Source: Saprospiraceae bacterium
GTDB taxonomy: Bacteria > Bacteroidota > Bacteroidia > Chitinophagales > Saprospiraceae
DNA length: 64,000 bases
Assembly (NCBI GenBank): GCA_016787575.1
Contig: JAEUUO010000036.1
Span: 1,266-65,265, forward strand
Direction: 5' to 3'
Program-made: the position numbers and the translations under genes
Part shown: piece by piece, positions 1-64,000 of the stretch
Position numbering within the stretch: the stretch's first letter is position 1
Layout: the number at the start of each line of letters is the position of its first letter
Notes under the pieces: generated by a model
Seen by the model: only the letters and a program-made list of their open reading frames with translations
What the model was told of the DNA's origin: nothing
Databases searched by the model: none

Positions 1-2
1 TT

Positions 3-281
3 GAGTGGCTCAATAAAATTGTAATAAAAATTGCATCCGAAGTTCACAAAAATAAAATTGAGGACTTTGAGAAACGTATTTTAGTTATTGAACAAGAACA
101 AAAAGTTGTTTTGAAAACACTCAAAGACATTGAAGCAAAACTTGACAAACTTGACGACAGGATTTACGATAATAATTTAAAAACCGCTAGTGCCTTAGGG
201 TTTGTTCAATCACTAAAGGCAACAGCTATTGATAATCCAAAATTTTTAAGTCAAGGTGACATCAACAAAGAACTGCCTTAG
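3..281 (+). CDS. hypothetical coiled-coil protein, 5' end outside the window (first cassette ORF)
   Basis: Frame 3 is open from the window edge to TAG at 279-281 (hand translation ...EQEQKVVLKTLKDIEAKLDKLDDRIY...). An attC-like site follows. Confidence 0.4.
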   Translation, partial: EWLNKIVIKIASEVHKNKIEDFEKRILVIEQEQKVVLKTLKDIEAKLDKLDDRIYDNNLKTASALGFVQSLKATAIDNPKFLSQGDINKELP

Positions 282-315
282 ACAAATTAGACAATGACAG
301 ACAACAAAAAACTAC

Positions 316-451
316 CGTTAACAGGCTATACACTCTACCCCGCCAGCAGCTTTATGGTTTACTTTCAATTTTTTTCGATAAGTTAAAATTATTTTTTTAC
401 TTTTGGATACCAGACTTTGGCGGTGCAGCGTGTATAGCCAATCCGTTGTAT
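316..451 (+). repeat. integron attC site (long AT-rich-centre family)
   Basis: CGTTAAC-aggctatacac ... gtgtatagcc-aatcc-GTTGTAT imperfect inverted repeat. The centre resembles the sites at 8929, 15068, 15824 and 16907. Confidence 0.65.
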
Positions 452-786
452 GAAATCCTGCCGCACGCAAACGCTCAGTACAGGAGCATCAATGGATAGA
501 TAATTTTAGAAGTCACAGCTTTTGGGTATGGTGAAGAGGACCTTAAGGACTTTGTTTAGCTGCAGTGATATCAAGCTCGCTTGAAAGATCAATGAAGCTA
601 AACAAAGTTCGGAAGTATTTAGGACAATGTCAAATAATTAGTCGATAATAGCCGTATATAAACGTTTAATTGTGACTGCTAAAAGGTATTGATGCGCCTG
701 CCGGAATTCAATACTACGCAAATCGAAGATTAACGTAATATTGAATAACCTTACTGAGGTTTCCGTAAAGTCAGCATCAGGACTTC

Positions 787-881
787 ACACAACTGCAGCT
801 TGAAACCATACCGGAAAGATATTTTCGGTAAAATTTAATATCTTTATTTCCGGAACGGTTTCAAGCTGCTTAACGTTATCG
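787..881 (+). repeat. integron attC site (short)
   Basis: ACACAAC-tgcagcttgaaaccataccggaaa ... tttccggaacggtttcaagctgc-ttaac-GTTATCG. The opening 7-mer matches 6/7 the reverse complement of GTTGTAT at 445-451. Confidence 0.7.
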
Positions 882-1049
882 CAGACTCATGGTGACTAAG
901 CATGACGGACTTGCGGAATGACTTCTCCCTCGTAGCAAAGCGTAGCATTATTGGCGGACATCACTCGTTTGCAGTTGCGCTGCTTCTTAAAAAATAAATT
1001 TAAGATTAGAAAGTTATTATTTCTTTTGAGTTTGGATGCCATGAGCCCA

Positions 1050-1144
1050 CGATAACATGGTGCACATCGCAATACCGCTATTCATGTTCTCATTTCTTTT
1101 TATATTTACGGAGCGGCACTGCGTCTGCACCAAGACCGTTGGTG
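1050..1144 (+). repeat. integron attC site (short)
   Basis: CGATAAC-atggtgcacatcgc...agcggcactgcgtctgcacc-GTTGGTG. CGATAAC is the exact reverse complement of GTTATCG at 875-881. Confidence 0.7.
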
Positions 1145-1172
1145 GCAAGCTTAACAGACACATCCCATAAAA

Positions 1173-2288
1173 ATGACAAAGAGAATAAAAACTAAAACAG
1201 TATTCATAATAGGTGCAGGATTTTCAGTTGAAGCCAAAGCACCTTCTCAAGAAAAATTAGTGCAAAAAATATTTGAAGTTCATAAAACTAATCCTGATGT
1301 TTTTAAAGAAAATAGAATTAATGAATTTGTAGAATTTTTAAGCACGACACTTTGCATTCCAAGCGAATTACAGGAAACAATCCCACTTGAAGATATATTT
1401 ACACCATTAGATAGTTGTATTTCAAACAATGTTACTTTTAGAAATTTAGGTGTACAAGAAGTTGTACAAAAAAGAAAATTAGTATTTGAACTAATCGGTT
1501 TAACACTTCAATTTTTATTAGGAGATTCTGATAAGAAATACATTGATGATTTTGCAGAGTATGTTATAAAAGCATCAAAAGTTAGACAAGGAACATACCG
1601 AACAATTGACCCAGTTTCAATTATTAGCACAAATTGGGATATTCTATTAGACAATTCTCTATATAACAAAATAATAAACCAAACTGATTTAGGGGTTGTT
1701 GATTATTGTTGTTATATAAGCTCATATGAAAAAGATGATGATTCCGTAAAGCCAGGGCTTGAAATATTGGGCAAAGGAGGTTTTAATGTAAAACTATTAA
1801 AACTTCATGGCTCTTTGAATTGGTTACAATGCCCTAAATGCCAAAGGATTTATGTAAAGTTTAATGAGAAAATTGCAATGAACCCTTATGCAAATATTGA
1901 TCATCCTACTTGTAGGCATTGTGATGCTAATTATGGCAAACAAAAATCACATAATCTTGTAGCCAATCTGATAATGCCAACATTCTTGAAAGACCTCTCT
2001 AATCCACAATTTAAAATCATTTGGCAGAACGCAGGAATTGAACTATCCGAAGCAAAAAAAATAGTTTTTATTGGTTATTCTTTACCTCAAGCCGACTTTG
2101 AAATGAGACAATTATTATCAAGAATGGTTGACGTGGATACAGAAATTGAAGTAGTAAATTTTAAGGACAATAATAATCCGAAAGTATATGAAGACTTAAT
2201 AAAAAATTACAGACAATTTTTTGGTAGAAGTGTCACAGATTTTAAAGACGGAACTAGAAAATATATAGAGCAACTACTAAAAGAATGA
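1173..2288 (+). CDS. SIR2-family (SIR2_2-like) NAD-binding protein with zinc-ribbon insert; single-gene cassette
   Basis: N-terminal FIIGAGFS, STNWD (TTNYD-like), LKLHGS catalytic-His motif, CPKC...CRHC zinc module, FIGYSLPQAD. Confidence 0.75.
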   Translation: MTKRIKTKTVFIIGAGFSVEAKAPSQEKLVQKIFEVHKTNPDVFKENRINEFVEFLSTTLCIPSELQETIPLEDIFTPLDSCISNNVTFRNLGVQEVVQKRKLVFELIGLTLQFLLGDSDKKYIDDFAEYVIKASKVRQGTYRTIDPVSIISTNWDILLDNSLYNKIINQTDLGVVDYCCYISSYEKDDDSVKPGLEILGKGGFNVKLLKLHGSLNWLQCPKCQRIYVKFNEKIAMNPYANIDHPTCRHCDANYGKQKSHNLVANLIMPTFLKDLSNPQFKIIWQNAGIELSEAKKIVFIGYSLPQADFEMRQLLSRMVDVDTEIEVVNFKDNNNPKVYEDLIKNYRQFFGRSVTDFKDGTRKYIEQLLKE

Positions 2289-2296
2289 AAGCCAGC

Positions 2297-2421
2297 CACC
2301 AACATTATATTGCCTCCATGCCACTTGATGATTTTTCTTTCACGCTTGACAGAAAATTTTTAACTTAGCTTTTGTATAACAGCCGGGGGAGTGGCACGGC
2401 GGCAATACGGATACGTTAGCG
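2297..2421 (+). repeat. integron attC site
   Basis: CACCAAC-attatattgcctccatgccact ... agtggcacggcggcaatacggatac-GTTAGCG. CACCAAC is the exact reverse complement of GTTGGTG at 1138-1144. Confidence 0.8.
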
Positions 2422-2441
2422 GTAATATCAAATCGACAATT

Positions 2442-3965
2442 ATGACAATAGAGCAATTTATAAATAATTTAGGATTTGAAATAAATCCATTTCAATATTC
2501 CAATGCGGATAAAGAAGTTGAGTATTTGGATTCGTATTTTATCAAACCTGATTATTTTGAAGATGTTTGGGGTAATCCGTATAATCCTGTATCTAACATT
2601 GTTTATGCCCCAAGAGGCGGTGGAAAAACTGCTCAAAGAATAATGATTGAAAAACGGGCTAAAGAATCAAAAGACATTCTCGCAATAACTTATACAAATC
2701 ATGACCTTTCAGAATTCAAAAAAATCGAGGACATCAACTTACATTATCATCTAACTTACTTAAATAGACTTCTATTAGTTGCATTTTTCAACAGAATAAA
2801 TGACACTTCATTTGACTTCAATTTCACTTTTAATTTTTCAGAGCGACAATATATTTACAAACTAGCACGCATTTATTTGTTTGATACTCCAGCATCTTTC
2901 CCAAATCAGGCAATTCAATCTCTGAAAACATTAGAGGATTATGCAGTTGATTTATGGAAAGGATTTAAGGAGCCAATAACAAATGTTATAAAACAGATTT
3001 CAAAAAGTAAAGGGCTCGAAGTTGACCTTTCCAAAATTGAAATTGATAAAAAACTAGAGTTAAGCCATAAAAACAACACTTTCAATATAATTCAACTACT
3101 AAAAAAATCAGGGTATAATTCTATTTATATACTTGTGGACAAAGTTGATGAACAAAACTTAACTGGAAATAATCCATCAGCAAGCTTCTCACTAATATCA
3201 GATCTTATCAAAGACCTTGAGTTATTAGAAACTCCCAATCTTAGCTTTAAATTTTTCTTATGGGATGCATTAAAGCCATTTGCAGTTGAAGCTGCTCGTC
3301 CCGACAGAGTATTCTCTTATGACTTAAGGTGGACTTGGATTCAAATCATTGAGATGTTATCAAAGAGGTCAGAAGCATACAGTAGAGGTAAAATCAAAAA
3401 TTTTGAATCTTTGTTTGAAAATAGAAAATCTCTTGGTAGAATTGTTCTGTTTTCAGAGTTGTCACCACGTGATTGTGTTAGAATTTGTAACAGAATACTC
3501 TCGGAACAATTCAAAGAAAATCCTAACTCTCTTAAATTTAGTGAATCGGTTGTAGATAGATCAATCGAACAATTTTGTAGGGAGAAAGCACAAGAACTAA
3601 TAGTGAATGCAACTAACCTTAAACACTTAACTAAAACTAACAGTGTTTCATTTACGATTGAAGAGCTTGTAGCAGCTAAAGTTGCGGCAGACTCTCCTGC
3701 AATTAGAAATATTATAAATCCATGGACGACCGCAGGTTATCTAAAAAAAATTGGACTTGTTGAAAGGAAAAATGCCAAATCTGTAAATGAATATGCCTAC
3801 CAGGACATTCGACTTGCATTTATGGCGACACCTACATTAAGCCTTGACCAATTTATAAAAGAAAAAGTTAGACGTTGTAAAACTGACACTTGTAAAACAT
3901 TTTACTACCGTGATTTTGATAGGAAACCTTATGATTGCCCTGAATGCAATACTGAAAATGAATAA
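2442..3965 (+). CDS. P-loop NTPase with C-terminal zinc ribbon, function unknown; single-gene cassette
   Basis: Walker A APRGGGKT (2613-2630), Walker B-like YILVDKVDE, C-terminal CKTDTC...CPEC. Start moved to ATG 2442 because the tracked GTG start at 2391 lies inside the attC. Confidence 0.6.
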   Translation: MTIEQFINNLGFEINPFQYSNADKEVEYLDSYFIKPDYFEDVWGNPYNPVSNIVYAPRGGGKTAQRIMIEKRAKESKDILAITYTNHDLSEFKKIEDINLHYHLTYLNRLLLVAFFNRINDTSFDFNFTFNFSERQYIYKLARIYLFDTPASFPNQAIQSLKTLEDYAVDLWKGFKEPITNVIKQISKSKGLEVDLSKIEIDKKLELSHKNNTFNIIQLLKKSGYNSIYILVDKVDEQNLTGNNPSASFSLISDLIKDLELLETPNLSFKFFLWDALKPFAVEAARPDRVFSYDLRWTWIQIIEMLSKRSEAYSRGKIKNFESLFENRKSLGRIVLFSELSPRDCVRICNRILSEQFKENPNSLKFSESVVDRSIEQFCREKAQELIVNATNLKHLTKTNSVSFTIEELVAAKVAADSPAIRNIINPWTTAGYLKKIGLVERKNAKSVNEYAYQDIRLAFMATPTLSLDQFIKEKVRRCKTDTCKTFYYRDFDRKPYDCPECNTENE

Positions 3966-3971
3966 TACTAC

Positions 3972-4103
3972 CGCTAACAGCCGTTTTGCAAAAGCGGGGG
4001 TTTCGTGCTTCTATGAAAGTGAAGTGTTAAATTCAAGTTTTGTGCATTTAATGAAGTTTAGTGCTAAAAATCCCCGCCTTCGCAAAGCGGCAAACCGTTA
4101 GGT
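3972..4103 (+). repeat. integron attC site (132-bp GC-rich-arm family)
   Basis: CGCTAAC-agccgttttgcaaaagcggggg ... aatccccgccttcgcaaagcggcaaacc-GTTAGGT. CGCTAAC is the exact reverse complement of GTTAGCG at 2415-2421. Confidence 0.85.
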
Positions 4104-4119
4104 GCAATTTTAAGATATT

Positions 4120-6003
4120 TTGAAAAGTAAAATACCAATATCAATAAGTCACTCAAATCTCCTTGAAGAATGGGACTATAGTTTAAACGAAAGACATCCT
4201 AATGACTTTACTAAAGGATCCAATTTTAAAGCGTTTTGGAAATGTAAAAAAAATCATTCATGGCAAGCTGCTATTTATTCAAGAACAAATGGACATGGCT
4301 GTCCATTTTGTAGATCCAGCACTTCACTGAATGAAATGACTATTTTTTCTGAATTAAGTTATGTTTTTCAAAATTCAATTCATAGGTATATAAAGGGAAA
4401 AAATGAAATTGACATTTTTTTACCGGATGTAGGTATCGGTGTTGAATATGATGGATTGAGGTGGCATATCGAGAATGACCAAAAAGACAGAAATAAAAAT
4501 CTATTCTTTCAAAGAAAAGGTATAAAAATTATCAGAATTAGACAGAAAGGGTTGCCCAAAATAACCGATGACGACATTATAGTTGAAAAGAAAATTGATA
4601 CTAAAGAAGTTATAAATGATTTACTAAAAATAATCTTGAAAACTGGTCAAGCGAAAGCTTATCAATCAAAAATTCTAGAATACATCAAACTTGATGGTGT
4701 AGCGAATGATTCAAAATATCAAGAATTATTAGCTTATCACCCATTTCCTTTCAAAGGAAGAAGTTTGGAAGATAAATTTCCAGCATTATCAGCAGAATGG
4801 GATACTAGTAAAAATAAAAATCTAACACCTAATCATTTCTATCCAAAATCAGCCACTAATGTCTGGTGGAAATGTTCAATGGGGCATGAATGGCTGGCAA
4901 GAATTTCACACCGAGTAAGTGGTAGTGGTTGCCCAATTTGTTCAGGTCGTGTTGCTGGATCAGAAAATAATCTCTCAGTTATTAATTTGGTATTAGCGAA
5001 GGAATGGCATTATCAAAAAAACAAACTGCTGCCTTATGATTACTTACCCAACTCAGGTAAAAAAGTCTGGTGGAAATGTACAAAAGGACATGAATGGCAG
5101 GCGACTATAGCTAGTCGTAACTCCAATGGCGCAGGCTGCCCTTTCTGTTCTGGCAATGATATAGAAGAATCTGATAGTATCTTTTACAATAAGGTAATAA
5201 TGTCAATTTGGAACTTTGAAAAAAACAATTCAATAAATCCAAAGAAACTGAGTAAAAATTCGAATAAAAAAGTTTGGTGGAAGTGTAAAAATAATCACGA
5301 GTGGGAATCAATAATTGCAAATATTTCTAAAGGAAGTGGTTGTCCATTCTGCAGTGGACATAAACCAACATATGAAACTTCATTTGGAAATAATCATCCT
5401 GATTTACTGAAGGAATGGGATTACTCAAAAAATGACAATAGTCCTTTCGATATAAGTTGCCAATCAAAGAAAAAAGTTTGGTGGAAATGTAATGATCAAC
5501 ACCAATGGCAAACTACAGTACAGAATAGAACTAAAGGCTCAAGATGTCCTTATTGTACCAATAAAATTGTACTAATAGCTAAATCTCTTTATACATTAGA
5601 GCCGGAATTAATGAAAGAATGGGATTTTAGTAAAAATCATAAAGTAGACCCAAAAACAATTAGCCTTGGTTCTGGACTTAAAGCCTGGTGGATTTGTAAA
5701 AATGGTCATTCATGGGAAGCATCAATTTATCATCGCACAAAAAACAAATCTGGATGTCCTTTTTGTTCTAACAAGAAAATTTCAATAGAAAATTCTATTG
5801 TGACTAAATATCCACAATTAATGAAGGAATGGGACTTTAAGTTAAATTCAGAGATTAAACCTGAGATGTATTCGCATGGTTCTACAAAAAAAGTTTGGTG
5901 GAAATGCGCTAAAGGACATAGTTGGCTTGCATCAATTGGGAAAAGAACGAGTGGCAGAAGTTGTCCGGAGTGTTATAAATTGAAAAGGAAAAACAGCACC
6001 TAA
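4120..6003 (+). CDS. seven-repeat treble-clef zinc-ribbon protein (DUF4379-like) with embedded Vsr/DUF559-like PD-(D/E)xK endonuclease domain
   Basis: Seven repeats of about 52 aa: EW(D/N)..KN....(V/A)WWKC..GH.W...I..R..G.GCP.C. EIDIFLPDVGIGVEYDGLRWH...IKIIRIR lies between repeats 1 and 2. TTG start. Confidence 0.7.
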   Translation: MKSKIPISISHSNLLEEWDYSLNERHPNDFTKGSNFKAFWKCKKNHSWQAAIYSRTNGHGCPFCRSSTSLNEMTIFSELSYVFQNSIHRYIKGKNEIDIFLPDVGIGVEYDGLRWHIENDQKDRNKNLFFQRKGIKIIRIRQKGLPKITDDDIIVEKKIDTKEVINDLLKIILKTGQAKAYQSKILEYIKLDGVANDSKYQELLAYHPFPFKGRSLEDKFPALSAEWDTSKNKNLTPNHFYPKSATNVWWKCSMGHEWLARISHRVSGSGCPICSGRVAGSENNLSVINLVLAKEWHYQKNKLLPYDYLPNSGKKVWWKCTKGHEWQATIASRNSNGAGCPFCSGNDIEESDSIFYNKVIMSIWNFEKNNSINPKKLSKNSNKKVWWKCKNNHEWESIIANISKGSGCPFCSGHKPTYETSFGNNHPDLLKEWDYSKNDNSPFDISCQSKKKVWWKCNDQHQWQTTVQNRTKGSRCPYCTNKIVLIAKSLYTLEPELMKEWDFSKNHKVDPKTISLGSGLKAWWICKNGHSWEASIYHRTKNKSGCPFCSNKKISIENSIVTKYPQLMKEWDFKLNSEIKPEMYSHGSTKKVWWKCAKGHSWLASIGKRTSGRSCPECYKLKRKNST

Positions 6004-6129
6004 CAACGGTTTTGTGTTATGGGGGCTGTCGTGCTTGGCAGAAACATTTGTGCAAGGCTCAACATTTGTACTTCGTATGAACAGTAGTGCTAAAAATCCC
6101 CCACAACGCAAAGCCGCAAACCGTTATGC
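5998..6129 (+). repeat. integron attC site (132-bp family)
   Basis: ACCTAAC...GTTATGC. ACCTAAC is the exact reverse complement of GTTAGGT at 4097-4103. The arms closely resemble the site at 3972-4103. The ORF stop TAA lies inside the opening core. Confidence 0.85.
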
Positions 6130-6166
6130 ACAAGTGTAGACAGACTTCAATTAAAATTAATAAGAC

Positions 6167-8308
6167 ATGAAAATCAGGCAAATCATAGATAAAATTGACG
6201 AGAACCAACTTTTTGTACCTGCATTCCAAAGAGAATATGTTTGGAAAAGGAATGATGCGAAAAATCTAATTTCTTCACTAATCAAAGATTATCCCACAGG
6301 AACAATGCTAACTTGGGAAACGAACAAACCACCAGAACTAAAAGGCAAATTCAAATATGATGAAAATAAAGGTGCGGTAAAAATAATTCTTGACGGACAA
6401 CAGCGCATTACGACACTATATATGCTAATGCAAGGTGACATTCCTCCATATTATAATGAAAATGAAATAGAAAACGATATTAGAAATTTATACGTAAATG
6501 TTGAATCGCTTGAACTGGAGTATTATAAAGTTAAAATGATGGAAAACAATCCACTTTGGGTGAATATTACAGATATTTTTAAAGGCAAAGTGAGAGAAAG
6601 AGATATAACAGATGAGTTAGAAAGAAGAAACAATGGGGAAAGATTACCAAGAGAAAGAGAAACACTTATTTCAAATAATATCAGATCAATTGAACGAATT
6701 GAAGACAGAGACTTTCTGGAACAGATAATTCCTGTAAAAGCAACAATTAAAGAAGCCATTGACATTTTTTATATTGTCAATGCAAGTGGGGTAAACTTGA
6801 CAGATGCAGAATTGGCCTTAGCTCAAATATCTGGCTATTGGCCAAATGCAAGAGATTTATTCAAGAAAAAATTACAGGAACTAGAAAAACAAGGCTGGGT
6901 TTTTAAACTGGATTTTATTGTGTATGCATTGTTGGCAGTTACACATAAAATGGGTTCCAAAATGGAAAAACTTCACACTGCAGATAACAAGGATAAGTTA
7001 ATGGCGGCATGGAAAAAACTTGACGATACTGTTCTCGACTACGTTTGCAATCTATTACAAAGTCAAGCATTTATTGACCATACTGATGAAATTAACTCAA
7101 TTTATGCACTTATTCCTTTAATTTCATACACTTTCAATAAACCTGACAGTAAACTGAATGAAGAAGAAATAAAGAAATCAATTAAGTGGTTTTACTATTC
7201 TCAAATACGATTTAGATATATAAGTCAGTTGCCGCAAAAATTAGATAAAGACATAGGTATAATTAATGACAATCTCAATCCCTTCGACACACTGCTTGCA
7301 CTAATCGACGAAGAACGGCCCTTAGAAATCAAGTCATCAGAATTTATTGGAAGAGACATACGCCACCCTTTATTTTCATTAATGAAATGGTATTTTAAAA
7401 GCAAAGGTGCTGTTTGTTTGGGGACCGGCCTGTCGCTTCGTAAAAATATGGGTAAAAAGTATAGTCTGGAAAGAGACCATATTTTCGCATACTCCGTTCT
7501 TAGGGATTCCGGTATTTACGACATGGAAAATCAATTCCATTACGCTATAGCACAAGAGATTACTAACCGTGCAATTCTAACATCAACTGAAAATCGGGAA
7601 AAGTCAGCTATGTTTGCTGATGTTTATTTATCTAATGTGAGAAAATTATTTCCAAATGCTTTGAAGTTACAAAGCATTCCAGAAGATGAAAATCTCTGGA
7701 AGGTAGAGAATTACGAAAGGTTCCTTGAAGCAAGAAGAGAAACGCTTGCTAAGGAATTGAATTATTTTCTACAAACTATTTCCATTGGGCAAGTAACAGT
7801 TTCAACATCTGTCGATTTGCTTGACATGATAGCATCTGGAGAGCATGGTTTTTTAGAATTCAAGTCAACTATGCGATGGAATTGGAAAGAGAACCGTCTT
7901 GACAAAAAGATGGAAGAGATCATTTTAAAAACTATTTCAGCATTTAGTAATGCCGAAGGTGGAAAACTGCTTATAGGAGTTACAGACGAAGGAGAAATAC
8001 TTGGACTCGAATCTGATTACAATACATTCAAGGAAGCTAATAAAGACCATTTTGAATTACACCTAAGAAATATAATCAACAATGCCTTTGGCAAAGAGTT
8101 CGGTGCAATTTATTTGAATGTCCGTTTTCCAATAGTGAATGATATAGAAATATGTGAAATAGATATCAAAGCGGCAAAGACACCTCTCTATTGTGAAATT
8201 GCTGACAAAAATGGAGCATCTCAAAAGAAATTTTATATCCGTAGTGGTAATTCATCGCAAGAGCTGGACATTGAAGAAACAGCGTCATACATTAAGAAAA
8301 GATTTTGA
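6167..8308 (+). CDS. GmrSD-like DUF262 (ParB-like) + His-Me/DUF1524-like nuclease fused to a C-terminal AlbA_2/Schlafen-like domain
   Basis: FQREYVW and DGQQR (6392-6406) are DUF262 motifs. ERDHIF...NRAILTSTENREKS is HNH-like. The C-terminal GEHGFLEFKS...FSNAEGGKLLIGVTDEGEILG resembles the AlbA_2/Schlafen fold. Confidence 0.7.
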   Translation: MKIRQIIDKIDENQLFVPAFQREYVWKRNDAKNLISSLIKDYPTGTMLTWETNKPPELKGKFKYDENKGAVKIILDGQQRITTLYMLMQGDIPPYYNENEIENDIRNLYVNVESLELEYYKVKMMENNPLWVNITDIFKGKVRERDITDELERRNNGERLPRERETLISNNIRSIERIEDRDFLEQIIPVKATIKEAIDIFYIVNASGVNLTDAELALAQISGYWPNARDLFKKKLQELEKQGWVFKLDFIVYALLAVTHKMGSKMEKLHTADNKDKLMAAWKKLDDTVLDYVCNLLQSQAFIDHTDEINSIYALIPLISYTFNKPDSKLNEEEIKKSIKWFYYSQIRFRYISQLPQKLDKDIGIINDNLNPFDTLLALIDEERPLEIKSSEFIGRDIRHPLFSLMKWYFKSKGAVCLGTGLSLRKNMGKKYSLERDHIFAYSVLRDSGIYDMENQFHYAIAQEITNRAILTSTENREKSAMFADVYLSNVRKLFPNALKLQSIPEDENLWKVENYERFLEARRETLAKELNYFLQTISIGQVTVSTSVDLLDMIASGEHGFLEFKSTMRWNWKENRLDKKMEEIILKTISAFSNAEGGKLLIGVTDEGEILGLESDYNTFKEANKDHFELHLRNIINNAFGKEFGAIYLNVRFPIVNDIEICEIDIKAAKTPLYCEIADKNGASQKKFYIRSGNSSQELDIEETASYIKKRF

Positions 8309-8345
8309 TGTTAAATCCGAAAGCGATTACAGCCAATAAACCTGT

Positions 8346-8477
8346 GCATAACAGCACCTACCCAAAAGACGGGGTTTTGTGCTCCAAAGACAGATTTGTG
8401 GTAAAAGGAATATTTGTACTATTAATCAACATTTGTGGTGAATCCCCCGCCCTTCGGGTAGCCGCAAAACGCTAGTG
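8346..8477 (+). repeat. integron attC site (132-bp family)
   Basis: GCATAAC...aatcccccgcccttcgggtagccgcaaaac-GCTAGTG. GCATAAC is the exact reverse complement of GTTATGC at 6123-6129. The closing core has C in place of the second T. Confidence 0.75.
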
Positions 8478-8487
8478 GCCATGCAAG

Positions 8488-8934
8488 ATGATAAAAGCTA
8501 TGCTTAATAGAATTGTGATCTCGATAATAATAATAATTATGTCATTAAGTTGCTCAAGGAATGATTATAGTGGAATTTATACACGACCGAGACATGTTAA
8601 ACTTTTAGGAGAAGGAATAACAATATTTAAAGACAGTTCGTATTCATACTTTTTTTCTGGCGGTGATTATCCAAGTATTATAGATAAAAAGGGGAATTAT
8701 AAAATGTTTAATAATAAACTAATCATATTTCATTCAGATAGCATAAGAGATTCAGAAATATCTCTTTACAGAGTGGATAGTTATTCCATAACTGATACTT
8801 ATTACATTCTAAAAATTGATCAAGAATGTATTTTGTATAACAATACAAAATGTTTTATGAAATTGAGGACGAACGGAAAGCTTGATGAATCGAAATATCA
8901 AAAAATCTGTAGAGCTGCAAAGCACGGTCACTAA
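8488..8934 (+). CDS. small hypothetical lipoprotein (cassette)
   Basis: Signal peptide with lipobox-like MSLSC. No recognisable domain. Confidence 0.5.
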   Translation: MIKAMLNRIVISIIIIIMSLSCSRNDYSGIYTRPRHVKLLGEGITIFKDSSYSYFFSGGDYPSIIDKKGNYKMFNNKLIIFHSDSIRDSEISLYRVDSYSITDTYYILKIDQECILYNNTKCFMKLRTNGKLDESKYQKICRAAKHGH

Positions 8935-9060
8935 CATGGTATACACTTAGTTCCACAAGAAAATTTAATTTTTCACTCTTGGCTTTCAATGTAAAATCTA
9001 TCTCCTTATCTTTGGCTTTCTCCCGTTAGCGGGACTGCGTGTATACCAAAACCGTTATGT
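8929..9060 (+). repeat. integron attC site (long AT-rich-centre family)
   Basis: CACTAAC-atggtatacac ... gggactgcgtgtatacc-aaaacc-GTTATGT. The opening core matches 6/7 the reverse complement of GCTAGTG at 8471-8477. Confidence 0.8.
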
Positions 9061-9079
9061 AGCATAAAAACATATAATA

Positions 9080-9727
9080 ATGAAAAGAAACACAATCAAT
9101 ATTCTGATTTCAGTATTATCTATATTTTCAGCTCAACGATTGCTTGCTCAAGAAAATAAATTCTTATTAAGTATTGAATACTCACCGAATTGTTCAAAAA
9201 TTACTGATGAAGTGGTTAATGAAAAATACAAATTAAGTCACAATGCATTAATAAGAATTGAATATAATACAAAAGGAAAGATTAAGCCATCATTAGGTTT
9301 AGGATATCTCAATACCGGTGAGTTAGAAAAATCTGAAATTGGAGGTCAGCAGGGAATTGAAGAAGTAAAATTCATTCATAATTATAATTATCTTTTCATT
9401 CCAATTGGGGTGATAATCAAATTTGGGAAGTTTTATTTCTTACCTGAAATTGGACTTGGAGTTAATATATCAAATAAAACAAGACAAATAACGAAATTTA
9501 CAAACGGTGAAACAGAAAAGGAAACGCGAGATGAAACCCTAATTTCTGGCGAATTTAATAAACTTTCAATCCCATTGTCATTAAGTGTCGCGAGGCAAAT
9601 TTCAATTGGTGGTAAATCATTTTCAACAGGATGCAAAGGATACTATGGAATTAACAAAGTTGTAAGAGATGTGCCTCGAAACAATCATTATTTTGGACTA
9701 GGGGTACTATTAGCAATGAATTTATAA
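9080..9727 (+). CDS. outer-membrane beta-barrel (porin-family-like) protein (cassette)
   Basis: Signal peptide ...FSAQRLLAQE, alternating beta-strand pattern, aromatic C-terminus. Confidence 0.5.
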   Translation: MKRNTINILISVLSIFSAQRLLAQENKFLLSIEYSPNCSKITDEVVNEKYKLSHNALIRIEYNTKGKIKPSLGLGYLNTGELEKSEIGGQQGIEEVKFIHNYNYLFIPIGVIIKFGKFYFLPEIGLGVNISNKTRQITKFTNGETEKETRDETLISGEFNKLSIPLSLSVARQISIGGKSFSTGCKGYYGINKVVRDVPRNNHYFGLGVLLAMNL

Positions 9728-9740
9728 ATGGAAATACGCT

Positions 9741-9808
9741 ACATAACAATACATATGACGATCAGCCTTCCCATTCGGTCAGGCAGCTGCATATGCAAAA
9801 CGTTATGC
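9741..9808 (+). repeat. integron attC site (68 bp, classical short form)
   Basis: ACATAAC-aatacatatgacgatcagcc...ggtcaggcagctgcatatgcaaaac-GTTATGC. ACATAAC is the exact reverse complement of GTTATGT at 9054-9060. Confidence 0.8.
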
Positions 9809-9893
9809 GCCACTTAGATAAACCAATCAAATGTTTAAACAAAATAAACTTAGAATCAAATCGTTTTGATTTTCTAATCAATTTAATAAAGAT

Positions 9894-10259
9894 ATGAAAA
9901 CAAATTACCAGCCTTACTTGATTGTAATAATATTACTCGGATTCGGATTTCTTTTCTTAAGACCTATACCAATTCCAAAAGAACAAGATTGTTTAATAAT
10001 TAAAGGAATTGTCAGTGGGATATACGAAGGTGGCACTCATGATGTTATCTTCAAATTAAAAGATCAAGTAAAACAATTTTATGTAAACCGAGGAACAGAG
10101 TACGGTCTTGATATAAAAAAAATGCAAAATGAATTGATAGATAAAGAGATCGTAATAAAATATCCAAATTATTGGTTATTGACGCTTCCAGGCAATGTTA
10201 TGATTCATGCTTCCAAAATCGAATTCAATGAAAGAACTTTATACACACAATTAGATTAA
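9894..10259 (+). CDS. hypothetical membrane-anchored protein (cassette)
   Basis: N-terminal TM helix. No recognisable domain. Confidence 0.45.
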   Translation: MKTNYQPYLIVIILLGFGFLFLRPIPIPKEQDCLIIKGIVSGIYEGGTHDVIFKLKDQVKQFYVNRGTEYGLDIKKMQNELIDKEIVIKYPNYWLLTLPGNVMIHASKIEFNERTLYTQLD

Positions 10260-10277
10260 TAAAGCGGCGCATAACAG

Positions 10278-11992
10278 GATGTGAAAAAACTACTTTCAAT
10301 TTAATTCAACAATTTCTTGTATATTTTAATTTGATATTGTATTTTTATGTTATATGAATCATATAACAGGTATGCCAAGATTACAAATGCAGATGAGTTC
10401 ATTGGAAGATTCCATTGACCAGGAAAACCCGGTAAGATTTATCGATGCATTTGTAGATCAATTAGATTTATTAAAGATTGGATTTGAAGTAAAAACGTTA
10501 AAAACAGAAGGCCGCCCTAGTTTTGAAGCTTCTACCTTACTTAAAATATATTTATATGGTTACTTAAATGGTTTGCGGAGTAGCCGCAGACTAGAAAGTG
10601 AATGTATTAGAAATATTGAACTACAATGGTTAACCTTGGGATTACAGCCAAATTATCATACCATCTCTGATTTTAGAAAAGACAATCCAAAAGCTTTAAA
10701 AAATGTTTTCAAATTATTTGTTTCATTTCTTAAAGACATTGATTTGATTGGTAGTCAAATTATTGCCATTGATGGGACTAAGTCAAGAGCTCACAACAGC
10801 AAAAAGAATAATTACAATCAAAAGAAAATTGATAGGCACTTAGCTTATATTGAGGAAAAGAGTAATGAATATCTTATTCAATTGGAGGATAATGATATAA
10901 AGGATGATTTAACAAAAGTCTTGAATATCCAGGAAAAAATAAATAGACTTAAACAGAATAAAATTAAGTATGAAGTTCTGCAAGAAAAACTAATAGATTC
11001 TGACGAACCACAAATAAGCACCACGGATCCAGACTCCCGTGCCCTGCTTGTCCATGGACAGGTTGTTGAAGTTTGTTACAATATCCAAACTGCAGTTGAT
11101 GATAAACATAAACTAGTTGTGGCAACTCATACGATTAATCGGAATGACCGTAATGCACTCACAGATATTGCATTAGAAGTAAAAGCAAATTTGAATGCGG
11201 ATGGTTTTGTGGCATTACTGGATAAAGGATATCACAATGGTAGAGAAATTCAGCAATGTACGGATGCCAATATTGATACAATTGCAGCCCCATCACTTAT
11301 TGTCAATAGCAATACATATGGAACAACACCGGAATATGTGGTAACTAATTTTGTTTATAATTATAAACTTGATACGTACACTTGCCCGCAAGGCAAAACA
11401 TTGAACACAACTGGAACATGGCACACTAAAACAAAGGATAACCATTCAGGTTATAAATTTAAAAAATACAGAACTCCTGAGTGCAAAACATGTCCAGCAA
11501 AACACCTTTGCACCAGAAGAGCGAGCGGAGGACGAGAAATAGAAAGAAGTGAATTTGCAACCGCAGTAGAAGCAAACAATACGCGCTACAAAGAAAATGC
11601 CGCATTGTATCGTAAAAGACAAGAAATTAACGAACATATCTTCGGAACAATAAAAAGGAAATGGGGATATTACTACACCAATCTAAAAGGACTAGATAAA
11701 GTCAACGGGGAGCACAGTTTAATTATGCTGGCTTATAATATTAAACGATGCTTTGCATTACCTGGCGTTCCAGAACTTACTGAGAAATTAAAAAATTGGG
11801 CTTCTCCTTACAAGAAAGACCCTGCTTTTCTTCAAAATTGGATTGATTTAAGACCTTTAGAACTCCTGGTGTTTAATCGGACTATTACGCTCTTTAAAAA
11901 ATGCATCGCATGTAACTCATAAAACTGGTTTATATGAGAACATACAATGAATTTTTAAAATTTTGAATATAAAAAATGGTATTTTCACACTC
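10278..11992 (+). mobile_element. IS1182-family (IS5-like DDE) insertion sequence, about 1.7 kb
   Basis: Imperfect terminal inverted repeats GATGTGAAAAAAC... and ...GTATTTTCACACTC, with similarity extending about 45 bp inward. Carries a single transposase ORF. Boundaries are approximate. Confidence 0.65.
10354..11922 (+). CDS. IS1182-family DDE transposase
   Basis: N-terminal FIDAFVDQLDL...RPSF...LLKIYLYGYLNGLRSSRRLE...TISDFRK (DUF772-type). DDE region AIDGTK...LLDKGY. C-terminal cysteine cluster and ...EHIFGTIKR. Confidence 0.85.
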   Translation: MNHITGMPRLQMQMSSLEDSIDQENPVRFIDAFVDQLDLLKIGFEVKTLKTEGRPSFEASTLLKIYLYGYLNGLRSSRRLESECIRNIELQWLTLGLQPNYHTISDFRKDNPKALKNVFKLFVSFLKDIDLIGSQIIAIDGTKSRAHNSKKNNYNQKKIDRHLAYIEEKSNEYLIQLEDNDIKDDLTKVLNIQEKINRLKQNKIKYEVLQEKLIDSDEPQISTTDPDSRALLVHGQVVEVCYNIQTAVDDKHKLVVATHTINRNDRNALTDIALEVKANLNADGFVALLDKGYHNGREIQQCTDANIDTIAAPSLIVNSNTYGTTPEYVVTNFVYNYKLDTYTCPQGKTLNTTGTWHTKTKDNHSGYKFKKYRTPECKTCPAKHLCTRRASGGREIERSEFATAVEANNTRYKENAALYRKRQEINEHIFGTIKRKWGYYYTNLKGLDKVNGEHSLIMLAYNIKRCFALPGVPELTEKLKNWASPYKKDPAFLQNWIDLRPLELLVFNRTITLFKKCIACNS

Positions 11993-12058
11993 TGACGTTT
12001 ATGGTAAGGCGAGAGTTAGTATTCTTTTGAATTTATTCAAACAAAATTTATATCAATA

Positions 12059-15000
12059 ATGAAAGAAGTTAGACAAGACGACATAGAGATTTATTTAGCA
12101 AATGCAGAAAAGCCAATAGCATATTCAAATTATTCTTATCCCATTAATAAGCTAGATGATAGAGTATATGAAGTTTTGACATATTCAATTTTCAAAAAAA
12201 GAATTGCCACAAATGATGCAGGAATTAGTGAGAAGCATTCTAATGTGATTCTGATGCAAGGTATTGGTGAAAAAGGGATGGATTGTATACTTACCTATGA
12301 GAATAGAATAAATGGAGTTATTCAATGTAAAAAGTATTCTAAAAATTTGACTGACACTCAAATATTAACGGAACTTATAAAGTTTGCAATTCACTTTTCT
12401 ATTGATAGTACAAGATTTACTCAAAGCAACAAATTAAAATATTTCTTTGCAACTTCAACAGGTTATACTGCAAAAGCAATTCAACTTATTGAGCTGATTA
12501 AAGACAAATCATTCCAGAGTAAATATGATTATATAAAAATAGTTACATCTATTATTGGAAAATATAAAGAGTTCAAGAATCTGAAATTAATAAGGTTGCA
12601 AGCTGAAATACCAAATATTTTGTCTAATTTTGAATATGAACTAATAAGACCTGATGATTATAACCTTTGGATAAATACCTATCCTGAAATTATTAATACA
12701 TTTTTTGAAGTAAAAAAAGTTACGGATAATTCTCTGATAGAAGAGAAAGGGAATGAGATTTTGAATAAAATTGAAACTCTGTTTTCAGTAAAAGAATCAG
12801 AAGTTATTGATTCTTTTATCAAGAAATACAAAGCTGTTGCTGTTGAGAAGCTAAATCTTGTAAATTTTATTGGTTTTGATTTACACAGATATAGGCAAAA
12901 ACCAGCAGAAATAACATTGACAGAATTATTTGTTATGCCTTCTTTTATTCAAAGAATAAGCGATAAAAATAAAAAAGTTCTAAGTATTGTTGATAAAGAC
13001 TTAAAAGTTGCAAATGTTTTTAAGTCGGATAAAAATATAATCCTTCTTGGAGATCCAGGTGCTGGTAAATCATTACTTGTTAAATTTATTATAGTACAAA
13101 TTTTAAATGGAGCTGAAGATAAAATTGGTCTAAAGCAATTTGGCCATGCCATTCCATTTAGAATAGAATTAAGGAAATACAATGAGGTTCGAGAAAGTAA
13201 AAGTGTTATTGAGTATTTGTCCGATCTACTTGATAAAGAGTATCAAACTGCTATTGGTATTGATATGTTAAGTAAATTAATTCATAATTATGAGTCAATT
13301 GTCTTTTTTGATGGATTAGATGAGATATTTAATGCAACCCATAAAAATAAAATGAAAGAATGCATTGAATTGTTTAGTATTAACTTTCCGAAGTCAAAAA
13401 GTGTAGTAACCTCTAGATTTATTGGTTATCATGATATTAATTTTAATCCTAAGAAGTTTGATGAATTTGCCATTCAGCGTTTTAATCAAAGTCAAATAGA
13501 AGAATTAATAGCAAAATTTTATGCGACTCAAATTTCAAATATTGATAAAAGGCGCATATCAATAGTAAATTGCATTTCGCAAATCGAAAAAGAAGTTGAC
13601 AACGATTTAAAGAGCAACCCACTTATAATGACTCTGATTCTAATTCTTACGAGTAACAATATTATTATTCCGGATTCTAAGCTAGAAATTTATGAAGCAT
13701 GTACCAAGACATTAGTAGATAGTATTGATACTAGAGAGAAAGAATTGAAGATAGAAATGCCAGTAAAAAATAAGCGACTCACATTTGCTCACTTAGCATA
13801 TTGGCAATATGAATCACTTAGTAAGAATTCAAAAATTTCCTATGATAGAGCTGTTAAAGCAATATCAGATTTTCTAATTGATAAAAAAGAAGTTTTAGAT
13901 ATTACAGAAGCAGAGGATAAGGCCAAAAAATTCCTGGATTATGCTGAAAAGCGATCAATATACTTTGAAGATAACTTCACTCATAAAACATTTTTAGAAT
14001 ATTATACCGCAGACTACCTGTATATAAATTTTTTTACGAAAGCAAATGATCAAGCAAGAAAGAAGGTAATTTCTATTATCACTAATTATCTTCCAAAGGC
14101 ATTTTGGTATATCGTTTTTGAGTTGCTATTAACTAGAATAGATAAAGAACAGGCAGACTCTGAATTGTTGGATGAAATATTTTCAAAGCAAATTGAATCC
14201 AATTCTCTTAATGTTTTTTATTTTTTAATTAGTAATTTAACTAAATTTATAAATATTAGTAATGAAATAAAATCGAAAATAATTAAGAAAACTATATTGC
14301 TATGTATCAAAGGAGAAAAGGTATCAGAACTTAGACATGGTTATCATTTTGAAGAAAATAGTTTATTAGCGAAGATAAATTACTTACAAAAGGATGATAG
14401 TTTATTCGATATATTCCAAGCAGCTATCTATGAATTTGAAGATGATGGCCTAGATGATAGAGATTTAATTGAATTTTACATATTTTATTATGAGGTAGTC
14501 TCCTTAAATTTTAAAATGAAGTATGAAAATTCTTTAAAAATTAAAAACAAAAGGAAGCTTAAGGAGCTTAGTTATAAAGACCTTCACTTGTTCTGTCAAT
14601 CTATCGTTCCAAGAAAAAACAAAGATGAAGTGATTTCCATTAATGTGCTTTTGGATCAGATAGAACATTTTGGCACTAAAAGTTTATTTAAAAATTTAAA
14701 ATTTCGTCATCGAGATAATGTATTTAGAATTGATACATTTGATATTTATCTTATGAGTGTAATTGAAAATTTAGATTATGAGGCATTTCAGGAAGATTAT
14801 TTTAAACTTTTAAAAGCTGGTTTAAGACATGACCAGATATTGGATCATGTAAAATCTTCAAAATTATTTTTCTTTCATAGAGGAGAAGGTTTTGAGAAAC
14901 TTCTTAATTTCTTTTTAAAATCTAACAATAAGGAACTAGATGACATTATACTTGGGCTTGTGAGAAATATTGGTGAAATGAGAATTACTTACGAAAAATT

Positions 15001-15061
15001 TAGAGAGACCAATTCTAATTCAAAGCTTAGAATCATAGACAAAATATTTAAGAGGAAATAG
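12059..15061 (+). CDS. NACHT-family STAND NTPase with N-terminal Mrr-like PD-(D/E)xK nuclease domain and large helical C-terminal region (Avs/bNACHT-like)
   Basis: YEVLTYSIF...GEKGMDCIL...GVIQCKKY (D...QxK nuclease motif). Walker A LLGDPGAGKS (13049-13072). Walker B IVFFDGLDE. About 550 aa of C-terminal alpha-helical sequence. Confidence 0.75.
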   Translation: MKEVRQDDIEIYLANAEKPIAYSNYSYPINKLDDRVYEVLTYSIFKKRIATNDAGISEKHSNVILMQGIGEKGMDCILTYENRINGVIQCKKYSKNLTDTQILTELIKFAIHFSIDSTRFTQSNKLKYFFATSTGYTAKAIQLIELIKDKSFQSKYDYIKIVTSIIGKYKEFKNLKLIRLQAEIPNILSNFEYELIRPDDYNLWINTYPEIINTFFEVKKVTDNSLIEEKGNEILNKIETLFSVKESEVIDSFIKKYKAVAVEKLNLVNFIGFDLHRYRQKPAEITLTELFVMPSFIQRISDKNKKVLSIVDKDLKVANVFKSDKNIILLGDPGAGKSLLVKFIIVQILNGAEDKIGLKQFGHAIPFRIELRKYNEVRESKSVIEYLSDLLDKEYQTAIGIDMLSKLIHNYESIVFFDGLDEIFNATHKNKMKECIELFSINFPKSKSVVTSRFIGYHDINFNPKKFDEFAIQRFNQSQIEELIAKFYATQISNIDKRRISIVNCISQIEKEVDNDLKSNPLIMTLILILTSNNIIIPDSKLEIYEACTKTLVDSIDTREKELKIEMPVKNKRLTFAHLAYWQYESLSKNSKISYDRAVKAISDFLIDKKEVLDITEAEDKAKKFLDYAEKRSIYFEDNFTHKTFLEYYTADYLYINFFTKANDQARKKVISIITNYLPKAFWYIVFELLLTRIDKEQADSELLDEIFSKQIESNSLNVFYFLISNLTKFINISNEIKSKIIKKTILLCIKGEKVSELRHGYHFEENSLLAKINYLQKDDSLFDIFQAAIYEFEDDGLDDRDLIEFYIFYYEVVSLNFKMKYENSLKIKNKRKLKELSYKDLHLFCQSIVPRKNKDEVISINVLLDQIEHFGTKSLFKNLKFRHRDNVFRIDTFDIYLMSVIENLDYEAFQEDYFKLLKAGLRHDQILDHVKSSKLFFFHRGEGFEKLLNFFLKSNNKELDDIILGLVRNIGEMRITYEKFRETNSNSKLRIIDKIFKRK

Positions 15062-15067
15062 CCCTGA

Positions 15068-15198
15068 TATCAACTGAGTACTTACGATCATGGCGCAAAT
15101 AAGCTTTAATTTTCACTTTTAGCTTTTAATGAAATAATATTTCTTACTTTTGGATTTGGTGCTAGTGGCGGCCCGTCGCAATTGCCTGGCCGTTATAG
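15068..15198 (+). repeat. integron attC site (long AT-rich-centre family); opening core uncertain
   Basis: ...TATCAAC-tgag-TACTTAC-gatcatggcgc ... ggcggcccgtcgcaattgcctggcc-GTTATAG. The centre is typical (aattttcacttttagc...atttcttacttttgg). Confidence 0.6.
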
Positions 15199-15223
15199 GT
15201 CATAATAGCAAATTAGAATTAAA

Positions 15224-15829
15224 TTGAGAAATGTAATTTTATTTATACTAATTATTTTGAATTGTAACTGTAGGATAGAATCTAATTATGAAGAAGGACT
15301 TAAAAATTGTTTAAATAATTTTGCTTGAGCAAAGAAACTCGGTTCAAATGCAAGCATGTCGATTGGGCCAGATTGTTTGATTGGTGCTAGAGTTCCTGAT
15401 TTTAAGGTAGAACTTATTGATGGAAGTAAATATTCAAACGAAAACCTAAAGGGTAAAGTTAGTGTTATTAATTTTTGGTTTATTGACTGTCCGCCTTGTG
15501 TTGCAGAAATTAATGGCTTAAATAGTTTGGTTGAATTATTTGGAAAAGATAAAATAAATTATGTTGCATTTGGAAGAGATCCAAAAAGTGATATAGAATC
15601 ATTTTTAAAAAATCATGTTTGGAATTATAACCACATTTCTGGTGAAAATAATATTATTGATACTATTTTTAAACTGTATTGGGGTTATCCAGCAACTTTT
15701 ATTTTGAATAAACAAACAGAAATAATTTATACTGCTTCTGGTGGCAAATCAGATTCAACTGCAAGCGAAGAATTACTAAATAAACTTATTCCGATCCTAA
15801 AGAATGCAGAGGAAAATGACGACCTATAA
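15224..15829 (+). pseudogene. TlpA/thioredoxin-like lipoprotein reading frame interrupted by an in-frame TGA (15326-15328)
   Basis: TTG at 15224 opens LRNVILFILIILNCNC... (signal plus lipobox) in the same frame as the 15356 ORF. A single TGA separates them. Confidence 0.45.
15356..15829 (+). CDS. thioredoxin-fold thiol:disulfide oxidoreductase (TlpA/ResA-like), as tracked from the internal ATG
   Basis: VPDFKVELIDG...LKGKVSVINFWFIDCPPCVAE contains a CxxC motif. Confidence 0.7.
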   Translation: MSIGPDCLIGARVPDFKVELIDGSKYSNENLKGKVSVINFWFIDCPPCVAEINGLNSLVELFGKDKINYVAFGRDPKSDIESFLKNHVWNYNHISGENNIIDTIFKLYWGYPATFILNKQTEIIYTASGGKSDSTASEELLNKLIPILKNAEENDDL

Positions 15830-15953
15830 CTTCGTACTTGCGATAATGCCGTCAAGCACCAGATATTTTCACTTTTGGCATGAATTGAAAAACTATTTTC
15901 TATATTTGGTATAATTGGAATGGTTGCACATCGCAAGTATTTCATCGTTGACT
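15824..15953 (+). repeat. integron attC site
   Basis: CTATAAC-ttcgtacttgcgat...atcgcaagtatttcatc-GTTGACT. CTATAAC is the exact reverse complement of GTTATAG at 15192-15198. The ORF stop lies inside the core. Confidence 0.8.
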
Positions 15954-15978
15954 GCATTTGTAAAACATAATTTAGACA

Positions 15979-16896
15979 ATGGGAAGAACAAGTAAACGAC
16001 TTTTAATTGGAGCATCAAGTCCTGTTGGATATTTCTATGAATATGATAGAGTGAAAATTCATGGAAAACCAGCCCCTATTTTGGAAACACCATTAAGCTA
16101 CTGTTTGCTTTATGACGAAATCTGGTTTCTTAGTAGAAAGGTATGTCCTCACAATATGGAGAATTTAAGTTTTGTCCATTTTGTTGACGAAGACTTAATG
16201 CCCAAAGGGCTTCCTTTAGATTTCGCAAAAGACCAAAATCTCAATCCTTTTGGAGAATTCCCTTGGGAATCATGGAAAGATGTGATTAAAAGGACAATTG
16301 GTCTAAGATGGAGTTATGACAACCATTCAAGTAATATGCAATTTGGGGAACTGCGAATGACACCAACACCTGGAAATTATTTGAATTTGCTAGTAGATAG
16401 ATATGTTGCAGCAATGCATGAAATGGATTTAGTAGAAAACTCTGCAAATTTGTTTTGGAGTCAAGAAGTTGACAATGTACAATTGAAATTAAGTATAAGT
16501 GAAAAACTATTAACATCATCAATCGTATCTTTGCAAACTATTAATGGGCCATGGCATCCTGAAATACATAATTTAAGAGAAGATAGTTTATTAAAAAAGT
16601 ATCGTCAGAAAATACAAGACGTCTCAGTTAATGAAATTAATGACGTTGATAAAAGAATTGGTGAATTGTCAAAAGAGTTTGAAAAAATATCACTAAAAAT
16701 AGTTTCTGAGCAATTTGAAACTACTGGACTTTTTACAGGAACAGCAATGTTTTTAGTGGGATTAATACCTACAATTGGAAATATAATTGGTGGTGGGCAA
16801 GTTCTAAATGATATCTATTCAAACATAAAATTAAGAGAACAAAAAGGCTGGGTTGGATTCTTGGGTAGAGCTAAAAGTTCATTAACAGAATTGTGA
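15979..16896 (+). CDS. hypothetical protein with C-terminal glycine-zipper TM helix (cassette)
   Basis: No recognisable domain. C-terminal GLFTGTAMFLVGLIPTIGNIIGGG. Confidence 0.5.
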   Translation: MGRTSKRLLIGASSPVGYFYEYDRVKIHGKPAPILETPLSYCLLYDEIWFLSRKVCPHNMENLSFVHFVDEDLMPKGLPLDFAKDQNLNPFGEFPWESWKDVIKRTIGLRWSYDNHSSNMQFGELRMTPTPGNYLNLLVDRYVAAMHEMDLVENSANLFWSQEVDNVQLKLSISEKLLTSSIVSLQTINGPWHPEIHNLREDSLLKKYRQKIQDVSVNEINDVDKRIGELSKEFEKISLKIVSEQFETTGLFTGTAMFLVGLIPTIGNIIGGGQVLNDIYSNIKLREQKGWVGFLGRAKSSLTEL

Positions 16897-16906
16897 AAAT
16901 AACTGC

Positions 16907-17036
16907 AGTCAACAATGTACTTACAGACATGCCATCTAAAAATTTAGTTTTCACTTTTGACTTAGATTGAAAATACAATTTCTTACTTTTGCCTTCTGGA
17001 CAAGTAGCGGCGCGGCGCAAGTACATAGCGTTATGA
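16907..17036 (+). repeat. integron attC site
   Basis: AGTCAAC-aatgtacttac...gcgcaagtacatagc-GTTATGA. AGTCAAC is the exact reverse complement of GTTGACT at 15947-15953. Confidence 0.8.
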
Positions 17037-17716
17037 CGACAAACCAAACTTCAATATCAACTTATCACGAATATATTCTTGAAGCAATTTATGCTTTGCG
17101 ATACGGACTAGCTTATTATGAAATTGCAAAGCAAATTCCAGCTGACACAGGTTCGGACCAATCAATGCTAATTGCAGAAATAAATAGCCGTTATTCATTT
17201 CTAATGATTTCAAACTCGCTTGAATCAGCAGCAAACGCCTTACTTCTTAGTCTAAACCTAGACAAAGAATATTACGCAGAATTAGAACGGACAAGCACTT
17301 TAGTTAAGTTTAAAATATTCTGTGACTTTTTAGGCAAGCGCCTTGACCAAGGTGATATTAAGTTTGGTAGAATTAAGGATATAATCAACTGTAGAAATGA
17401 ATTTGTTCATCCTAAACCAAGAAAAGCAACTTACCGAATAGACAATTTTAATTCAGAAATTAAGTTTGAGGTCAAATCGACAAAAAACCGAAACTATCCG
17501 GCCTATTTTAGTGAAATAAAGCCTACCCATGTATTGACAGCTTTGGAAGACACTTTGATTTTTATTTCTTGGATTTGTTTTGACATTTGTAAGTTAGAGA
17601 TTCAAGATGGAGCCTTTAAGCTTGGTTTTGGTTCGTACGGTAGCACCGGAGACATAGACAATATTGGTGAAGATTACGAAATTAAATTTGATAAACGGAC
17701 TTTTGGACAGCAATGA
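17033..17716 (+). CDS. hypothetical alpha-helical protein with HEPN-type Rx4H motif (candidate RNase; cassette)
   Basis: CRNEFVHPK (R121-H126, nt 17393-17410) in a predicted helical context. Start moved to the ATG that overlaps the attC closing core (gttATGa). Confidence 0.5.
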   Translation: MTTNQTSISTYHEYILEAIYALRYGLAYYEIAKQIPADTGSDQSMLIAEINSRYSFLMISNSLESAANALLLSLNLDKEYYAELERTSTLVKFKIFCDFLGKRLDQGDIKFGRIKDIINCRNEFVHPKPRKATYRIDNFNSEIKFEVKSTKNRNYPAYFSEIKPTHVLTALEDTLIFISWICFDICKLEIQDGAFKLGFGSYGSTGDIDNIGEDYEIKFDKRTFGQQ

Positions 17717-17864
17717 GTAATATTGGCATTAAGACACGTTTGGCGTCATGTGGATTGACATGGTTACATTCAAGTTCAGTTTTCCAAGTTGGCTTTTGTG
17801 CTGGTTTGTCAGCTTTGTGCTCCGAATATCCGCCGAATGCCAAACGCCAAAACGTTCGTTATCG
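17689..17864 (+). repeat. integron attC site (two possible registers for the opening core: 17689 or 17727)
   Basis: TGATAAAC-ggacttttgg...ttggcatt (or GCATTAAG-acacgtttggcg) pairs with aatgccaaacgccaaaacgttc-GTTATCG at 17836-17864. Confidence 0.55.
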
Positions 17865-17879
17865 GTAATAATTTGTAAA

Positions 17880-18401
17880 ATGGAATTTATAACTAATGAC
17901 AATCCATGGATAAATGGATATCCTATACATGAATCATATTCATTATTAGACTTAAAGGCATTTCATTTAGTTTCAATTTTAAATGCCTCTATGGTTTCAA
18001 ATAATATTGAGGACTTGAATACTTTTCTTATAAAAGAATATGAAATGTCAGAGGTGTCAAGAATTTTATTAGAAATTGCTGTTCAAATTAGAAGTCAAAT
18101 TGATCAAGATTCTCCAATATTTGAAGGAAGAAAATATAATCCCAATTCAATAACAGGAAAGTTAACGATTAACCCTCAGAGTAATTTATGCAAGACAAAA
18201 GATTTATCTTTTAGAGAAGCATGTAATAAAATTATTCATGCTAAACATATTAACTTTGACTTATCAAACGCAATCTCAATTAAGGAATATGATTCTATCA
18301 ACCCAATTATTTATTTGTATGGTGATTTAAATGGAAATGAATGGAAATCTCAATTAGATATATTGAAATTTATTTCAATATTAATTTGTATTAAAAACTA
18401 A
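17880..18401 (+). CDS. hypothetical protein (first gene of an apparent two-gene cassette)
   Basis: Start moved to ATG 17880, downstream of the attC. Contains FREACNKIIHAKH. No confident domain. Confidence 0.45.
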   Translation: MEFITNDNPWINGYPIHESYSLLDLKAFHLVSILNASMVSNNIEDLNTFLIKEYEMSEVSRILLEIAVQIRSQIDQDSPIFEGRKYNPNSITGKLTINPQSNLCKTKDLSFREACNKIIHAKHINFDLSNAISIKEYDSINPIIYLYGDLNGNEWKSQLDILKFISILICIKN

Positions 18402-18506
18402 GTGCACATAGCATCGCATTCACACTATAGCGCAAATATCATGAAGACATTTATCTTGGCGGGCTTGGAAAACATATTTTACATTTAGCTTAAAACCAAG
18501 TGAGGT

Positions 18507-19052
18507 ATGGCGTCAATAGCTGACCGTTTTTTTCATTTAATTTTGAAACCATTTATTTATTCTTTTTTTATTTTTGGATTTATGAACATCTGTTCTGCAG
18601 CTGATTCAATTGATAATGTATTCCTGAAAGATAGTGTTATAAAGGGTGTTTTATCATTTCCAAACTTCAGTTGGGGTAGTTATTATGGCGGGGTAGATAG
18701 TATAATAATCAGGGCAGATAATGAACTCGATAGATTGGAGCAGACCGATTCAGCTTTGTTGACTCCAAATGATGTTGAAACACTTAACATTTATGGAAGG
18801 CTACGCAAAACAAAGCTACTATACAGACCCTTTTTCCATTTGCAAACAGACAGTTCTGAATATATAGTCTATATTGATTCTCTAGCATACGAAAATATCA
18901 ATATTTATAATAAAAAGGAACTCGAGAAAGAAAATTCTATCGTAGAAATTGAATTGATTGGCGAATTTATTAATTTGGGGTCCTTCGATGTAATTAAATG
19001 CAACAAGTTATTGCGCGTTAGGAAAATGATAAAACAAAGCAAGGGTCGATAA
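18507..19052 (+). CDS. hypothetical exported or membrane-anchored protein (second gene of the cassette)
   Basis: Hydrophobic N-terminus ...FIYSFFIFGFMNICSA. Confidence 0.45.
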   Translation: MASIADRFFHLILKPFIYSFFIFGFMNICSAADSIDNVFLKDSVIKGVLSFPNFSWGSYYGGVDSIIIRADNELDRLEQTDSALLTPNDVETLNIYGRLRKTKLLYRPFFHLQTDSSEYIVYIDSLAYENINIYNKKELEKENSIVEIELIGEFINLGSFDVIKCNKLLRVRKMIKQSKGR

Positions 19053-19170
19053 GAAATTTTTCACTCAGTCCTACATGAAAGTTTAATATTTTATTTTGCT
19101 TTTAAACATAATATATTTAACGTTGAATTCCACCTTTAGCAGGACTACATGTATACCATAGTTGTTGTCG
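19047..19170 (+). repeat. integron attC site
   Basis: CGATAAG ... aggactacatgtatacc-ata-GTTGTCG. The opening core matches 6/7 the reverse complement of GTTATCG at 17858-17864. Confidence 0.6.
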
Positions 19171-19237
19171 ATTTCAAATTGATTTCTTAAATAATGAATT
19201 CATATTGACAGGCTAAAATATAGTAAATTGAATTAAA

Positions 19238-19558
19238 ATGAAGTTTGACGTAGAAGATCTTGGATGGCTCTTATTAACTATATGGATAATTCAAACGATT
19301 TTTTATTTAGGGTATTTAGTATTTCACGACACATTCAATTTTGAATTTAGAAAAATCTTGTATATTTCAGTGGCCACCAGCCTGATTCTTTCATTAATAA
19401 TACAATTTGGGGGATTTTATAAAAGCATTCAAGCTGCTACTTGTGGGACTGAAAAATTTAATCCCATTGGAATCATTGGAGTGTATGGAAGTATTGGAAG
19501 TTTGATAATTTATATTATATTTTCAATCTTAAAAAAAGTTATCGATAAACTAACATAA
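19238..19558 (+). CDS. small multi-pass membrane protein (last cassette)
   Basis: Three hydrophobic segments. No recognisable domain. Confidence 0.45.
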   Translation: MKFDVEDLGWLLLTIWIIQTIFYLGYLVFHDTFNFEFRKILYISVATSLILSLIIQFGGFYKSIQAATCGTEKFNPIGIIGVYGSIGSLIIYIIFSILKKVIDKLT

Positions 19559-19695
19559 AAATCCAGCCGTTTAGATTATAAACAAGTAGTCTCTCAAGAA
19601 TTTTATTATTTCACCTTAAGCTTTACTAATAATCTATTTTTTTTGGCCTTAACTTCCATTATTAACAAGACTGCGTGTATACCAAAACGACTCTA
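19543..19695 (+). repeat. terminal, degenerate attC-like site (array end)
   Basis: CGATAAAC... and the conserved right arm caagactgcgtgtataccaaaac are present, but CGACTCT follows where a GTTRRRY core is expected. Confidence 0.45.
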
Positions 19696-20062
19696 TCCTA
19701 ATTCAAATACCCATTTTTAAAACCAATTGGCTATACTCAGAAATTTCTGAATTATTTGATTGCTTGTTCCTCTTATAATATTAAAGACATTTAAGCATTT
19801 AAATTTTTTATAGCATACTGACTTCAAAAGACCTTTAGCTAAACCTTTCTTAAGCCTCCCTTCCATACTAATTTTCCCTATTTTTATGCTCCACTTTAGC
19901 CTACCACAAGGTAAAAGCTATTCCATTTAATATGTTGTTGCTTGCTTGGATATTTTTAATCCATTTAGTAACTTTATGCTGCAATCATCGATATTCTTTT
20001 ACGTTATAGACAAGCATGCCTTGCCTTAATAAAGAAGACGTGTATCAAATAAATCTGCTAGT

Positions 20063-20953
20063 ATGAAAACTGAGAATTTTGAATCGGTTGTAGAACGAAT
20101 GGTGCAGATTAGCAAAGAAAGACCTTTACTTCCTGAAACCTATGTTCCCTGGGCTGATGAGCCGGATAGTCAAACCTTGTTTTTACCTGATAAAATTGTG
20201 TCACTGGAAGGCCATCCTTTGTGGAGCACTTTAACCCGCGACCAACAATCTGAATTGGGCAGACTGGAATCAGTGCAGGTAATGTATTCCTATGCCTGGT
20301 CTGAAACATTGGCTTGTTATTTTTTTAGCAGACACTTGTTGACTCTAAATCCGGATTCGATAGAGTATCGTTTTTTAATTCGCGAGCTCATTGAAGAGTA
20401 TCGTCATCAGGAAATGTTTGGAATGGCTATACGTAAACTGCAACGTGAGCCGGTTCTGCCAACTCGTTTACATAAATTTTTCGGAAATTTTACAATCCGT
20501 TTTCTTCCTCCATCTATGGTATTTATGTCAGTATTATCCATCGAACTGATGGCGGATATTTATGCAAAGCACATTCGGAAAGACCCCAAGGTGTATTCTG
20601 TTATGCGCAAAACAGCTGAGTTGCATCATATTGAAGAACGACGACACATTTTCTATACAGAGGAGTGGCTTAAAAAGTTTACAAGGAATGCTGGTTATAT
20701 AAAAGCTTCTCTATTCAGTTTGCTGGTCATGCTCAATATTTATTTTATACGGACCTTGTATGTTCAAAAGAAATTTTTTATGCAACTGGGCCTGGCAAAT
20801 CCAGAGAAATACTACCGCGCCGCATTGAAAAATTATAACCACAAGTTTTCAGAGTTTGCTTTGCAAGCAACCGTTGATTTTGTGCAATCATTCAATGGGT
20901 TTAATGTAGTTACCAGATTTTTTTGGAAGTGGATATTAAAAGTAAAACTATGA
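20063..20953 (+). CDS. diiron oxygenase (AurF-like family)
   Basis: Two ExxH iron-ligand motifs: ELIEEYRHQE and ELHHIEERRH. Confidence 0.65.
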   Translation: MKTENFESVVERMVQISKERPLLPETYVPWADEPDSQTLFLPDKIVSLEGHPLWSTLTRDQQSELGRLESVQVMYSYAWSETLACYFFSRHLLTLNPDSIEYRFLIRELIEEYRHQEMFGMAIRKLQREPVLPTRLHKFFGNFTIRFLPPSMVFMSVLSIELMADIYAKHIRKDPKVYSVMRKTAELHHIEERRHIFYTEEWLKKFTRNAGYIKASLFSLLVMLNIYFIRTLYVQKKFFMQLGLANPEKYYRAALKNYNHKFSEFALQATVDFVQSFNGFNVVTRFFWKWILKVKL

Positions 20954-21945
20954 AGCAATTTCCAGTTATAAAAGCAATATCCACATACTTACCCAACAAT
21001 CTTGTTCAGACTAAAGATATCGTACAAAAAATAAACTCCGATCATCTTCTTTTGAAAAATGGCCTATTGGAACGACTTCTATATCAAAACACCCGCCATT
21101 TTGCACATACTGAAACGCAAGTTAGTGATTTGGCTTGTGCTGCGGCAGTTAAAATATTAGAACAATGCCCAAACACTGCAATTGACTTTTTGATATTTGC
21201 TGCAGCTTCGTCGGATTTGATAGAGCCGGCAACTGCAAATATTATTCAGCTAAAGTTGGGTTTGAAATGTCCGGTAATGGACATTAAAAATGCTTGCAAC
21301 AGTTTGGTTTCTGCAATGCAAACGGCATCTGCATTTGTTGAAGCGGGCTATTATAAAAATGTGTTGATCGTGAATGGTGAAAAATTGAGTGAAGTAATTA
21401 ATTACAATCCGCGGGATCATGAACATTTGACTCGTTGCCTTGCTTCCTACAGTCTTGGCGATGCAGGTGCAGCTGTTCTGATTGGACTTGGAGAAGGGAG
21501 CAGAATCATTTATCAAAAATTTACTTCGATGGGCACTTATTGGAATTTGAGCACGGTAGCAGGAGGTGGCTCGATGGCTTATCGCGATTTGGATAAATAT
21601 TATTTTGAAAGTGATTCGCGAACATTAAACGATGTATTTAATAAACAGATGCCCGAATTTGTTTTACAATCTTTTCAGGAAGCAAATTGGAAATTAGAGG
21701 ATATCGACTGTGTGATAGCCCATCAAGTATCTAATTCAACAATACCTCAGGTAGCAGAGATATTCAATCTTCCTTTGGAAAAATGTGTGAACACGTTTGG
21801 TCTTTACGGCAACACGGCTGCGGCTACAATTCCACTGGCAATTGATTATGCTTTGAATGAGGGTAAATTGAAAAAAGGAGATAAACTTTTAGTGCTCGGA
21901 ATGGCGGCAGGTATCAGTTTGTCTGTACAACTTATAGAGTGGTAA
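20950..21945 (+). CDS. KASIII/FabH-like thiolase (OleA-like condensing enzyme)
   Basis: Cys-His-Asn triad context: IKNACNS, IAHQVSN, YGNTAAATIP. ATGA overlap with the upstream gene. Confidence 0.75.
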   Translation: MKQFPVIKAISTYLPNNLVQTKDIVQKINSDHLLLKNGLLERLLYQNTRHFAHTETQVSDLACAAAVKILEQCPNTAIDFLIFAAASSDLIEPATANIIQLKLGLKCPVMDIKNACNSLVSAMQTASAFVEAGYYKNVLIVNGEKLSEVINYNPRDHEHLTRCLASYSLGDAGAAVLIGLGEGSRIIYQKFTSMGTYWNLSTVAGGGSMAYRDLDKYYFESDSRTLNDVFNKQMPEFVLQSFQEANWKLEDIDCVIAHQVSNSTIPQVAEIFNLPLEKCVNTFGLYGNTAAATIPLAIDYALNEGKLKKGDKLLVLGMAAGISLSVQLIEW

Positions 21946-23472
21946 ATGGTTTACACCAATTATTTTATAGACATTCTTCAAAAATATGCCGCAGATCAGG
22001 TGTTGCTAATTGAAGGCAAGCAATCAGTAAGAGCATCTGAGCTCTTGCAATCCAGCAAGCAATTAGCCTGTGCCTTGCATAAAAAAGGGATCAAGCAAGG
22101 AGACCGGGTTTTACTTGCTGTCAAACCCAGTATTGAGTTTTTGCAAATCATATACGCCAACATGATGTTGCGTACAATCGTCTCCATTATTGACCCTGAA
22201 ATGGGCCGTGATAATTACAAAGCTAAATTAAAACAATTCAATCCACATCACGCTTTTGTTGACAGTCGTTTGGTGTTGCTGAGCGAACATCCCATTGTGA
22301 AATACATTTTATTGAAATTAAATAAAGCAATTCCTTCTTTTCCAATACTTAAAAATGTAAACATATTTACTGCGGGAATGAGATTGCCAATTTTACAAAA
22401 ACATACTCCTATAAAAAGTTTGTTTAAAACCGTTGAAGAGGAAGTAGACTTTTGTAAAGGAAAAGATGAAGATGAATTTTTAATTACCTATACGAGCGGT
22501 ACATTGTCTCAGCCAAAAGGTGTGGTGCATAGCTATTCTAGTTTAGCAAACAGCATTAGACATTTATCAGACATGCTAAAAAATAATGGAGATACCTCCA
22601 TTGCAACCCACTTACCGCAATTTGCATTGTTAGGAATTAGTGCGGGGGTACAAGTGTATTTGTGGGATCATCAGCTTTCTGCGAAGGCAAAATTAGATTT
22701 TATATCAAGAAATTCTATTAGCTGCTTGTTCGGTCCACCAAGTGATTACTTGCCAATGATGCAGTACCTAGTTTCTGTAAACGAGAAATTCCCAAAATGT
22801 TTAAAAAATATTTATTTAGGCTCTGCACCTGTTTATAGCTCTTTTCTTTCAAAGCTGTCAGCCTGTTGCGAGCAGGTAAAAGTTACTTGCTTGTATGGTA
22901 TGACAGAAAATTTAATGGTTGCCTATGTTGATTCCTATGAAAAACTCACAGCTGATGTTGAGGGCGATTTAGTTGGTACCCCTTTTCCAAAGGTCAAGCT
23001 AAAAATTGAAGCGGATGGCGAAATACGTGTTTCATCCGACCAATTGTTTATACGTTATTTTGAATCAGAAAGGCACAACGGCACGCATCTTACAGGGGAT
23101 TTAGGAAAAATAGATGAAAACGGACGCTTGATTCTTCATGGAAGAAAGAAAGATATGATTATTCGCGGCAATTTTAATGTGTACCCAGGTTTATACGAAC
23201 CAACCATTAATAAAATCGACGGTATAAATGAAGCGGTGATGAAAGGTTTATACAATCCGGAAAAAGCCGATGAAGAAATAATATTGATTGTAGAAAGTGA
23301 GTACCCGATGAAAGCAAACGATGTTTTGCTAAAACTAAAGACGGGTATTCATTCAATTGATAAAGAAGCATTGCCTGATAAAATTATTTTTATGAAGCTG
23401 CCCCGTTCCGGTCGTCAAAACAAAGTGAACCGTAAAGAATTATCGGAACATGTTAAAAAGCTTTTGGCATGA
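21946..23472 (+). CDS. AMP-dependent synthetase/ligase (acyl-adenylate forming; OleC-like candidate)
   Basis: TYTSGTLSQPKGV AMP-binding motif, YGMTE, GDLG...DENG. The start abuts the upstream stop. Confidence 0.8.
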   Translation: MVYTNYFIDILQKYAADQVLLIEGKQSVRASELLQSSKQLACALHKKGIKQGDRVLLAVKPSIEFLQIIYANMMLRTIVSIIDPEMGRDNYKAKLKQFNPHHAFVDSRLVLLSEHPIVKYILLKLNKAIPSFPILKNVNIFTAGMRLPILQKHTPIKSLFKTVEEEVDFCKGKDEDEFLITYTSGTLSQPKGVVHSYSSLANSIRHLSDMLKNNGDTSIATHLPQFALLGISAGVQVYLWDHQLSAKAKLDFISRNSISCLFGPPSDYLPMMQYLVSVNEKFPKCLKNIYLGSAPVYSSFLSKLSACCEQVKVTCLYGMTENLMVAYVDSYEKLTADVEGDLVGTPFPKVKLKIEADGEIRVSSDQLFIRYFESERHNGTHLTGDLGKIDENGRLILHGRKKDMIIRGNFNVYPGLYEPTINKIDGINEAVMKGLYNPEKADEEIILIVESEYPMKANDVLLKLKTGIHSIDKEALPDKIIFMKLPRSGRQNKVNRKELSEHVKKLLA

Positions 23473-24389
23473 AAATTCTTGTGACAGGTGCTTCGGGATT
23501 TATAGGTGGGTATGTAGTAAAGGAATTTGCAAGGAATTCATTGTATTCAATTATTGCCACAGGGCGTTCGTTTACATCTGAATTTGACACACTCTCTAAT
23601 GTAAGTTATTTGCAAGCTGACCTTGCACAGCATTTTCCGGAAACAAGTTGCGATGTCTGCATTCATTGTGCAGGCTTGGCTGATGATCGTGCGACCTCAC
23701 AAGAATTAGAGCGCAACAATGTTGAAGCTACAAATCGATTGTTGCATTCGTTGAAAAATTGTAAATCATTTATTTACATTTCTTCTTCGTCTGTTTATGA
23801 TTTTGAAGATGAACAAGTGAAAACAGAAGACGATGCGACGTTAAATTCCAGCCTTTCATTGTATGGATTGTCTAAATTAAAATCAGAGGATTTGGTAAGA
23901 AACTCAAATATTCCTTCTATTTATATTTTGCGACCCCGGGCTGTATATGGACCTGGCGATCGAGTATTAATGCCCCGGATCTTAAAACTTATTAGAAAGA
24001 ACAAAGTCATTGCACTGGGATCTTTTCAAGTGCAAACAAGCCTGACCCATGTGCATAATTTGTATGAAGCGATTGAAAAGTCTTTAATTCAATCAGCAAA
24101 CAACATTCAGCTTTTTAATATTGCAGATGATTGTGTTTATAATTTATATGAAGTAATTGGTAAATTAGCCTACCATAAATTCGGGCATAAAAACTTTTTT
24201 CACATTCCAGTGTGGTTTATTCAACTCATTATTTCGGCACAATCAGTATTGAACTTACGAGCTGCAGTTTCTCGTCAATCACTCAATTACATGACACAAA
24301 ATTCGGTGTTGTCTATTAGTAAGGCGAAACAGGATTTACAATACAAAGGATCTTATACTTTTTATGAGAGCATTCCTCAATTAGTATAA
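23469..24389 (+). CDS. NAD-dependent epimerase/dehydratase-family reductase (OleD-like candidate)
   Basis: ILVTGASGFIGG Rossmann motif, YGLSK (YxxxK). ATGA overlap with the upstream gene. Confidence 0.75.
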   Translation: MKILVTGASGFIGGYVVKEFARNSLYSIIATGRSFTSEFDTLSNVSYLQADLAQHFPETSCDVCIHCAGLADDRATSQELERNNVEATNRLLHSLKNCKSFIYISSSSVYDFEDEQVKTEDDATLNSSLSLYGLSKLKSEDLVRNSNIPSIYILRPRAVYGPGDRVLMPRILKLIRKNKVIALGSFQVQTSLTHVHNLYEAIEKSLIQSANNIQLFNIADDCVYNLYEVIGKLAYHKFGHKNFFHIPVWFIQLIISAQSVLNLRAAVSRQSLNYMTQNSVLSISKAKQDLQYKGSYTFYESIPQLV

Positions 24390-24609
24390 TTTGCTTATAA
24401 CAAGTTCACAGCTACAAGGACGAATGTAAGGTTTACAAGAATAGGATCCCAGCTGCAATCTAACTCGTCAAGCCAAATTGCACCAGAACTTCTTTTATTT
24501 AATTTAGATTTAGTTTTGGCGATTGAATTAATTACCAGCAAATTCCAGAAAAAACAATTAATCAACTACCATCTTCCACCTACCACCTACCAACTATCCC
24601 CTAATTTCC

Positions 24610-24617
24610 TATTTTTG
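24610..24617 (+). promoter_or_regulatory. Bacteroidota -7 box TAnnTTTG
   Basis: TATTTTTG lies 15 nt upstream of the ATG at 24632. Confidence 0.45.
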
Positions 24618-24631
24618 CAGCAAATTCAACT

Positions 24632-26179
24632 ATGTCCCCGGACACCTCAAAAAATGACTTGCTGTCTGAAGATTCAATTGAACGATGTGTTCAATTGATG
24701 CAGTATTTATGTGAAAACGGAGATCAGTTAGGACATATACATGCCGAACAATTGGATGCTTTACGAAAAGCATCGGGCATTTTCTCAAGACCGGATCGGA
24801 GGGAACGCAAAAAACGATTGAAGGGACTTAAAAATCTGGAGAACCAAAAAATTAAAGAACACAATCGTAAAAGTGTTGCAACTACGGGGATTCGCAAAGC
24901 GCGAACCGACACCGTATTTGTGGCCCCTATGCAATTACAAGAACAGGAGACTCAATCTAAAGTAAAGCAATATTTAAACAGTCCACGCAATTGTTATATC
25001 TGCAAAGCAGAATATACGGAAGTGCATCATTTTTACGATTCCATGTGCACGCCTTGTGGTGACTACAATTATGCCAAGAGATTTCAACATTGCGATTTGA
25101 GTGGGCATGTTGCACTCATTACCGGATCACGATTAAAAATTGGGTATCAGGCAACATTGAAATTACTTAGATCGGGTGCAACTGTTATTGCCACTACGCG
25201 ATTCCCGGTGGATTCTGCATTGCGTTATTCCAAAGAATCCGATTATGCAAGCTGGAAAGACCGTTTGCATATTTATGGTTTGGATTTACGCCACATTCCA
25301 AGTGTGGAATTGTTTTGTTCGCATATTCTGCACCAGTTTTCAAGATTGGATATTCTAATCAACAATGCTGCGCAAACTGTGCGACGACCTCCAGGATTTT
25401 ACAGCCATTTGTTGGAAAATGAATCGCTAACTTTCGAACAATTGCCAGTTGCTGCTCAGGGACTTCTATTTAATCACCATCGGGTTATTCAACAGTTAAA
25501 ACAATTGCAAGTCGATAAACAGGATTTGCAATCATTGCCCGTAAGTTGGGACGTGCATGATTCCGGTATTGGAATCAGCAACTCGGCAGCTTTATCACAA
25601 ATCCCTTATAAAATCGATAAGACCATTGATGCCCATCAATTATTTCCAAGCGGTGCATTGGATGCCGATTTGCAACAAGTTGATTTGCGTAAGACCAATA
25701 GCTGGAGATTGAAATTGGGCGAAATTGAAACAGCTGAAATGATTGAAGTGCAATTGGTCAATGCAATTGCTCCATTTGTTTTAAACAATCAGTTGTTGCA
25801 ATTGATGAAACGTGAACAAACGGGACAAAAACATATTGTCAATGTAACTGCAATGGAAGGTAAATTTTACCGCTTTACCAAAGCTGCCCGACATCCTCAT
25901 ACCAATATGGCAAAAGCAGCACTTAACATGATGACCCATACTGCTGCTGCCGAATTGGCAGAATTTGGAATTTTCATGAATGCGGTAGATACCGGTTGGG
26001 TTACAGATGAAGATCCTGCCGAACTTGCTCAGTACAAATCAGAAGTTCATGATTTTCAACCTCCCTTGGATATTGTAGATGGCGCGGCACGTGTTTGCGA
26101 TCCATTTATAGATGGTATCTTAACAGGAAAACATTGGTGCGGCAAATTTTTAAAAGATTACATGCCAATTGATTGGTAG
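24632..26179 (+). CDS. long SDR-family oxidoreductase with N-terminal extension containing a Cys4 motif
   Basis: [13 protein letters not shown]...NNAAQT, C-terminal NMAKAALN. N-terminal CYICK...CTPC. Confidence 0.65.
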
Positions 26180-26183
26180 GTGT

Positions 26184-26246
26184 CAGTCTATAGTCTTTAG
26201 TCTCTAGTCTCTAGTCTCTAGTCTCTAGCCTCTAGCCTCTAGTCTA
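26184..26246. repeat. tandem heptamer repeat, (TAGTCTC)n, 9 units
   Basis: cagtcta tagtctt tagtctc x4 tagcctc x2 tagtcta, between convergent genes. Confidence 0.9.
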
Positions 26247-26290
26247 TATGCCTCATTGCAGGATTGGAAAATTGCAGCATAAATCATTCT

Positions 26291-26911
26291 CTAGCCTTTC
26301 TTATTTTTCATCCTCCTCCACTTCATCAATCCATAACAGGCAAGTATTAAGAATATAAAAAATTCAAAAGAGACAAAGGCGATTCCTTTTTGTAAATAGA
26401 GATATACGCACAAAATATCTACTACAATCCATAAAATCCAATTTTCAATATATCGTTTGGCCATTAAGGTATTGGCTACAATGCTGGTAATAGCTACCCA
26501 GGTGTCTGCATAGGGGTAAGCCGCTGCTACCGGAAATAAAGAAGGAAACTGTATATGAATTTTAGTCATCCAATATCCAAATACCAAGGTACATATTGCA
26601 ATCAGGGCGGCTAAAGTAAACCGTTGATTTGTGGAAAGCCATTTTAATGGAAGTTTGGCGCGTTTTTCATTTTTCCAAACATACCAACCATAGATACCAA
26701 TTCCAAAAAAATAGATTTGTAAAAACATGTCCGAATACAATCGGACCTGATAATAAATGAAAAATGCACTTGTGATATTGAGCAATCCAATTGGCCAGCT
26801 TAAAATATTTTCTCGCGCTGCCAGATAGACCGCCCAAATTCCGGCAATTACAGAAAACAATTCCAATGCACTTACATTGTAAGTACCTATTGAGAAAACG
26901 ATTTGTTCCAT
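26291..26911 (-). CDS. pnuC: nicotinamide riboside transporter PnuC
   Basis: About 200 aa multi-pass protein with ARENILSWPIGL, YSDMFLQIYFF..GIYGWYVW and ENWILWIVVD. Confidence 0.75.
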   Translation of the reverse strand: MEQIVFSIGTYNVSALELFSVIAGIWAVYLAARENILSWPIGLLNITSAFFIYYQVRLYSDMFLQIYFFGIGIYGWYVWKNEKRAKLPLKWLSTNQRFTLAALIAICTLVFGYWMTKIHIQFPSLFPVAAAYPYADTWVAITSIVANTLMAKRYIENWILWIVVDILCVYLYLQKGIAFVSFEFFIFLILACYGLMKWRRMKNKKG

Positions 26912-26968
26912 TCGTTCATTCAGGCTTAAAAGAATTCAAGCCTTGGTTTTGACTGAACCAGGGTTTTC

Positions 26969-27943
26969 TTATTTCAATTTTAACGTTGATGTTCCGGCTA
27001 AATATCCTTTGTTGAATACTTCAATCTGATATACCCCAGCGCTGAATCCACCAGGATTTTTAAACTTGCAACAAATTTCCTTTTCATCATGTGCATAGGC
27101 TGCAATAGCGACGGTAGAATATTTAATCGTCTCGCCATTGGCATCGTTGCGAATAATTCCGGATCCTTCAGATTCAATAGCCTGAGTTTCTCCGGTTGGA
27201 TTTATTATGCGGACATAGAATTTTTCACTTCCTGCTTCAGCATTTTTATTGACGCTTGTTTTAAAACATACTTCAACAAAATCAGTTTCATTGGCCCTTG
27301 AAACAGATTTTGGTTTTTTGCCTTCGCGGTTTTGATAAGCATCAGCATTTATTTTTTGCACCGGAATTGAAGTGGCGCGATTTACTTTTCTGCTAAGTTG
27401 ATCCTTTTCTTTAGACAGACTTTCTTTTTCGCTGCTTAAGCTGGATTTTGCTTCTGATAGTTGTTGGTTTTCAGCAGATTTGGTTTGTAAATCTTTGGTA
27501 AGATTTTCTTTGTCAGACATTAAGGCTGAATTTGTGGAACTGAGACTGGCATTTTCAGATTTCAAACGATTGATTTCTGTTATGTACTCTTGTGTTTTGA
27601 TACGCATAGATTCCATTTCTTTGCGTGCAATTGCAAGGTTTTTACTGTCTTTTAACAAGCCGGTTACTTTTTCTTTTTGAATGCGGAGGTCTTCCTTCTG
27701 AGCATCAATAACTTTGTTTAACTCTTCGTTATTGGTTTTCATGTCATTCAAATCGCTTACTGCTTGTTGATATTCTTTATCCAGTTTGGCTTTAGCATCT
27801 TCTAATTGCACCAATTCGTTCTCTTTTGATAAATTATCTTTTTGCAAATTGGAGTTGTTTACAAATTGGTAAACATTCAAGCCGAATAATCCTACCAATA
27901 GGATAATTACAAGGGCTTTGATACTTTGATTGGAATTGGCCAT
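26969..27943 (-). CDS. membrane-anchored coiled-coil protein, unknown function
   Basis: Start set at M36 (ATG at 27943), just before the TM helix. The tracked start at 28048 would abut the divergent gene. Confidence 0.5.
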   Translation of the reverse strand: MANSNQSIKALVIILLVGLFGLNVYQFVNNSNLQKDNLSKENELVQLEDAKAKLDKEYQQAVSDLNDMKTNNEELNKVIDAQKEDLRIQKEKVTGLLKDSKNLAIARKEMESMRIKTQEYITEINRLKSENASLSSTNSALMSDKENLTKDLQTKSAENQQLSEAKSSLSSEKESLSKEKDQLSRKVNRATSIPVQKINADAYQNREGKKPKSVSRANETDFVEVCFKTSVNKNAEAGSEKFYVRIINPTGETQAIESEGSGIIRNDANGETIKYSTVAIAAYAHDEKEICCKFKNPGGFSAGVYQIEVFNKGYLAGTSTLKLK

Positions 27944-28049
27944 ATCTAATTGTTTTTGTTTATGTGTAAAAATAAGAGCTTTAACGGTAAATTTCTTAAT
28001 TTTAGTTTCTGATTTGAAAAAATCAGGGTAAACCCTGATTGATAACATT

Positions 28050-28766
28050 ATGGAACTATCTAATATATTATTTATTGATATTGAGACTGTAAGTCAATAT
28101 CAGGCCTATGAATCGCTTGATTTACAATGGCAATCTATGTTCGAAAGAAAGATTCGCTACTTTCAGGAAAAGGAGCCTGATAAGTCACCCGGGCAATTGT
28201 ATATGGACAAAGCAGCCATCTATGCGGAGTTTGGAAAGATCGTTTGCATAGGTTTGGGTTTCTTTCACAAAGGCCAACTTCGAATAACAACTATTTGTGG
28301 AGATGATGAACGCGAATTGATCGATAAATTCTTTCAAATTGTGCAGAGCCACTTTAACAATCCGGATAAGCATTTCATCTGCGGCCACAATATTAAAGAG
28401 TTTGATGTACCGTATATCTGTCGGCGGGCTTTGATTCAAGGAATCCCATTGCCTGCATTATTTAATATTTCATCTAAAAAACCCTGGGAATTAAAATACC
28501 TGCTCGATACCTTGGACATGTGGAAATTTGGCGATCAGAAAAATTATGTTTCCCTGGAATTGTTGACAGCCTGCTTTAATTTAGAAACTTCCAAATCTGA
28601 CATTGATGGATCCATGGTAGGCAAGGTCTATTACGAAGACCGGGACTTTAATCGCATTGCAGAATATTGCTCAAAAGACGTTTGGGTTACAGCCAATGTC
28701 TTTTTGAAAATGAATTTAAAAGAAACGGTTCCGATTGAATCCGTGCATTTTACAGATTCTAAGTAA
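28050..28766 (+). CDS. DEDDy 3'-5' exonuclease (PolB-exonuclease-like, RNase H fold)
   Basis: ExoI FIDIETVS, ExoII GHNIKEFDVPYI, ExoIII YCSKDV. Confidence 0.65.
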   Translation: MELSNILFIDIETVSQYQAYESLDLQWQSMFERKIRYFQEKEPDKSPGQLYMDKAAIYAEFGKIVCIGLGFFHKGQLRITTICGDDERELIDKFFQIVQSHFNNPDKHFICGHNIKEFDVPYICRRALIQGIPLPALFNISSKKPWELKYLLDTLDMWKFGDQKNYVSLELLTACFNLETSKSDIDGSMVGKVYYEDRDFNRIAEYCSKDVWVTANVFLKMNLKETVPIESVHFTDSK

Positions 28767-28862
28767 CTAATACATTATCAAAACAATTATTCGTGTAATC
28801 CATTCACAATGAATGGATTGGACTTTATCTTTACCTAAGACGAATCGATTGAATCCCCCGCT

Positions 28863-29756
28863 ATGAAAAGCTATCTTTTACTCACACTCCTTTGTTTTAT
28901 TGGCGTTTCTGCCAATTCACAAAAATGTATTGATACAGTTGCAAATGGTTTGACATTAATTAGTAAAACCTATGTATCTGGCAATGATTGTAATTTTAAA
29001 ATAAAATTTTGCATTCGGAAAGTAAGCGAACAAGCGCATCACATCGTCTATACCATCAAGTACAGTTACGGAACTTTGACACGTACCATTTATGTTTCCA
29101 ATGTAGCAGTTGGTTCTGTGATATGCGAAGTATTTGAATTTACTGGCAACTGCAGTTCGACTGCTTATTGTGCAGCACATGGCAAAACAGTGAATCACAC
29201 CCTCTGCGGTGCAGTTGATGAACAAATCATCCTGCCTATAAAATTGGTAAGTTTCAGTGCTGAAAATACTGCCAATGGATTGGTAGCATTGAAATGGCAA
29301 ACCGCTACTGAATCCAATGTATCGCATTTTAGCCTTCAACAAAGTGCGGATTCCAAACTGTTTAATGAAATCGCTAAAGTAAAAGCTGTTGGTGAAAGCA
29401 AATCTTTGCAATCATACAGTTACCTGTATAAATCAAATCCAACCGGAAGTTCAAATAAAAGTCAATACTACCGACTTAAAACGGTAGATCGGGATGGATC
29501 AGAAAGTTTTAGTCCAATTGTAAGTATAAAAGATAAAACGAGGAAAAAATTAGAAGTTTATCCAAATCCGGCCTCTCATTACCTTCGTTTAAATGTTCAG
29601 TTATTTGAAGGAAATCCTGTAAAGCTGTACAATATTAACGGAAAAGAAATCCAGTTCCAATATCTGGATGAACAAACAATAAATCTCAGCGAACTGGCTA
29701 ATGGGATTTATTATTTGCAGTATCAAGATGAACTCGTCCGTTTTCTAAAAAATTAG
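28863..29756 (+). CDS. secreted protein with T9SS C-terminal sorting domain
   Basis: Signal peptide. C-terminal LEVYPNPASHYLRLN...NGIYYLQ. Confidence 0.65.
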   Translation: MKSYLLLTLLCFIGVSANSQKCIDTVANGLTLISKTYVSGNDCNFKIKFCIRKVSEQAHHIVYTIKYSYGTLTRTIYVSNVAVGSVICEVFEFTGNCSSTAYCAAHGKTVNHTLCGAVDEQIILPIKLVSFSAENTANGLVALKWQTATESNVSHFSLQQSADSKLFNEIAKVKAVGESKSLQSYSYLYKSNPTGSSNKSQYYRLKTVDRDGSESFSPIVSIKDKTRKKLEVYPNPASHYLRLNVQLFEGNPVKLYNINGKEIQFQYLDEQTINLSELANGIYYLQYQDELVRFLKN

Positions 29757-29759
29757 ACC

Positions 29760-29767
29760 TATTTTTG
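29760..29767 (+). promoter_or_regulatory. Bacteroidota -7 box TAnnTTTG
   Basis: TATTTTTG lies 13 nt upstream of the rpe ATG at 29780. Confidence 0.45.
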
Positions 29768-29779
29768 CATTCATTCGAA

Positions 29780-30448
29780 ATGCATTTAATAGCACCATCT
29801 TTACTAAGTTGTGATTTTCTCCGTATCGGAGAAGAAATTGATTGGATTAATCAAAGTCAGGCAGATTGGTACCATCTCGATGTGATGGATGGTCAATTTG
29901 TTCCGAATATTAGTTTTGGATTGCCTGTAATTGCAGCAGTTAAACGCAGGGCAAGCAAACCCTTGGATGTTCATTTGATGATTTTACAGCCTGAAAAATA
30001 CATTTCAGATTTCAGGAAAGCAGGTGCAGATAGCATCAGCGTTCACCTGGAAGCTTGTACCCATTTGCATCGCGTAATTCATCAAATAAAAGAAAGCGGT
30101 GCCCAGGCCGGAGTTGCAATAAATCCACACACTCCGGTGCAGTTGTTGTTTGATGTTTTGGAAGATGTAGATGTCGTTTGTATGATGTCTGTTAATCCAG
30201 GTTTCGGCGGACAAAAATTTATTTACCGCACGTTACAAAAAATAAGAGATCTCAAAGAAGAAATTGTAAAAAGAAACCTTTCTACCAAAATTGAAATTGA
30301 TGGTGGGGTCGGCTTGCAAAACGCAGAAGTCATCCTGAAAGCGGGTGCAGATGTTTTGGTTGCTGGCAATGCAGTTTTTGCTGATCCAAATCCTGCCGAA
30401 GTGATTCATAAGTTGAAATCAATTGCAGTCAATTCTTTTGAATTTTAA
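29780..30448 (+). CDS. rpe: ribulose-phosphate 3-epimerase
   Basis: PSLLSCDF, HLDVMDGQFVPNISFG, MSVNPGFGGQKF, IEIDGG. Confidence 0.9.
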   Translation: MHLIAPSLLSCDFLRIGEEIDWINQSQADWYHLDVMDGQFVPNISFGLPVIAAVKRRASKPLDVHLMILQPEKYISDFRKAGADSISVHLEACTHLHRVIHQIKESGAQAGVAINPHTPVQLLFDVLEDVDVVCMMSVNPGFGGQKFIYRTLQKIRDLKEEIVKRNLSTKIEIDGGVGLQNAEVILKAGADVLVAGNAVFADPNPAEVIHKLKSIAVNSFEF

Positions 30449-30515
30449 GCCGTTTACTTTGTTTAATTGGAACTGCATTACCGGATGTCGTTTGAATGTG
30501 ATTGAATTTAGTGTC

Positions 30516-33008
30516 ATGTTCATGTTTACAGTTTGTAGTTTATTGAAAGTGCAATCACAATCAAATACTTTTTTGGTGAAAGGATTGGTGCTTGACGATG
30601 AGTCAGGTGCACCAATAGAACACGTTACCATATACATTCCGGAGACAAGTTATTTCGCAGAGTCAAAGCAAGATGGAAAGTTTGAATTAACATTACCAGA
30701 TCGAATGGAATGGAACTTAAAATTGAATCGGCTTGGTTTTCAAACAAAAGAACTTCTACTAAATAAATCTGAATTGCATCCTGATTTTATATTAAAAGTT
30801 GTACTTAAAAAATCAGTGAGTAAAGAAATTGAAATTATAGATAGCAAATCGAAGGAAGCTGCCATTGTAAGGGAAAATGCAGAATCCTTTCAATTGCTTC
30901 CAACCGTTAATTCCAATCTTGAAAGCATTCTTCCGGTTATCGGATTAGGCGTGCGGAGCAGTGCGGGAGGAGAGTTGTCATCTCAATACAGTGTAAGAGG
31001 TGGTTCCTATGATGAGAATTTGGTTTTTGTAAATGATTTTGAAGTGTTTCGACCACAGCTGATTCGCAATGGTCAGCAAGAAGGACTTTCATTTCCGAAT
31101 CCCGATTTGATAAAGGAGATAAAATTTTCGTCGGGTGGTTTTGAATCAAGGTATGGTGATAAAATGTCATCTGTGCTCGATATTCGTTATAAAACACCAG
31201 ACAGCCTTAGGGCAAGCACGGTATTAAGTCCATTGGGAGCGAGTGCACACCTCGAAGGGTCAAAGTTTATTTCAAAAAATGCAGTTCAAAAATTTACCTA
31301 CTTATTGGGCGTTCGTTATAAGACTACCAAATATTTATTAAGCAGTTTGGATGTAGAAGGGGAGTATCAACCCAATTTTTTAGACATTCAATCTTTTCTA
31401 ACTTATAGTTTTAATCGACACTGGAAACTATCCTGGATTGGAAATATAAATAAAAGTGTATTTAAATTAATTCCGGAATCTTCCACTGTTGCAAAAGGAT
31501 CTTTTTTTCAAGTAATAAATTTAAATACCGTTTTTGAAGGAGCAGAAAAAGATGTGTTCGAACAAAACATGAGTGGAATTAGTTTGAATTATTTTTCAGA
31601 CAACAAACACAATCCCTATTTTATTAAATTAGTCAATTCAATACACCAAGGCTATGAAGCAGAGCAATTTGACATCATTGGAGCCTATCGGTTGGTAGAA
31701 GTAGAAGCAGGAAATACCGACGAGAAAGGCAAAGAAGTGAAACTCTGGGGAGAAGGAACGCAGCATCTGTACAATCGGGATTTTTTAAATACCCTTGTTT
31801 GGAATCAAGAGTTACGAGCAGGAATTGAATTTAATTTACATTCAACGCAGCATTTTTTACAAGCGGGAGTTTTTTGGAAGAACGAACACATTGAAGACAA
31901 GATCAATGAATGGGAGCGATTGGATTCTGCAGGATATTCACTGCCTTATGATGAAAGTCGATTGGTGTTGAATTATGTGTATAAGACAAAAAATCAATTT
32001 ACCAATAACAGAGCCGGATTTTGGTTGCAGGATGATATGAGTTGCCTGATTTCGAATAAGCAATTATTAAGAATAACGCCGGGACTGCGATTTCATAACA
32101 GCGATTTAAATCAAGAGTCATTTATAAATCCAAGATTAAAGTTGGAATGGATTCCATTGCAACATGATAACAGGATGCATGTTTGGTTAGCAGGTGGATG
32201 GTATTATCAAGCACCTTTTTACAGAGAAATGCGTTTGGTGGATGGCTCATTAAATTTCGACCAAAAAGCTCAAAAATCAAATCAATTGGTTTTGGGTATT
32301 CAAAGAGATTTTCGGATGCCAAAAATCAGTCCGTCCTTGTTCAGATGGATTTCAGAAATCTATTACAAGAACATGTGGGATTTGGTTTCTTATGATTTAG
32401 AAAATGTGCGCATCCGATATTCGGGAATCAATGATTCCAAAGCCTATGCAATCGGATGGGACAATCGGATTTATGGAGAGTTTGTACCGGGAGCAGAATC
32501 CTGGGTAAATATATCCTTTCTAAGAACCCGTGAAAGACTTAATGATATTCAGCACAAAGAGCATGATGCTGCGAATCCAAGTGGAAATGTTATTAAAGAC
32601 GTACCACGACCAACCGATCAGTTGTTTGCTTTGGGAATGTATTTCCAGGATTACTTACCCAAGAACGATCGTTTTAAAATGCATTTAAACATCAATGTTG
32701 CAGGCGGATTGCCCTACGGATTGAAAGGAGATAATCTCATTTTCAGAAATGACAAACGACTCAAAGCCTATCACAGAGTCGATATTGGTTTTTCATTTTT
32801 AATGTGGGATCGCAACACACCAAACAAAGGATTTCGATTTTTGAATTTCACCAGACAAAGTTGGTTGAGTTTAGAAGTGTTTAATTTACTCAAAGTAAAA
32901 AACGAGGCTTCAGTGAGCTGGATAAAATCTTTGTACAATTACCAATTTGCTATTCCAAACTATTTGAGTTCAAGAAGAATCAATTTAAAGCTGCGAGTAG
33001 ATTTTTGA
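30516..33008 (+). CDS. TonB-dependent receptor-like outer membrane protein with CarboxypepD_reg N-domain
   Basis: VKGLVLDDESGAPIEHVTIYI, plug-like YSVRGGSYDENLVFVNDFEV, long beta-barrel, C-terminal ...LKLRVDF. Confidence 0.75.
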   Translation: MFMFTVCSLLKVQSQSNTFLVKGLVLDDESGAPIEHVTIYIPETSYFAESKQDGKFELTLPDRMEWNLKLNRLGFQTKELLLNKSELHPDFILKVVLKKSVSKEIEIIDSKSKEAAIVRENAESFQLLPTVNSNLESILPVIGLGVRSSAGGELSSQYSVRGGSYDENLVFVNDFEVFRPQLIRNGQQEGLSFPNPDLIKEIKFSSGGFESRYGDKMSSVLDIRYKTPDSLRASTVLSPLGASAHLEGSKFISKNAVQKFTYLLGVRYKTTKYLLSSLDVEGEYQPNFLDIQSFLTYSFNRHWKLSWIGNINKSVFKLIPESSTVAKGSFFQVINLNTVFEGAEKDVFEQNMSGISLNYFSDNKHNPYFIKLVNSIHQGYEAEQFDIIGAYRLVEVEAGNTDEKGKEVKLWGEGTQHLYNRDFLNTLVWNQELRAGIEFNLHSTQHFLQAGVFWKNEHIEDKINEWERLDSAGYSLPYDESRLVLNYVYKTKNQFTNNRAGFWLQDDMSCLISNKQLLRITPGLRFHNSDLNQESFINPRLKLEWIPLQHDNRMHVWLAGGWYYQAPFYREMRLVDGSLNFDQKAQKSNQLVLGIQRDFRMPKISPSLFRWISEIYYKNMWDLVSYDLENVRIRYSGINDSKAYAIGWDNRIYGEFVPGAESWVNISFLRTRERLNDIQHKEHDAANPSGNVIKDVPRPTDQLFALGMYFQDYLPKNDRFKMHLNINVAGGLPYGLKGDNLIFRNDKRLKAYHRVDIGFSFLMWDRNTPNKGFRFLNFTRQSWLSLEVFNLLKVKNEASVSWIKSLYNYQFAIPNYLSSRRINLKLRVDF

Positions 33009-33015
33009 GAAGAAA

Positions 33016-33104
33016 AGACCATAGATAAAAAGACCATATACCTAGAGACCATAGACCAAAGGCTAAAGGCTAAAGGCTAAAGGCCATGGGACTAAGAGAC
33101 CATA
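33016..33104. repeat. cluster of short word repeats: AGACCATA x4 and (AAGGCTA)x3
   Basis: AGACCATA at 33016, 33031, 33046 and 33097. AAGGCTA in tandem at 33059-33079. Confidence 0.85.
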
Positions 33105-33189
33105 TTCCAAAGACGTATTTAATCGGTCCTTGGGGAATTGTCCTTTGTCCTTGGTTCATCGTCAACCTAAATTCTACGAGCAATGTTCA

Positions 33190-33290
33190 AAGCTTTTAGC
33201 TTAATATCTTCAAAGCTTAATCGCTTAACCACCTTAACGCCTAACAGTCTAACAGCCTAATAGCCTAATAGCCTAATAGCCTAATAGCTC
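33190..33290. repeat. low-complexity repeat tract ending in (AGCCTAAT)x4
   Basis: agcttaat/cgcttaac/ccttaacg/cctaacag words, then AGCCTAAT in tandem at 33254-33285. Confidence 0.85.
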
Positions 33291-33339
33291 CTATTAACAA
33301 TTTACCATTCACAATTAACAACTATCCACAAATTCTTTC

Positions 33340-33347
33340 TATATTTG
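33340..33347 (+). promoter_or_regulatory. Bacteroidota -7 box TAnnTTTG upstream of rpsP
   Basis: TATATTTG, followed by a leader of about 70 nt before the ATG at 33420. Confidence 0.45.
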
Positions 33348-33419
33348 CAGCCCTTAAAGTCGGCCCTGTCTGTTTTCAGAGTAGGTCGATTTAGGTCTAA
33401 ACTTTTAAAAATTTAACAA

Positions 33420-33869
33420 ATGGCCGTTAAAATCAGATTACAGCGTAAAGGACGCAAAAAAGCCCCGTTTTACCACATTGTTATTGCCGACTCCAGATCC
33501 CCACGGGATGGTCGATTTATTGAAAAAATCGGTATTTACAACCCAATTTCTAAGCCTGCTACCATTGATTTGGATAGGGATAAAGCCTTTGAATGGCTGA
33601 TGAAAGGTGCTGAGCCTACAGATACGATCAATGCAATTTTACGTTATAAGGGAGTGCTTTACAGAAAGCACCTCGCTCGTGGTGTAAAAAAAGGAGCACT
33701 GACTCAGGAGAAAGCAGATCAAATGTATCAGGATTGGATCGCTGCAAAAGAAGGTCAAATTGCTTTGAAAGTGGAGGCGAGAAAGAAGGAAATTTCAGAT
33801 TTCCACACTAAATTGAGCGGAGAAGCAAAAGTTAAAGAAACACCTGTTGCTTCTGCTGAAGAGGAATAA
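33420..33869 (+). CDS. rpsP: 30S ribosomal protein S16 (with C-terminal extension)
   Basis: [42 protein letters not shown]. Confidence 0.95.
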
Positions 33870-33964
33870 AATAAGTTTTTTAGTAAATTTATAAGAATAT
33901 AATTTTAAAAATAGAATATTATCTAATTATAATTTCTGTTTTTAATTAAAATTCCAAATTAACT

Positions 33965-34000
33965 GAACCTGGACTGGATTCAAATCTGTCCGGGTTCTTT
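33965..34000 (+). terminator. hairpin plus short T-run downstream of rpsP
   Basis: GAACCTGGAC-tggattcaaatct-GTCCGGGTTC (9/10 bp stem), then TTT. Confidence 0.45.
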
Positions 34001-34026
34001 CATTGAAAAAACATAAATTTAGAAGC

Positions 34027-35415
34027 ATGCAAAGCCTACTTCAAGATTACAAAGAAAGACTGCAGGGGGTCGCCGAATTAATTCAGAGTTCTGATGAATT
34101 AGCTACTTATTTGGAAGAAGAAACTCCTGAACTCTACAAATTACTTCAAGATGCTTATGAGCCCTTGATTGCAGAAATCTATCAGGAAGTAGCGGACAAT
34201 CATCCATTGCAATTGCCTGAATTGGAACAGGTACTCATGAATCCTTTTTTTGAGGGTTTGTTTTTACCGCGTATTCTAGGTTACAATGTGTTGCGTGGCG
34301 AAATCAATGATCAAATTAAATATGCGCGCCCTCAGGAAGCATTTAAAAAAGTTTTAATTGCAATTTCTAATTCAACCAATTTTGATGCCATCCGCCAGCG
34401 AATTGGACAAACCGTCCAATTGGGCTTTGCACTCAGCAGTGATATCTGGATTGCCAATTTGTTGGATAAAGTAGAAAACAAAAAAGTTAAAGCGTTTTTA
34501 CAATCGATGATCCACGATCGTTTTCGGGATTTAGAGGAAAGAAGAAATTTATTGAGCCGGTATAAAAAGCAATTTACTCATTACAATTTTTTATACACCA
34601 GCTTTCCTGAAACAGTTTCAGAATTGAAAATGGAAGCTACGGCTCTTAAAAGTTTTTTGTTAAACCGAATCGCTTTTGGAAACAGCCACGATAGTTATAT
34701 TGATGAAATTCACAAGCTGATTGGTCAGAAGTCATTTTATAAAGAAGCTGAATTTATTGAAATCATAGCTATAATTTCAAATTTTATCAATCTCAATCAG
34801 ACAGAAACACAGCATCTATCAAATGCACTGAACTCTTGCAGATACGAAAACACACAATTCAATCAAATCTATTTTCAGTTTTTAAAGAATTGTTACAAAC
34901 AAAATGTTCATTTTGGACCGGATGCAGATCGTAAGTTTTTTGCTTTGCTCAATAAGAACGAAGGGGACGATTTGATAAAATACTACAACCTCTTGGAAAC
35001 AATTCACTCCAAAGGCTTTATCCATGAAGATGCATTGGATGCCGTGAATGCATTTTATGCACAATACGAAGGAATGTCTATCAACAATGAATGCCTCCGA
35101 TTGGAAATACTTCAATTATTTCACAAAGTGGTCGATAATTTAACAGAACCAGAATACCATTCTTTTTTTGAGTTGCAAAAGACGTTTGCTGATTATATGA
35201 ATACATTCGGAAATTCTGCATTCAATCTGGAAACTGAAAGTATGTGTATGAATTACGTTAAACGCCTGTTGGCTTTCTATAAAGACAAACGAAGTAAGGA
35301 ATATCAGGAAGTTAAAAAAGCGGTTAGCTCCGGTTTTACAGAGTTGGAGTTTTTAACAGAAAAGGAATTGGTTGATTTATTTAAAATCAAGCGTAAAAAG
35401 AAGGAAGTCGAGTAA
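34027..35415 (+). CDS. hypothetical helical protein
   Basis: Long ORF with no recognised motif. ATG 34027 is preferred over TTG 34003, which overlaps the hairpin. Confidence 0.5.
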   Translation: MQSLLQDYKERLQGVAELIQSSDELATYLEEETPELYKLLQDAYEPLIAEIYQEVADNHPLQLPELEQVLMNPFFEGLFLPRILGYNVLRGEINDQIKYARPQEAFKKVLIAISNSTNFDAIRQRIGQTVQLGFALSSDIWIANLLDKVENKKVKAFLQSMIHDRFRDLEERRNLLSRYKKQFTHYNFLYTSFPETVSELKMEATALKSFLLNRIAFGNSHDSYIDEIHKLIGQKSFYKEAEFIEIIAIISNFINLNQTETQHLSNALNSCRYENTQFNQIYFQFLKNCYKQNVHFGPDADRKFFALLNKNEGDDLIKYYNLLETIHSKGFIHEDALDAVNAFYAQYEGMSINNECLRLEILQLFHKVVDNLTEPEYHSFFELQKTFADYMNTFGNSAFNLETESMCMNYVKRLLAFYKDKRSKEYQEVKKAVSSGFTELEFLTEKELVDLFKIKRKKKEVE

Positions 35416-35533
35416 AGTCAAAACATTGACAATTCATCTTTCTTATAAGATTATAATTTAATATATATAGTTTTAATAGCCAATTACTTAAAATTCAATC
35501 AGGAAGCTTTACTTGAATTGAAAAAGCTTTGAT

Positions 35534-35541
35534 TAATTTTG
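35534..35541 (+). promoter_or_regulatory. Bacteroidota -7 box TAnnTTTG
   Basis: TAATTTTG lies upstream of the TTG start at 35570. Confidence 0.35.
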
Positions 35542-35569
35542 TTCAAAGCCCCATCGCAAAAACAACGAA

Positions 35570-36568
35570 TTGGCCACTGACCCAAATATTGTCTATCTTT
35601 TACTTTGGCATCTCAATCAATACAATTGGTTTGAATTGCCAGGGATGGGTCGTTTTACTGCAACCAAGCACTCGGCTTACATTCATCACCTAGAGCAAAA
35701 AATTTATCCGGGTTCGCTTGAGCTTCAATTTGAATCGGGCAGTACAAGCAATACTGAACTTATGCTCAAACAGATGGTCCAGGAAACTGGCTATACCTTA
35801 GATACTTTGGAAGAGCATTTGGCAGCTTTGTGTCAGTTCATTCAAGACTCTTTAAAAAATTCGCAGTCATTTTACTTCGAACCATTTGGTCGTTTATACA
35901 ATCTGAATGGCAATTGGGTGTTTAATCAAAGTGAGCAAAACATCCATCTAGATTTTTATAAATTAGCTCCGTTGCCTTTAAAGCCCATTCAATTTAAGAA
36001 TACGGAAAAGCATATTCCAATTGAAACTAAAATTGCAATTCAAAAACCACAAAAGTCTTTTGAATTTCGTTCGTTGTTGATTGCACTTGGACTCTTATGG
36101 ATTATTTTTCTATGCTTGTACTTTTGTCCGAGTAAAAAAGTGAATACAGATATTGGCAATGGACTGCTGGAAGATAGTGCTAATAGATCCCGCCCTCTTT
36201 CTTTTCAGGATTCATTGAATCAGGATACACTTTCTCAGGATTCACTAGTTGCGATTGCAAACCCTGCAGTAAGCAATGCAGATAGCTTGAAAAATGAAAT
36301 CGCTGTCGATGAATCAAACGTCCATTCTTTAAATGACAGCATTCAAAACAAACCCTGCGTTATCATTGTTGGCTCATTTTTAAAACTTGCTAATGCCAAT
36401 CGTCTTGCAGCTAAATTGCAAAGCAACAACTATGAAGTATATCGTGGAAATTATGAGAGATTTAATAGGGTGGGAGTTCAATTCAATTGCTTTAAAAAGG
36501 ATTTGAAACAAGTTTTAGTAGACTTAAAAAAACAATACCATCCAGATGCCTGGGTATTAAAATATTAA
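35570..36568 (+). CDS. SPOR domain-containing membrane protein
   Basis: Central TM helix. C-terminal CVIIVGSFLKLANANRLAAKLQSNNYEVY...FNRVGVQF is SPOR-like. Confidence 0.6.
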   Translation: MATDPNIVYLLLWHLNQYNWFELPGMGRFTATKHSAYIHHLEQKIYPGSLELQFESGSTSNTELMLKQMVQETGYTLDTLEEHLAALCQFIQDSLKNSQSFYFEPFGRLYNLNGNWVFNQSEQNIHLDFYKLAPLPLKPIQFKNTEKHIPIETKIAIQKPQKSFEFRSLLIALGLLWIIFLCLYFCPSKKVNTDIGNGLLEDSANRSRPLSFQDSLNQDTLSQDSLVAIANPAVSNADSLKNEIAVDESNVHSLNDSIQNKPCVIIVGSFLKLANANRLAAKLQSNNYEVYRGNYERFNRVGVQFNCFKKDLKQVLVDLKKQYHPDAWVLKY

Positions 36569-37390
36569 ATGACTATGAGCAATGAATTAATAAATCGCAT
36601 TCAACAAAAATCTTTGGATAATTTTTTTTTAATTGCAGGACCCTGTGTAGTAGAATCCAAAGATTTATGTGAAGAGATTGCCGGAACTGTTCAACAAATT
36701 TGTTTTGAGTTAAACATTCCATACATTTTTAAAGCTTCTTACCGAAAAGCTAATCGTTCGAGATTGGATTCATTCACTGGAATTGGAGATGAAATTGGTT
36801 TGGAAATTTTGAAGCATATTGCTACTAATTTTAATGTTCCTGTTACTACGGACATCCATACGGATGATGAGGCACATACTGCTGCAGCTTTTGCAGATAT
36901 TTTACAAATCCCGGCCTTTCTTTGCCGGCAGACTTCCTTATTGGTTGCTGCTGCACAAACAGGCAAAGTTGTAAATATCAAAAAAGGACAATTCATGAGT
37001 CCCGAAGGAATGAAATATGCAGTTGACAAAGTAAAGCAAGCTGGTAATCAGTATGCTTGGTTGACCGAGCGTGGCACTACATTTGGTTACCAGGATTTAA
37101 TCGTGGATTATCGGGGCATTCCAGCCATGAAGGAATTTGAAGTACCGGTAATCATGGATTGTACACATTCGTTGCAACAACCCAATCAAAGTTCAGGAGT
37201 TACCGGAGGACGGCCGGATTTAATCGAGACAATTGCCAAAGCTGCCATTGCTGTAGGTGCAGATGGTTTGTTTATTGAAACGCATCCTAAACCGGAAATT
37301 GCAAAATCCGATGGCGCCAACATGCTTCGTCTCGAATATTTAAAGCCACTTCTGGAAAAACTTTGCAAAATTCGAAAAGCCATTGCTTAA
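36569..37390 (+). CDS. kdsA: 3-deoxy-8-phosphooctulonate synthase
   Basis: FFLIAGPCVVES, FKASYRKANRSRLDSFTG, DCTHSLQQPN. Confidence 0.9.
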   Translation: MTMSNELINRIQQKSLDNFFLIAGPCVVESKDLCEEIAGTVQQICFELNIPYIFKASYRKANRSRLDSFTGIGDEIGLEILKHIATNFNVPVTTDIHTDDEAHTAAAFADILQIPAFLCRQTSLLVAAAQTGKVVNIKKGQFMSPEGMKYAVDKVKQAGNQYAWLTERGTTFGYQDLIVDYRGIPAMKEFEVPVIMDCTHSLQQPNQSSGVTGGRPDLIETIAKAAIAVGADGLFIETHPKPEIAKSDGANMLRLEYLKPLLEKLCKIRKAIA

Positions 37391-37391
37391 C

Positions 37392-38963
37392 ATGCAGCTT
37401 GTTGATTATCGTTTGTTGCCTGAGGAGATTGACGATGATGCAGCCCATCGAAAGGCACTAGCAGAGCAATTGGAATTAAAAGATCCTCATTCATTTGATT
37501 ATAAAATTATCAGACGAAATATTGATGCACGTGCAAGAAATGTATATTTCGTATTTCGTGCGGAAGTTTTTAAGGAAGCTGCATCAAGTTCAAGTTCAAT
37601 TTCAATTGAATTTAATTATAAAAATGTTTCAGATGCCAAGCAGGTTCATGTTATCGGTGCAGGGCCTTGTGGTTATTTTGCAGCCTTAAAATTGATTGAG
37701 TTGGGTCTAAAACCCATCGTCATTGAACGAGGTAAAGATGTGCGTGATCGACGCAGAGATTTAAAAAGCATCCAACAAGATGGAATTGTCAATCCGGATT
37801 CAAATTATTGTTTTGGTGAAGGTGGTGCAGGTACGTATTCAGATGGTAAACTGTATACACGTTCTGATAAACGTGGCAGCATTCAAAGTGTCTTGAATAT
37901 TTTGGTTGACCATGGCGCTGATCCTGAAATAGTCATCGATGTGCATCCACATATTGGGAGCAACCGACTCCCGGAAATTGTTGCAAATATTCGCAAAACC
38001 ATTTTAAAATTTGGCGGTGAAATTCATTTCAATACCAAATTGCAAGATTTAGAAATTGAAAATCAACTTGTAAAAAAAATTATCACCAACCATACAACAT
38101 ATGACTGTTCGGATGTTATTCTTGCAACAGGACACTCTGCGCGCGATATTTTTGAATTGTTGAATACTAAAAATTGTTCATTAAGCTACAAGCCCTTTGC
38201 ATTAGGTGTTCGAATTGAACATCCACAGCAGGTTATAGATCAGATACAGTATAAACAAAATCCAAGGCATGCTAAATTACCCGCTGCCAGTTACAGCATT
38301 TCTTGTCAGATTGATGGGAATGGCGTATTTTCTTTTTGCATGTGTCCCGGAGGTCTCATAGTTCCAGCAGCAACCGCACCAGGTGAATTGGTGATGAATG
38401 GAATGTCTTTGTCAAGAAGAGATTCTCCATTTGCGAATAGTGGATTTGTATGTACCGTTGATGCAAGCGATTTTAAAAAACATGCACATTACCATGCATT
38501 GCAGGGAATGTATTTTCAAAAAGAAGTTGAACAAAAGATGTTTGGTCTGGGAGATGGTTCTCAAAAAGCTCCGGCTCAGCGTTTAGTGGATTTTATTAAA
38601 AAGAGAAAGAGCTTGGATCTTCCGGATTGTTCTTACATACCAGGAATCTTTCCGGCTTCTTTGCATACGGAGCTTCCAAATGCAATTTCTGATCGATTGC
38701 GGAATGCATTTATATATTTTGGTGAACGAATGAGCCAGTTTCTTCATCCGGATGCCATCATGGTATCGCCGGAATCAAGAACCAGTTCTCCTGTTAAAAT
38801 TCCACGAGATCAGCAAAGCTTAATGCATCCTGATATTAAGGGTTTGTTTCCAGCCGGCGAAGGTGCCGGATATGCCGGGGGGATTTTATCTGCTGCAATG
38901 GATGGACAACGGGTTGCACAAGCAGTTTATAATAAAATAAATGGGAAGCTTGTCAATGCATGA
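37392..38963 (+). CDS. FAD-dependent oxidoreductase (COG2509-like)
   Basis: VIGAGPCGYFAA dinucleotide motif, GEGGAGTYSDGKL, C-terminal PAGEGAGYAGGI. Confidence 0.7.
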   Translation: MQLVDYRLLPEEIDDDAAHRKALAEQLELKDPHSFDYKIIRRNIDARARNVYFVFRAEVFKEAASSSSSISIEFNYKNVSDAKQVHVIGAGPCGYFAALKLIELGLKPIVIERGKDVRDRRRDLKSIQQDGIVNPDSNYCFGEGGAGTYSDGKLYTRSDKRGSIQSVLNILVDHGADPEIVIDVHPHIGSNRLPEIVANIRKTILKFGGEIHFNTKLQDLEIENQLVKKIITNHTTYDCSDVILATGHSARDIFELLNTKNCSLSYKPFALGVRIEHPQQVIDQIQYKQNPRHAKLPAASYSISCQIDGNGVFSFCMCPGGLIVPAATAPGELVMNGMSLSRRDSPFANSGFVCTVDASDFKKHAHYHALQGMYFQKEVEQKMFGLGDGSQKAPAQRLVDFIKKRKSLDLPDCSYIPGIFPASLHTELPNAISDRLRNAFIYFGERMSQFLHPDAIMVSPESRTSSPVKIPRDQQSLMHPDIKGLFPAGEGAGYAGGILSAAMDGQRVAQAVYNKINGKLVNA

Positions 38964-39022
38964 TCCTATGTACCTTACTAATACCAGGTTAAAATAGATT
39001 ATAGAATCAAATGATGGTTTAA

Positions 39023-39030
39023 TACTTTTG
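39023..39030 (+). promoter_or_regulatory. Bacteroidota -7 box TAnnTTTG
   Basis: TACTTTTG lies 14 nt upstream of the ATG at 39044. Confidence 0.45.
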
Positions 39031-39043
39031 CAAGCAATAGATT

Positions 39044-41101
39044 ATGGCGAAAATAAGTAAAGTAAAATTGGACAAAGAAGTTTTGGAAAAAGCTTTTCGT
39101 CTTATGTGCACTGCAAAATTTTTAACGGAACATTACGAAGCAAATTTTAAGTTTGTTTCTAAGTATGTTCATGCGACTTCGAGAGGTCATGAGGCTGTCC
39201 AAATTGCTTTGGGATTGCAATTGACTTCAGAAGATTTTCTGTCGGCATATTATCGGGATGACAGTTTGCTTTTAGCAATTGGGATGCAACCCTGGGAGAT
39301 CATGTTGCAATTAATGGCTAAGCGGGACGATCCTTTTTCAGGTGGCCGATCCTATTATTCACATCCCAGTTTAAAAAGGGAGGGCATGCCAAAAATTCCA
39401 CATCAATCTTCTGCTACGGGCATGCAAGCCATTCCTTCCACAGGTTTAGCTATGGGTTTGCAGTACAGGACTCTGGCAAAATTAAATGCTACAAAAGGCA
39501 TTGCTATTTGTTCACTTGGCGATGCATCCATTACAGAAGGGGAGGTTGCAGAAGCTTTTCACATGGCATCTTTAAAGCAATTGCCAATTTTATATTTGGT
39601 TCAGGACAATGAATGGGACATCAGTGCACATGCATCCGAAATTAGAAAAGGAAATGCAATGGATTTTGCAAAGGGATTTCCGGGATTGGAAGCAGTAAGT
39701 ATTGATGGAACGGATTTCGAATTGTGTTACGATACGTTTAAATTAGTTTTAAATAAAATACGCAAAGAACAACGGCCTTTTTTGGTGCATGCAACAGTTC
39801 CATTATTAAATCATCACACGAGCGGTGTTCGTAAAGAATGGTATCGGGATGATCTTGAAAAACAACAATTGGATGATCCTTTTCCAAAGTTTAAAAATTA
39901 TTTGCAACGAAACGGTTTTAGTGAATCCTATCTTGCTCAATTGGAATTGGAATCCAAACAACAAGTGACCATTGATTTTGAACGTGCAAAAAATGCTGAT
40001 GATCCTGTACCTTCAGATTTATATCTTCATGATTTTGCTCCTGCAAGTGTTTTGGAAGAAACTGGTATACGGCATCCCCAACAAGGTGAAGAAAAGGTAA
40101 TGGTCGATTGTGCTTTGTTTGCAATTGATGAATTGATGCAAAAACATCCGGAATGTCTGTTATATGGGCAGGATGTTGGCAAACGCTTAGGAGGCGTTTT
40201 CAGAGAAGCTGCAACCCTTGCACAAAAATTTGGAGATCATCGGGTATTCAATACACCAATTCAAGAAGCTTTTATAGTTGGTAGTACCGTTGGAATGTCA
40301 GCTGTTGGATTAAAACCAATTGTAGAGGTTCAATTTGCTGATTACATCTGGCCGGGATTAAACCAATTATTCACAGAGGTAGCAAGATCCTGTTATTTGA
40401 CAAATGGAAAATATCCTGTGAGCATGATTTTGAGAGTTCCCATCGGAGCGTATGGTAGTGGTGGTCCTTATCATTCTTCAAGTGTTGAATCGGTTGTTTG
40501 CAACATCAAAGGTGTGAAAGTTGTGTATCCTTCCAACGGAGCAGATTTAAAAGGATTGATAAAGGCCGCTTATGAAGATCCAAATCCTGTTGTAATTTTT
40601 GAACATAAGGGATTGTATTGGTCGAAGGTACCAGGAACCGATGCTGCCAAAGTCATCATGCCAGATGCAGATTATAAAATACCATTGGGAAAAGCTCGCA
40701 TCGCATTGCAAGCAGCCGAAGACAATTCGCAAACTACGCTGGTCATTATTAGTTATGGCATGGGCGTGCATTGGGCATTAAACGCCGCAAAGAATTTTAC
40801 AGATCGAATCGAAATTATTGATCTCCGAACCTTGGTTCCATTAGACGAAACGTTTGTTTTTGATGCTGTAAAAAAACACAACCGCTGTTTGGTGCTGACT
40901 GAAGAAACCCTTGAGAATAGTTTTGCACAAGCATTGGCAGGAAAGATTAGTGATACCTGTTTCCAGTATCTGGATGCACCGGTCAAATCCATTGGATCTA
41001 AAAATTTGCCGGCGATTCCACTGAATAGCATACTAGAAAAAGAAATGCTGCCGAGTATGGATGAAATTCAAAAAACCATCCGGTACCTGTTGGATTTTTA
41101 A
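39044..41101 (+). CDS. fused alpha/beta E1 component of a 2-oxoacid dehydrogenase (TPP-dependent)
   Basis: An E1-alpha region (GDASITEGEVAEAFH...) is fused to an E1-beta/transketolase-like region (FNTPIQEAFIVG...). Confidence 0.8.
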   Translation: MAKISKVKLDKEVLEKAFRLMCTAKFLTEHYEANFKFVSKYVHATSRGHEAVQIALGLQLTSEDFLSAYYRDDSLLLAIGMQPWEIMLQLMAKRDDPFSGGRSYYSHPSLKREGMPKIPHQSSATGMQAIPSTGLAMGLQYRTLAKLNATKGIAICSLGDASITEGEVAEAFHMASLKQLPILYLVQDNEWDISAHASEIRKGNAMDFAKGFPGLEAVSIDGTDFELCYDTFKLVLNKIRKEQRPFLVHATVPLLNHHTSGVRKEWYRDDLEKQQLDDPFPKFKNYLQRNGFSESYLAQLELESKQQVTIDFERAKNADDPVPSDLYLHDFAPASVLEETGIRHPQQGEEKVMVDCALFAIDELMQKHPECLLYGQDVGKRLGGVFREAATLAQKFGDHRVFNTPIQEAFIVGSTVGMSAVGLKPIVEVQFADYIWPGLNQLFTEVARSCYLTNGKYPVSMILRVPIGAYGSGGPYHSSSVESVVCNIKGVKVVYPSNGADLKGLIKAAYEDPNPVVIFEHKGLYWSKVPGTDAAKVIMPDADYKIPLGKARIALQAAEDNSQTTLVIISYGMGVHWALNAAKNFTDRIEIIDLRTLVPLDETFVFDAVKKHNRCLVLTEETLENSFAQALAGKISDTCFQYLDAPVKSIGSKNLPAIPLNSILEKEMLPSMDEIQKTIRYLLDF

Positions 41102-41179
41102 TATTTATTAGCATCCGATTGCATAAATAGCTTTATAAAATTAGCTTAAGTTTGACTGTGTTTATCAAATGGCATGCTG

Positions 41180-43162
41180 TTATTGGATATTGACATAATA
41201 AGTATCAATCTTCAGTGCGTCATTGGTAAAGATTCCAAATGAGTTTTGAGCTTTCTCCGTTTGCTTGCTAACTTCAGGTTGGTCACTGATTTGTTTGATC
41301 CAATTGCCTAATTCATGATGATTTGTGCGATTCATGGATCGGCTTGCATCCAAACTATTAAAGTCAATTGGATTTGTACTGAGTAATAATTTAAGGACAT
41401 AAGTTCCCTTTGGTGGAATAAGCTTAAATGATTGTGACTGGTAGGTATTGCCGGGTGTTAAATAATAGTCGCCACTGGTTTTAGTTTGTTCGGGAAAAAT
41501 ACGGTGGATGCTAAAATCCGGTCGAATCTCCAGAATCGAAAAATAGAAATTTTGTGGACCGCTGTTTTTTAGTGTAAACGAAATCGTATCGCTTAAACTT
41601 AGATTTAGATTGTGCTCCCTAAGTTCAATTGATTTTCCTTTGTAATTTAGTGAAAAGTCAGCAATCAGTTGTTCATCAGGTAACTCAAGCTTGATTAATT
41701 TTTGTGCTTTTTGATATTTAACCAAAAGGCTTTTTATATTTTCTATTTCTGTTTGTTCATTGGTTGAATTTATTTGCTTCTGGTAAATTAAAGACTCATT
41801 GCGATCATAAATAGTCATGTAATCGGAGTTGGCAAAACCTTCCGGATTTTCAAAGTATAAATCTGGATTTTCATCAACTACCTGAAAGACATTCAGGCTG
41901 GATAAAACTTCCTTCATTCTGGAACTAAGCAATGTATCCTTTAATGCAAATTGAAGTCGCATTTTGTCTCTGCCATATTGAATTTTAGAAACGACTGCTT
42001 TGGCATTTCTAAGTGTTTCTGCCGGAATGTTGTCATACAATATTACATCGGCATCCAATGCTGAGCTTTCATCAACGATTCCTTTCGCTAAATAGGCTTT
42101 ACCTGTAGGGTCACGTACGGATTCCGCATAGAAGAGTATCTCACTGCCATCATAAATTTGGTGTAATATGCCCTTGTCAATTAAAACCATATTCGTGCTT
42201 ATGATATCTTTGACATGTATGAATTTTGAATTTTGAGTAAGTTGATTATTGAAAACGCAATATTCAGTAGGGCCTTCAATTTGAGGATGCTGCAATCCAG
42301 TGTATGCGCTGACATTAGTTGCAATGTGATGATACAATTCGTTATAACTTAAACAAGCTTTATTTGTCAATAAATTTTTACATAAAAAATAGGTAAATAA
42401 ACCATATAGTTGTGTCGATTCATTTAAAAATTCATAGGATTTTTCATTAGGACTGGAGCTTGCAATTGAAATAAATGGAGCTAATCCCGAATTTGATTCC
42501 GTTGACCGAATCAGAATGCCGGATGATTCAGATTTAAAAGATCGGTGAGATTGAATGTATGCCTCATCAGCCATAATGACATCGGTACCTCTGCCGATGT
42601 TTCGCCCACGGGTAATGGTTCCGGAATGGCATGCATCCATGGTAACGAGCAACTGTCCTTCACTTCCAATTAAATGGCGTATATCTGAAATCAATGAATC
42701 CAGTTGGTCATCTGCTATTAAATTTTGTCCTACATTTATTTTTGTTTTATAATTTTTTGGAGAATCAAATGGAACGAATGCTTCATCATAGCCATCTATT
42801 TCATCACTATTTTTATCTTGTACCTGTTGACCATGTCCACTGAAATGAATGTGAACGATTGACTTTTGGCTGATTTGTTTTTTTAATGATTCAAATGCCA
42901 GAAGAATATTCCTTTTTGTAGCTTCTTCATTGATTAAACTACTTATGTTTTGTCTTGGAAAACCAACTTTTAACAAAGTGGATTTAACCAATTGAACATC
43001 TGCATCACCATGCAATGGTTCCCAATTGCTTTCAGGAGGATAGCTTCCTATCCCAATTAATAAAGCATAGTTGGACTTTTTTTCGGGCTTTATATTTTGA
43101 GTATAGGCGGTTGAGTAGGAAATTGAAATAAAAATCAGAAATAAAAATAGATAAAGCTTCAT
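41180..43162 (-). CDS. secreted caspase-family (peptidase C14) protein with large C-terminal domain
   Basis: Signal peptide. YALLIGIGSY, catalytic HFSGHGQ and MDACHSG. Confidence 0.8.
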   Translation of the reverse strand: MKLYLFLFLIFISISYSTAYTQNIKPEKKSNYALLIGIGSYPPESNWEPLHGDADVQLVKSTLLKVGFPRQNISSLINEEATKRNILLAFESLKKQISQKSIVHIHFSGHGQQVQDKNSDEIDGYDEAFVPFDSPKNYKTKINVGQNLIADDQLDSLISDIRHLIGSEGQLLVTMDACHSGTITRGRNIGRGTDVIMADEAYIQSHRSFKSESSGILIRSTESNSGLAPFISIASSSPNEKSYEFLNESTQLYGLFTYFLCKNLLTNKACLSYNELYHHIATNVSAYTGLQHPQIEGPTEYCVFNNQLTQNSKFIHVKDIISTNMVLIDKGILHQIYDGSEILFYAESVRDPTGKAYLAKGIVDESSALDADVILYDNIPAETLRNAKAVVSKIQYGRDKMRLQFALKDTLLSSRMKEVLSSLNVFQVVDENPDLYFENPEGFANSDYMTIYDRNESLIYQKQINSTNEQTEIENIKSLLVKYQKAQKLIKLELPDEQLIADFSLNYKGKSIELREHNLNLSLSDTISFTLKNSGPQNFYFSILEIRPDFSIHRIFPEQTKTSGDYYLTPGNTYQSQSFKLIPPKGTYVLKLLLSTNPIDFNSLDASRSMNRTNHHELGNWIKQISDQPEVSKQTEKAQNSFGIFTNDALKIDTYYVNIQ

Positions 43163-43260
43163 TATTTTATTTTTTTAAGCATTCATTGAAAATAGAGGGA
43201 AAAAGGCATATGTTTTCTGAACTGATTGCCCGATTCTTTTTGCCGATTGTTAGTTTCATA

Positions 43261-43986
43261 TTATAATCCCAGACTGCCGGTCCAAAATACTAAGGGAAAA
43301 ATTCCGGATTCATGAATAATACGTACTCTCCACAACCTGGCAATACCTAATGGATCTGCAAAGCCTGTTACTAACAAGGGATCATTCGGTTTTCCTTTTA
43401 GGATAGTGATTGCCGGACTATTGGATGGATCTTCTCGATTTTCAACCATGACATGAAAATTTTTTTTGCTTTGGCTTGCATTGAAATAAGCCTGAATATA
43501 GCCACCTATTGAAGCATAGGCTGAAATAAACTCAGATTGAATTAGGCGTAAAGATCTTCTACTTTCCATTAGAATGGACTCCTGATTGCGCTTAATACTA
43601 TATGCTATTACATTTGGTTGAATGTTTTGTTGCAGCACAGTAATTCGTAAATGATCCATGGTTTGATCCTGGTTTGTTGATTGATTGTTAATAACTTCCA
43701 GATCATTTTCTAAAAAGGTGTCGCCAATTTTTAAAGCAACCAATTCAAGCGAACTTTCTTGTAGAGTCCGAATCAACAATTCATTGTCAGATTGAAATTG
43801 AACTTTTATTGAATTATCACCACTGCCATCAACAAGTTTAACGATAGTGGAGAATTTTAAAATTGATTGGTCAGCTTCGATCTGCAAGGAATGGTCGTTG
43901 TGGTTGTTTTCATTAATTTCACACGAGCCGGCAAATATAAATAGGATTGCTAACAGCAGATTTTTTAGATTTTGTAAATTTTTCAT
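43261..43986 (-). CDS. hypothetical lipoprotein
   Basis: Start set at MKNLQNL...FAGSC (lipobox). No domain recognised. Confidence 0.45.
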   Translation of the reverse strand: MKNLQNLKNLLLAILFIFAGSCEINENNHNDHSLQIEADQSILKFSTIVKLVDGSGDNSIKVQFQSDNELLIRTLQESSLELVALKIGDTFLENDLEVINNQSTNQDQTMDHLRITVLQQNIQPNVIAYSIKRNQESILMESRRSLRLIQSEFISAYASIGGYIQAYFNASQSKKNFHVMVENREDPSNSPAITILKGKPNDPLLVTGFADPLGIARLWRVRIIHESGIFPLVFWTGSLGL

Positions 43987-44137
43987 AATATTTAATTTAA
44001 GGATGATCAATTTTGTATTGATATCTAATTACAAAAAAGTGTATAAGTTATCATTGGATTATTTCTAAATAGACCTTTAATTTAGTTTAATGAAATGCAA
44101 TCTATTCAAAATTTAAAAAGCATGCTATGAATGGCAT

Positions 44138-44173
44138 AAAAAAAACTCACAAGAGGTTTACGGACCTCTTGTG
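44138..44173 (-). terminator. rho-independent terminator
   Basis: Perfect 10-bp stem CACAAGAGGT/ACCTCTTGTG with a 6-nt loop, followed on the - strand by a T-run (A-run at 44138-44145 on the + strand). It lies downstream of the gene ending at 44197. Confidence 0.75.
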
Positions 44174-44196
44174 ATAATATAAGAGTATGTGTATGC

Positions 44197-44919
44197 TTAC
44201 CAAAGGATTATGACTGGATCTGAAAATCGATTGTTAAGGCTTAGTTCAAAGTTTGCTTTTACTTTATCAGTAAATTTAATGCAACGATCCAGGGGTGAAA
44301 ATGTAGGTGCAAGATATCGGACATTGCAATCATCGCAGGTACTGGATGCGCAATTAATGCGAAATGCATCGGATTGTTTTACCCTGCCAGACACATATGC
44401 AGCTTGAACGCCATGGTTCTTGTAAGTAAATTTGTATGCATCTGACCCTGGAAGCAATTCAGGTTTGGTAAATTCAACTCCATAGAATTTAACCCATTTT
44501 GCAAGATGAACTTCAATCACTTCGATGCCTACATCTTGTAGACCAGAGCGTTTCTCCATTACCAATGGATAGGATGATTCAGGTATTTTTCCATCAAATC
44601 GCAATTTATCGGTTACATGTAATTTAACGGTTTCACTGTTAAGCGCATGCAAAAGGGTGGGATCTTTTGTGGTGATTTTTATTGCGATTCCACTGGTTTT
44701 TGCATCGTCAAACAGAGTTAGGTATTTAAAGTCTTCACCATGATTGGCATAAAGCGGATTGGAGCGAATGGACAATGCATCAGAAGCTACCGGTAGAATG
44801 TTGTAATCTACTTCCGGAAAATCCAATGGTGGAACTGCATTTTCTGAATCGCAGGAAATAAAGCTACTGATAAATAAACCAGCAAGTAATAAAAAGTTGA
44901 ATTTAAAATACGTTTTCAT
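44197..44919 (-). CDS. hypothetical lipoprotein
   Basis: Start set at MKTYFKFNFLLLAGLFISSFISC (lipobox). Confidence 0.45.
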   Translation of the reverse strand: MKTYFKFNFLLLAGLFISSFISCDSENAVPPLDFPEVDYNILPVASDALSIRSNPLYANHGEDFKYLTLFDDAKTSGIAIKITTKDPTLLHALNSETVKLHVTDKLRFDGKIPESSYPLVMEKRSGLQDVGIEVIEVHLAKWVKFYGVEFTKPELLPGSDAYKFTYKNHGVQAAYVSGRVKQSDAFRINCASSTCDDCNVRYLAPTFSPLDRCIKFTDKVKANFELSLNNRFSDPVIILW

Positions 44920-45003
44920 TGTAATAAGATTTAGGGTGAATAAAATTAATTTCATTAGATAATTGCACAATTTATAATTGGTAATCAGTTAAATAGTAGT
45001 TAT

Positions 45004-48000
45004 TTAATAATTAACCAAAATAAATCCTGCCCAGAAATAAGGATCTCTATATTTCTCTTTAAGAGACATCTGAGCTTTGGTAAAAGCACTCGGAATGTCA
45101 TTTTTATTTGTGATCCAGAATTTGTAAAATTGTTGCATTAATTCCTGAGTTTGATAATCAGGAACCTCCCACAAGGACATGATGATTTTTTTAACTCCAG
45201 CAATTTGAAATGCTCTTTGTAAACCAAGTACGCCATCATTTCCATTGATGTCGCCCAAACCGGTTTCACAGGCAGACAATACCACCAATTTTGTGTTTTT
45301 CAAATCCATTTGACTTACTTCCAAAGCAGTTAAAACTCCATCGTTGGAATTTAAAAATTCCTGTGGACCACTTTGCCAGGTCTTTAATCCATTTGCAAGA
45401 ATCAGTCCTGAACGTAGCATTGGCTGGTTTTTAATAGATTGAAATGAATCGGTTTGTGGATTTGATTTAATAAGTTGGTCTTTTGATATAAAGTATCCAT
45501 GAGTTGCAAGGTGGATGATATCCGGGGAAGGTTTGCCTTCACCCAATTTGTTAAACTGAGTTTCACTTGCTTCTGATCCTAAATAGGATTTTACCTGCAC
45601 GCCGGATTTTTTTAATAAACTGCCGATTTGCAATATTTCAGATTGCGTATGTTTTAACTCCGGCCAGTCTGCATTAGAAGTTTTTATACTATTTAAGCCC
45701 GTAATAGATCGACTTGCTATTTCATTACCTTGAATGTAATTTCTATGAGCGTTTGAGTCTTTCATATAATAGTTGATTCCACCAAAAAGATGTGCATTTT
45801 TTAAACGATATGCAGTTGTTTGGATGTGGTTTAAATCTCTGCCAGATGCCAATTGTATAACATTGAAATTTTGACCAAAAACCTTTGCTCCAGAAACGGG
45901 AATAGCTTGAATATTTATTTTATGCAAACCACCGGAAGGTGCATAATAAATGATTTTTGTATTCTTTAAGGCAGGTAAAAGTGGTTGAATAAGAAATTGA
46001 TATAAATTATTGGCATTCGCCTGTTGTATTGGTTCAAAACCCCTTGAAGCAACTCCATAAATAGCATTTACATAATCGGCTTTTAGTACTTCTGACTTAG
46101 GAAATAGTTGAGTCAGTTGGCTTTCGCTTCCTAATTTTATAAGACTTGGTGCTGTTGATTTTGAATCAAATACAAATGCAATATATTGACAACTGTCTAT
46201 CTTGATATCTGTTGACGTATTAATATATGAAATTTCAACAACAGATTCACCTGTTTTCAATTTGGTTTTAAGCTCCCCAAAACGAACGGTTCTAATAAAT
46301 CGATGGTATCCGGATAAATTTAGACACAAGCGTTGTTCCAATCCACGTATTGTTTGATTGAGTTTAGCTGCATAATCTTTGTTTGGCGTTGATTTTAAAA
46401 ATTCTTTGCTTAAAAGTTTGCAGTAAGATTTGAGGCTGTCATGCAATTCCTGGTTTTTTTTATTTGTGCCAATTAAATTATTAACTTCTAGTTGGTAGTT
46501 TAAGCTGAACCCTTTATAAAACAACTCATTATCGTAAGCTTCCAGCAGGAGTTCATTTTTGGGTTGAGGACAGTTTATTAAGAATGCATTAAATAAGTTG
46601 ATTCCTCTTTTAAACGTTTTAATAAAACCATCGACCTCGGATGGGCTCAGGTATTTAAATGAATCGTATATAATACGTTTCCGTATTTTACTGGCTTCAA
46701 CAAATAACTGGCTTGCTTTTTCATATTGGTTCATTCTAGTGTAGAGTTCAGCCAAATTGTCAAGAATCCACAAATACGTTTTGTTGTAGTTCCCAAATTG
46801 AGTCTCATAATACGATTTTACCAGCAACAGGGTTTTTTCAGCTTTTTCAAATTGACCGGTTTTACTATAGAGTAATCCAAGATTGATAGATATGAAAGGA
46901 TATTTCATTTCAATGCCTTTGTAATTGCTTAAGCGGATGGCTTCAAGGTAAAGCGATTCTGCTTTTGCATAGTGTTCTTTCATTAAGTAGAGGCTTCCAA
47001 GGCGGCTTAAATTTTCAGCCAAGGAATAGTGACTAATTCCATAAAGTTGTTGACGCAAGGCATTGCTTTTTAACAACAGCAACTCAGATTCATCCCATCT
47101 TTTTTCATTATATTGTATGTTTGCTATTAGCTCCAGACATTGGATGTATTCTGAACCAGCTGTCATTGCATGGTTTTCAAAGTTTAATTTAGCCTGAATA
47201 GCAAGGGTCTCAGCATCCGCGCGTTTTCCATAGGAATTGTATAGGGATGACAAATTAAGTAGCAACATATTATACTCCACAGTATTGCTCAGTTTGCTAA
47301 TCTGAGCAATTTCGATCGCTTTGTTTAGCAGCATTTCACTTGAATTGTTTTCACCAAGTTCGCGGTATAATCTAGCCTGGTATCTTAAAATCTGTATGTA
47401 CTCTAAACTGTTTATGCCGAAAAACGAAATGCATTTGTGTTCTGCATTTTCGAAATGAAATTTGGCGGAATCATAATTCATTAAATCCTGATATGCGCTG
47501 GCAATTGCACAATGAAAATGGTAATCTTGTGTCGGATTTGAATCTAAATAGTTTTGGAATCGTTTTTGAATCCTTTGTAAGTTAATTAAGGCTTTTTCTT
47601 TTTCATTGATTTCTTTAAAAAAAGAGCTTAATTTATACTCGCAATTTAAGTATTCATCTATATCAGAAGAAGATACCGGTTCGAATTTATTTAGTTCTCT
47701 TTCATAAACAAGAATGCATGAATCATCCTTGGTTTCTTTAAAGTTGAGTATTGTTCTTAGTTTTAATTCAAGAAGCTTATTGGCAGATGACAAATTGGTG
47801 TTTTGTGAATTTATATCTGAAGCCAGGTTACTAAGGGCTAGTTTGGCATTTTTTAGTAAATTCAGCTGCAATTGAATTTGGATAAGCCGTAAATTAAAAT
47901 AAGATTGGGTTTGAAATTCAAGACGGCAAAAATTGCTATCTGTTACATAATCGGTTAATATAGTCTTTGCATTTGTCAATTGACCTTGGCGTTCCATTAA

Positions 48001-48213
48001 TTCAAATTTCTCGAAGGCAAGCGGTAAGGATTCCATTTTGCATTGAACTGTCGTATCACTCGCATTTAATTTTTTGAATCCATAAGGGAATTGTAAATTG
48101 TAACTTGATTGTTCAACAACACTTGCATTTTTTAATGATGACATTATTATATCTTGACCAGTCACAGGTTGAAGATGAAAGATCATGCATAAGGATAAAA
48201 TAATTATTTTCAT
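45004..48213 (-). CDS. TPR-repeat CHAT-domain (caspase-fold) protein with signal peptide
   Basis: N-terminal signal, multiple TPR-like repeats. CHAT dyad IIHLATHGYF and LVVLSACETGLG. Confidence 0.8.
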   Translation of the reverse strand: MKIIILSLCMIFHLQPVTGQDIIMSSLKNASVVEQSSYNLQFPYGFKKLNASDTTVQCKMESLPLAFEKFELMERQGQLTNAKTILTDYVTDSNFCRLEFQTQSYFNLRLIQIQLQLNLLKNAKLALSNLASDINSQNTNLSSANKLLELKLRTILNFKETKDDSCILVYERELNKFEPVSSSDIDEYLNCEYKLSSFFKEINEKEKALINLQRIQKRFQNYLDSNPTQDYHFHCAIASAYQDLMNYDSAKFHFENAEHKCISFFGINSLEYIQILRYQARLYRELGENNSSEMLLNKAIEIAQISKLSNTVEYNMLLLNLSSLYNSYGKRADAETLAIQAKLNFENHAMTAGSEYIQCLELIANIQYNEKRWDESELLLLKSNALRQQLYGISHYSLAENLSRLGSLYLMKEHYAKAESLYLEAIRLSNYKGIEMKYPFISINLGLLYSKTGQFEKAEKTLLLVKSYYETQFGNYNKTYLWILDNLAELYTRMNQYEKASQLFVEASKIRKRIIYDSFKYLSPSEVDGFIKTFKRGINLFNAFLINCPQPKNELLLEAYDNELFYKGFSLNYQLEVNNLIGTNKKNQELHDSLKSYCKLLSKEFLKSTPNKDYAAKLNQTIRGLEQRLCLNLSGYHRFIRTVRFGELKTKLKTGESVVEISYINTSTDIKIDSCQYIAFVFDSKSTAPSLIKLGSESQLTQLFPKSEVLKADYVNAIYGVASRGFEPIQQANANNLYQFLIQPLLPALKNTKIIYYAPSGGLHKINIQAIPVSGAKVFGQNFNVIQLASGRDLNHIQTTAYRLKNAHLFGGINYYMKDSNAHRNYIQGNEIASRSITGLNSIKTSNADWPELKHTQSEILQIGSLLKKSGVQVKSYLGSEASETQFNKLGEGKPSPDIIHLATHGYFISKDQLIKSNPQTDSFQSIKNQPMLRSGLILANGLKTWQSGPQEFLNSNDGVLTALEVSQMDLKNTKLVVLSACETGLGDINGNDGVLGLQRAFQIAGVKKIIMSLWEVPDYQTQELMQQFYKFWITNKNDIPSAFTKAQMSLKEKYRDPYFWAGFILVNY

Positions 48214-48232
48214 TTTTGTAAAATTTGTATTT

Positions 48233-48240
48233 CAAAGGTA
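48233..48240 (-). promoter_or_regulatory. Bacteroidota -7 box TAnnTTTG (TACCTTTG on the - strand)
   Basis: Lies 20 nt upstream of the CHAT gene ATG at 48213. Confidence 0.35.
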
Positions 48241-48581
48241 TGCTGAACGATTTGGCAGATTGAAACGGGCGATTTTAACTTGATTGACATTTGCTTGATT
48301 ACAGGTCGCTTTGAAAATTAGTCCATACTTTTAATTAAGATGCAGTCAATAATATTAATAGGAATGACTATTTGTATTTAATTCAAATTGAATGCATTAT
48401 GCAATAATTTGAAGCCTGTTTCTAAACTATAAGGTTTTGAAAATCAGATTTCTGGAGGAAATTTTTAAATGCTTCTTTTGCTTTTTAAAATACTACTAAA
48501 GAACCAATTTGCACAGATTTATTGATTTTTTGGAATCATTTAGAGTCAAACAATCGTTAGCATTTTTAGAAGATTAAATTT

Positions 48582-49145
48582 ATGAAAGAAGAACTACTTA
48601 TTCAAGAATTGCGCGATGGACAGGATCGGGCATTCATTTATTTGTATCGTGAAAATTTTTCTAACACCTTTCACTATGTAACAAATAACAGCGGTACCAG
48701 TGAAGACGCGGAAGATATTTTTCAGGAAGCCTTAATTGTACTGGTTAAGAAATTGCGCGAGCAGACTTTTGAGCTGAATGTTAAGGTTTCCAGTTATCTG
48801 TACGCTGTGGCAACTAAAATGTGGCTGTATAAACTTAGAAGCCGTAAGGGAATTTATGAAAATCCTGATTTTTTGGAAAATCAGATGGATCTGAATATTT
48901 CTTTAGGCGATAGTGATAACCATGAGGCTCACTTTGCAATTGTTGAGCATACCATGTCAATTCTTAAAGAAGAATGTAGAAAAATGTTGAGCTTGTTTTA
49001 TTTTGAAAGAAAGTCAATGATTGAAATCTCCGGATTACTGGGTTATTCTCAGGATTTTGTCAAAGTAAAGAAAAGTCGTTGTATGAATGAGCTTCGTAAA
49101 AGACTGCTTCAACATGAAGAATTTCAGGATTTAATTAAAATTTAA
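48582..49145 (+). CDS. ECF-type RNA polymerase sigma-70 family factor
   Basis: Region 2 (EDAEDIFQEALIVLV...YLYAVATKMW) and region 4 (MIEISGLLGYSQDFVKVKKSRCMNELR). Confidence 0.8.
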   Translation: MKEELLIQELRDGQDRAFIYLYRENFSNTFHYVTNNSGTSEDAEDIFQEALIVLVKKLREQTFELNVKVSSYLYAVATKMWLYKLRSRKGIYENPDFLENQMDLNISLGDSDNHEAHFAIVEHTMSILKEECRKMLSLFYFERKSMIEISGLLGYSQDFVKVKKSRCMNELRKRLLQHEEFQDLIKI

Positions 49146-49152
49146 TAAGAAG

Positions 49153-49959
49153 ATGAGTTCAGAAAATAAACAATTGGATTTATTTGACCGGTATTTATTT
49201 GGTCAATTAAATACAGAGCAAAAAGCGGAATTTGAAAACTATCTGGCAACGGATGAGCTGTTTGCCCGTTCCTTTGATGTATATAAAAAAATGATCAGAG
49301 GGATACAACATGCCGAAGAAAATAAGATGCGAGTACAGATCCGTGAAATAATGAACAAAGAGAAAAGTTATTTAAATTCACATAAAACCCTAAAAAAAAT
49401 GAAAAAGTATTTTAGTTTTCGATTTGCAGCCGCAGCAGCGGTGCTTTTATTATTGTCTACCGGGATATACTTTTACCTGAATAAAGGCAATCTGGAGCAA
49501 GACTATATGGCTCAAGTTAACAAGATGGAAATTCGAGATGTAAATTCCTATATGGATCAATTGAGAGCTCCTGGTTTTGCAAAGATGGATGAAGGAAGAT
49601 TGGATAGCTTACAGGTTGCCATTGAATTGTATCAGCTTGGTAATTTTAAAGAAGCAAGAGCTAAATTTGATACCTATTTAAGGATTTATACAAATGATGC
49701 AATGGCAATTTATCACCTTGGTGAAATTGAGATGGGTGAACAGAATTATAATAAAGCAATTGAAAAATTTCAATTGGTAATCAATGATACTACTTTTGAA
49801 TTGAAGGATTATGCCCTTTTGCATTTAGGTCAATGTCTTGCATTATTTGATGGTAATCAATCTAAGAAATTAGCAGTGAAATATTTTAAAATGGTGTTAA
49901 ATCATCCCAATCCAAGATTGCATGCTATAGCCGGAGCATTAATTTCAATGTATCAATAA
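49153..49959 (+). CDS. putative anti-sigma factor, single TM, TPR-like extracytoplasmic domain
   Basis: Lies immediately downstream of the ECF sigma gene. TM helix FAAAAAVLLLLSTGIYFYL. Confidence 0.5.
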   Translation: MSSENKQLDLFDRYLFGQLNTEQKAEFENYLATDELFARSFDVYKKMIRGIQHAEENKMRVQIREIMNKEKSYLNSHKTLKKMKKYFSFRFAAAAAVLLLLSTGIYFYLNKGNLEQDYMAQVNKMEIRDVNSYMDQLRAPGFAKMDEGRLDSLQVAIELYQLGNFKEARAKFDTYLRIYTNDAMAIYHLGEIEMGEQNYNKAIEKFQLVINDTTFELKDYALLHLGQCLALFDGNQSKKLAVKYFKMVLNHPNPRLHAIAGALISMYQ

Positions 49960-49978
49960 CTTATATAAACAAAAGTTT

Positions 49979-51532
49979 ATGAATTTGAGAACCTGTTTTT
50001 TTCTAATAAGTATTCTTTGGATTTTACCTAATGCACCTGCGCGTGAATTAAGTATGGAATCTGCGAAGCAGGTGTTGGATAAGTTGTATCAAACCAATGG
50101 AAATTTGATATTTATTAAGCCTGGGATTCGGATTTCAGATCAGGAGTTTGCAGTTGCTCAATACTTATCTGGAGAAAATGTAATTGTTTTAGAGCGAAAG
50201 CTGCTTCGGCTTTGTTATGATTTTGGTCAAGATTCAATGAATGCATTGGCTTTTGTGCTTGGACATGAATTGATACATTGTAGTTCTATTCAAAGTAAAA
50301 CCAAGCATTTTCGCAGCAATTTTTTGGCTAGATCTCATGAGCATTCAACACCGGATGAAGATGAACGCATGGCAGATGTACAGGGACTCTTTTCCTGTTG
50401 GCTGGCCAATTACAATGCATCTGCCATACTTCCAGAGTTGTTGCAAGCGATTTATTCTAGTTATGGTTTGAATCATAAACTAAAGGGATATCCATCTTTG
50501 GCTGAACGTATGAATACTACCCAAGAATTAGTGGATCAGGTTAAAATTTTAACTCAAGTATTTGAAAATGCATTGTATTTAATGGCAGCACATGAATTTC
50601 AATTAGCAAGAAGTTCTTTCTTATACCTGGAAAAATTTTACCCCAGCTATGAAATATATAACAATCTCGGGGTGTGCTATTTGTTGGATGCGTTACAACT
50701 TCATAATCCATATGGTGATTATTTTTATCCAATTGTAATTGATCCCAGTTATCAGATTGAGAAACTGGCCAACCCTAGAGGAGAACAAAATGCACAAAAT
50801 GCAGCAACGCGAATTGAATATCTTAAAAGAGCACAATTTTATCTCAACAAAGCCTTACGTCTTAATTATAATTATTTTACGGCTGAACTAAATTTGATGT
50901 GTGTTCAAAATTTGTTAGGGAACAGCAAGGAAGTTATCACTAAATATAAGGAAACTGAATTGGCAAAACGCAAGCTTATGGGTGTGATTTCAGGCCTTGA
51001 GTTTAACCAGGGAAGGGCAATATTGGCGTTGGCATATCTGAATGCACATCAATCTGAAAATGCATTAATACTATTTGATAAAATCATACTGCATTCAGCA
51101 GATAGTTTTTTAGTAAGGCAAACCAGATGCAATAAAGCATTGCTTACAAAACATATTTGCTTTATGGAGTCTGAAAAAATGAGTGTAGAAATGGTAAACT
51201 CAAAACGTTTGGTTGATGGAGTTAAACTCCACAGGCAAATTTATATTGGGCACCAAATTTCATTAATTGATCAATTTGAATTGGCTATTAAAACAATGCC
51301 AGAATCAACGGTTTATATTTACTCAAATAACAAACAAGTTCAATTTGCTATGCAACGTATGTCTAATAGTAATTTTTACAATAAATCGGTAAAACTAAAT
51401 TCCGGGAATTCCTTGTTAAGGTTAAAATCAAATTCATTAGTTAATTACAAAATCAACAACTTGATTTTTATGGTCAATAATGCAAATGAAAAAATCAAAG
51501 AAGTTGTTTACTACAATTCGTATAGAACGTGA
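49979..51532 (+). CDS. secreted HExxH-motif protein with TPR-like region
   Basis: Signal peptide. VLGHELIHC is a candidate zinc-metalloprotease motif. Confidence 0.45.
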   Translation: MNLRTCFFLISILWILPNAPARELSMESAKQVLDKLYQTNGNLIFIKPGIRISDQEFAVAQYLSGENVIVLERKLLRLCYDFGQDSMNALAFVLGHELIHCSSIQSKTKHFRSNFLARSHEHSTPDEDERMADVQGLFSCWLANYNASAILPELLQAIYSSYGLNHKLKGYPSLAERMNTTQELVDQVKILTQVFENALYLMAAHEFQLARSSFLYLEKFYPSYEIYNNLGVCYLLDALQLHNPYGDYFYPIVIDPSYQIEKLANPRGEQNAQNAATRIEYLKRAQFYLNKALRLNYNYFTAELNLMCVQNLLGNSKEVITKYKETELAKRKLMGVISGLEFNQGRAILALAYLNAHQSENALILFDKIILHSADSFLVRQTRCNKALLTKHICFMESEKMSVEMVNSKRLVDGVKLHRQIYIGHQISLIDQFELAIKTMPESTVYIYSNNKQVQFAMQRMSNSNFYNKSVKLNSGNSLLRLKSNSLVNYKINNLIFMVNNANEKIKEVVYYNSYRT

Positions 51533-51540
51533 TTACAGAA

Positions 51541-52359
51541 TTAACGGAGATAAATTCTGCTGGTATTTTGATTGGTTCCGGAATGAATACGAAGCAAATA
51601 AATTCCTTCTGAATGTGCTTGCAACTGAATGTTTGAATCCAAACTTCCAAATTGAACTTGTTGACCATTCAATGCAGTCAGTTCGTATGAATACATAGTT
51701 GGATTTTCAATTCCTGCTATGACCAAACTGTTTGCGAACTGAAACGCTTTAAAATGTTCAAAGGAATTGTTAGATTCTTGGGTTGCTGTAGGAATTTGAA
51801 AAACAACCGTCTTTAAACTTTTAATGGAGTTGTCCTTGCTTTTATCGCCATCTCCATTAGCGAGCATTCCGGCAAAATAAAAAGTCAGTTTGTTGTCAGT
51901 AACACTTGCAGGTGCTTTCCATTTAAAAGTCCAGCTAACCATTCCGTTATTAAAGTTTTTTGCTAAAGCTTGACGAGCATAAGTTCTGCCGGTAGTATTG
52001 TCTTTTGCAACATTTACATCCGTATTGCCAGTTAGTGTACCTGTAAATTTATTATTGACATCGAGTGAAGTAAGCTGAAAACCAGATCGAATTGCATCTG
52101 AACTGTTGGTAAGTGTAAGGTTGTAAGTTTGATCTGCTAATACCGTGTCTGGAATGCCACTAATTGAAATAACGCCTGTAAATGCACCTCCTGAATGGCA
52201 TCCTGTCAACATACAGGATGTTTCTCCCGGCGCACCAGAATTGCCTAAAGGAGGATTTCTGGGTTCAGGCAATGAGTTAACAAATAATTCAAAAATGAAT
52301 ATGCAGCCTAATAAGCTGATGTAAGTAGTTTTTTTCACTTGAAGCAATAATTTGAGCAA
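51541..52359 (-). CDS. T9SS-sorted protein with N-terminal GxPGE..C...GCHSGG motif
   Basis: C-terminal EGIYLLRI...IYLR sorting-domain-like tail. N-terminal cysteine/histidine motif. Confidence 0.5.
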   Translation of the reverse strand: MLKLLLQVKKTTYISLLGCIFIFELFVNSLPEPRNPPLGNSGAPGETSCMLTGCHSGGAFTGVISISGIPDTVLADQTYNLTLTNSSDAIRSGFQLTSLDVNNKFTGTLTGNTDVNVAKDNTTGRTYARQALAKNFNNGMVSWTFKWKAPASVTDNKLTFYFAGMLANGDGDKSKDNSIKSLKTVVFQIPTATQESNNSFEHFKAFQFANSLVIAGIENPTMYSYELTALNGQQVQFGSLDSNIQLQAHSEGIYLLRIHSGTNQNTSRIYLR

Positions 52360-52399
52360 TACCTAAGCAATACGACGGATTTATAAATCCGGTTGCTTG

Positions 52400-53287
52400 T
52401 TAAATTTTATTTTTCTTTAATTGAAATACACGGGATAGATTAAATCCAAATTGGATATCTCCATCTAACCACGAACCGTTTTCTTCATTTATATAAGCAC
52501 GTTCATTCATTCCATTAGCATTTGAAAAATGAAGTTGAAATACGTGTCCGCCCGTTTCAATATCCACCCCAATCGAAAGTGGATTGTTTGAGTAATCAAT
52601 TGGAAAACTATTAAAAGGTAAGGAATAATCTACTACAACGGCCATTCGTTTGGTAATTTTACAACGACCTCCAACACCAAGGGCATAAATATTATTTGGG
52701 ATCAGTTGATTGTCTACAATATTGTCATGAACCAGGATTGGACTAACTTGAACTGAGATCCGTTCATTTATTTTTCTGCCAATTACCAATTGATGGTAAT
52801 AGGCCAATCTTCTTGCAAACGTAACTTTTAACTCCGGATCTGATAATGGATTCTTTAATCCATTCCGGATAATTCCGGATGTCCAGATCACACTTAATGG
52901 AAACGATTTGGCACCTGTTGATTGCCAAAAAATCCGATAACGTAAGAAACCATCCAACTCTTTTTTAAAGGTACTTCTGCCAATACCAACCGTCATGTTT
53001 TTTGTGATGCCGTAATCAAAACCCATACGCATACTGGCTTGATCTAAGCCAAAAAACTCCTGATATCCCTGACTTACCGGACCGAAACGATGCAATATTC
53101 TAAAGTCTAATACCCCGGCACCCAGCATTTCCATGCTATGGCTGTTGATTACTCTTGGAGATTTGAACGCATTGGTAATTTTTGTGTTTTCTGGATCTGT
53201 ATTTCCCAGAGCATCCAATAAATCCTGAGAGATTAAAGAACAACTTATAAATAAAAATATAAAAAAGGAAGGTACTATTTTTTGCAT
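52400..53287 (-). CDS. outer-membrane beta-barrel protein, unknown function
   Basis: Signal peptide, alternating strand pattern, C-terminal ...GFNLSRVF. Confidence 0.5.
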   Translation of the reverse strand: MQKIVPSFFIFLFISCSLISQDLLDALGNTDPENTKITNAFKSPRVINSHSMEMLGAGVLDFRILHRFGPVSQGYQEFFGLDQASMRMGFDYGITKNMTVGIGRSTFKKELDGFLRYRIFWQSTGAKSFPLSVIWTSGIIRNGLKNPLSDPELKVTFARRLAYYHQLVIGRKINERISVQVSPILVHDNIVDNQLIPNNIYALGVGGRCKITKRMAVVVDYSLPFNSFPIDYSNNPLSIGVDIETGGHVFQLHFSNANGMNERAYINEENGSWLDGDIQFGFNLSRVFQLKKNKI

Positions 53288-53384
53288 ATAGAAACGGTTA
53301 ACGTTATAAACTTTTTATTGTCAGGGTCTGAGTACTATTTAAAGAATCGATATAAAAAACGTGTATCAAATAAATTCGTAATTG

Positions 53385-54023
53385 TTAATTGTTCTTCGCC
53401 CCATCCTGAACCCACTTCTTTATTTGTTGAATTTTACAATCTGGAAGTTTATTCCCATTCTTTGGCATATTGACGGTATTTCCATCCCGAATTATTGAAC
53501 TTATTAATGACCCATCATCTACTGTAGTTCGCACGCCATTAAAGCTATTGTAATCAACGCCTCCCTGAGGTCTTGGACCAGCATGACATCCGTTGCAGTA
53601 AAGATCCAAAATAGGTTTTACAATTCCACTGTAACTGACAAAGCTGGTATCACAGGCTTCAGCCATACAAACTGCATTTACCGCACCCTGTTCAATCCAT
53701 AACGAAATAGTCGTTATTTGTTCTTTGCTCAACCGGTCGTAAGGCTTAGGTGGCATTGGACTAAACGGATTGGTAATTACCTTGTACAATTCGCTTTTGC
53801 GATAGGAGCCAGGTTCAACCATTTTCAGGATATCGTTGAATTGGGTTAAATCATAGTCTTTTTCTCGGGTAGCAGGATTGTGACAACCTTCTCGTGCACA
53901 AGTAGATACGATTAAAGGTAAAACTTCCTGTTCAAAACAAACTTGCCTCCCATCGGAAATGTATTCATTCGTGCAAGATGAAATGCCCAGGAGCATTAAT
54001 ATATATAAGATAAATCTATTCAT
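53385..54023 (-). CDS. lipoprotein with two c-type-cytochrome-like heme motifs
   Basis: Lipobox GISSC. CNGCH (CxxCH) and CAREGCH. Confidence 0.5.
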   Translation of the reverse strand: MNRFILYILMLLGISSCTNEYISDGRQVCFEQEVLPLIVSTCAREGCHNPATREKDYDLTQFNDILKMVEPGSYRKSELYKVITNPFSPMPPKPYDRLSKEQITTISLWIEQGAVNAVCMAEACDTSFVSYSGIVKPILDLYCNGCHAGPRPQGGVDYNSFNGVRTTVDDGSLISSIIRDGNTVNMPKNGNKLPDCKIQQIKKWVQDGAKNN

Positions 54024-54145
54024 AAATGAAAAACGGATAATTTACGACTGCAAATATAAGGTGGGCAGAGAATCCTACTGAAATTGCTTCTTAAACCAAC
54101 AAAAATACCTCCCGAAGGAGGTATTTTAAAGGTTGAACGGTGGTT

Positions 54146-54757
54146 TTATTTTAATTCTTTTATAAAAACTCCATTTTCATCAAATAATAGCAATTTTCGC
54201 TTTCCATTAAAGCTTATGGCTATTACAAATTTGCCGTCATCAGTTAGTCCAGCTCGTTCGACGCTAGCCCCGGCATAATTGGCATCTATATAATTCGTAA
54301 TGTCTGAAAGCAGGGTGGTAATGTCAACAGCAGTCAAATGTTTTCCCTTACCGTGTTTGCGGTGATCCTTAGGACTTAATTCTGAGACAAAATTCCCACC
54401 GGCATCAAATAACAGCATTTTCAAACTTTTATCGGCTAATTGTATGATTACCACAATTTTACCTGCTTTTCCACTTCCGGCTCTTTTTATGGTTGCTCCA
54501 GGATAATTCACAGCAATGTAATCTAAAATCGATGGTGCTAGTGAATCAATTGGAATTTTACGACAAGAACTGTCTCGCTCTGGTCGATGCCTTTGCCCTA
54601 ATTCCAGTGCTGTGGTGCTTTCACCGGTGTTTAAGTCAGTAATTGTGATACCGTTAAGAGCTTGATCCTGACTGTTCAGATCCGAGGTATCCGTTTCTTT
54701 TTGGCATGAAGCCATCCCTATGGCACATAGTGCCAATAATCCCATAATTTTTTTCAT
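54146..54757 (-). CDS. PepSY-like (DUF2874-type) repeat lipoprotein
   Basis: Lipobox MASC. Repeated ...I..YI..NY.GA.I.RA....GK.V..I modules. Confidence 0.5.
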   Translation of the reverse strand: MKKIMGLLALCAIGMASCQKETDTSDLNSQDQALNGITITDLNTGESTTALELGQRHRPERDSSCRKIPIDSLAPSILDYIAVNYPGATIKRAGSGKAGKIVVIIQLADKSLKMLLFDAGGNFVSELSPKDHRKHGKGKHLTAVDITTLLSDITNYIDANYAGASVERAGLTDDGKFVIAISFNGKRKLLLFDENGVFIKELK

Positions 54758-54990
54758 GGTGAATAAATGATTAAGTTAAAAAATAAAAATTAGTATAGGT
54801 ATTGTGTTTCATCAAATTCAAGAGTCTCAAAAATGTTTATAATATCCATTACGAAAACTTGGATCAAAAAGTATGAATTAGGTTTAACGAAATTTTAAAT
54901 ATTTTTTTATTTTTAATTTTAAATAGAAGTAGGCAACCTCTTTATCCGTAATTTCGTAGGATTAATTAATAGGATTCAATACGGACCGAT

Positions 54991-55596
54991 TTGGCCAACG
55001 AAGAGTTACATATCAATCCGCCTGATTTGGATGAATGGATTCAGTTAAGTATTGCGCAACATCCCCTGGGTCAAAGGCGACTTTATGAGCACTTTTTCCC
55101 ATATGTTAAGAGTATTTGCCTGCGTTACACATCCCGATTGGAAGATTGTGAAGAAGTCATGGACGATTCATTTATTAAGATGTTTAAAAATCTTGATAAG
55201 TATGATTTTTCCAGGCCTTTTAAGTTTTGGTTGCGAACGGTTGTGGTAAATACGGCAATTGATTTTTACAGACAATCTACCCGTAAGATTCAATCTCAGA
55301 CTATTGATGATTATTATGATTTGAGTATTGAAGATCACACCATAAGCAATATGTCAGTTAATGAAATTATGGCTGTAATCCAAAAATTAAGTCCGTCCTA
55401 TCGTTCTGTTTTTATGATGTTTGTTGTAGATGGCTATAGCCATAAGGAAATTGGAGAGTTGCTTAATATTACAGAAGGTACTTCCAAATCCAATCTGGCT
55501 AAAGCACGAATGAAATTACAGGACATGTTGCAAAAAGAATATTCAAAAAATTCAGGAATTCCTGAATTAAAATTAAGCTTACCATCAGAAATATGA
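54991..55596 (+). CDS. ECF-type sigma-70 family factor
   Basis: Region 2 (CEEVMDDSFIKMF...FWLRTVVVNTAIDFYR) and region 4 (HKEIGELLNITEGTSKSNLAKARMKL). TTG start. Confidence 0.75.
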   Translation: MANEELHINPPDLDEWIQLSIAQHPLGQRRLYEHFFPYVKSICLRYTSRLEDCEEVMDDSFIKMFKNLDKYDFSRPFKFWLRTVVVNTAIDFYRQSTRKIQSQTIDDYYDLSIEDHTISNMSVNEIMAVIQKLSPSYRSVFMMFVVDGYSHKEIGELLNITEGTSKSNLAKARMKLQDMLQKEYSKNSGIPELKLSLPSEI

Positions 55597-56921
55597 AACC
55601 AGAAGAATTTGACCACCGACTGAATCAGAAACTGGATGAACTACATCCTGTGTTTGAAGAAAGAGACTGGAATCGCTTTTATGCAAAGTATCAATCGCAA
55701 TCACAAGTTGGAGCAAAGTATTCATCAAAAAAGAAATACTTGCTTTTATTATTGTTGTTGTTCTTTACATTAGGTGTTGCTTATCAAATGAATGCCTTTC
55801 AATGGGTGCAAGGATTGTGGAATCGTCAGAATGCGATTTCAAATCCGGTTATGGCAACCACAAAAATCCCAACTAGCAAACCACTAACGACCAAAGACCT
55901 TTCCGGTACATCTCAAGCGGAACTTTCAACAAAAAATGGTGTTGCTGATGCTGTTCATTCGATTGCAAATTCAAATTCTGATTCCAAAGTAAATGAGTCA
56001 ATTCAAAAACATTCAAATGCTAGTTCAACAATTTTTAATTCTACCGAAACTTTAAACAAAAACAAGAATATTAAATCAGGGCAAAATTCAAATAAATTGG
56101 CATTTACACATGCAATAAATAATCAATCGTTCACAACAAATAATTCTGCCGAGTTTGCAACGAGTTTAAATAAAGGAGAGCCAAATTCAGAATTAAATGC
56201 GGAGACCATTATACTTGAAAACCCAAAGCAAACAACAGAGGAGCTCTTGTTTATGGAAAATCTGGACGCTGGGCCTTTGGCAATTGATTTTAAACCTGAT
56301 TTGAATGCAAAATTTATTGAGGCCATTCACAGTTTTAAATATTCAATTGGTGCATTGACCTTGCTTACTGAAAAACATTTTAACCAGGGCATAGCATTTG
56401 AATTAAAAACTAAGAAATACATTTCATTCAGTACCGGTTTAATTCGGCAAGCTTATTTTGAGCAAGCTTACAGCGATACGTATTCTTTTTCTGAAACAAC
56501 TGCCGATGAATTTTCTGATCTGATCAAGCCTCGTCACAGTCGTTCTGAAAATATCCGTAACATTCGAATCAATTCCCGCGAGTGGTTATTGCCACTTCAG
56601 TTAAAATATTATCTGCCATTCAGTTCGAAATATGCAGCCTATTTTTCTGGAGGAATCCAGTTAACACTTTCCAGCAGAGTAAGTATGGATTTTGAGTATC
56701 TGTCGTACGTTACGCAACAAGTAATGTCTGAAAATGATTTTGACCAGGCATCCAATAGATCCACTTTAATCAATCAATTCAATTTAGGCTCTGGAATTCA
56801 AAGAAGTTTTAACAAACTTAATTGTCAGTTGGGAATTTCACTTCAAAAGAACAACAGCAACCAGTCGTTTATCAGTAAATATGAACCTGCTGTCCAATTT
56901 GGATTGTTTTATAAAATATAA
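55593..56921 (+). CDS. putative anti-sigma/membrane protein with C-terminal beta-barrel-like domain
   Basis: ATGA overlap with the sigma gene. One TM helix (LLLLLLLFFTLGVAY). Low-complexity linker. Confidence 0.45.
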   Translation: MKPEEFDHRLNQKLDELHPVFEERDWNRFYAKYQSQSQVGAKYSSKKKYLLLLLLLFFTLGVAYQMNAFQWVQGLWNRQNAISNPVMATTKIPTSKPLTTKDLSGTSQAELSTKNGVADAVHSIANSNSDSKVNESIQKHSNASSTIFNSTETLNKNKNIKSGQNSNKLAFTHAINNQSFTTNNSAEFATSLNKGEPNSELNAETIILENPKQTTEELLFMENLDAGPLAIDFKPDLNAKFIEAIHSFKYSIGALTLLTEKHFNQGIAFELKTKKYISFSTGLIRQAYFEQAYSDTYSFSETTADEFSDLIKPRHSRSENIRNIRINSREWLLPLQLKYYLPFSSKYAAYFSGGIQLTLSSRVSMDFEYLSYVTQQVMSENDFDQASNRSTLINQFNLGSGIQRSFNKLNCQLGISLQKNNSNQSFISKYEPAVQFGLFYKI

Positions 56922-56974
56922 TACCTGATTAATTCTAGATACAGGATCCTTGATTTGTAAAACAGAGCACTTGA

Positions 56975-57733
56975 TTAGCTTTTCTTTTTAAAAGCTGCGA
57001 TCGCATTTTTACTAAAATCAGATAACACCAATCGACCACTAATAGCTGCACGTTCCAATAGCTTTTGATCCCAGGAAGGACAATCTTCCCAAAATATTTT
57101 TTTAAGTTGGCGCAAAGCTTCCGGATTATAAGTTAATAAAGTTTGGATGAAATGTTCCAGATAACGATCTAATTGTTCGATGGAGTCAAACACTTCAGTG
57201 TACAGTCCTTTATCCTTTGCCCATTGGGCAGTTTGCCATTCAGCCGGACTCAATGCCATTTTTTGAAATGCTGCCAATCCCATTTTACGTTCCACAACCG
57301 GTCCAATCACAAAGGGTCCAATGCCAACTGCCAATTCACTGAGCCGAATGCTGGCATATTGACTGGCGATGGCATAATCCATTGCAGCAGCCAATCCAAC
57401 ACCACCTCCGATTGCTTTGCCGTGGATGCGTCCAATTATCGGAACCGGACAGTTTCGGATGGCAAGAATTACATTGGCAAAACCGGAAAAAAATTGTTGC
57501 CCGCTTGAAAGATCTTCAATGTTGGCCAATTCATCAAAACTTGCACCTGCACAAAAGCTTTTTTCGCCATCACTTTTCACCAACACTAAATCAACTGCAG
57601 GATTGATTCCACATTCCTGAATTTGTTGGGCCAATTGAGATAAAATTACTCCAGGTAAAGAGTTTTGTGCCGGATGAAAAAAAACGATTGTTGCAAGTCG
57701 GTTTTCAATGTTTGTTTTTACAAATGCCTCCAT
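56975..57733 (-). CDS. enoyl-CoA hydratase/isomerase family protein
   Basis: FCAGASFDEL, GKAIGGGVGLAAAMD. Start set at MEAFVK (ATG at 57733), downstream of the preceding gene's stop. Confidence 0.75.
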   Translation of the reverse strand: MEAFVKTNIENRLATIVFFHPAQNSLPGVILSQLAQQIQECGINPAVDLVLVKSDGEKSFCAGASFDELANIEDLSSGQQFFSGFANVILAIRNCPVPIIGRIHGKAIGGGVGLAAAMDYAIASQYASIRLSELAVGIGPFVIGPVVERKMGLAAFQKMALSPAEWQTAQWAKDKGLYTEVFDSIEQLDRYLEHFIQTLLTYNPEALRQLKKIFWEDCPSWDQKLLERAAISGRLVLSDFSKNAIAAFKKKS

Positions 57734-57743
57734 CTTAATTAAG

Positions 57744-58340
57744 CTATTTTTGATTTGTTTTTTTCCAGGAAATGAAATCTCCTTCAGGTGTTTTGTAATT
57801 ATCAGGACGCACCGTATAAGCTTCACAAGGTTTAATGTCCTGATGCGCATTGCGGGCTAATTCCTGATACAATTGTGTGCCTTTTGTCTTCCAGGCTAAC
57901 ATTTCATCAGAAACTTGTTTGATGATTTTTGAAGGATTTCCAACGACCAAACTCCGGGCAGGTATTTTAATTCCTTCTCTTATAAAACTAAGAGCACCCA
58001 CTATGCATGCTTCTCCTAATTCAACATCGTCCATTATGACTGCATGCATCCCTATCAAACAATTTTCTCCAATGCATGCTCCGTGTATGACAGCACCATG
58101 ACCGATGTGTGCATTTTTTTTAAGAATGGTTTGAACACCGGGAAACATATGGATTGTACAACTTTCTTGGACATTGCAACCATCTTCAATGATAATTTCA
58201 CCAAAATCTCCCCTAATTGCAGCAAAGGGTCCAATATAAACGTCTTTTCCGATGCTTACACAACCGGTTACTGCAGCTTGTGGATGCACAAATGCTGAAG
58301 GATGGATTACTGGAATAAACTCTTTATAAGAATAAATCAT
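57744..58340 (-). CDS. gamma-carbonic-anhydrase/PaaY-like hexapeptide-repeat protein
   Basis: Left-handed beta-helix repeats (IGKDVYIGPFAAIRGD..., IGHGAVIHG..IGENCLIG). Confidence 0.7.
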   Translation of the reverse strand: MIYSYKEFIPVIHPSAFVHPQAAVTGCVSIGKDVYIGPFAAIRGDFGEIIIEDGCNVQESCTIHMFPGVQTILKKNAHIGHGAVIHGACIGENCLIGMHAVIMDDVELGEACIVGALSFIREGIKIPARSLVVGNPSKIIKQVSDEMLAWKTKGTQLYQELARNAHQDIKPCEAYTVRPDNYKTPEGDFISWKKTNQK

Positions 58341-58395
58341 ATTGTAAGTATTTGCAAATGTAGGTCGGTCAGTGTAATTTTATCAAAAAAAAAGA

Positions 58396-59067
58396 ATGAG
58401 TAGCTACTTCACAAAAAAATGCACCGATTTTTTAAAAGATTTGAGCCTGAATAACAATAGAGAATGGTTTAATGAACACAAAGAAACGTTTAAGGAATTT
58501 GTTGAAAAGCCATTCCATCAATTCATTGAAGATCTGATTGAGCAATTGCGCGAATTGGATCCTAAAATTCAAATTACTTCCAAAGAAGCAGTGTTCAGAA
58601 TTTACAAAGACATCCGGTTTAGCAAAGACAAAACACCTTATAAAGAATATATGGCGGCTCTGATATCAAAAAACGGACGCAAAGATCATTCGACTCCAGG
58701 ATTGTACCTTGAATTACAGAAGGACTGCATACAGATTTATACAGGAGTTTATGAGCCTAATAAGGAGCAGTTGTCCAATATCCGTTATTTTATTGCGGAA
58801 AATTTACCAACATTCAATAAAATAATACAACAGAAGTCCTTTGTAAAAAGATACGGAAGCATTCAAGGTGAGAAAAATAAAATCATTCCTTCAGATCTTA
58901 AACAGGCAGCTGAAAAGCAAAAACTAATCTACAACAAGAATTTTTATTGCGCATGCCAACTGGATAAATCATCTATCTTCTCCGATAAATTGATCAAGGA
59001 AATAATTAGTTGTTATAAAGATGCGAAAGCACTCAATCAATTTTTTGAACAAGCTCTAAATGCTTGA
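58396..59067 (+). CDS. DUF2461 (TIGR02453) family protein
   Basis: FLKDLSLNNNREWFNEHKETF...FRIYKDIRFSKDKTPYK. Confidence 0.7.
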   Translation: MSSYFTKKCTDFLKDLSLNNNREWFNEHKETFKEFVEKPFHQFIEDLIEQLRELDPKIQITSKEAVFRIYKDIRFSKDKTPYKEYMAALISKNGRKDHSTPGLYLELQKDCIQIYTGVYEPNKEQLSNIRYFIAENLPTFNKIIQQKSFVKRYGSIQGEKNKIIPSDLKQAAEKQKLIYNKNFYCACQLDKSSIFSDKLIKEIISCYKDAKALNQFFEQALNA

Positions 59068-59075
59068 TGGAGCTC

Positions 59076-60059
59076 TTACAAATCTTCTGAGTCAAAAATA
59101 CGCTTGTTTAAACTTTTTTGAAGCATCAAGTCTCTGTTGACAACTATTGCAGCATTTAATTCAAATCCGAGGATTAAAATCAAGGTATTTAAACGCATCC
59201 AGATAAGTGTAATTATCAAGGCACTGATAGCGCCGTATATTTTGTGATACGAACTGAATCGATCGACAAAGATTCCAAACAATATAGAGGTAATTATGGA
59301 AGCTACTGTCGCAAACAATGCTCCGGGAGAAATGCCTTTAATCGGTTTTTTTATTGCTGGTCCGTAACGGTAAACTATTGCAATTACAGAATAAAATAAA
59401 ATCAGGGTGACCGCATATTTCAAACTGGTAATGCTTATTTTGGTAAAAGCATTCATTTTAAAATAATTTAAAAATTGCTTCAATATTTTTTCACCAAAAA
59501 TGATAACCAGAACAGAAAAAATCATCAGGATGCCAAATCCAAAAGTAATTGCAATGGCAGTCATTTGACGTTCGAGCCAATTGCGTTTTCTAAAACTTGA
59601 CTTATAGGTTTTATCAAATCCCCGCATCAAAGACAAAATGCCTTCCGAACCAAACCAAATTGCCAATATAAAACCAATGGACAAAAGACCGCTTCTTGCC
59701 TGTGGCCGGATGCTGTTGATCATGTCTGTTATAACATATTCTTTAGCACCCGAAGGCAATATGGATAAAATGGTATGCTCCAGATTTTTATAAAAATCAA
59801 GATTGCCAGGTAAGTAAGCAGTTAGTGTAAAGAAAAAAATCAAAGATGGAAACAAGGCTAAAAAAAAGTGATATGTCATAGCACTTGCCCGCATATTTAA
59901 GTCATTCCGTCGTGCTTCCTGAATTAGAAATGAAAAAACCTGAAAGATAGGCACGTTGCGGAAACCCGGAAATGAATGGGTTTTAGTCCAATCAAGTATT
60001 TGGCTGGTAACAGGAAGTTGTGAAATCCTTTGGCCTAAACTTAATTTATTTTTCTTCAA
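59076..60059 (-). CDS. YihY/BrkB family membrane protein
   Basis: ASAMTYHFFLALFPSLIF plus six hydrophobic segments. Confidence 0.7.
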   Translation of the reverse strand: MKKNKLSLGQRISQLPVTSQILDWTKTHSFPGFRNVPIFQVFSFLIQEARRNDLNMRASAMTYHFFLALFPSLIFFFTLTAYLPGNLDFYKNLEHTILSILPSGAKEYVITDMINSIRPQARSGLLSIGFILAIWFGSEGILSLMRGFDKTYKSSFRKRNWLERQMTAIAITFGFGILMIFSVLVIIFGEKILKQFLNYFKMNAFTKISITSLKYAVTLILFYSVIAIVYRYGPAIKKPIKGISPGALFATVASIITSILFGIFVDRFSSYHKIYGAISALIITLIWMRLNTLILILGFELNAAIVVNRDLMLQKSLNKRIFDSEDL

Positions 60060-60462
60060 AGTAAGGATATAATTTGTCTAAAATAAATTGTGGGGTTGAC
60101 AATCGAACTTTAGTCTCAGAATTTAAAAAACACAAAATGACCTGTGCAGAATTGATGCGTTCATTTTCTTCATTGAAAATCAGGGTGTCAAAATGGATGC
60201 TGTTTGCGGGTAATTTTTGTATAGATGTTTCAATCGTTAGCAAATTGTCGTAGTAGGCTGGACGTAAGTAACGAATCGAAACTGAAACAACCGGCATAAA
60301 AATTCCATGACGACTTTCGAGATCAGCATAAGATATTCCCAAACTGCGTAATGCTTCTACGCGGCCGATTTCATAGTATTGCATGTAATTGCCATAATAA
60401 ACATAACCCATTTGATCGGTCTCTGCATATCGAACCCTGAATTGAAACTGGTGTGTAAACAT
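60046..60462 (-). CDS. acyl-CoA thioesterase (4HBT/YbgC-like hotdog fold)
   Basis: RVRYAETDQMGYVYYGNY. Confidence 0.75.
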   Translation of the reverse strand: MFTHQFQFRVRYAETDQMGYVYYGNYMQYYEIGRVEALRSLGISYADLESRHGIFMPVVSVSIRYLRPAYYDNLLTIETSIQKLPANSIHFDTLIFNEENERINSAQVILCFLNSETKVRLSTPQFILDKLYPYFEEK

Positions 60463-60471
60463 GAATGTGAA

Positions 60472-61722
60472 TTACAATGCTCTTAAAACAGGACAAGACA
60501 TGCAATGTGGTCCACCCCGTGCACGGGACAATTCGCTGGAAGGCAGGGTTATGATGGTATTTTCAACGCTTGCCGGATCGATGTTCATGCGTAAAAAATC
60601 GGTAGCATGGATGACCTGATAACCAGCATTTTTAAATGCAATTTCGGTTTTCGGATTCCGGTCATAAGTAAGTGCAACGCCAGGTCGTAAGGTCAATAAA
60701 TTGCATCCATCTGTCCATTGTTCTCGTTCCTGATAAGGCGACTCTCCGTTGCCACTCCATATAAATTGAATGGAAGAATCTAATTCTGCATGCAGAAAAT
60801 CCAACACCGATGGATATTCTACCAAACTTCCATCGTTGCGATGGATGGTAACGTACGAACCCAAGCCATCTTTTACTATGGGTTTGTAACCAACAAAATG
60901 TTTGTGGTTGATTTGTGTAAAAATGGTATCGATGTGCATAAAAGAACGTTCTTTTGGAACATCAATTTCAACGACATTTTTAACAATGTTTTTTTCAAAT
61001 AAAACCCGCTTCAAAGATTGCAAAGCATGATCCGTTGTGCGTTCACTGCTTCCGATTAATAAATAATCTTTATGGATCATCATCAAGTCACCTCCTTCAA
61101 TGGAAATGGGTTCGCCTTTTTTGGAAGGTGGAAATTCATCCACCACATTTAAATTGATGAGTTTATTTTCTTTAGCCAAATAACTAAAAAATGGATGTGC
61201 ATGAAATATAAATCGCGTTAGCAAATTTTCGCGGTAACGTACATACTTGGAAGCCTTGGTTATTACTACATGGTCATTGATGGTAGTAGCAATGTCTCTG
61301 GTAAATATAAAATTTGGCACAGGATCAAATACGATTTGTTCTTCCTTTTTATAATATCCGGAAATTAAAACTTCAGATAAGGTTTCATGATCCAGGTCTA
61401 ACAAAAGTTTGTAAGTATCTGTGGGTAACTCTTCAAAATCTTTAATCAGATTTAATACTTCTTCCTTGATTTTTGAATCTGCATCCAGGGATTCTTTAAT
61501 TAAAGTTTGTGTTTCCAATACATGTTCTGAACCTATAAATCGTCGCAAGACATCCTGGTAAACACGATGCTCATTTTGCATAGTAGGTAAATGCACAATA
61601 TCATCAAATAGCAATTCACCGGCACGACGTGGACTGATCCGGTCAATTCCCTCATCCGGATTGTGGATAATTAATTTTTTTAACGGTTTAATTTCGGAAT
61701 CTACATAAACTGCAGGGCTCAT
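60472..61722 (-). CDS. arcA: arginine deiminase-family (guanidino-modifying) enzyme
   Basis: N-terminal SEIKPLKKLIIHNPDEG, C-terminal GGPHCMSCPV catalytic-Cys motif, about 416 aa. Confidence 0.65.
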   Translation of the reverse strand: MSPAVYVDSEIKPLKKLIIHNPDEGIDRISPRRAGELLFDDIVHLPTMQNEHRVYQDVLRRFIGSEHVLETQTLIKESLDADSKIKEEVLNLIKDFEELPTDTYKLLLDLDHETLSEVLISGYYKKEEQIVFDPVPNFIFTRDIATTINDHVVITKASKYVRYRENLLTRFIFHAHPFFSYLAKENKLINLNVVDEFPPSKKGEPISIEGGDLMMIHKDYLLIGSSERTTDHALQSLKRVLFEKNIVKNVVEIDVPKERSFMHIDTIFTQINHKHFVGYKPIVKDGLGSYVTIHRNDGSLVEYPSVLDFLHAELDSSIQFIWSGNGESPYQEREQWTDGCNLLTLRPGVALTYDRNPKTEIAFKNAGYQVIHATDFLRMNIDPASVENTIITLPSSELSRARGGPHCMSCPVLRAL

Positions 61723-62013
61723 ACATTGAATTGAATCACAAAGGTAACGAATTCAAACCGAAGCCATTTTTGCTGACAAAATCGAGTGATTTAAAGAAAC
61801 ATTATATTTATTTATAATATTAAATATATTGATAAACAAGGTACTAATATCCATGTGCCTTATTTTATTTTTAAGAAGTATTTAAAACTTTTATGACATT
61901 TCCAATTCCAAATAGCCGATTAGACATAGGTTTTGTTTGTAAAATGCACGAAAATTGAGGCTATTGGGTTGCCATTTCACAGATTCCTTATCTTTCGACC
62001 AGATTTTCTATAT

Positions 62014-62961
62014 ATGTCATCAGAACGCATTTTAATTTTAGGAGCCAACGGACAGATTGGTACGGTATTGACGGAAGCTCTGCGGAATAAATTTGGAAAT
62101 GAATCTGTTATCAGTACGGACCTACATCCATCCAAGCTGACCAGCGGTCCTCATGAAATCCTAAATGTTTTGGATAAATCAGGATTGGAAGCCATGGTAA
62201 ATAAGCATCGGATCACCCAGATTTATCATTTAGCAGCAATACTCTCTGCAAGAGGGGAGCAAGACCCGCAAAATACCTGGAAGATCAACATGGAAGGACT
62301 GATGAATGTATTGACGGTTTCGGTGGAACAGAAAATTTCAAAACTATTTTATCCAAGTACGATTGCCATATACGGGCACAGCACGCCAAAACAAAATACC
62401 CCACAAGAAGCTAGTTTTATTCCAGCAACCGTTTATGGCATTAGTAAAATTGCCGGTGAACATTGGTGCAATTATTTTTACAATCGTTACAAATTGGATG
62501 TTCGCTCACTCAGATATCCGGGAGTCATTAGTTGGCAGTCAGATCCCGGAGGTGGAACGACAGATTATGCGGTTGAAATTTTTCATGCAGCATTAAAAGA
62601 AAAAAAGTATTGCTGTTTTCTGGAAGCAGATACCCGTTTGCCGATGATCCACATGGATGATTGCATTCGTGCTACTCTCGAGCTAATGGATGCACCCGCA
62701 GAATTAATTCACATACACACTTCATACAATTTGGCCAGCATGAGCTTTACACCTGCTGAAATTGCTGCTGAAATTAAAAAACACATTCCGGAATTTGAGA
62801 TATCATATAAGCCGGATTTTCGACAAGCAATTGCAGCATCTTGGTCTGAAAGCATTGACGATTCAGTAGCACGCCGCGATTGGAATTGGAGACCCAAATT
62901 TGATCTTGCCTCATTAACAGAAGATATGTTACACAATCTAAAAATTAAATTGAATCATTAA
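62014..62961 (+). CDS. tdh: L-threonine 3-dehydrogenase (short-chain/epimerase type)
   Basis: [12 protein letters not shown] Rossmann motif, YGISK (YxxxK). Lies immediately upstream of kbl. Confidence 0.65.
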
Positions 62962-62989
62962 TCAGCAGAAGCTGCAGAAATATTTAAAT

Positions 62990-64000
62990 ATGTTTGGAGA
63001 AATTAAAAACCAATTAGCAGAAGAATTGAATGCCATTGATTTGGCAGGACTTTATAAAAAAGAACGCACCATTACTTCACCACAGGGAGCAATTATTCAA
63101 ACTGTTGAAGGAGGTGAAGTATTGAATTTTTGTGCAAACAATTATTTGGGATTGTCTTCGCATCCGGATGTGATTCAAGCTGCAAAAGATGCAATCGATC
63201 AGTATGGATATGGAATGTCTTCTGTCCGTTTTATATGCGGTACACAGGATCAACACAAGGAATTGGAAAAAAAGACTGCTGCTTTTTTAGGAATGGAAGA
63301 TTGCATATTGTATGCAGCCGCATTTGATGCCAACGGTGGAATTTTCGAACCGATACTTCAGGAGCAGGATGCTATTATTTCCGACGAACTGAATCACGCG
63401 TCCATCATTGATGGAATTCGTTTGTGCAAAGCCCAAAGATATCGTTATAAAAACAACGACATGAATGACCTGGAATTGCAATTGCAAGCAGCTTCAGGTG
63501 CTAGAAGAAAATTGATCGTAAGCGATGGGGTATTTTCTATGGATGGCACCATTGCTCAATTGGATAAAATTTGTGATCTGGCGGATCGTTATCAAGCGAT
63601 GGTAATGATTGATGAATGCCATGCAAGCGGGTTTATGGGGAAGACAGGAAGAGGCACTCATGAATTCCGTAATGTGATGGATCGAATTGATATTGTTACC
63701 GGGACCTATGGGAAAGCATTGGGTGGAGCCTCCGGAGGATTTACAGCAGCCCGAAAAGAAATTGTAGCCATGTTGAGACAACGATCCAGGCCTTATTTGT
63801 TCTCCAATACACTTGCACCTTCAATAGTGGGAGCTTCTATAAAAGTATTGGATTTGCTTTCTTCTACAACTGCATTGCGTGATACCCTTGAAAGCAATAC
63901 GAAGTTTTTTCGAAACGCAATGACTCAAGCAGGTTTTAATATTTTGCCTGGTGAACATCCTATCGTGCCCGTCATGTTGTATGATGCGCCACTGGCTCAA
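62990..64000 (+). CDS. kbl: glycine C-acetyltransferase (2-amino-3-ketobutyrate CoA ligase), 3' end outside the window
   Basis: Hand translation gives [26 protein letters not shown]...[14 protein letters not shown]...[15 protein letters not shown] (PLP lysine). The frame is open to the window end and is absent from the ORF track. Confidence 0.85.

What the first reader, a model, noticed from the sequence alone, without database searches (positions are those of the whole stretch)
12059..15061. 1000-aa Mrr-like nuclease-NACHT-helical sensor protein carried as a mobile cassette
It has an N-terminal PD-(D/E)xK signature (GMDCIL...IQCKKY) of the Mrr type, NACHT Walker A/B motifs (GDPGAGKS, FFDGLDE), and about 550 aa of helical C-terminus with no recognisable repeats. 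This is the effector-NTPase-sensor layout of Avs/bNACHT anti-phage STAND proteins. At about 3.1 kb it is a very large integron cassette. The C-terminal sensor has no similarity that I can recognise, so it may have a novel trigger.
Basis: partly seen in the sequence, partly recalled or inferred. Interest (0 to 1): 0.65.

Follow-up and report, generated by a model that had tools for sequence, protein, structure and literature searches.

The report
Nuclease-NACHT immune sensor in cassette array
This is an intact 1000-residue single-protein bacterial immune receptor (a DNA-cutting domain, a NACHT switch and a fast-evolving helical sensor) sitting in an integron-like gene-cassette array of a wastewater Bacteroidota bacterium; it is an untested member of a known kind of anti-phage protein, not a new kind.

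Summary

- **N-terminus (aa ~30-150):** an Mrr_cat-type PD-(D/E)xK nuclease. E38, D75, Q89-x-K91 and E105 are the same in essentially all of the 66 homologues that share this domain. D75 aligns with the experimentally essential D48 of bNACHT25.
- **aa ~311-660:** a true NACHT module. It passes the Pfam threshold, its best structural matches are NLRC4, NOD2 and NLRP3, and Walker A, Walker B, sensor-1 and the winged-helix His are invariant.
- **Sensor size:** the orphan region is about 240-340 aa, not 550. The rest of the C-terminal half is the helical part of NACHT.
- **Sensor properties:** confidently modelled as all-alpha, no match in PDB, BFVD or Pfam, the most variable part of the protein, and confined to this family.
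- **Family:** mostly Bacteroidota, single-gene, with swapped N-terminal domains (SMEK_N, or one with no Pfam match).

The best reading is a bNACHT/Avs-like abortive-infection sensor-nuclease with an unknown trigger.

"Mobile cassette" is only partly right. The gene lies in a genuine attC cassette array that also carries SIR2 and GmrSD-like cassettes. However, no integrase is nearby, an IS sits in the upstream attC, the gene's own attC has lost its hairpin, and the gene is always linked to the next cassette.

Verdict: a new member of a known kind, of moderate interest.

The parts
11998..15192 (+). Cassette-like unit carrying the gene (3195 nt), from TT of the upstream R' core (G11997|TT) to G15192 of the downstream R' core
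   Evidence: Strain variants are identical through the IS end plus '(A/C)CG' and diverge at G|TT. The downstream cassette starts GTTATAGGTC at 15192 and ends with its exact reverse complement at 15821-15830.
12059..15061 (+). ORF, 1000 aa: Mrr-like nuclease, NACHT, helical C-terminus
12146..12508 (+). Mrr_cat-type PD-(D/E)xK nuclease core (aa 30-150). Candidate catalytic residues E38, D75 (12281-12283), Q89-C-K91 (12323-12331), E105, K108
   Evidence: 30 of 32 family N-termini match Pfam Mrr_cat. The residues are the same in essentially all of the 66 homologues sharing the domain. AF2 topology is alpha-beta-beta-beta-alpha-beta. D75 aligns with bNACHT25 D48 and with the GID...VQAK motif of E. 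coli Mrr. PADLOC LmuA nuclease-domain match, E=3e-6.
12509..12988 (+). Helical linker / pre-NACHT region (aa 151-310), with conserved FFEIKKVTDN, Y257, NFIG and P294
12989..14038 (+). NACHT module (NBD-HD1-WHD, aa 311-660): Walker A 13049-13072, Walker B 13301-13324, sensor-1 TSR 13409-13417, WHD FTHKTF 13976-13993
   Evidence: Pfam NACHT above gathering score. Foldseek top matches NLRC4, NOD2, NLRP3 at E 1e-10 to 1e-8. Invariant columns. hhalign to bNACHT25, aa 315-690 against 204-546, probability 96.5%.
14039..14338 (+). Conserved helical extension after the winged helix (aa 661-760; invariant W683, E688, L689, D695)
14339..15058 (+). Variable all-alpha C-terminal domain (aa 761-1000), the presumed sensor
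   Evidence: Lowest conservation in the protein (mean pairwise identity 0.26 against 0.51-0.57 for NACHT, measured on aa 765-1000). AF2 pLDDT 93. No match with E<0.06 in PDB or BFVD. phmmer against 1.84 billion representatives gives 21 hits, all of this family or fragments.
15066..15198 (+). Degenerate attC at the 3' end of the unit (R'' GATATCAAC 15066-15074; R' GTTATAGG from 15192)
   Evidence: Aligns with the neighbouring attC sites at 15822 and 16901. The bottom strand does not form the R/L stem, z=0.01, whereas the neighbours do.
10275..11994 (+). IS element (DDE transposase 10354-11922; imperfect terminal inverted repeats) lying between R'' (10266-10275) and R' (11997-12004) of the upstream attC, 64 nt before the gene's ATG
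   Evidence: Pfam DUF772, DDE_Tnp_1 and DDE_Tnp_1_6. Inverted-repeat alignment. Present upstream of the gene in every contig long enough to show it.

Best explanation
The gene encodes a stand-alone STAND (NACHT-clade) immune receptor of the bNACHT/Avs type. In the resting state the protein is a closed, nucleotide-bound monomer. The variable C-terminal helical domain recognises an infection cue, either a phage protein or a phage-induced change in a host factor. The NACHT module then exchanges or binds NTP and oligomerises. Oligomerisation brings the N-terminal Mrr-like PD-(D/E)xK domains together and activates them. DNA is cut without sequence specificity, which stops phage replication at the cost of the cell (abortive infection). 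What is shown here: the three-part architecture, the integrity and conservation of the nuclease and NTPase catalytic residues, the hypervariability and lack of relatives of the C-terminal domain, the single-gene nature of the unit, and its placement among other defence cassettes. What is inferred by analogy with bNACHT25/32 and Avs proteins: activation by oligomerisation, DNA as the substrate, the abortive outcome, and a phage-derived trigger.
For: Architecture: Pfam NACHT above threshold. The full-length AF2 model (pLDDT 84) matches NLRC4, NOD2 and NLRP3 best. Walker A, Walker B, sensor-1 Arg and WHD His are invariant in 108 sequences. Nuclease: 30 of 32 N-termini match Mrr_cat. E38, G73, D75, Q89, K91, E105 and K108 are the same in essentially all of the 66 homologues sharing the domain, down to about 30% identity. 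D75 aligns with D48 of bNACHT25; the D48A mutation abolishes that protein's defence and DNA degradation (PMC12169576). Sensor: the C-terminal domain is the least conserved region, has no PDB, BFVD or Pfam relative, and occurs only in this family. Modularity: sister proteins keep the NACHT and C-terminal parts but carry SMEK_N or an N-terminal domain with no Pfam match. Single-gene unit: no neighbour family recurs in more than 9 of 60 loci. Context: the same array holds a SIR2 cassette (PADLOC 6e-10) and a GmrSD/Schlafen HEC-05 cassette (5e-46). Strain variants carry HsdM, HinfI and HigBA cassettes. The Pontibacter homologue lies between hsdM and hsdR, and another lies beside a 1259-aa SNF2/DEAD helicase. 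Precedent: REase-NACHT proteins defend against phage (Kibby et al., bioRxiv 10.1101/2022.07.19.500537). The gene is kept intact and near-identical in at least 20 wastewater or sludge metagenome runs.
Against: There is no experimental evidence for this family. No PADLOC Avs or bNACHT model and no NCBIfam antiphage model matches beyond the P-loop. Outside the NACHT module there is no detectable homology to the validated bNACHT25, and bNACHT20 aligns over the nucleotide-binding domain only. All ten immediate neighbours annotated in eight homologue loci are housekeeping genes (RNR, groEL, dnaK, peptidases, TonB receptors), so defence-island association is modest. The catalytic triad has Q in place of D/E (QxK). 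That is typical of Mrr but unproven as active here. The trigger is unknown.
Confidence: 0.75

Rival explanations
1. It is a type IV / Mrr-like NTP-dependent restriction enzyme that acts directly on foreign (for example modified) DNA. The C-terminal domain would bind DNA and the NACHT module would act as the NTPase regulator, with no protein trigger and no abortive infection.
For: The Mrr_cat domain is the catalytic domain of type IV enzymes. The Pontibacter homologue sits inside a type I R-M locus. The neighbouring cassette is GmrSD-like.
Against: NACHT/STAND modules are switches, not translocases, and no winged-helix, SRA or other DNA-reader domain was found. The C-terminal domain has net charge 0. 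Its hypervariability fits protein recognition under arms-race pressure better than DNA-modification reading. Effector swapping to the non-nuclease SMEK_N argues that the NACHT and C-terminal chassis is a generic sensor.
Confidence: 0.1
2. It is a selfish addiction or stabilisation module: a latent toxin whose loss or perturbation kills the cell. It would stabilise the cassette array or mobile DNA, as TA cassettes do in chromosomal integrons, rather than defend against phage.
For: Chromosomal cassette arrays carry TA cassettes (HigBA in a strain variant). The gene is never seen separated from the next cassette. It has a potentially lethal nuclease.
Against: There is no antitoxin partner and no conserved neighbour. 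The homologue loci examined outside this organism show no cassette-array context. The architecture is that of regulated sensors.
Confidence: 0.05
3. It is a non-immune STAND regulator or a decaying passenger gene with no current function.
For: Its attC is degenerate and an IS lies upstream. One homologue (Chryseobacterium sp. GP-SGM7) is split into two ORFs.
Against: The ORF is intact and its sampled k-mers are 99-100% present in at least 20 runs from 10 studies, 2015-2025. All catalytic motifs are invariant. There is no HTH or other output domain typical of STAND transcription regulators.
Confidence: 0.05

Closest known systems
bNACHT25 / bNACHT32 (E. coli; NACHT clade 6 of Kibby et al.; WP_001702659.1)
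   Same: The layout is the same: an N-terminal PD-(D/E)xK DNase, a NACHT module and an all-helical C-terminal domain, in a single gene. The NACHT modules align (hhalign probability 96.5%, E=9e-10, 315 columns). The nuclease motifs EKGxD...xCK align, with D75 matching the essential D48. The winged-helix His motifs correspond (FTHKTFLEYYTA against FLHRSFMEYFYA).
   Different: This protein is 1000 aa against 752 aa. Identity is only about 20%, and only in NACHT. The C-terminal domain (NCH1 in bNACHT25) shows no detectable similarity. There is a 160-aa helical linker between nuclease and NACHT. The host phylum differs. Sensing through DnaJ is known only for bNACHT25.
'Mrr_cat+NACHT' / 'REase+NACHT' proteins listed in NACHT clade 2 of Kibby et al. 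Table S1 (for example Hymenobacter WP_157567192.1)
   Same: The annotated architecture is the same and the domain coordinates are similar (Mrr_cat ~18-133, NACHT ~240-737). A Bacteroidota member is listed.
   Different: None of the six NCBI accessions checked for this family is in that table. The clade-2 proteins listed as tested there (bNACHT20, 27, 30, 37) have other effectors. bNACHT20 aligns with this family only over the nucleotide-binding domain.
Avs (AVAST) families, including those with Mrr or Cap4 nuclease effectors
   Same: Three-part effector-STAND-sensor logic. Nuclease effectors are activated by oligomerisation after the C-terminal domain binds a phage protein (Gao et al. 2022, from my own knowledge; PMC13581612).
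   Different: No PADLOC Avs model matches. The NTPase is NACHT-clade. The sensor is not TPR-like and has no structural match to solved Avs structures in the PDB.
Integron cassettes that encode phage defence (BRiCs in mobile integrons; chromosomal integron 'biobanks')
   Same: A defence-type gene packaged as a single-ORF unit between attC sites, in an array with other defence cassettes (bioRxiv 10.1101/2024.07.02.601719).
   Different: This is a cassette array lacking an integrase (CALIN) in a Bacteroidota genome. The unit is 3.2 kb, far larger than typical cassettes. Its attC looks non-functional and an IS occupies the upstream attC.
Lamassu LmuA effector (PADLOC PDLC03852)
   Same: The N-terminal nuclease domain matches at E=3.2e-6 over aa 59-201.
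   Different: This is domain-level similarity only. There is no LmuB/SMC partner, and the rest of the protein is NACHT.

Membership tests
NACHT clade of STAND NTPases | Pfam NACHT match above the gathering score | tested here: met
   33.5 bits against a 26.7-bit cut-off, aa 327-488
NACHT clade of STAND NTPases | Walker A GxxxxGK[ST], Walker B with extra acidic residues (hhhhDGhDE), and a sensor-1 Arg | tested here: met
   G331-S338, D418/D421/E422 and R453 are invariant in 108 sequences
NACHT clade of STAND NTPases | Winged-helix domain with the conserved His that contacts the nucleotide (FxHxxxQEF-type motif), and an NBD-HD1-WHD fold like animal NLRs | tested here: met
   FTHKTFLEY with invariant H642. 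Foldseek top matches are NLRC4, NOD2 and NLRP3 at E 1e-10 to 1e-8, with 560-690 aligned columns.
Mrr_cat / PD-(D/E)xK nuclease | alpha-beta-beta-beta-alpha-beta core with D at the start of beta2 and (D/E/Q)xK in beta3, conserved across homologues | tested here: met
   AF2 elements H34-50, E62-66, E76-80, E83-91, H99-115, E127-132. D75 and Q89-x-K91 are invariant. The alignment places them on GID...VQAK of E. coli Mrr.
Mrr_cat / PD-(D/E)xK nuclease | Significant profile match to Pfam Mrr_cat | tested here: inconclusive
   The query alone scores 15-19 bits, below the 21-bit cut-off. However, 30 of 32 family members match at E<=0.1, best 3.5e-6. There is no PDB sequence match, and the N-terminal domain was not modelled separately for a fold search.
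bNACHT anti-phage proteins (Kibby et al.) | Bacterial NACHT with an N-terminal effector and a C-terminal sensor in one polypeptide | tested here: met
bNACHT anti-phage proteins (Kibby et al.) | Demonstrated protection against phage | not testable with these tools
bNACHT anti-phage proteins (Kibby et al.) | Assignment to a numbered NACHT clade (for example 2 or 6) | tested here: inconclusive
   hhalign to bNACHT25 (clade 6) gives E=9e-10 over 315 columns and to bNACHT20 (clade 2) gives E=1e-8 over 190 columns. Neither is close, and the tree was not reproducible here.
bNACHT25-type (REase-NACHT-NCH1) | C-terminal NCH1 domain homologous to that of bNACHT25 | tested here: not met
   No alignment beyond residue ~690 of the query or 546 of bNACHT25, by BLASTP or hhalign
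Avs1-5 (PADLOC models) | Match to an Avs family HMM | tested here: not met
   The PADLOC scan at E<=1 returns only LmuA (nuclease domain), mad8 (P-loop) and PDC-M68A
EruA / Avs10 (NCBIfam NF058535) | Full-length equivalog match (cut-off 1000 bits) | tested here: not met
   21 bits over 29 residues around the P-loop
Integron gene cassette | Single ORF, co-oriented with its neighbours, bounded by attC-type sites with AAC...GTT cores, with the 5' junction at G|TT | tested here: met
   Array of at least 12 units. Six consecutive ORFs are tiled by exact 10-mer 5'/3' complements. Strain variants diverge exactly at G11997|TT.
Integron gene cassette | Own attC folds (bottom strand) into the R/L stem, and the cassette's 5' end is complementary to its R'' | tested here: not met
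   15064-15201 folds at -10.5 kcal/mol, z=0.01, with no terminal stem, whereas all five neighbouring sites folded pair their termini as expected (z from -0.1 to -2.5). 5' GTTTATGGTA has no complement at R'' GATATCAAC.
Integron gene cassette | Integron integrase (IntI) adjacent to the array | tested here: not met
   No Phage_integrase match in the genes called in the 8.8 kb upstream of the window (L004) or in the window ORFs scanned. The array is CALIN-like.
Integron gene cassette | Presence/absence polymorphism of the cassette between strains | tested here: inconclusive
   The slot after the IS holds NACHT, Por_Secre_tail or HigBA in different contigs. On the 3' side, all contigs read that carry the AhpC-type protein show a gene ending 295 nt upstream of it, as NACHT does in the window. 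Assembly joins across the IS cannot be excluded.

The most novel reading that the evidence does not exclude
The family is an unnamed Avs/bNACHT-type receptor family. Its family-specific C-terminal domain, which has no structural relative, recognises a trigger not covered by the characterised Avs and bNACHT sensors, for instance a conserved protein of Bacteroidota phages or a perturbed host factor. Integron-type recombination can bank a 3.2-kb single-gene immune receptor next to other defence cassettes in an environmental Bacteroidota genome. A further possibility comes from the Pontibacter hsdM-NACHT-hsdR arrangement, which has no hsdS: some members might guard a type I R-M system in the way PrrC does.
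Probability: 0.3. Interest if true: 0.55.

Novelty: new member of a known kind. Interest (0 to 1): 0.4.

Why it matters
If it is confirmed as anti-phage, it would add a Bacteroidota-centred nuclease-NACHT family to the bacterial NLR-like receptors, with a sensor fold absent from PDB and BFVD. That would give a handle on phage sensing in a phylum for which no tested STAND system came up in the papers read here. It also shows that attC cassette arrays outside Proteobacteria stock large single-gene immune receptors alongside SIR2 and GmrSD-type cassettes. The architecture and the logic are already known, so the gain is incremental unless the trigger proves unusual.

Tried and rejected
- **Solved relatives by sequence:** profile searches of the full family and of the N-terminal domain against PDB sequences gave only P-loop noise.
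- **Named defence families:** PADLOC and NCBIfam gave no Avs, bNACHT or EruA membership.
- **Sensor fold:** Foldseek of the C-terminal model against PDB and BFVD returned only generic alpha-solenoids, E>=0.06 and TM<=0.3.
- **Clade assignment:** comparison with bNACHT25 and bNACHT20 was inconclusive. Six family accessions are not in Kibby Table S1. The supplements of PMC13581612 are not held.
- **Conserved operon partner:** none was found in 60 loci.
- **Transposase gene as a cassette with its own attC sites:** rejected. Its flanks are inverted repeats, not direct repeats, and do not fold as attC.
- **Strict RYYYAAC/GTTRRRY scan:** it found few sites. The 5'/3' complementarity rule worked better.
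- **Covariance model of attC:** abandoned, because two attC subfamilies aligned poorly.
- **Sigma-70 promoter scan:** uninformative for Bacteroidota.
- **Rfam:** nothing in the window.
Full report
**Observation.** The window holds an ATG-initiated ORF at 12059-15061 on the + strand, 1000 aa, in a region of 26-29% G+C against 32-41% for most of the window. Pfam gives NACHT above its gathering score (aa 327-488, 33.5 against 26.7 bits) and a sub-threshold Mrr_cat match (aa 62-143).

**Family.** A search of 5.8 billion proteins returned 158 relatives. About 70 of them are full-length (~1000 aa, 30-73% identity). They come mostly from Bacteroidota (Saprospiraceae, Pontibacter, Chryseobacterium, Mucilaginibacter, Siphonobacter, Crocinitomicaceae). 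Where a source names them at all, the name is 'NACHT domain-containing protein', 'hypothetical protein' or a generic automatic label. In 185,579 species-representative genomes, 352 loci encode a relative. About 14 of the 78 loci kept have the full architecture, including some Ignavibacteriota, Psychromonas and a Nitrospiria. The window's gene has 99-100% of its sampled k-mers in at least 20 activated-sludge, wastewater or bioreactor runs from 10 studies, 2015-2025. It is therefore a stable, intact gene of a widespread sludge bacterium. The closest species-representative genome is a Saprospiraceae MAG at 67% identity.

**N-terminal domain.**
- In the 66 aligned homologues that share this domain, E38, G73, D75, Q89, K91, E105 and K108 are the same in essentially all, even where the domain is only about 30% identical. 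The exceptions are two truncated proteins and one with two substitutions.
- Scanned one by one, 30 of 32 N-termini match Pfam Mrr_cat (best E=3.5e-6). A few also match Mrr_cat_2 and RRG7.
- The AF2 model has the canonical alpha-beta-beta-beta-alpha-beta core, with D75 at the start of beta2 and Q89-x-K91 at the end of beta3.
- Profile alignment puts these residues on the GID...VQAK motif of E. coli Mrr.
- It also puts them on EKGAD48...VICK of bNACHT25. In bNACHT25, D48A abolishes both defence and DNA degradation (PMC12169576).
- PADLOC's only match of note is the nuclease domain of a Lamassu LmuA model (E=3e-6).

The nuclease looks active.

**NACHT module.** The full-length AF2 model (pLDDT 84, pTM 0.69) finds NLRC4, NOD2 and NLRP3 as its best PDB matches (E 1e-10 to 1e-8, 560-690 aligned columns). 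Walker A, Walker B (D418, D421, E422), sensor-1 R453 and the winged-helix motif FTHKTFLEY (H642) are invariant across 108 sequences. So residues ~311-660 are NBD-HD1-WHD. The 'helical C-terminus' proper starts only after that.

**C-terminal region.**
- Residues 661-760 are a conserved helical extension (W683, E688, L689 and D695 invariant).
- Residues ~761-1000 are the least conserved part of the protein. Mean pairwise identity is 0.26, against 0.51-0.57 for NACHT and 0.43 for the nuclease.
- Modelled on their own, aa 661-1000 give a very confident all-alpha structure (pLDDT 93, pTM 0.89).
- That structure has no significant match in the PDB (best E=0.077, TM<=0.3, generic solenoids) or among viral predicted structures. 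It has no Pfam match.
- A phmmer search of aa 701-1000 against 1.84 billion cluster representatives finds 21 proteins. All are members of this family or fragments of them.
- The net charge of aa 761-1000 is 0.

This is what one expects of a protein-recognising sensor under diversifying pressure.

**Modularity and autonomy.** Relatives ranked below about P0070 keep the NACHT and C-terminal chassis but have a different N-terminus. This is either a SMEK_N domain (E=1e-31 to 1e-37) or a ~240-aa domain with no Pfam match. Such effector swapping is characteristic of STAND defence proteins. Clustering all ORFs within 10 kb of 60 family loci showed no recurrent partner; the most frequent neighbour family occurs in 9 of 60 loci. 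The unit is a single gene.

**Context of homologues.** The Pontibacter mangrovi homologue lies between hsdM and hsdR, with no hsdS in sight. Another homologue lies beside a 1259-aa SNF2/DEAD helicase. All ten immediate neighbours annotated in eight other homologue loci are housekeeping genes, including ribonucleotide reductase, groEL, dnaK, peptidases and a TonB receptor. Defence-island evidence outside this window is therefore modest.

**Is it a mobile integron cassette?**
- *Evidence for a cassette array.* The window from its start to about 19.7 kb is an array of co-oriented single-ORF units separated by 70-145-nt imperfect palindromes ending ...AAC and GTT.... Six consecutive units show the diagnostic property of attC recombination: the first 10 nt of the unit (GTTxxxxxxx) is the exact reverse complement of the R'' that follows its ORF. 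An example is 15192 GTTATAGGTC paired with 15821-15830 GACCTATAAC. Two more units show it with one mismatch. The attC bottom strands of the neighbours fold with the expected terminal R/L stems.
- *No integrase.* The array continues upstream of the window to L004:~5713, where it abuts unrelated genes. No tyrosine recombinase was found among the genes called in the 8.8 kb upstream of the window or among the window ORFs scanned. It is a cluster of attC sites lacking an integrase (CALIN).
- *Defence content.* The array includes a SIR2 cassette (PADLOC 6e-10) and a GmrSD_N-Schlafen cassette matching HEC-05 (5e-46). Strain variants in other sludge metagenomes carry HsdM, HinfI and HigBA cassettes.
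- *5' boundary of the focal unit.* A ~1.7-kb IS (DDE transposase; terminal inverted repeats; 10275-11994) lies between the R'' (10266-10275) and R' (11997-12004) of the upstream attC. In other contigs the same [121-aa cassette + IS] is followed by a Por_Secre_tail or a HigBA cassette. The sequences are identical through the IS end plus '(A/C)CG' and diverge exactly at G|TT. That places the 5' boundary at 11997/11998 and gives a unit of 3195 nt.
- *Evidence against current mobility.* The unit's own attC (15066-15198) aligns with its neighbours but has lost L-box complementarity and does not fold (z=0.01). The 5' end is not complementary to its R''. All contigs read that carry the next cassette's AhpC-type protein have a gene ending 295 nt upstream of it, the same spacing as NACHT in the window.

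The gene is thus cassette-borne in origin and context, but present-day mobility is doubtful.

**Comparison with what is known.**
- REase-NACHT proteins are established anti-phage systems. bNACHT25 and bNACHT32 (clade 6; REase-NACHT-NCH1) degrade DNA on activation and need the nuclease Asp.
- I fetched bNACHT25 (L003:3001-5256) for a direct comparison. Only the NACHT modules align (hhalign probability 96.5%, E=9e-10; about 20% identity). The nuclease aligns weakly at the motif level. The C-terminal domains do not align.
- Table S1 of Kibby et al. lists 'Mrr_cat+NACHT' and 'REase+NACHT' architectures in clade 2, including a Hymenobacter protein. The architecture is therefore already catalogued. 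However, six accessions of this family are not in that table. bNACHT20 (clade 2; L114) aligns over the NBD only. Clade membership stays open.
- No PADLOC Avs model and no NCBIfam antiphage model matches.
- Defence genes in integron cassettes are also known.

**Verdict.** The most likely function is a single-protein abortive-infection sensor-nuclease of the bNACHT/Avs kind (confidence about 0.75). It is a new, untested member of a known kind, with a sensor domain that has no recognisable relative and an unknown trigger. It lies in a Bacteroidota CALIN array as an unusually large and probably immobilised cassette. Interest is moderate (0.4).

Noticed in passing
window 10266-12004 (IS 10275-11994); L018, L019, L020, L024: An IS (DDE transposase with DUF772, DDE_Tnp_1 and DDE_Tnp_1_6) lies between the R'' and R' cores of an attC with 0 and 2 nt to spare, so the whole attC stem-loop is replaced by the IS and its inverted repeats. 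In other metagenome contigs the same left flank plus IS is followed by different cassettes (Por_Secre_tail, HigBA), and these diverge exactly at G|TT. It is unclear whether such an IS-filled attC still recombines, whether these are IS-IS recombinants, or whether they are assembly joins.
   Followed up: partly
window 1-19700 and L004:5713-11390: A cassette array of at least 17 units with two attC subfamilies and no integron integrase nearby (CALIN), in a low-GC Bacteroidota (Saprospiraceae-like) genome from activated sludge. Cassette content varies between strains and samples.
   Followed up: partly
window 6167-8308: A 713-aa cassette protein with GmrSD_N and Schlafen AlbA_2 domains that matches PADLOC HEC-05 (E=5e-46). 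It is probably a type IV restriction-like defence cassette (2.2 kb).
   Followed up: partly
window 1173-2288: A 371-aa cassette protein matching PADLOC SIR2 models (E=6e-10; Pfam SIR2 only weakly). It is a candidate NADase defence effector without an obvious partner.
   Followed up: partly
window 4120-6003: A 627-aa cassette protein made of seven DUF4379 treble-clef zinc-finger repeats (204-207-nt DNA periodicity). Function unknown.
   Followed up: no
L002 / L036 (Pontibacter mangrovi VFRQ01000001.1): The homologue sits between hsdM and hsdR, and no hsdS gene is visible. The arrangement recalls prrC inside a type I R-M locus, or the gene may have replaced hsdS.
   Followed up: no
L037:10001-12991 (Chryseobacterium sp. 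GP-SGM7): The homologue is split into two ORFs (607 and 385 aa), which suggests a frameshifted pseudogene. It lies directly after groEL. In L043 the homologue lies directly after dnaK.
   Followed up: no
L004:7652-8695: A RelA_SpoT-domain (small alarmone synthetase-like) cassette lies upstream of the window, in the same array.
   Followed up: no
window 20063-26179: Immediately after the array there is a small biosynthetic-looking cluster: an AurF-like N-oxygenase, KAS III, an AMP-binding enzyme, an NAD-dependent epimerase and a double SDR. A 14-nt tandem repeat (AGTCTCT-type) follows at 26185-26233.
   Followed up: no
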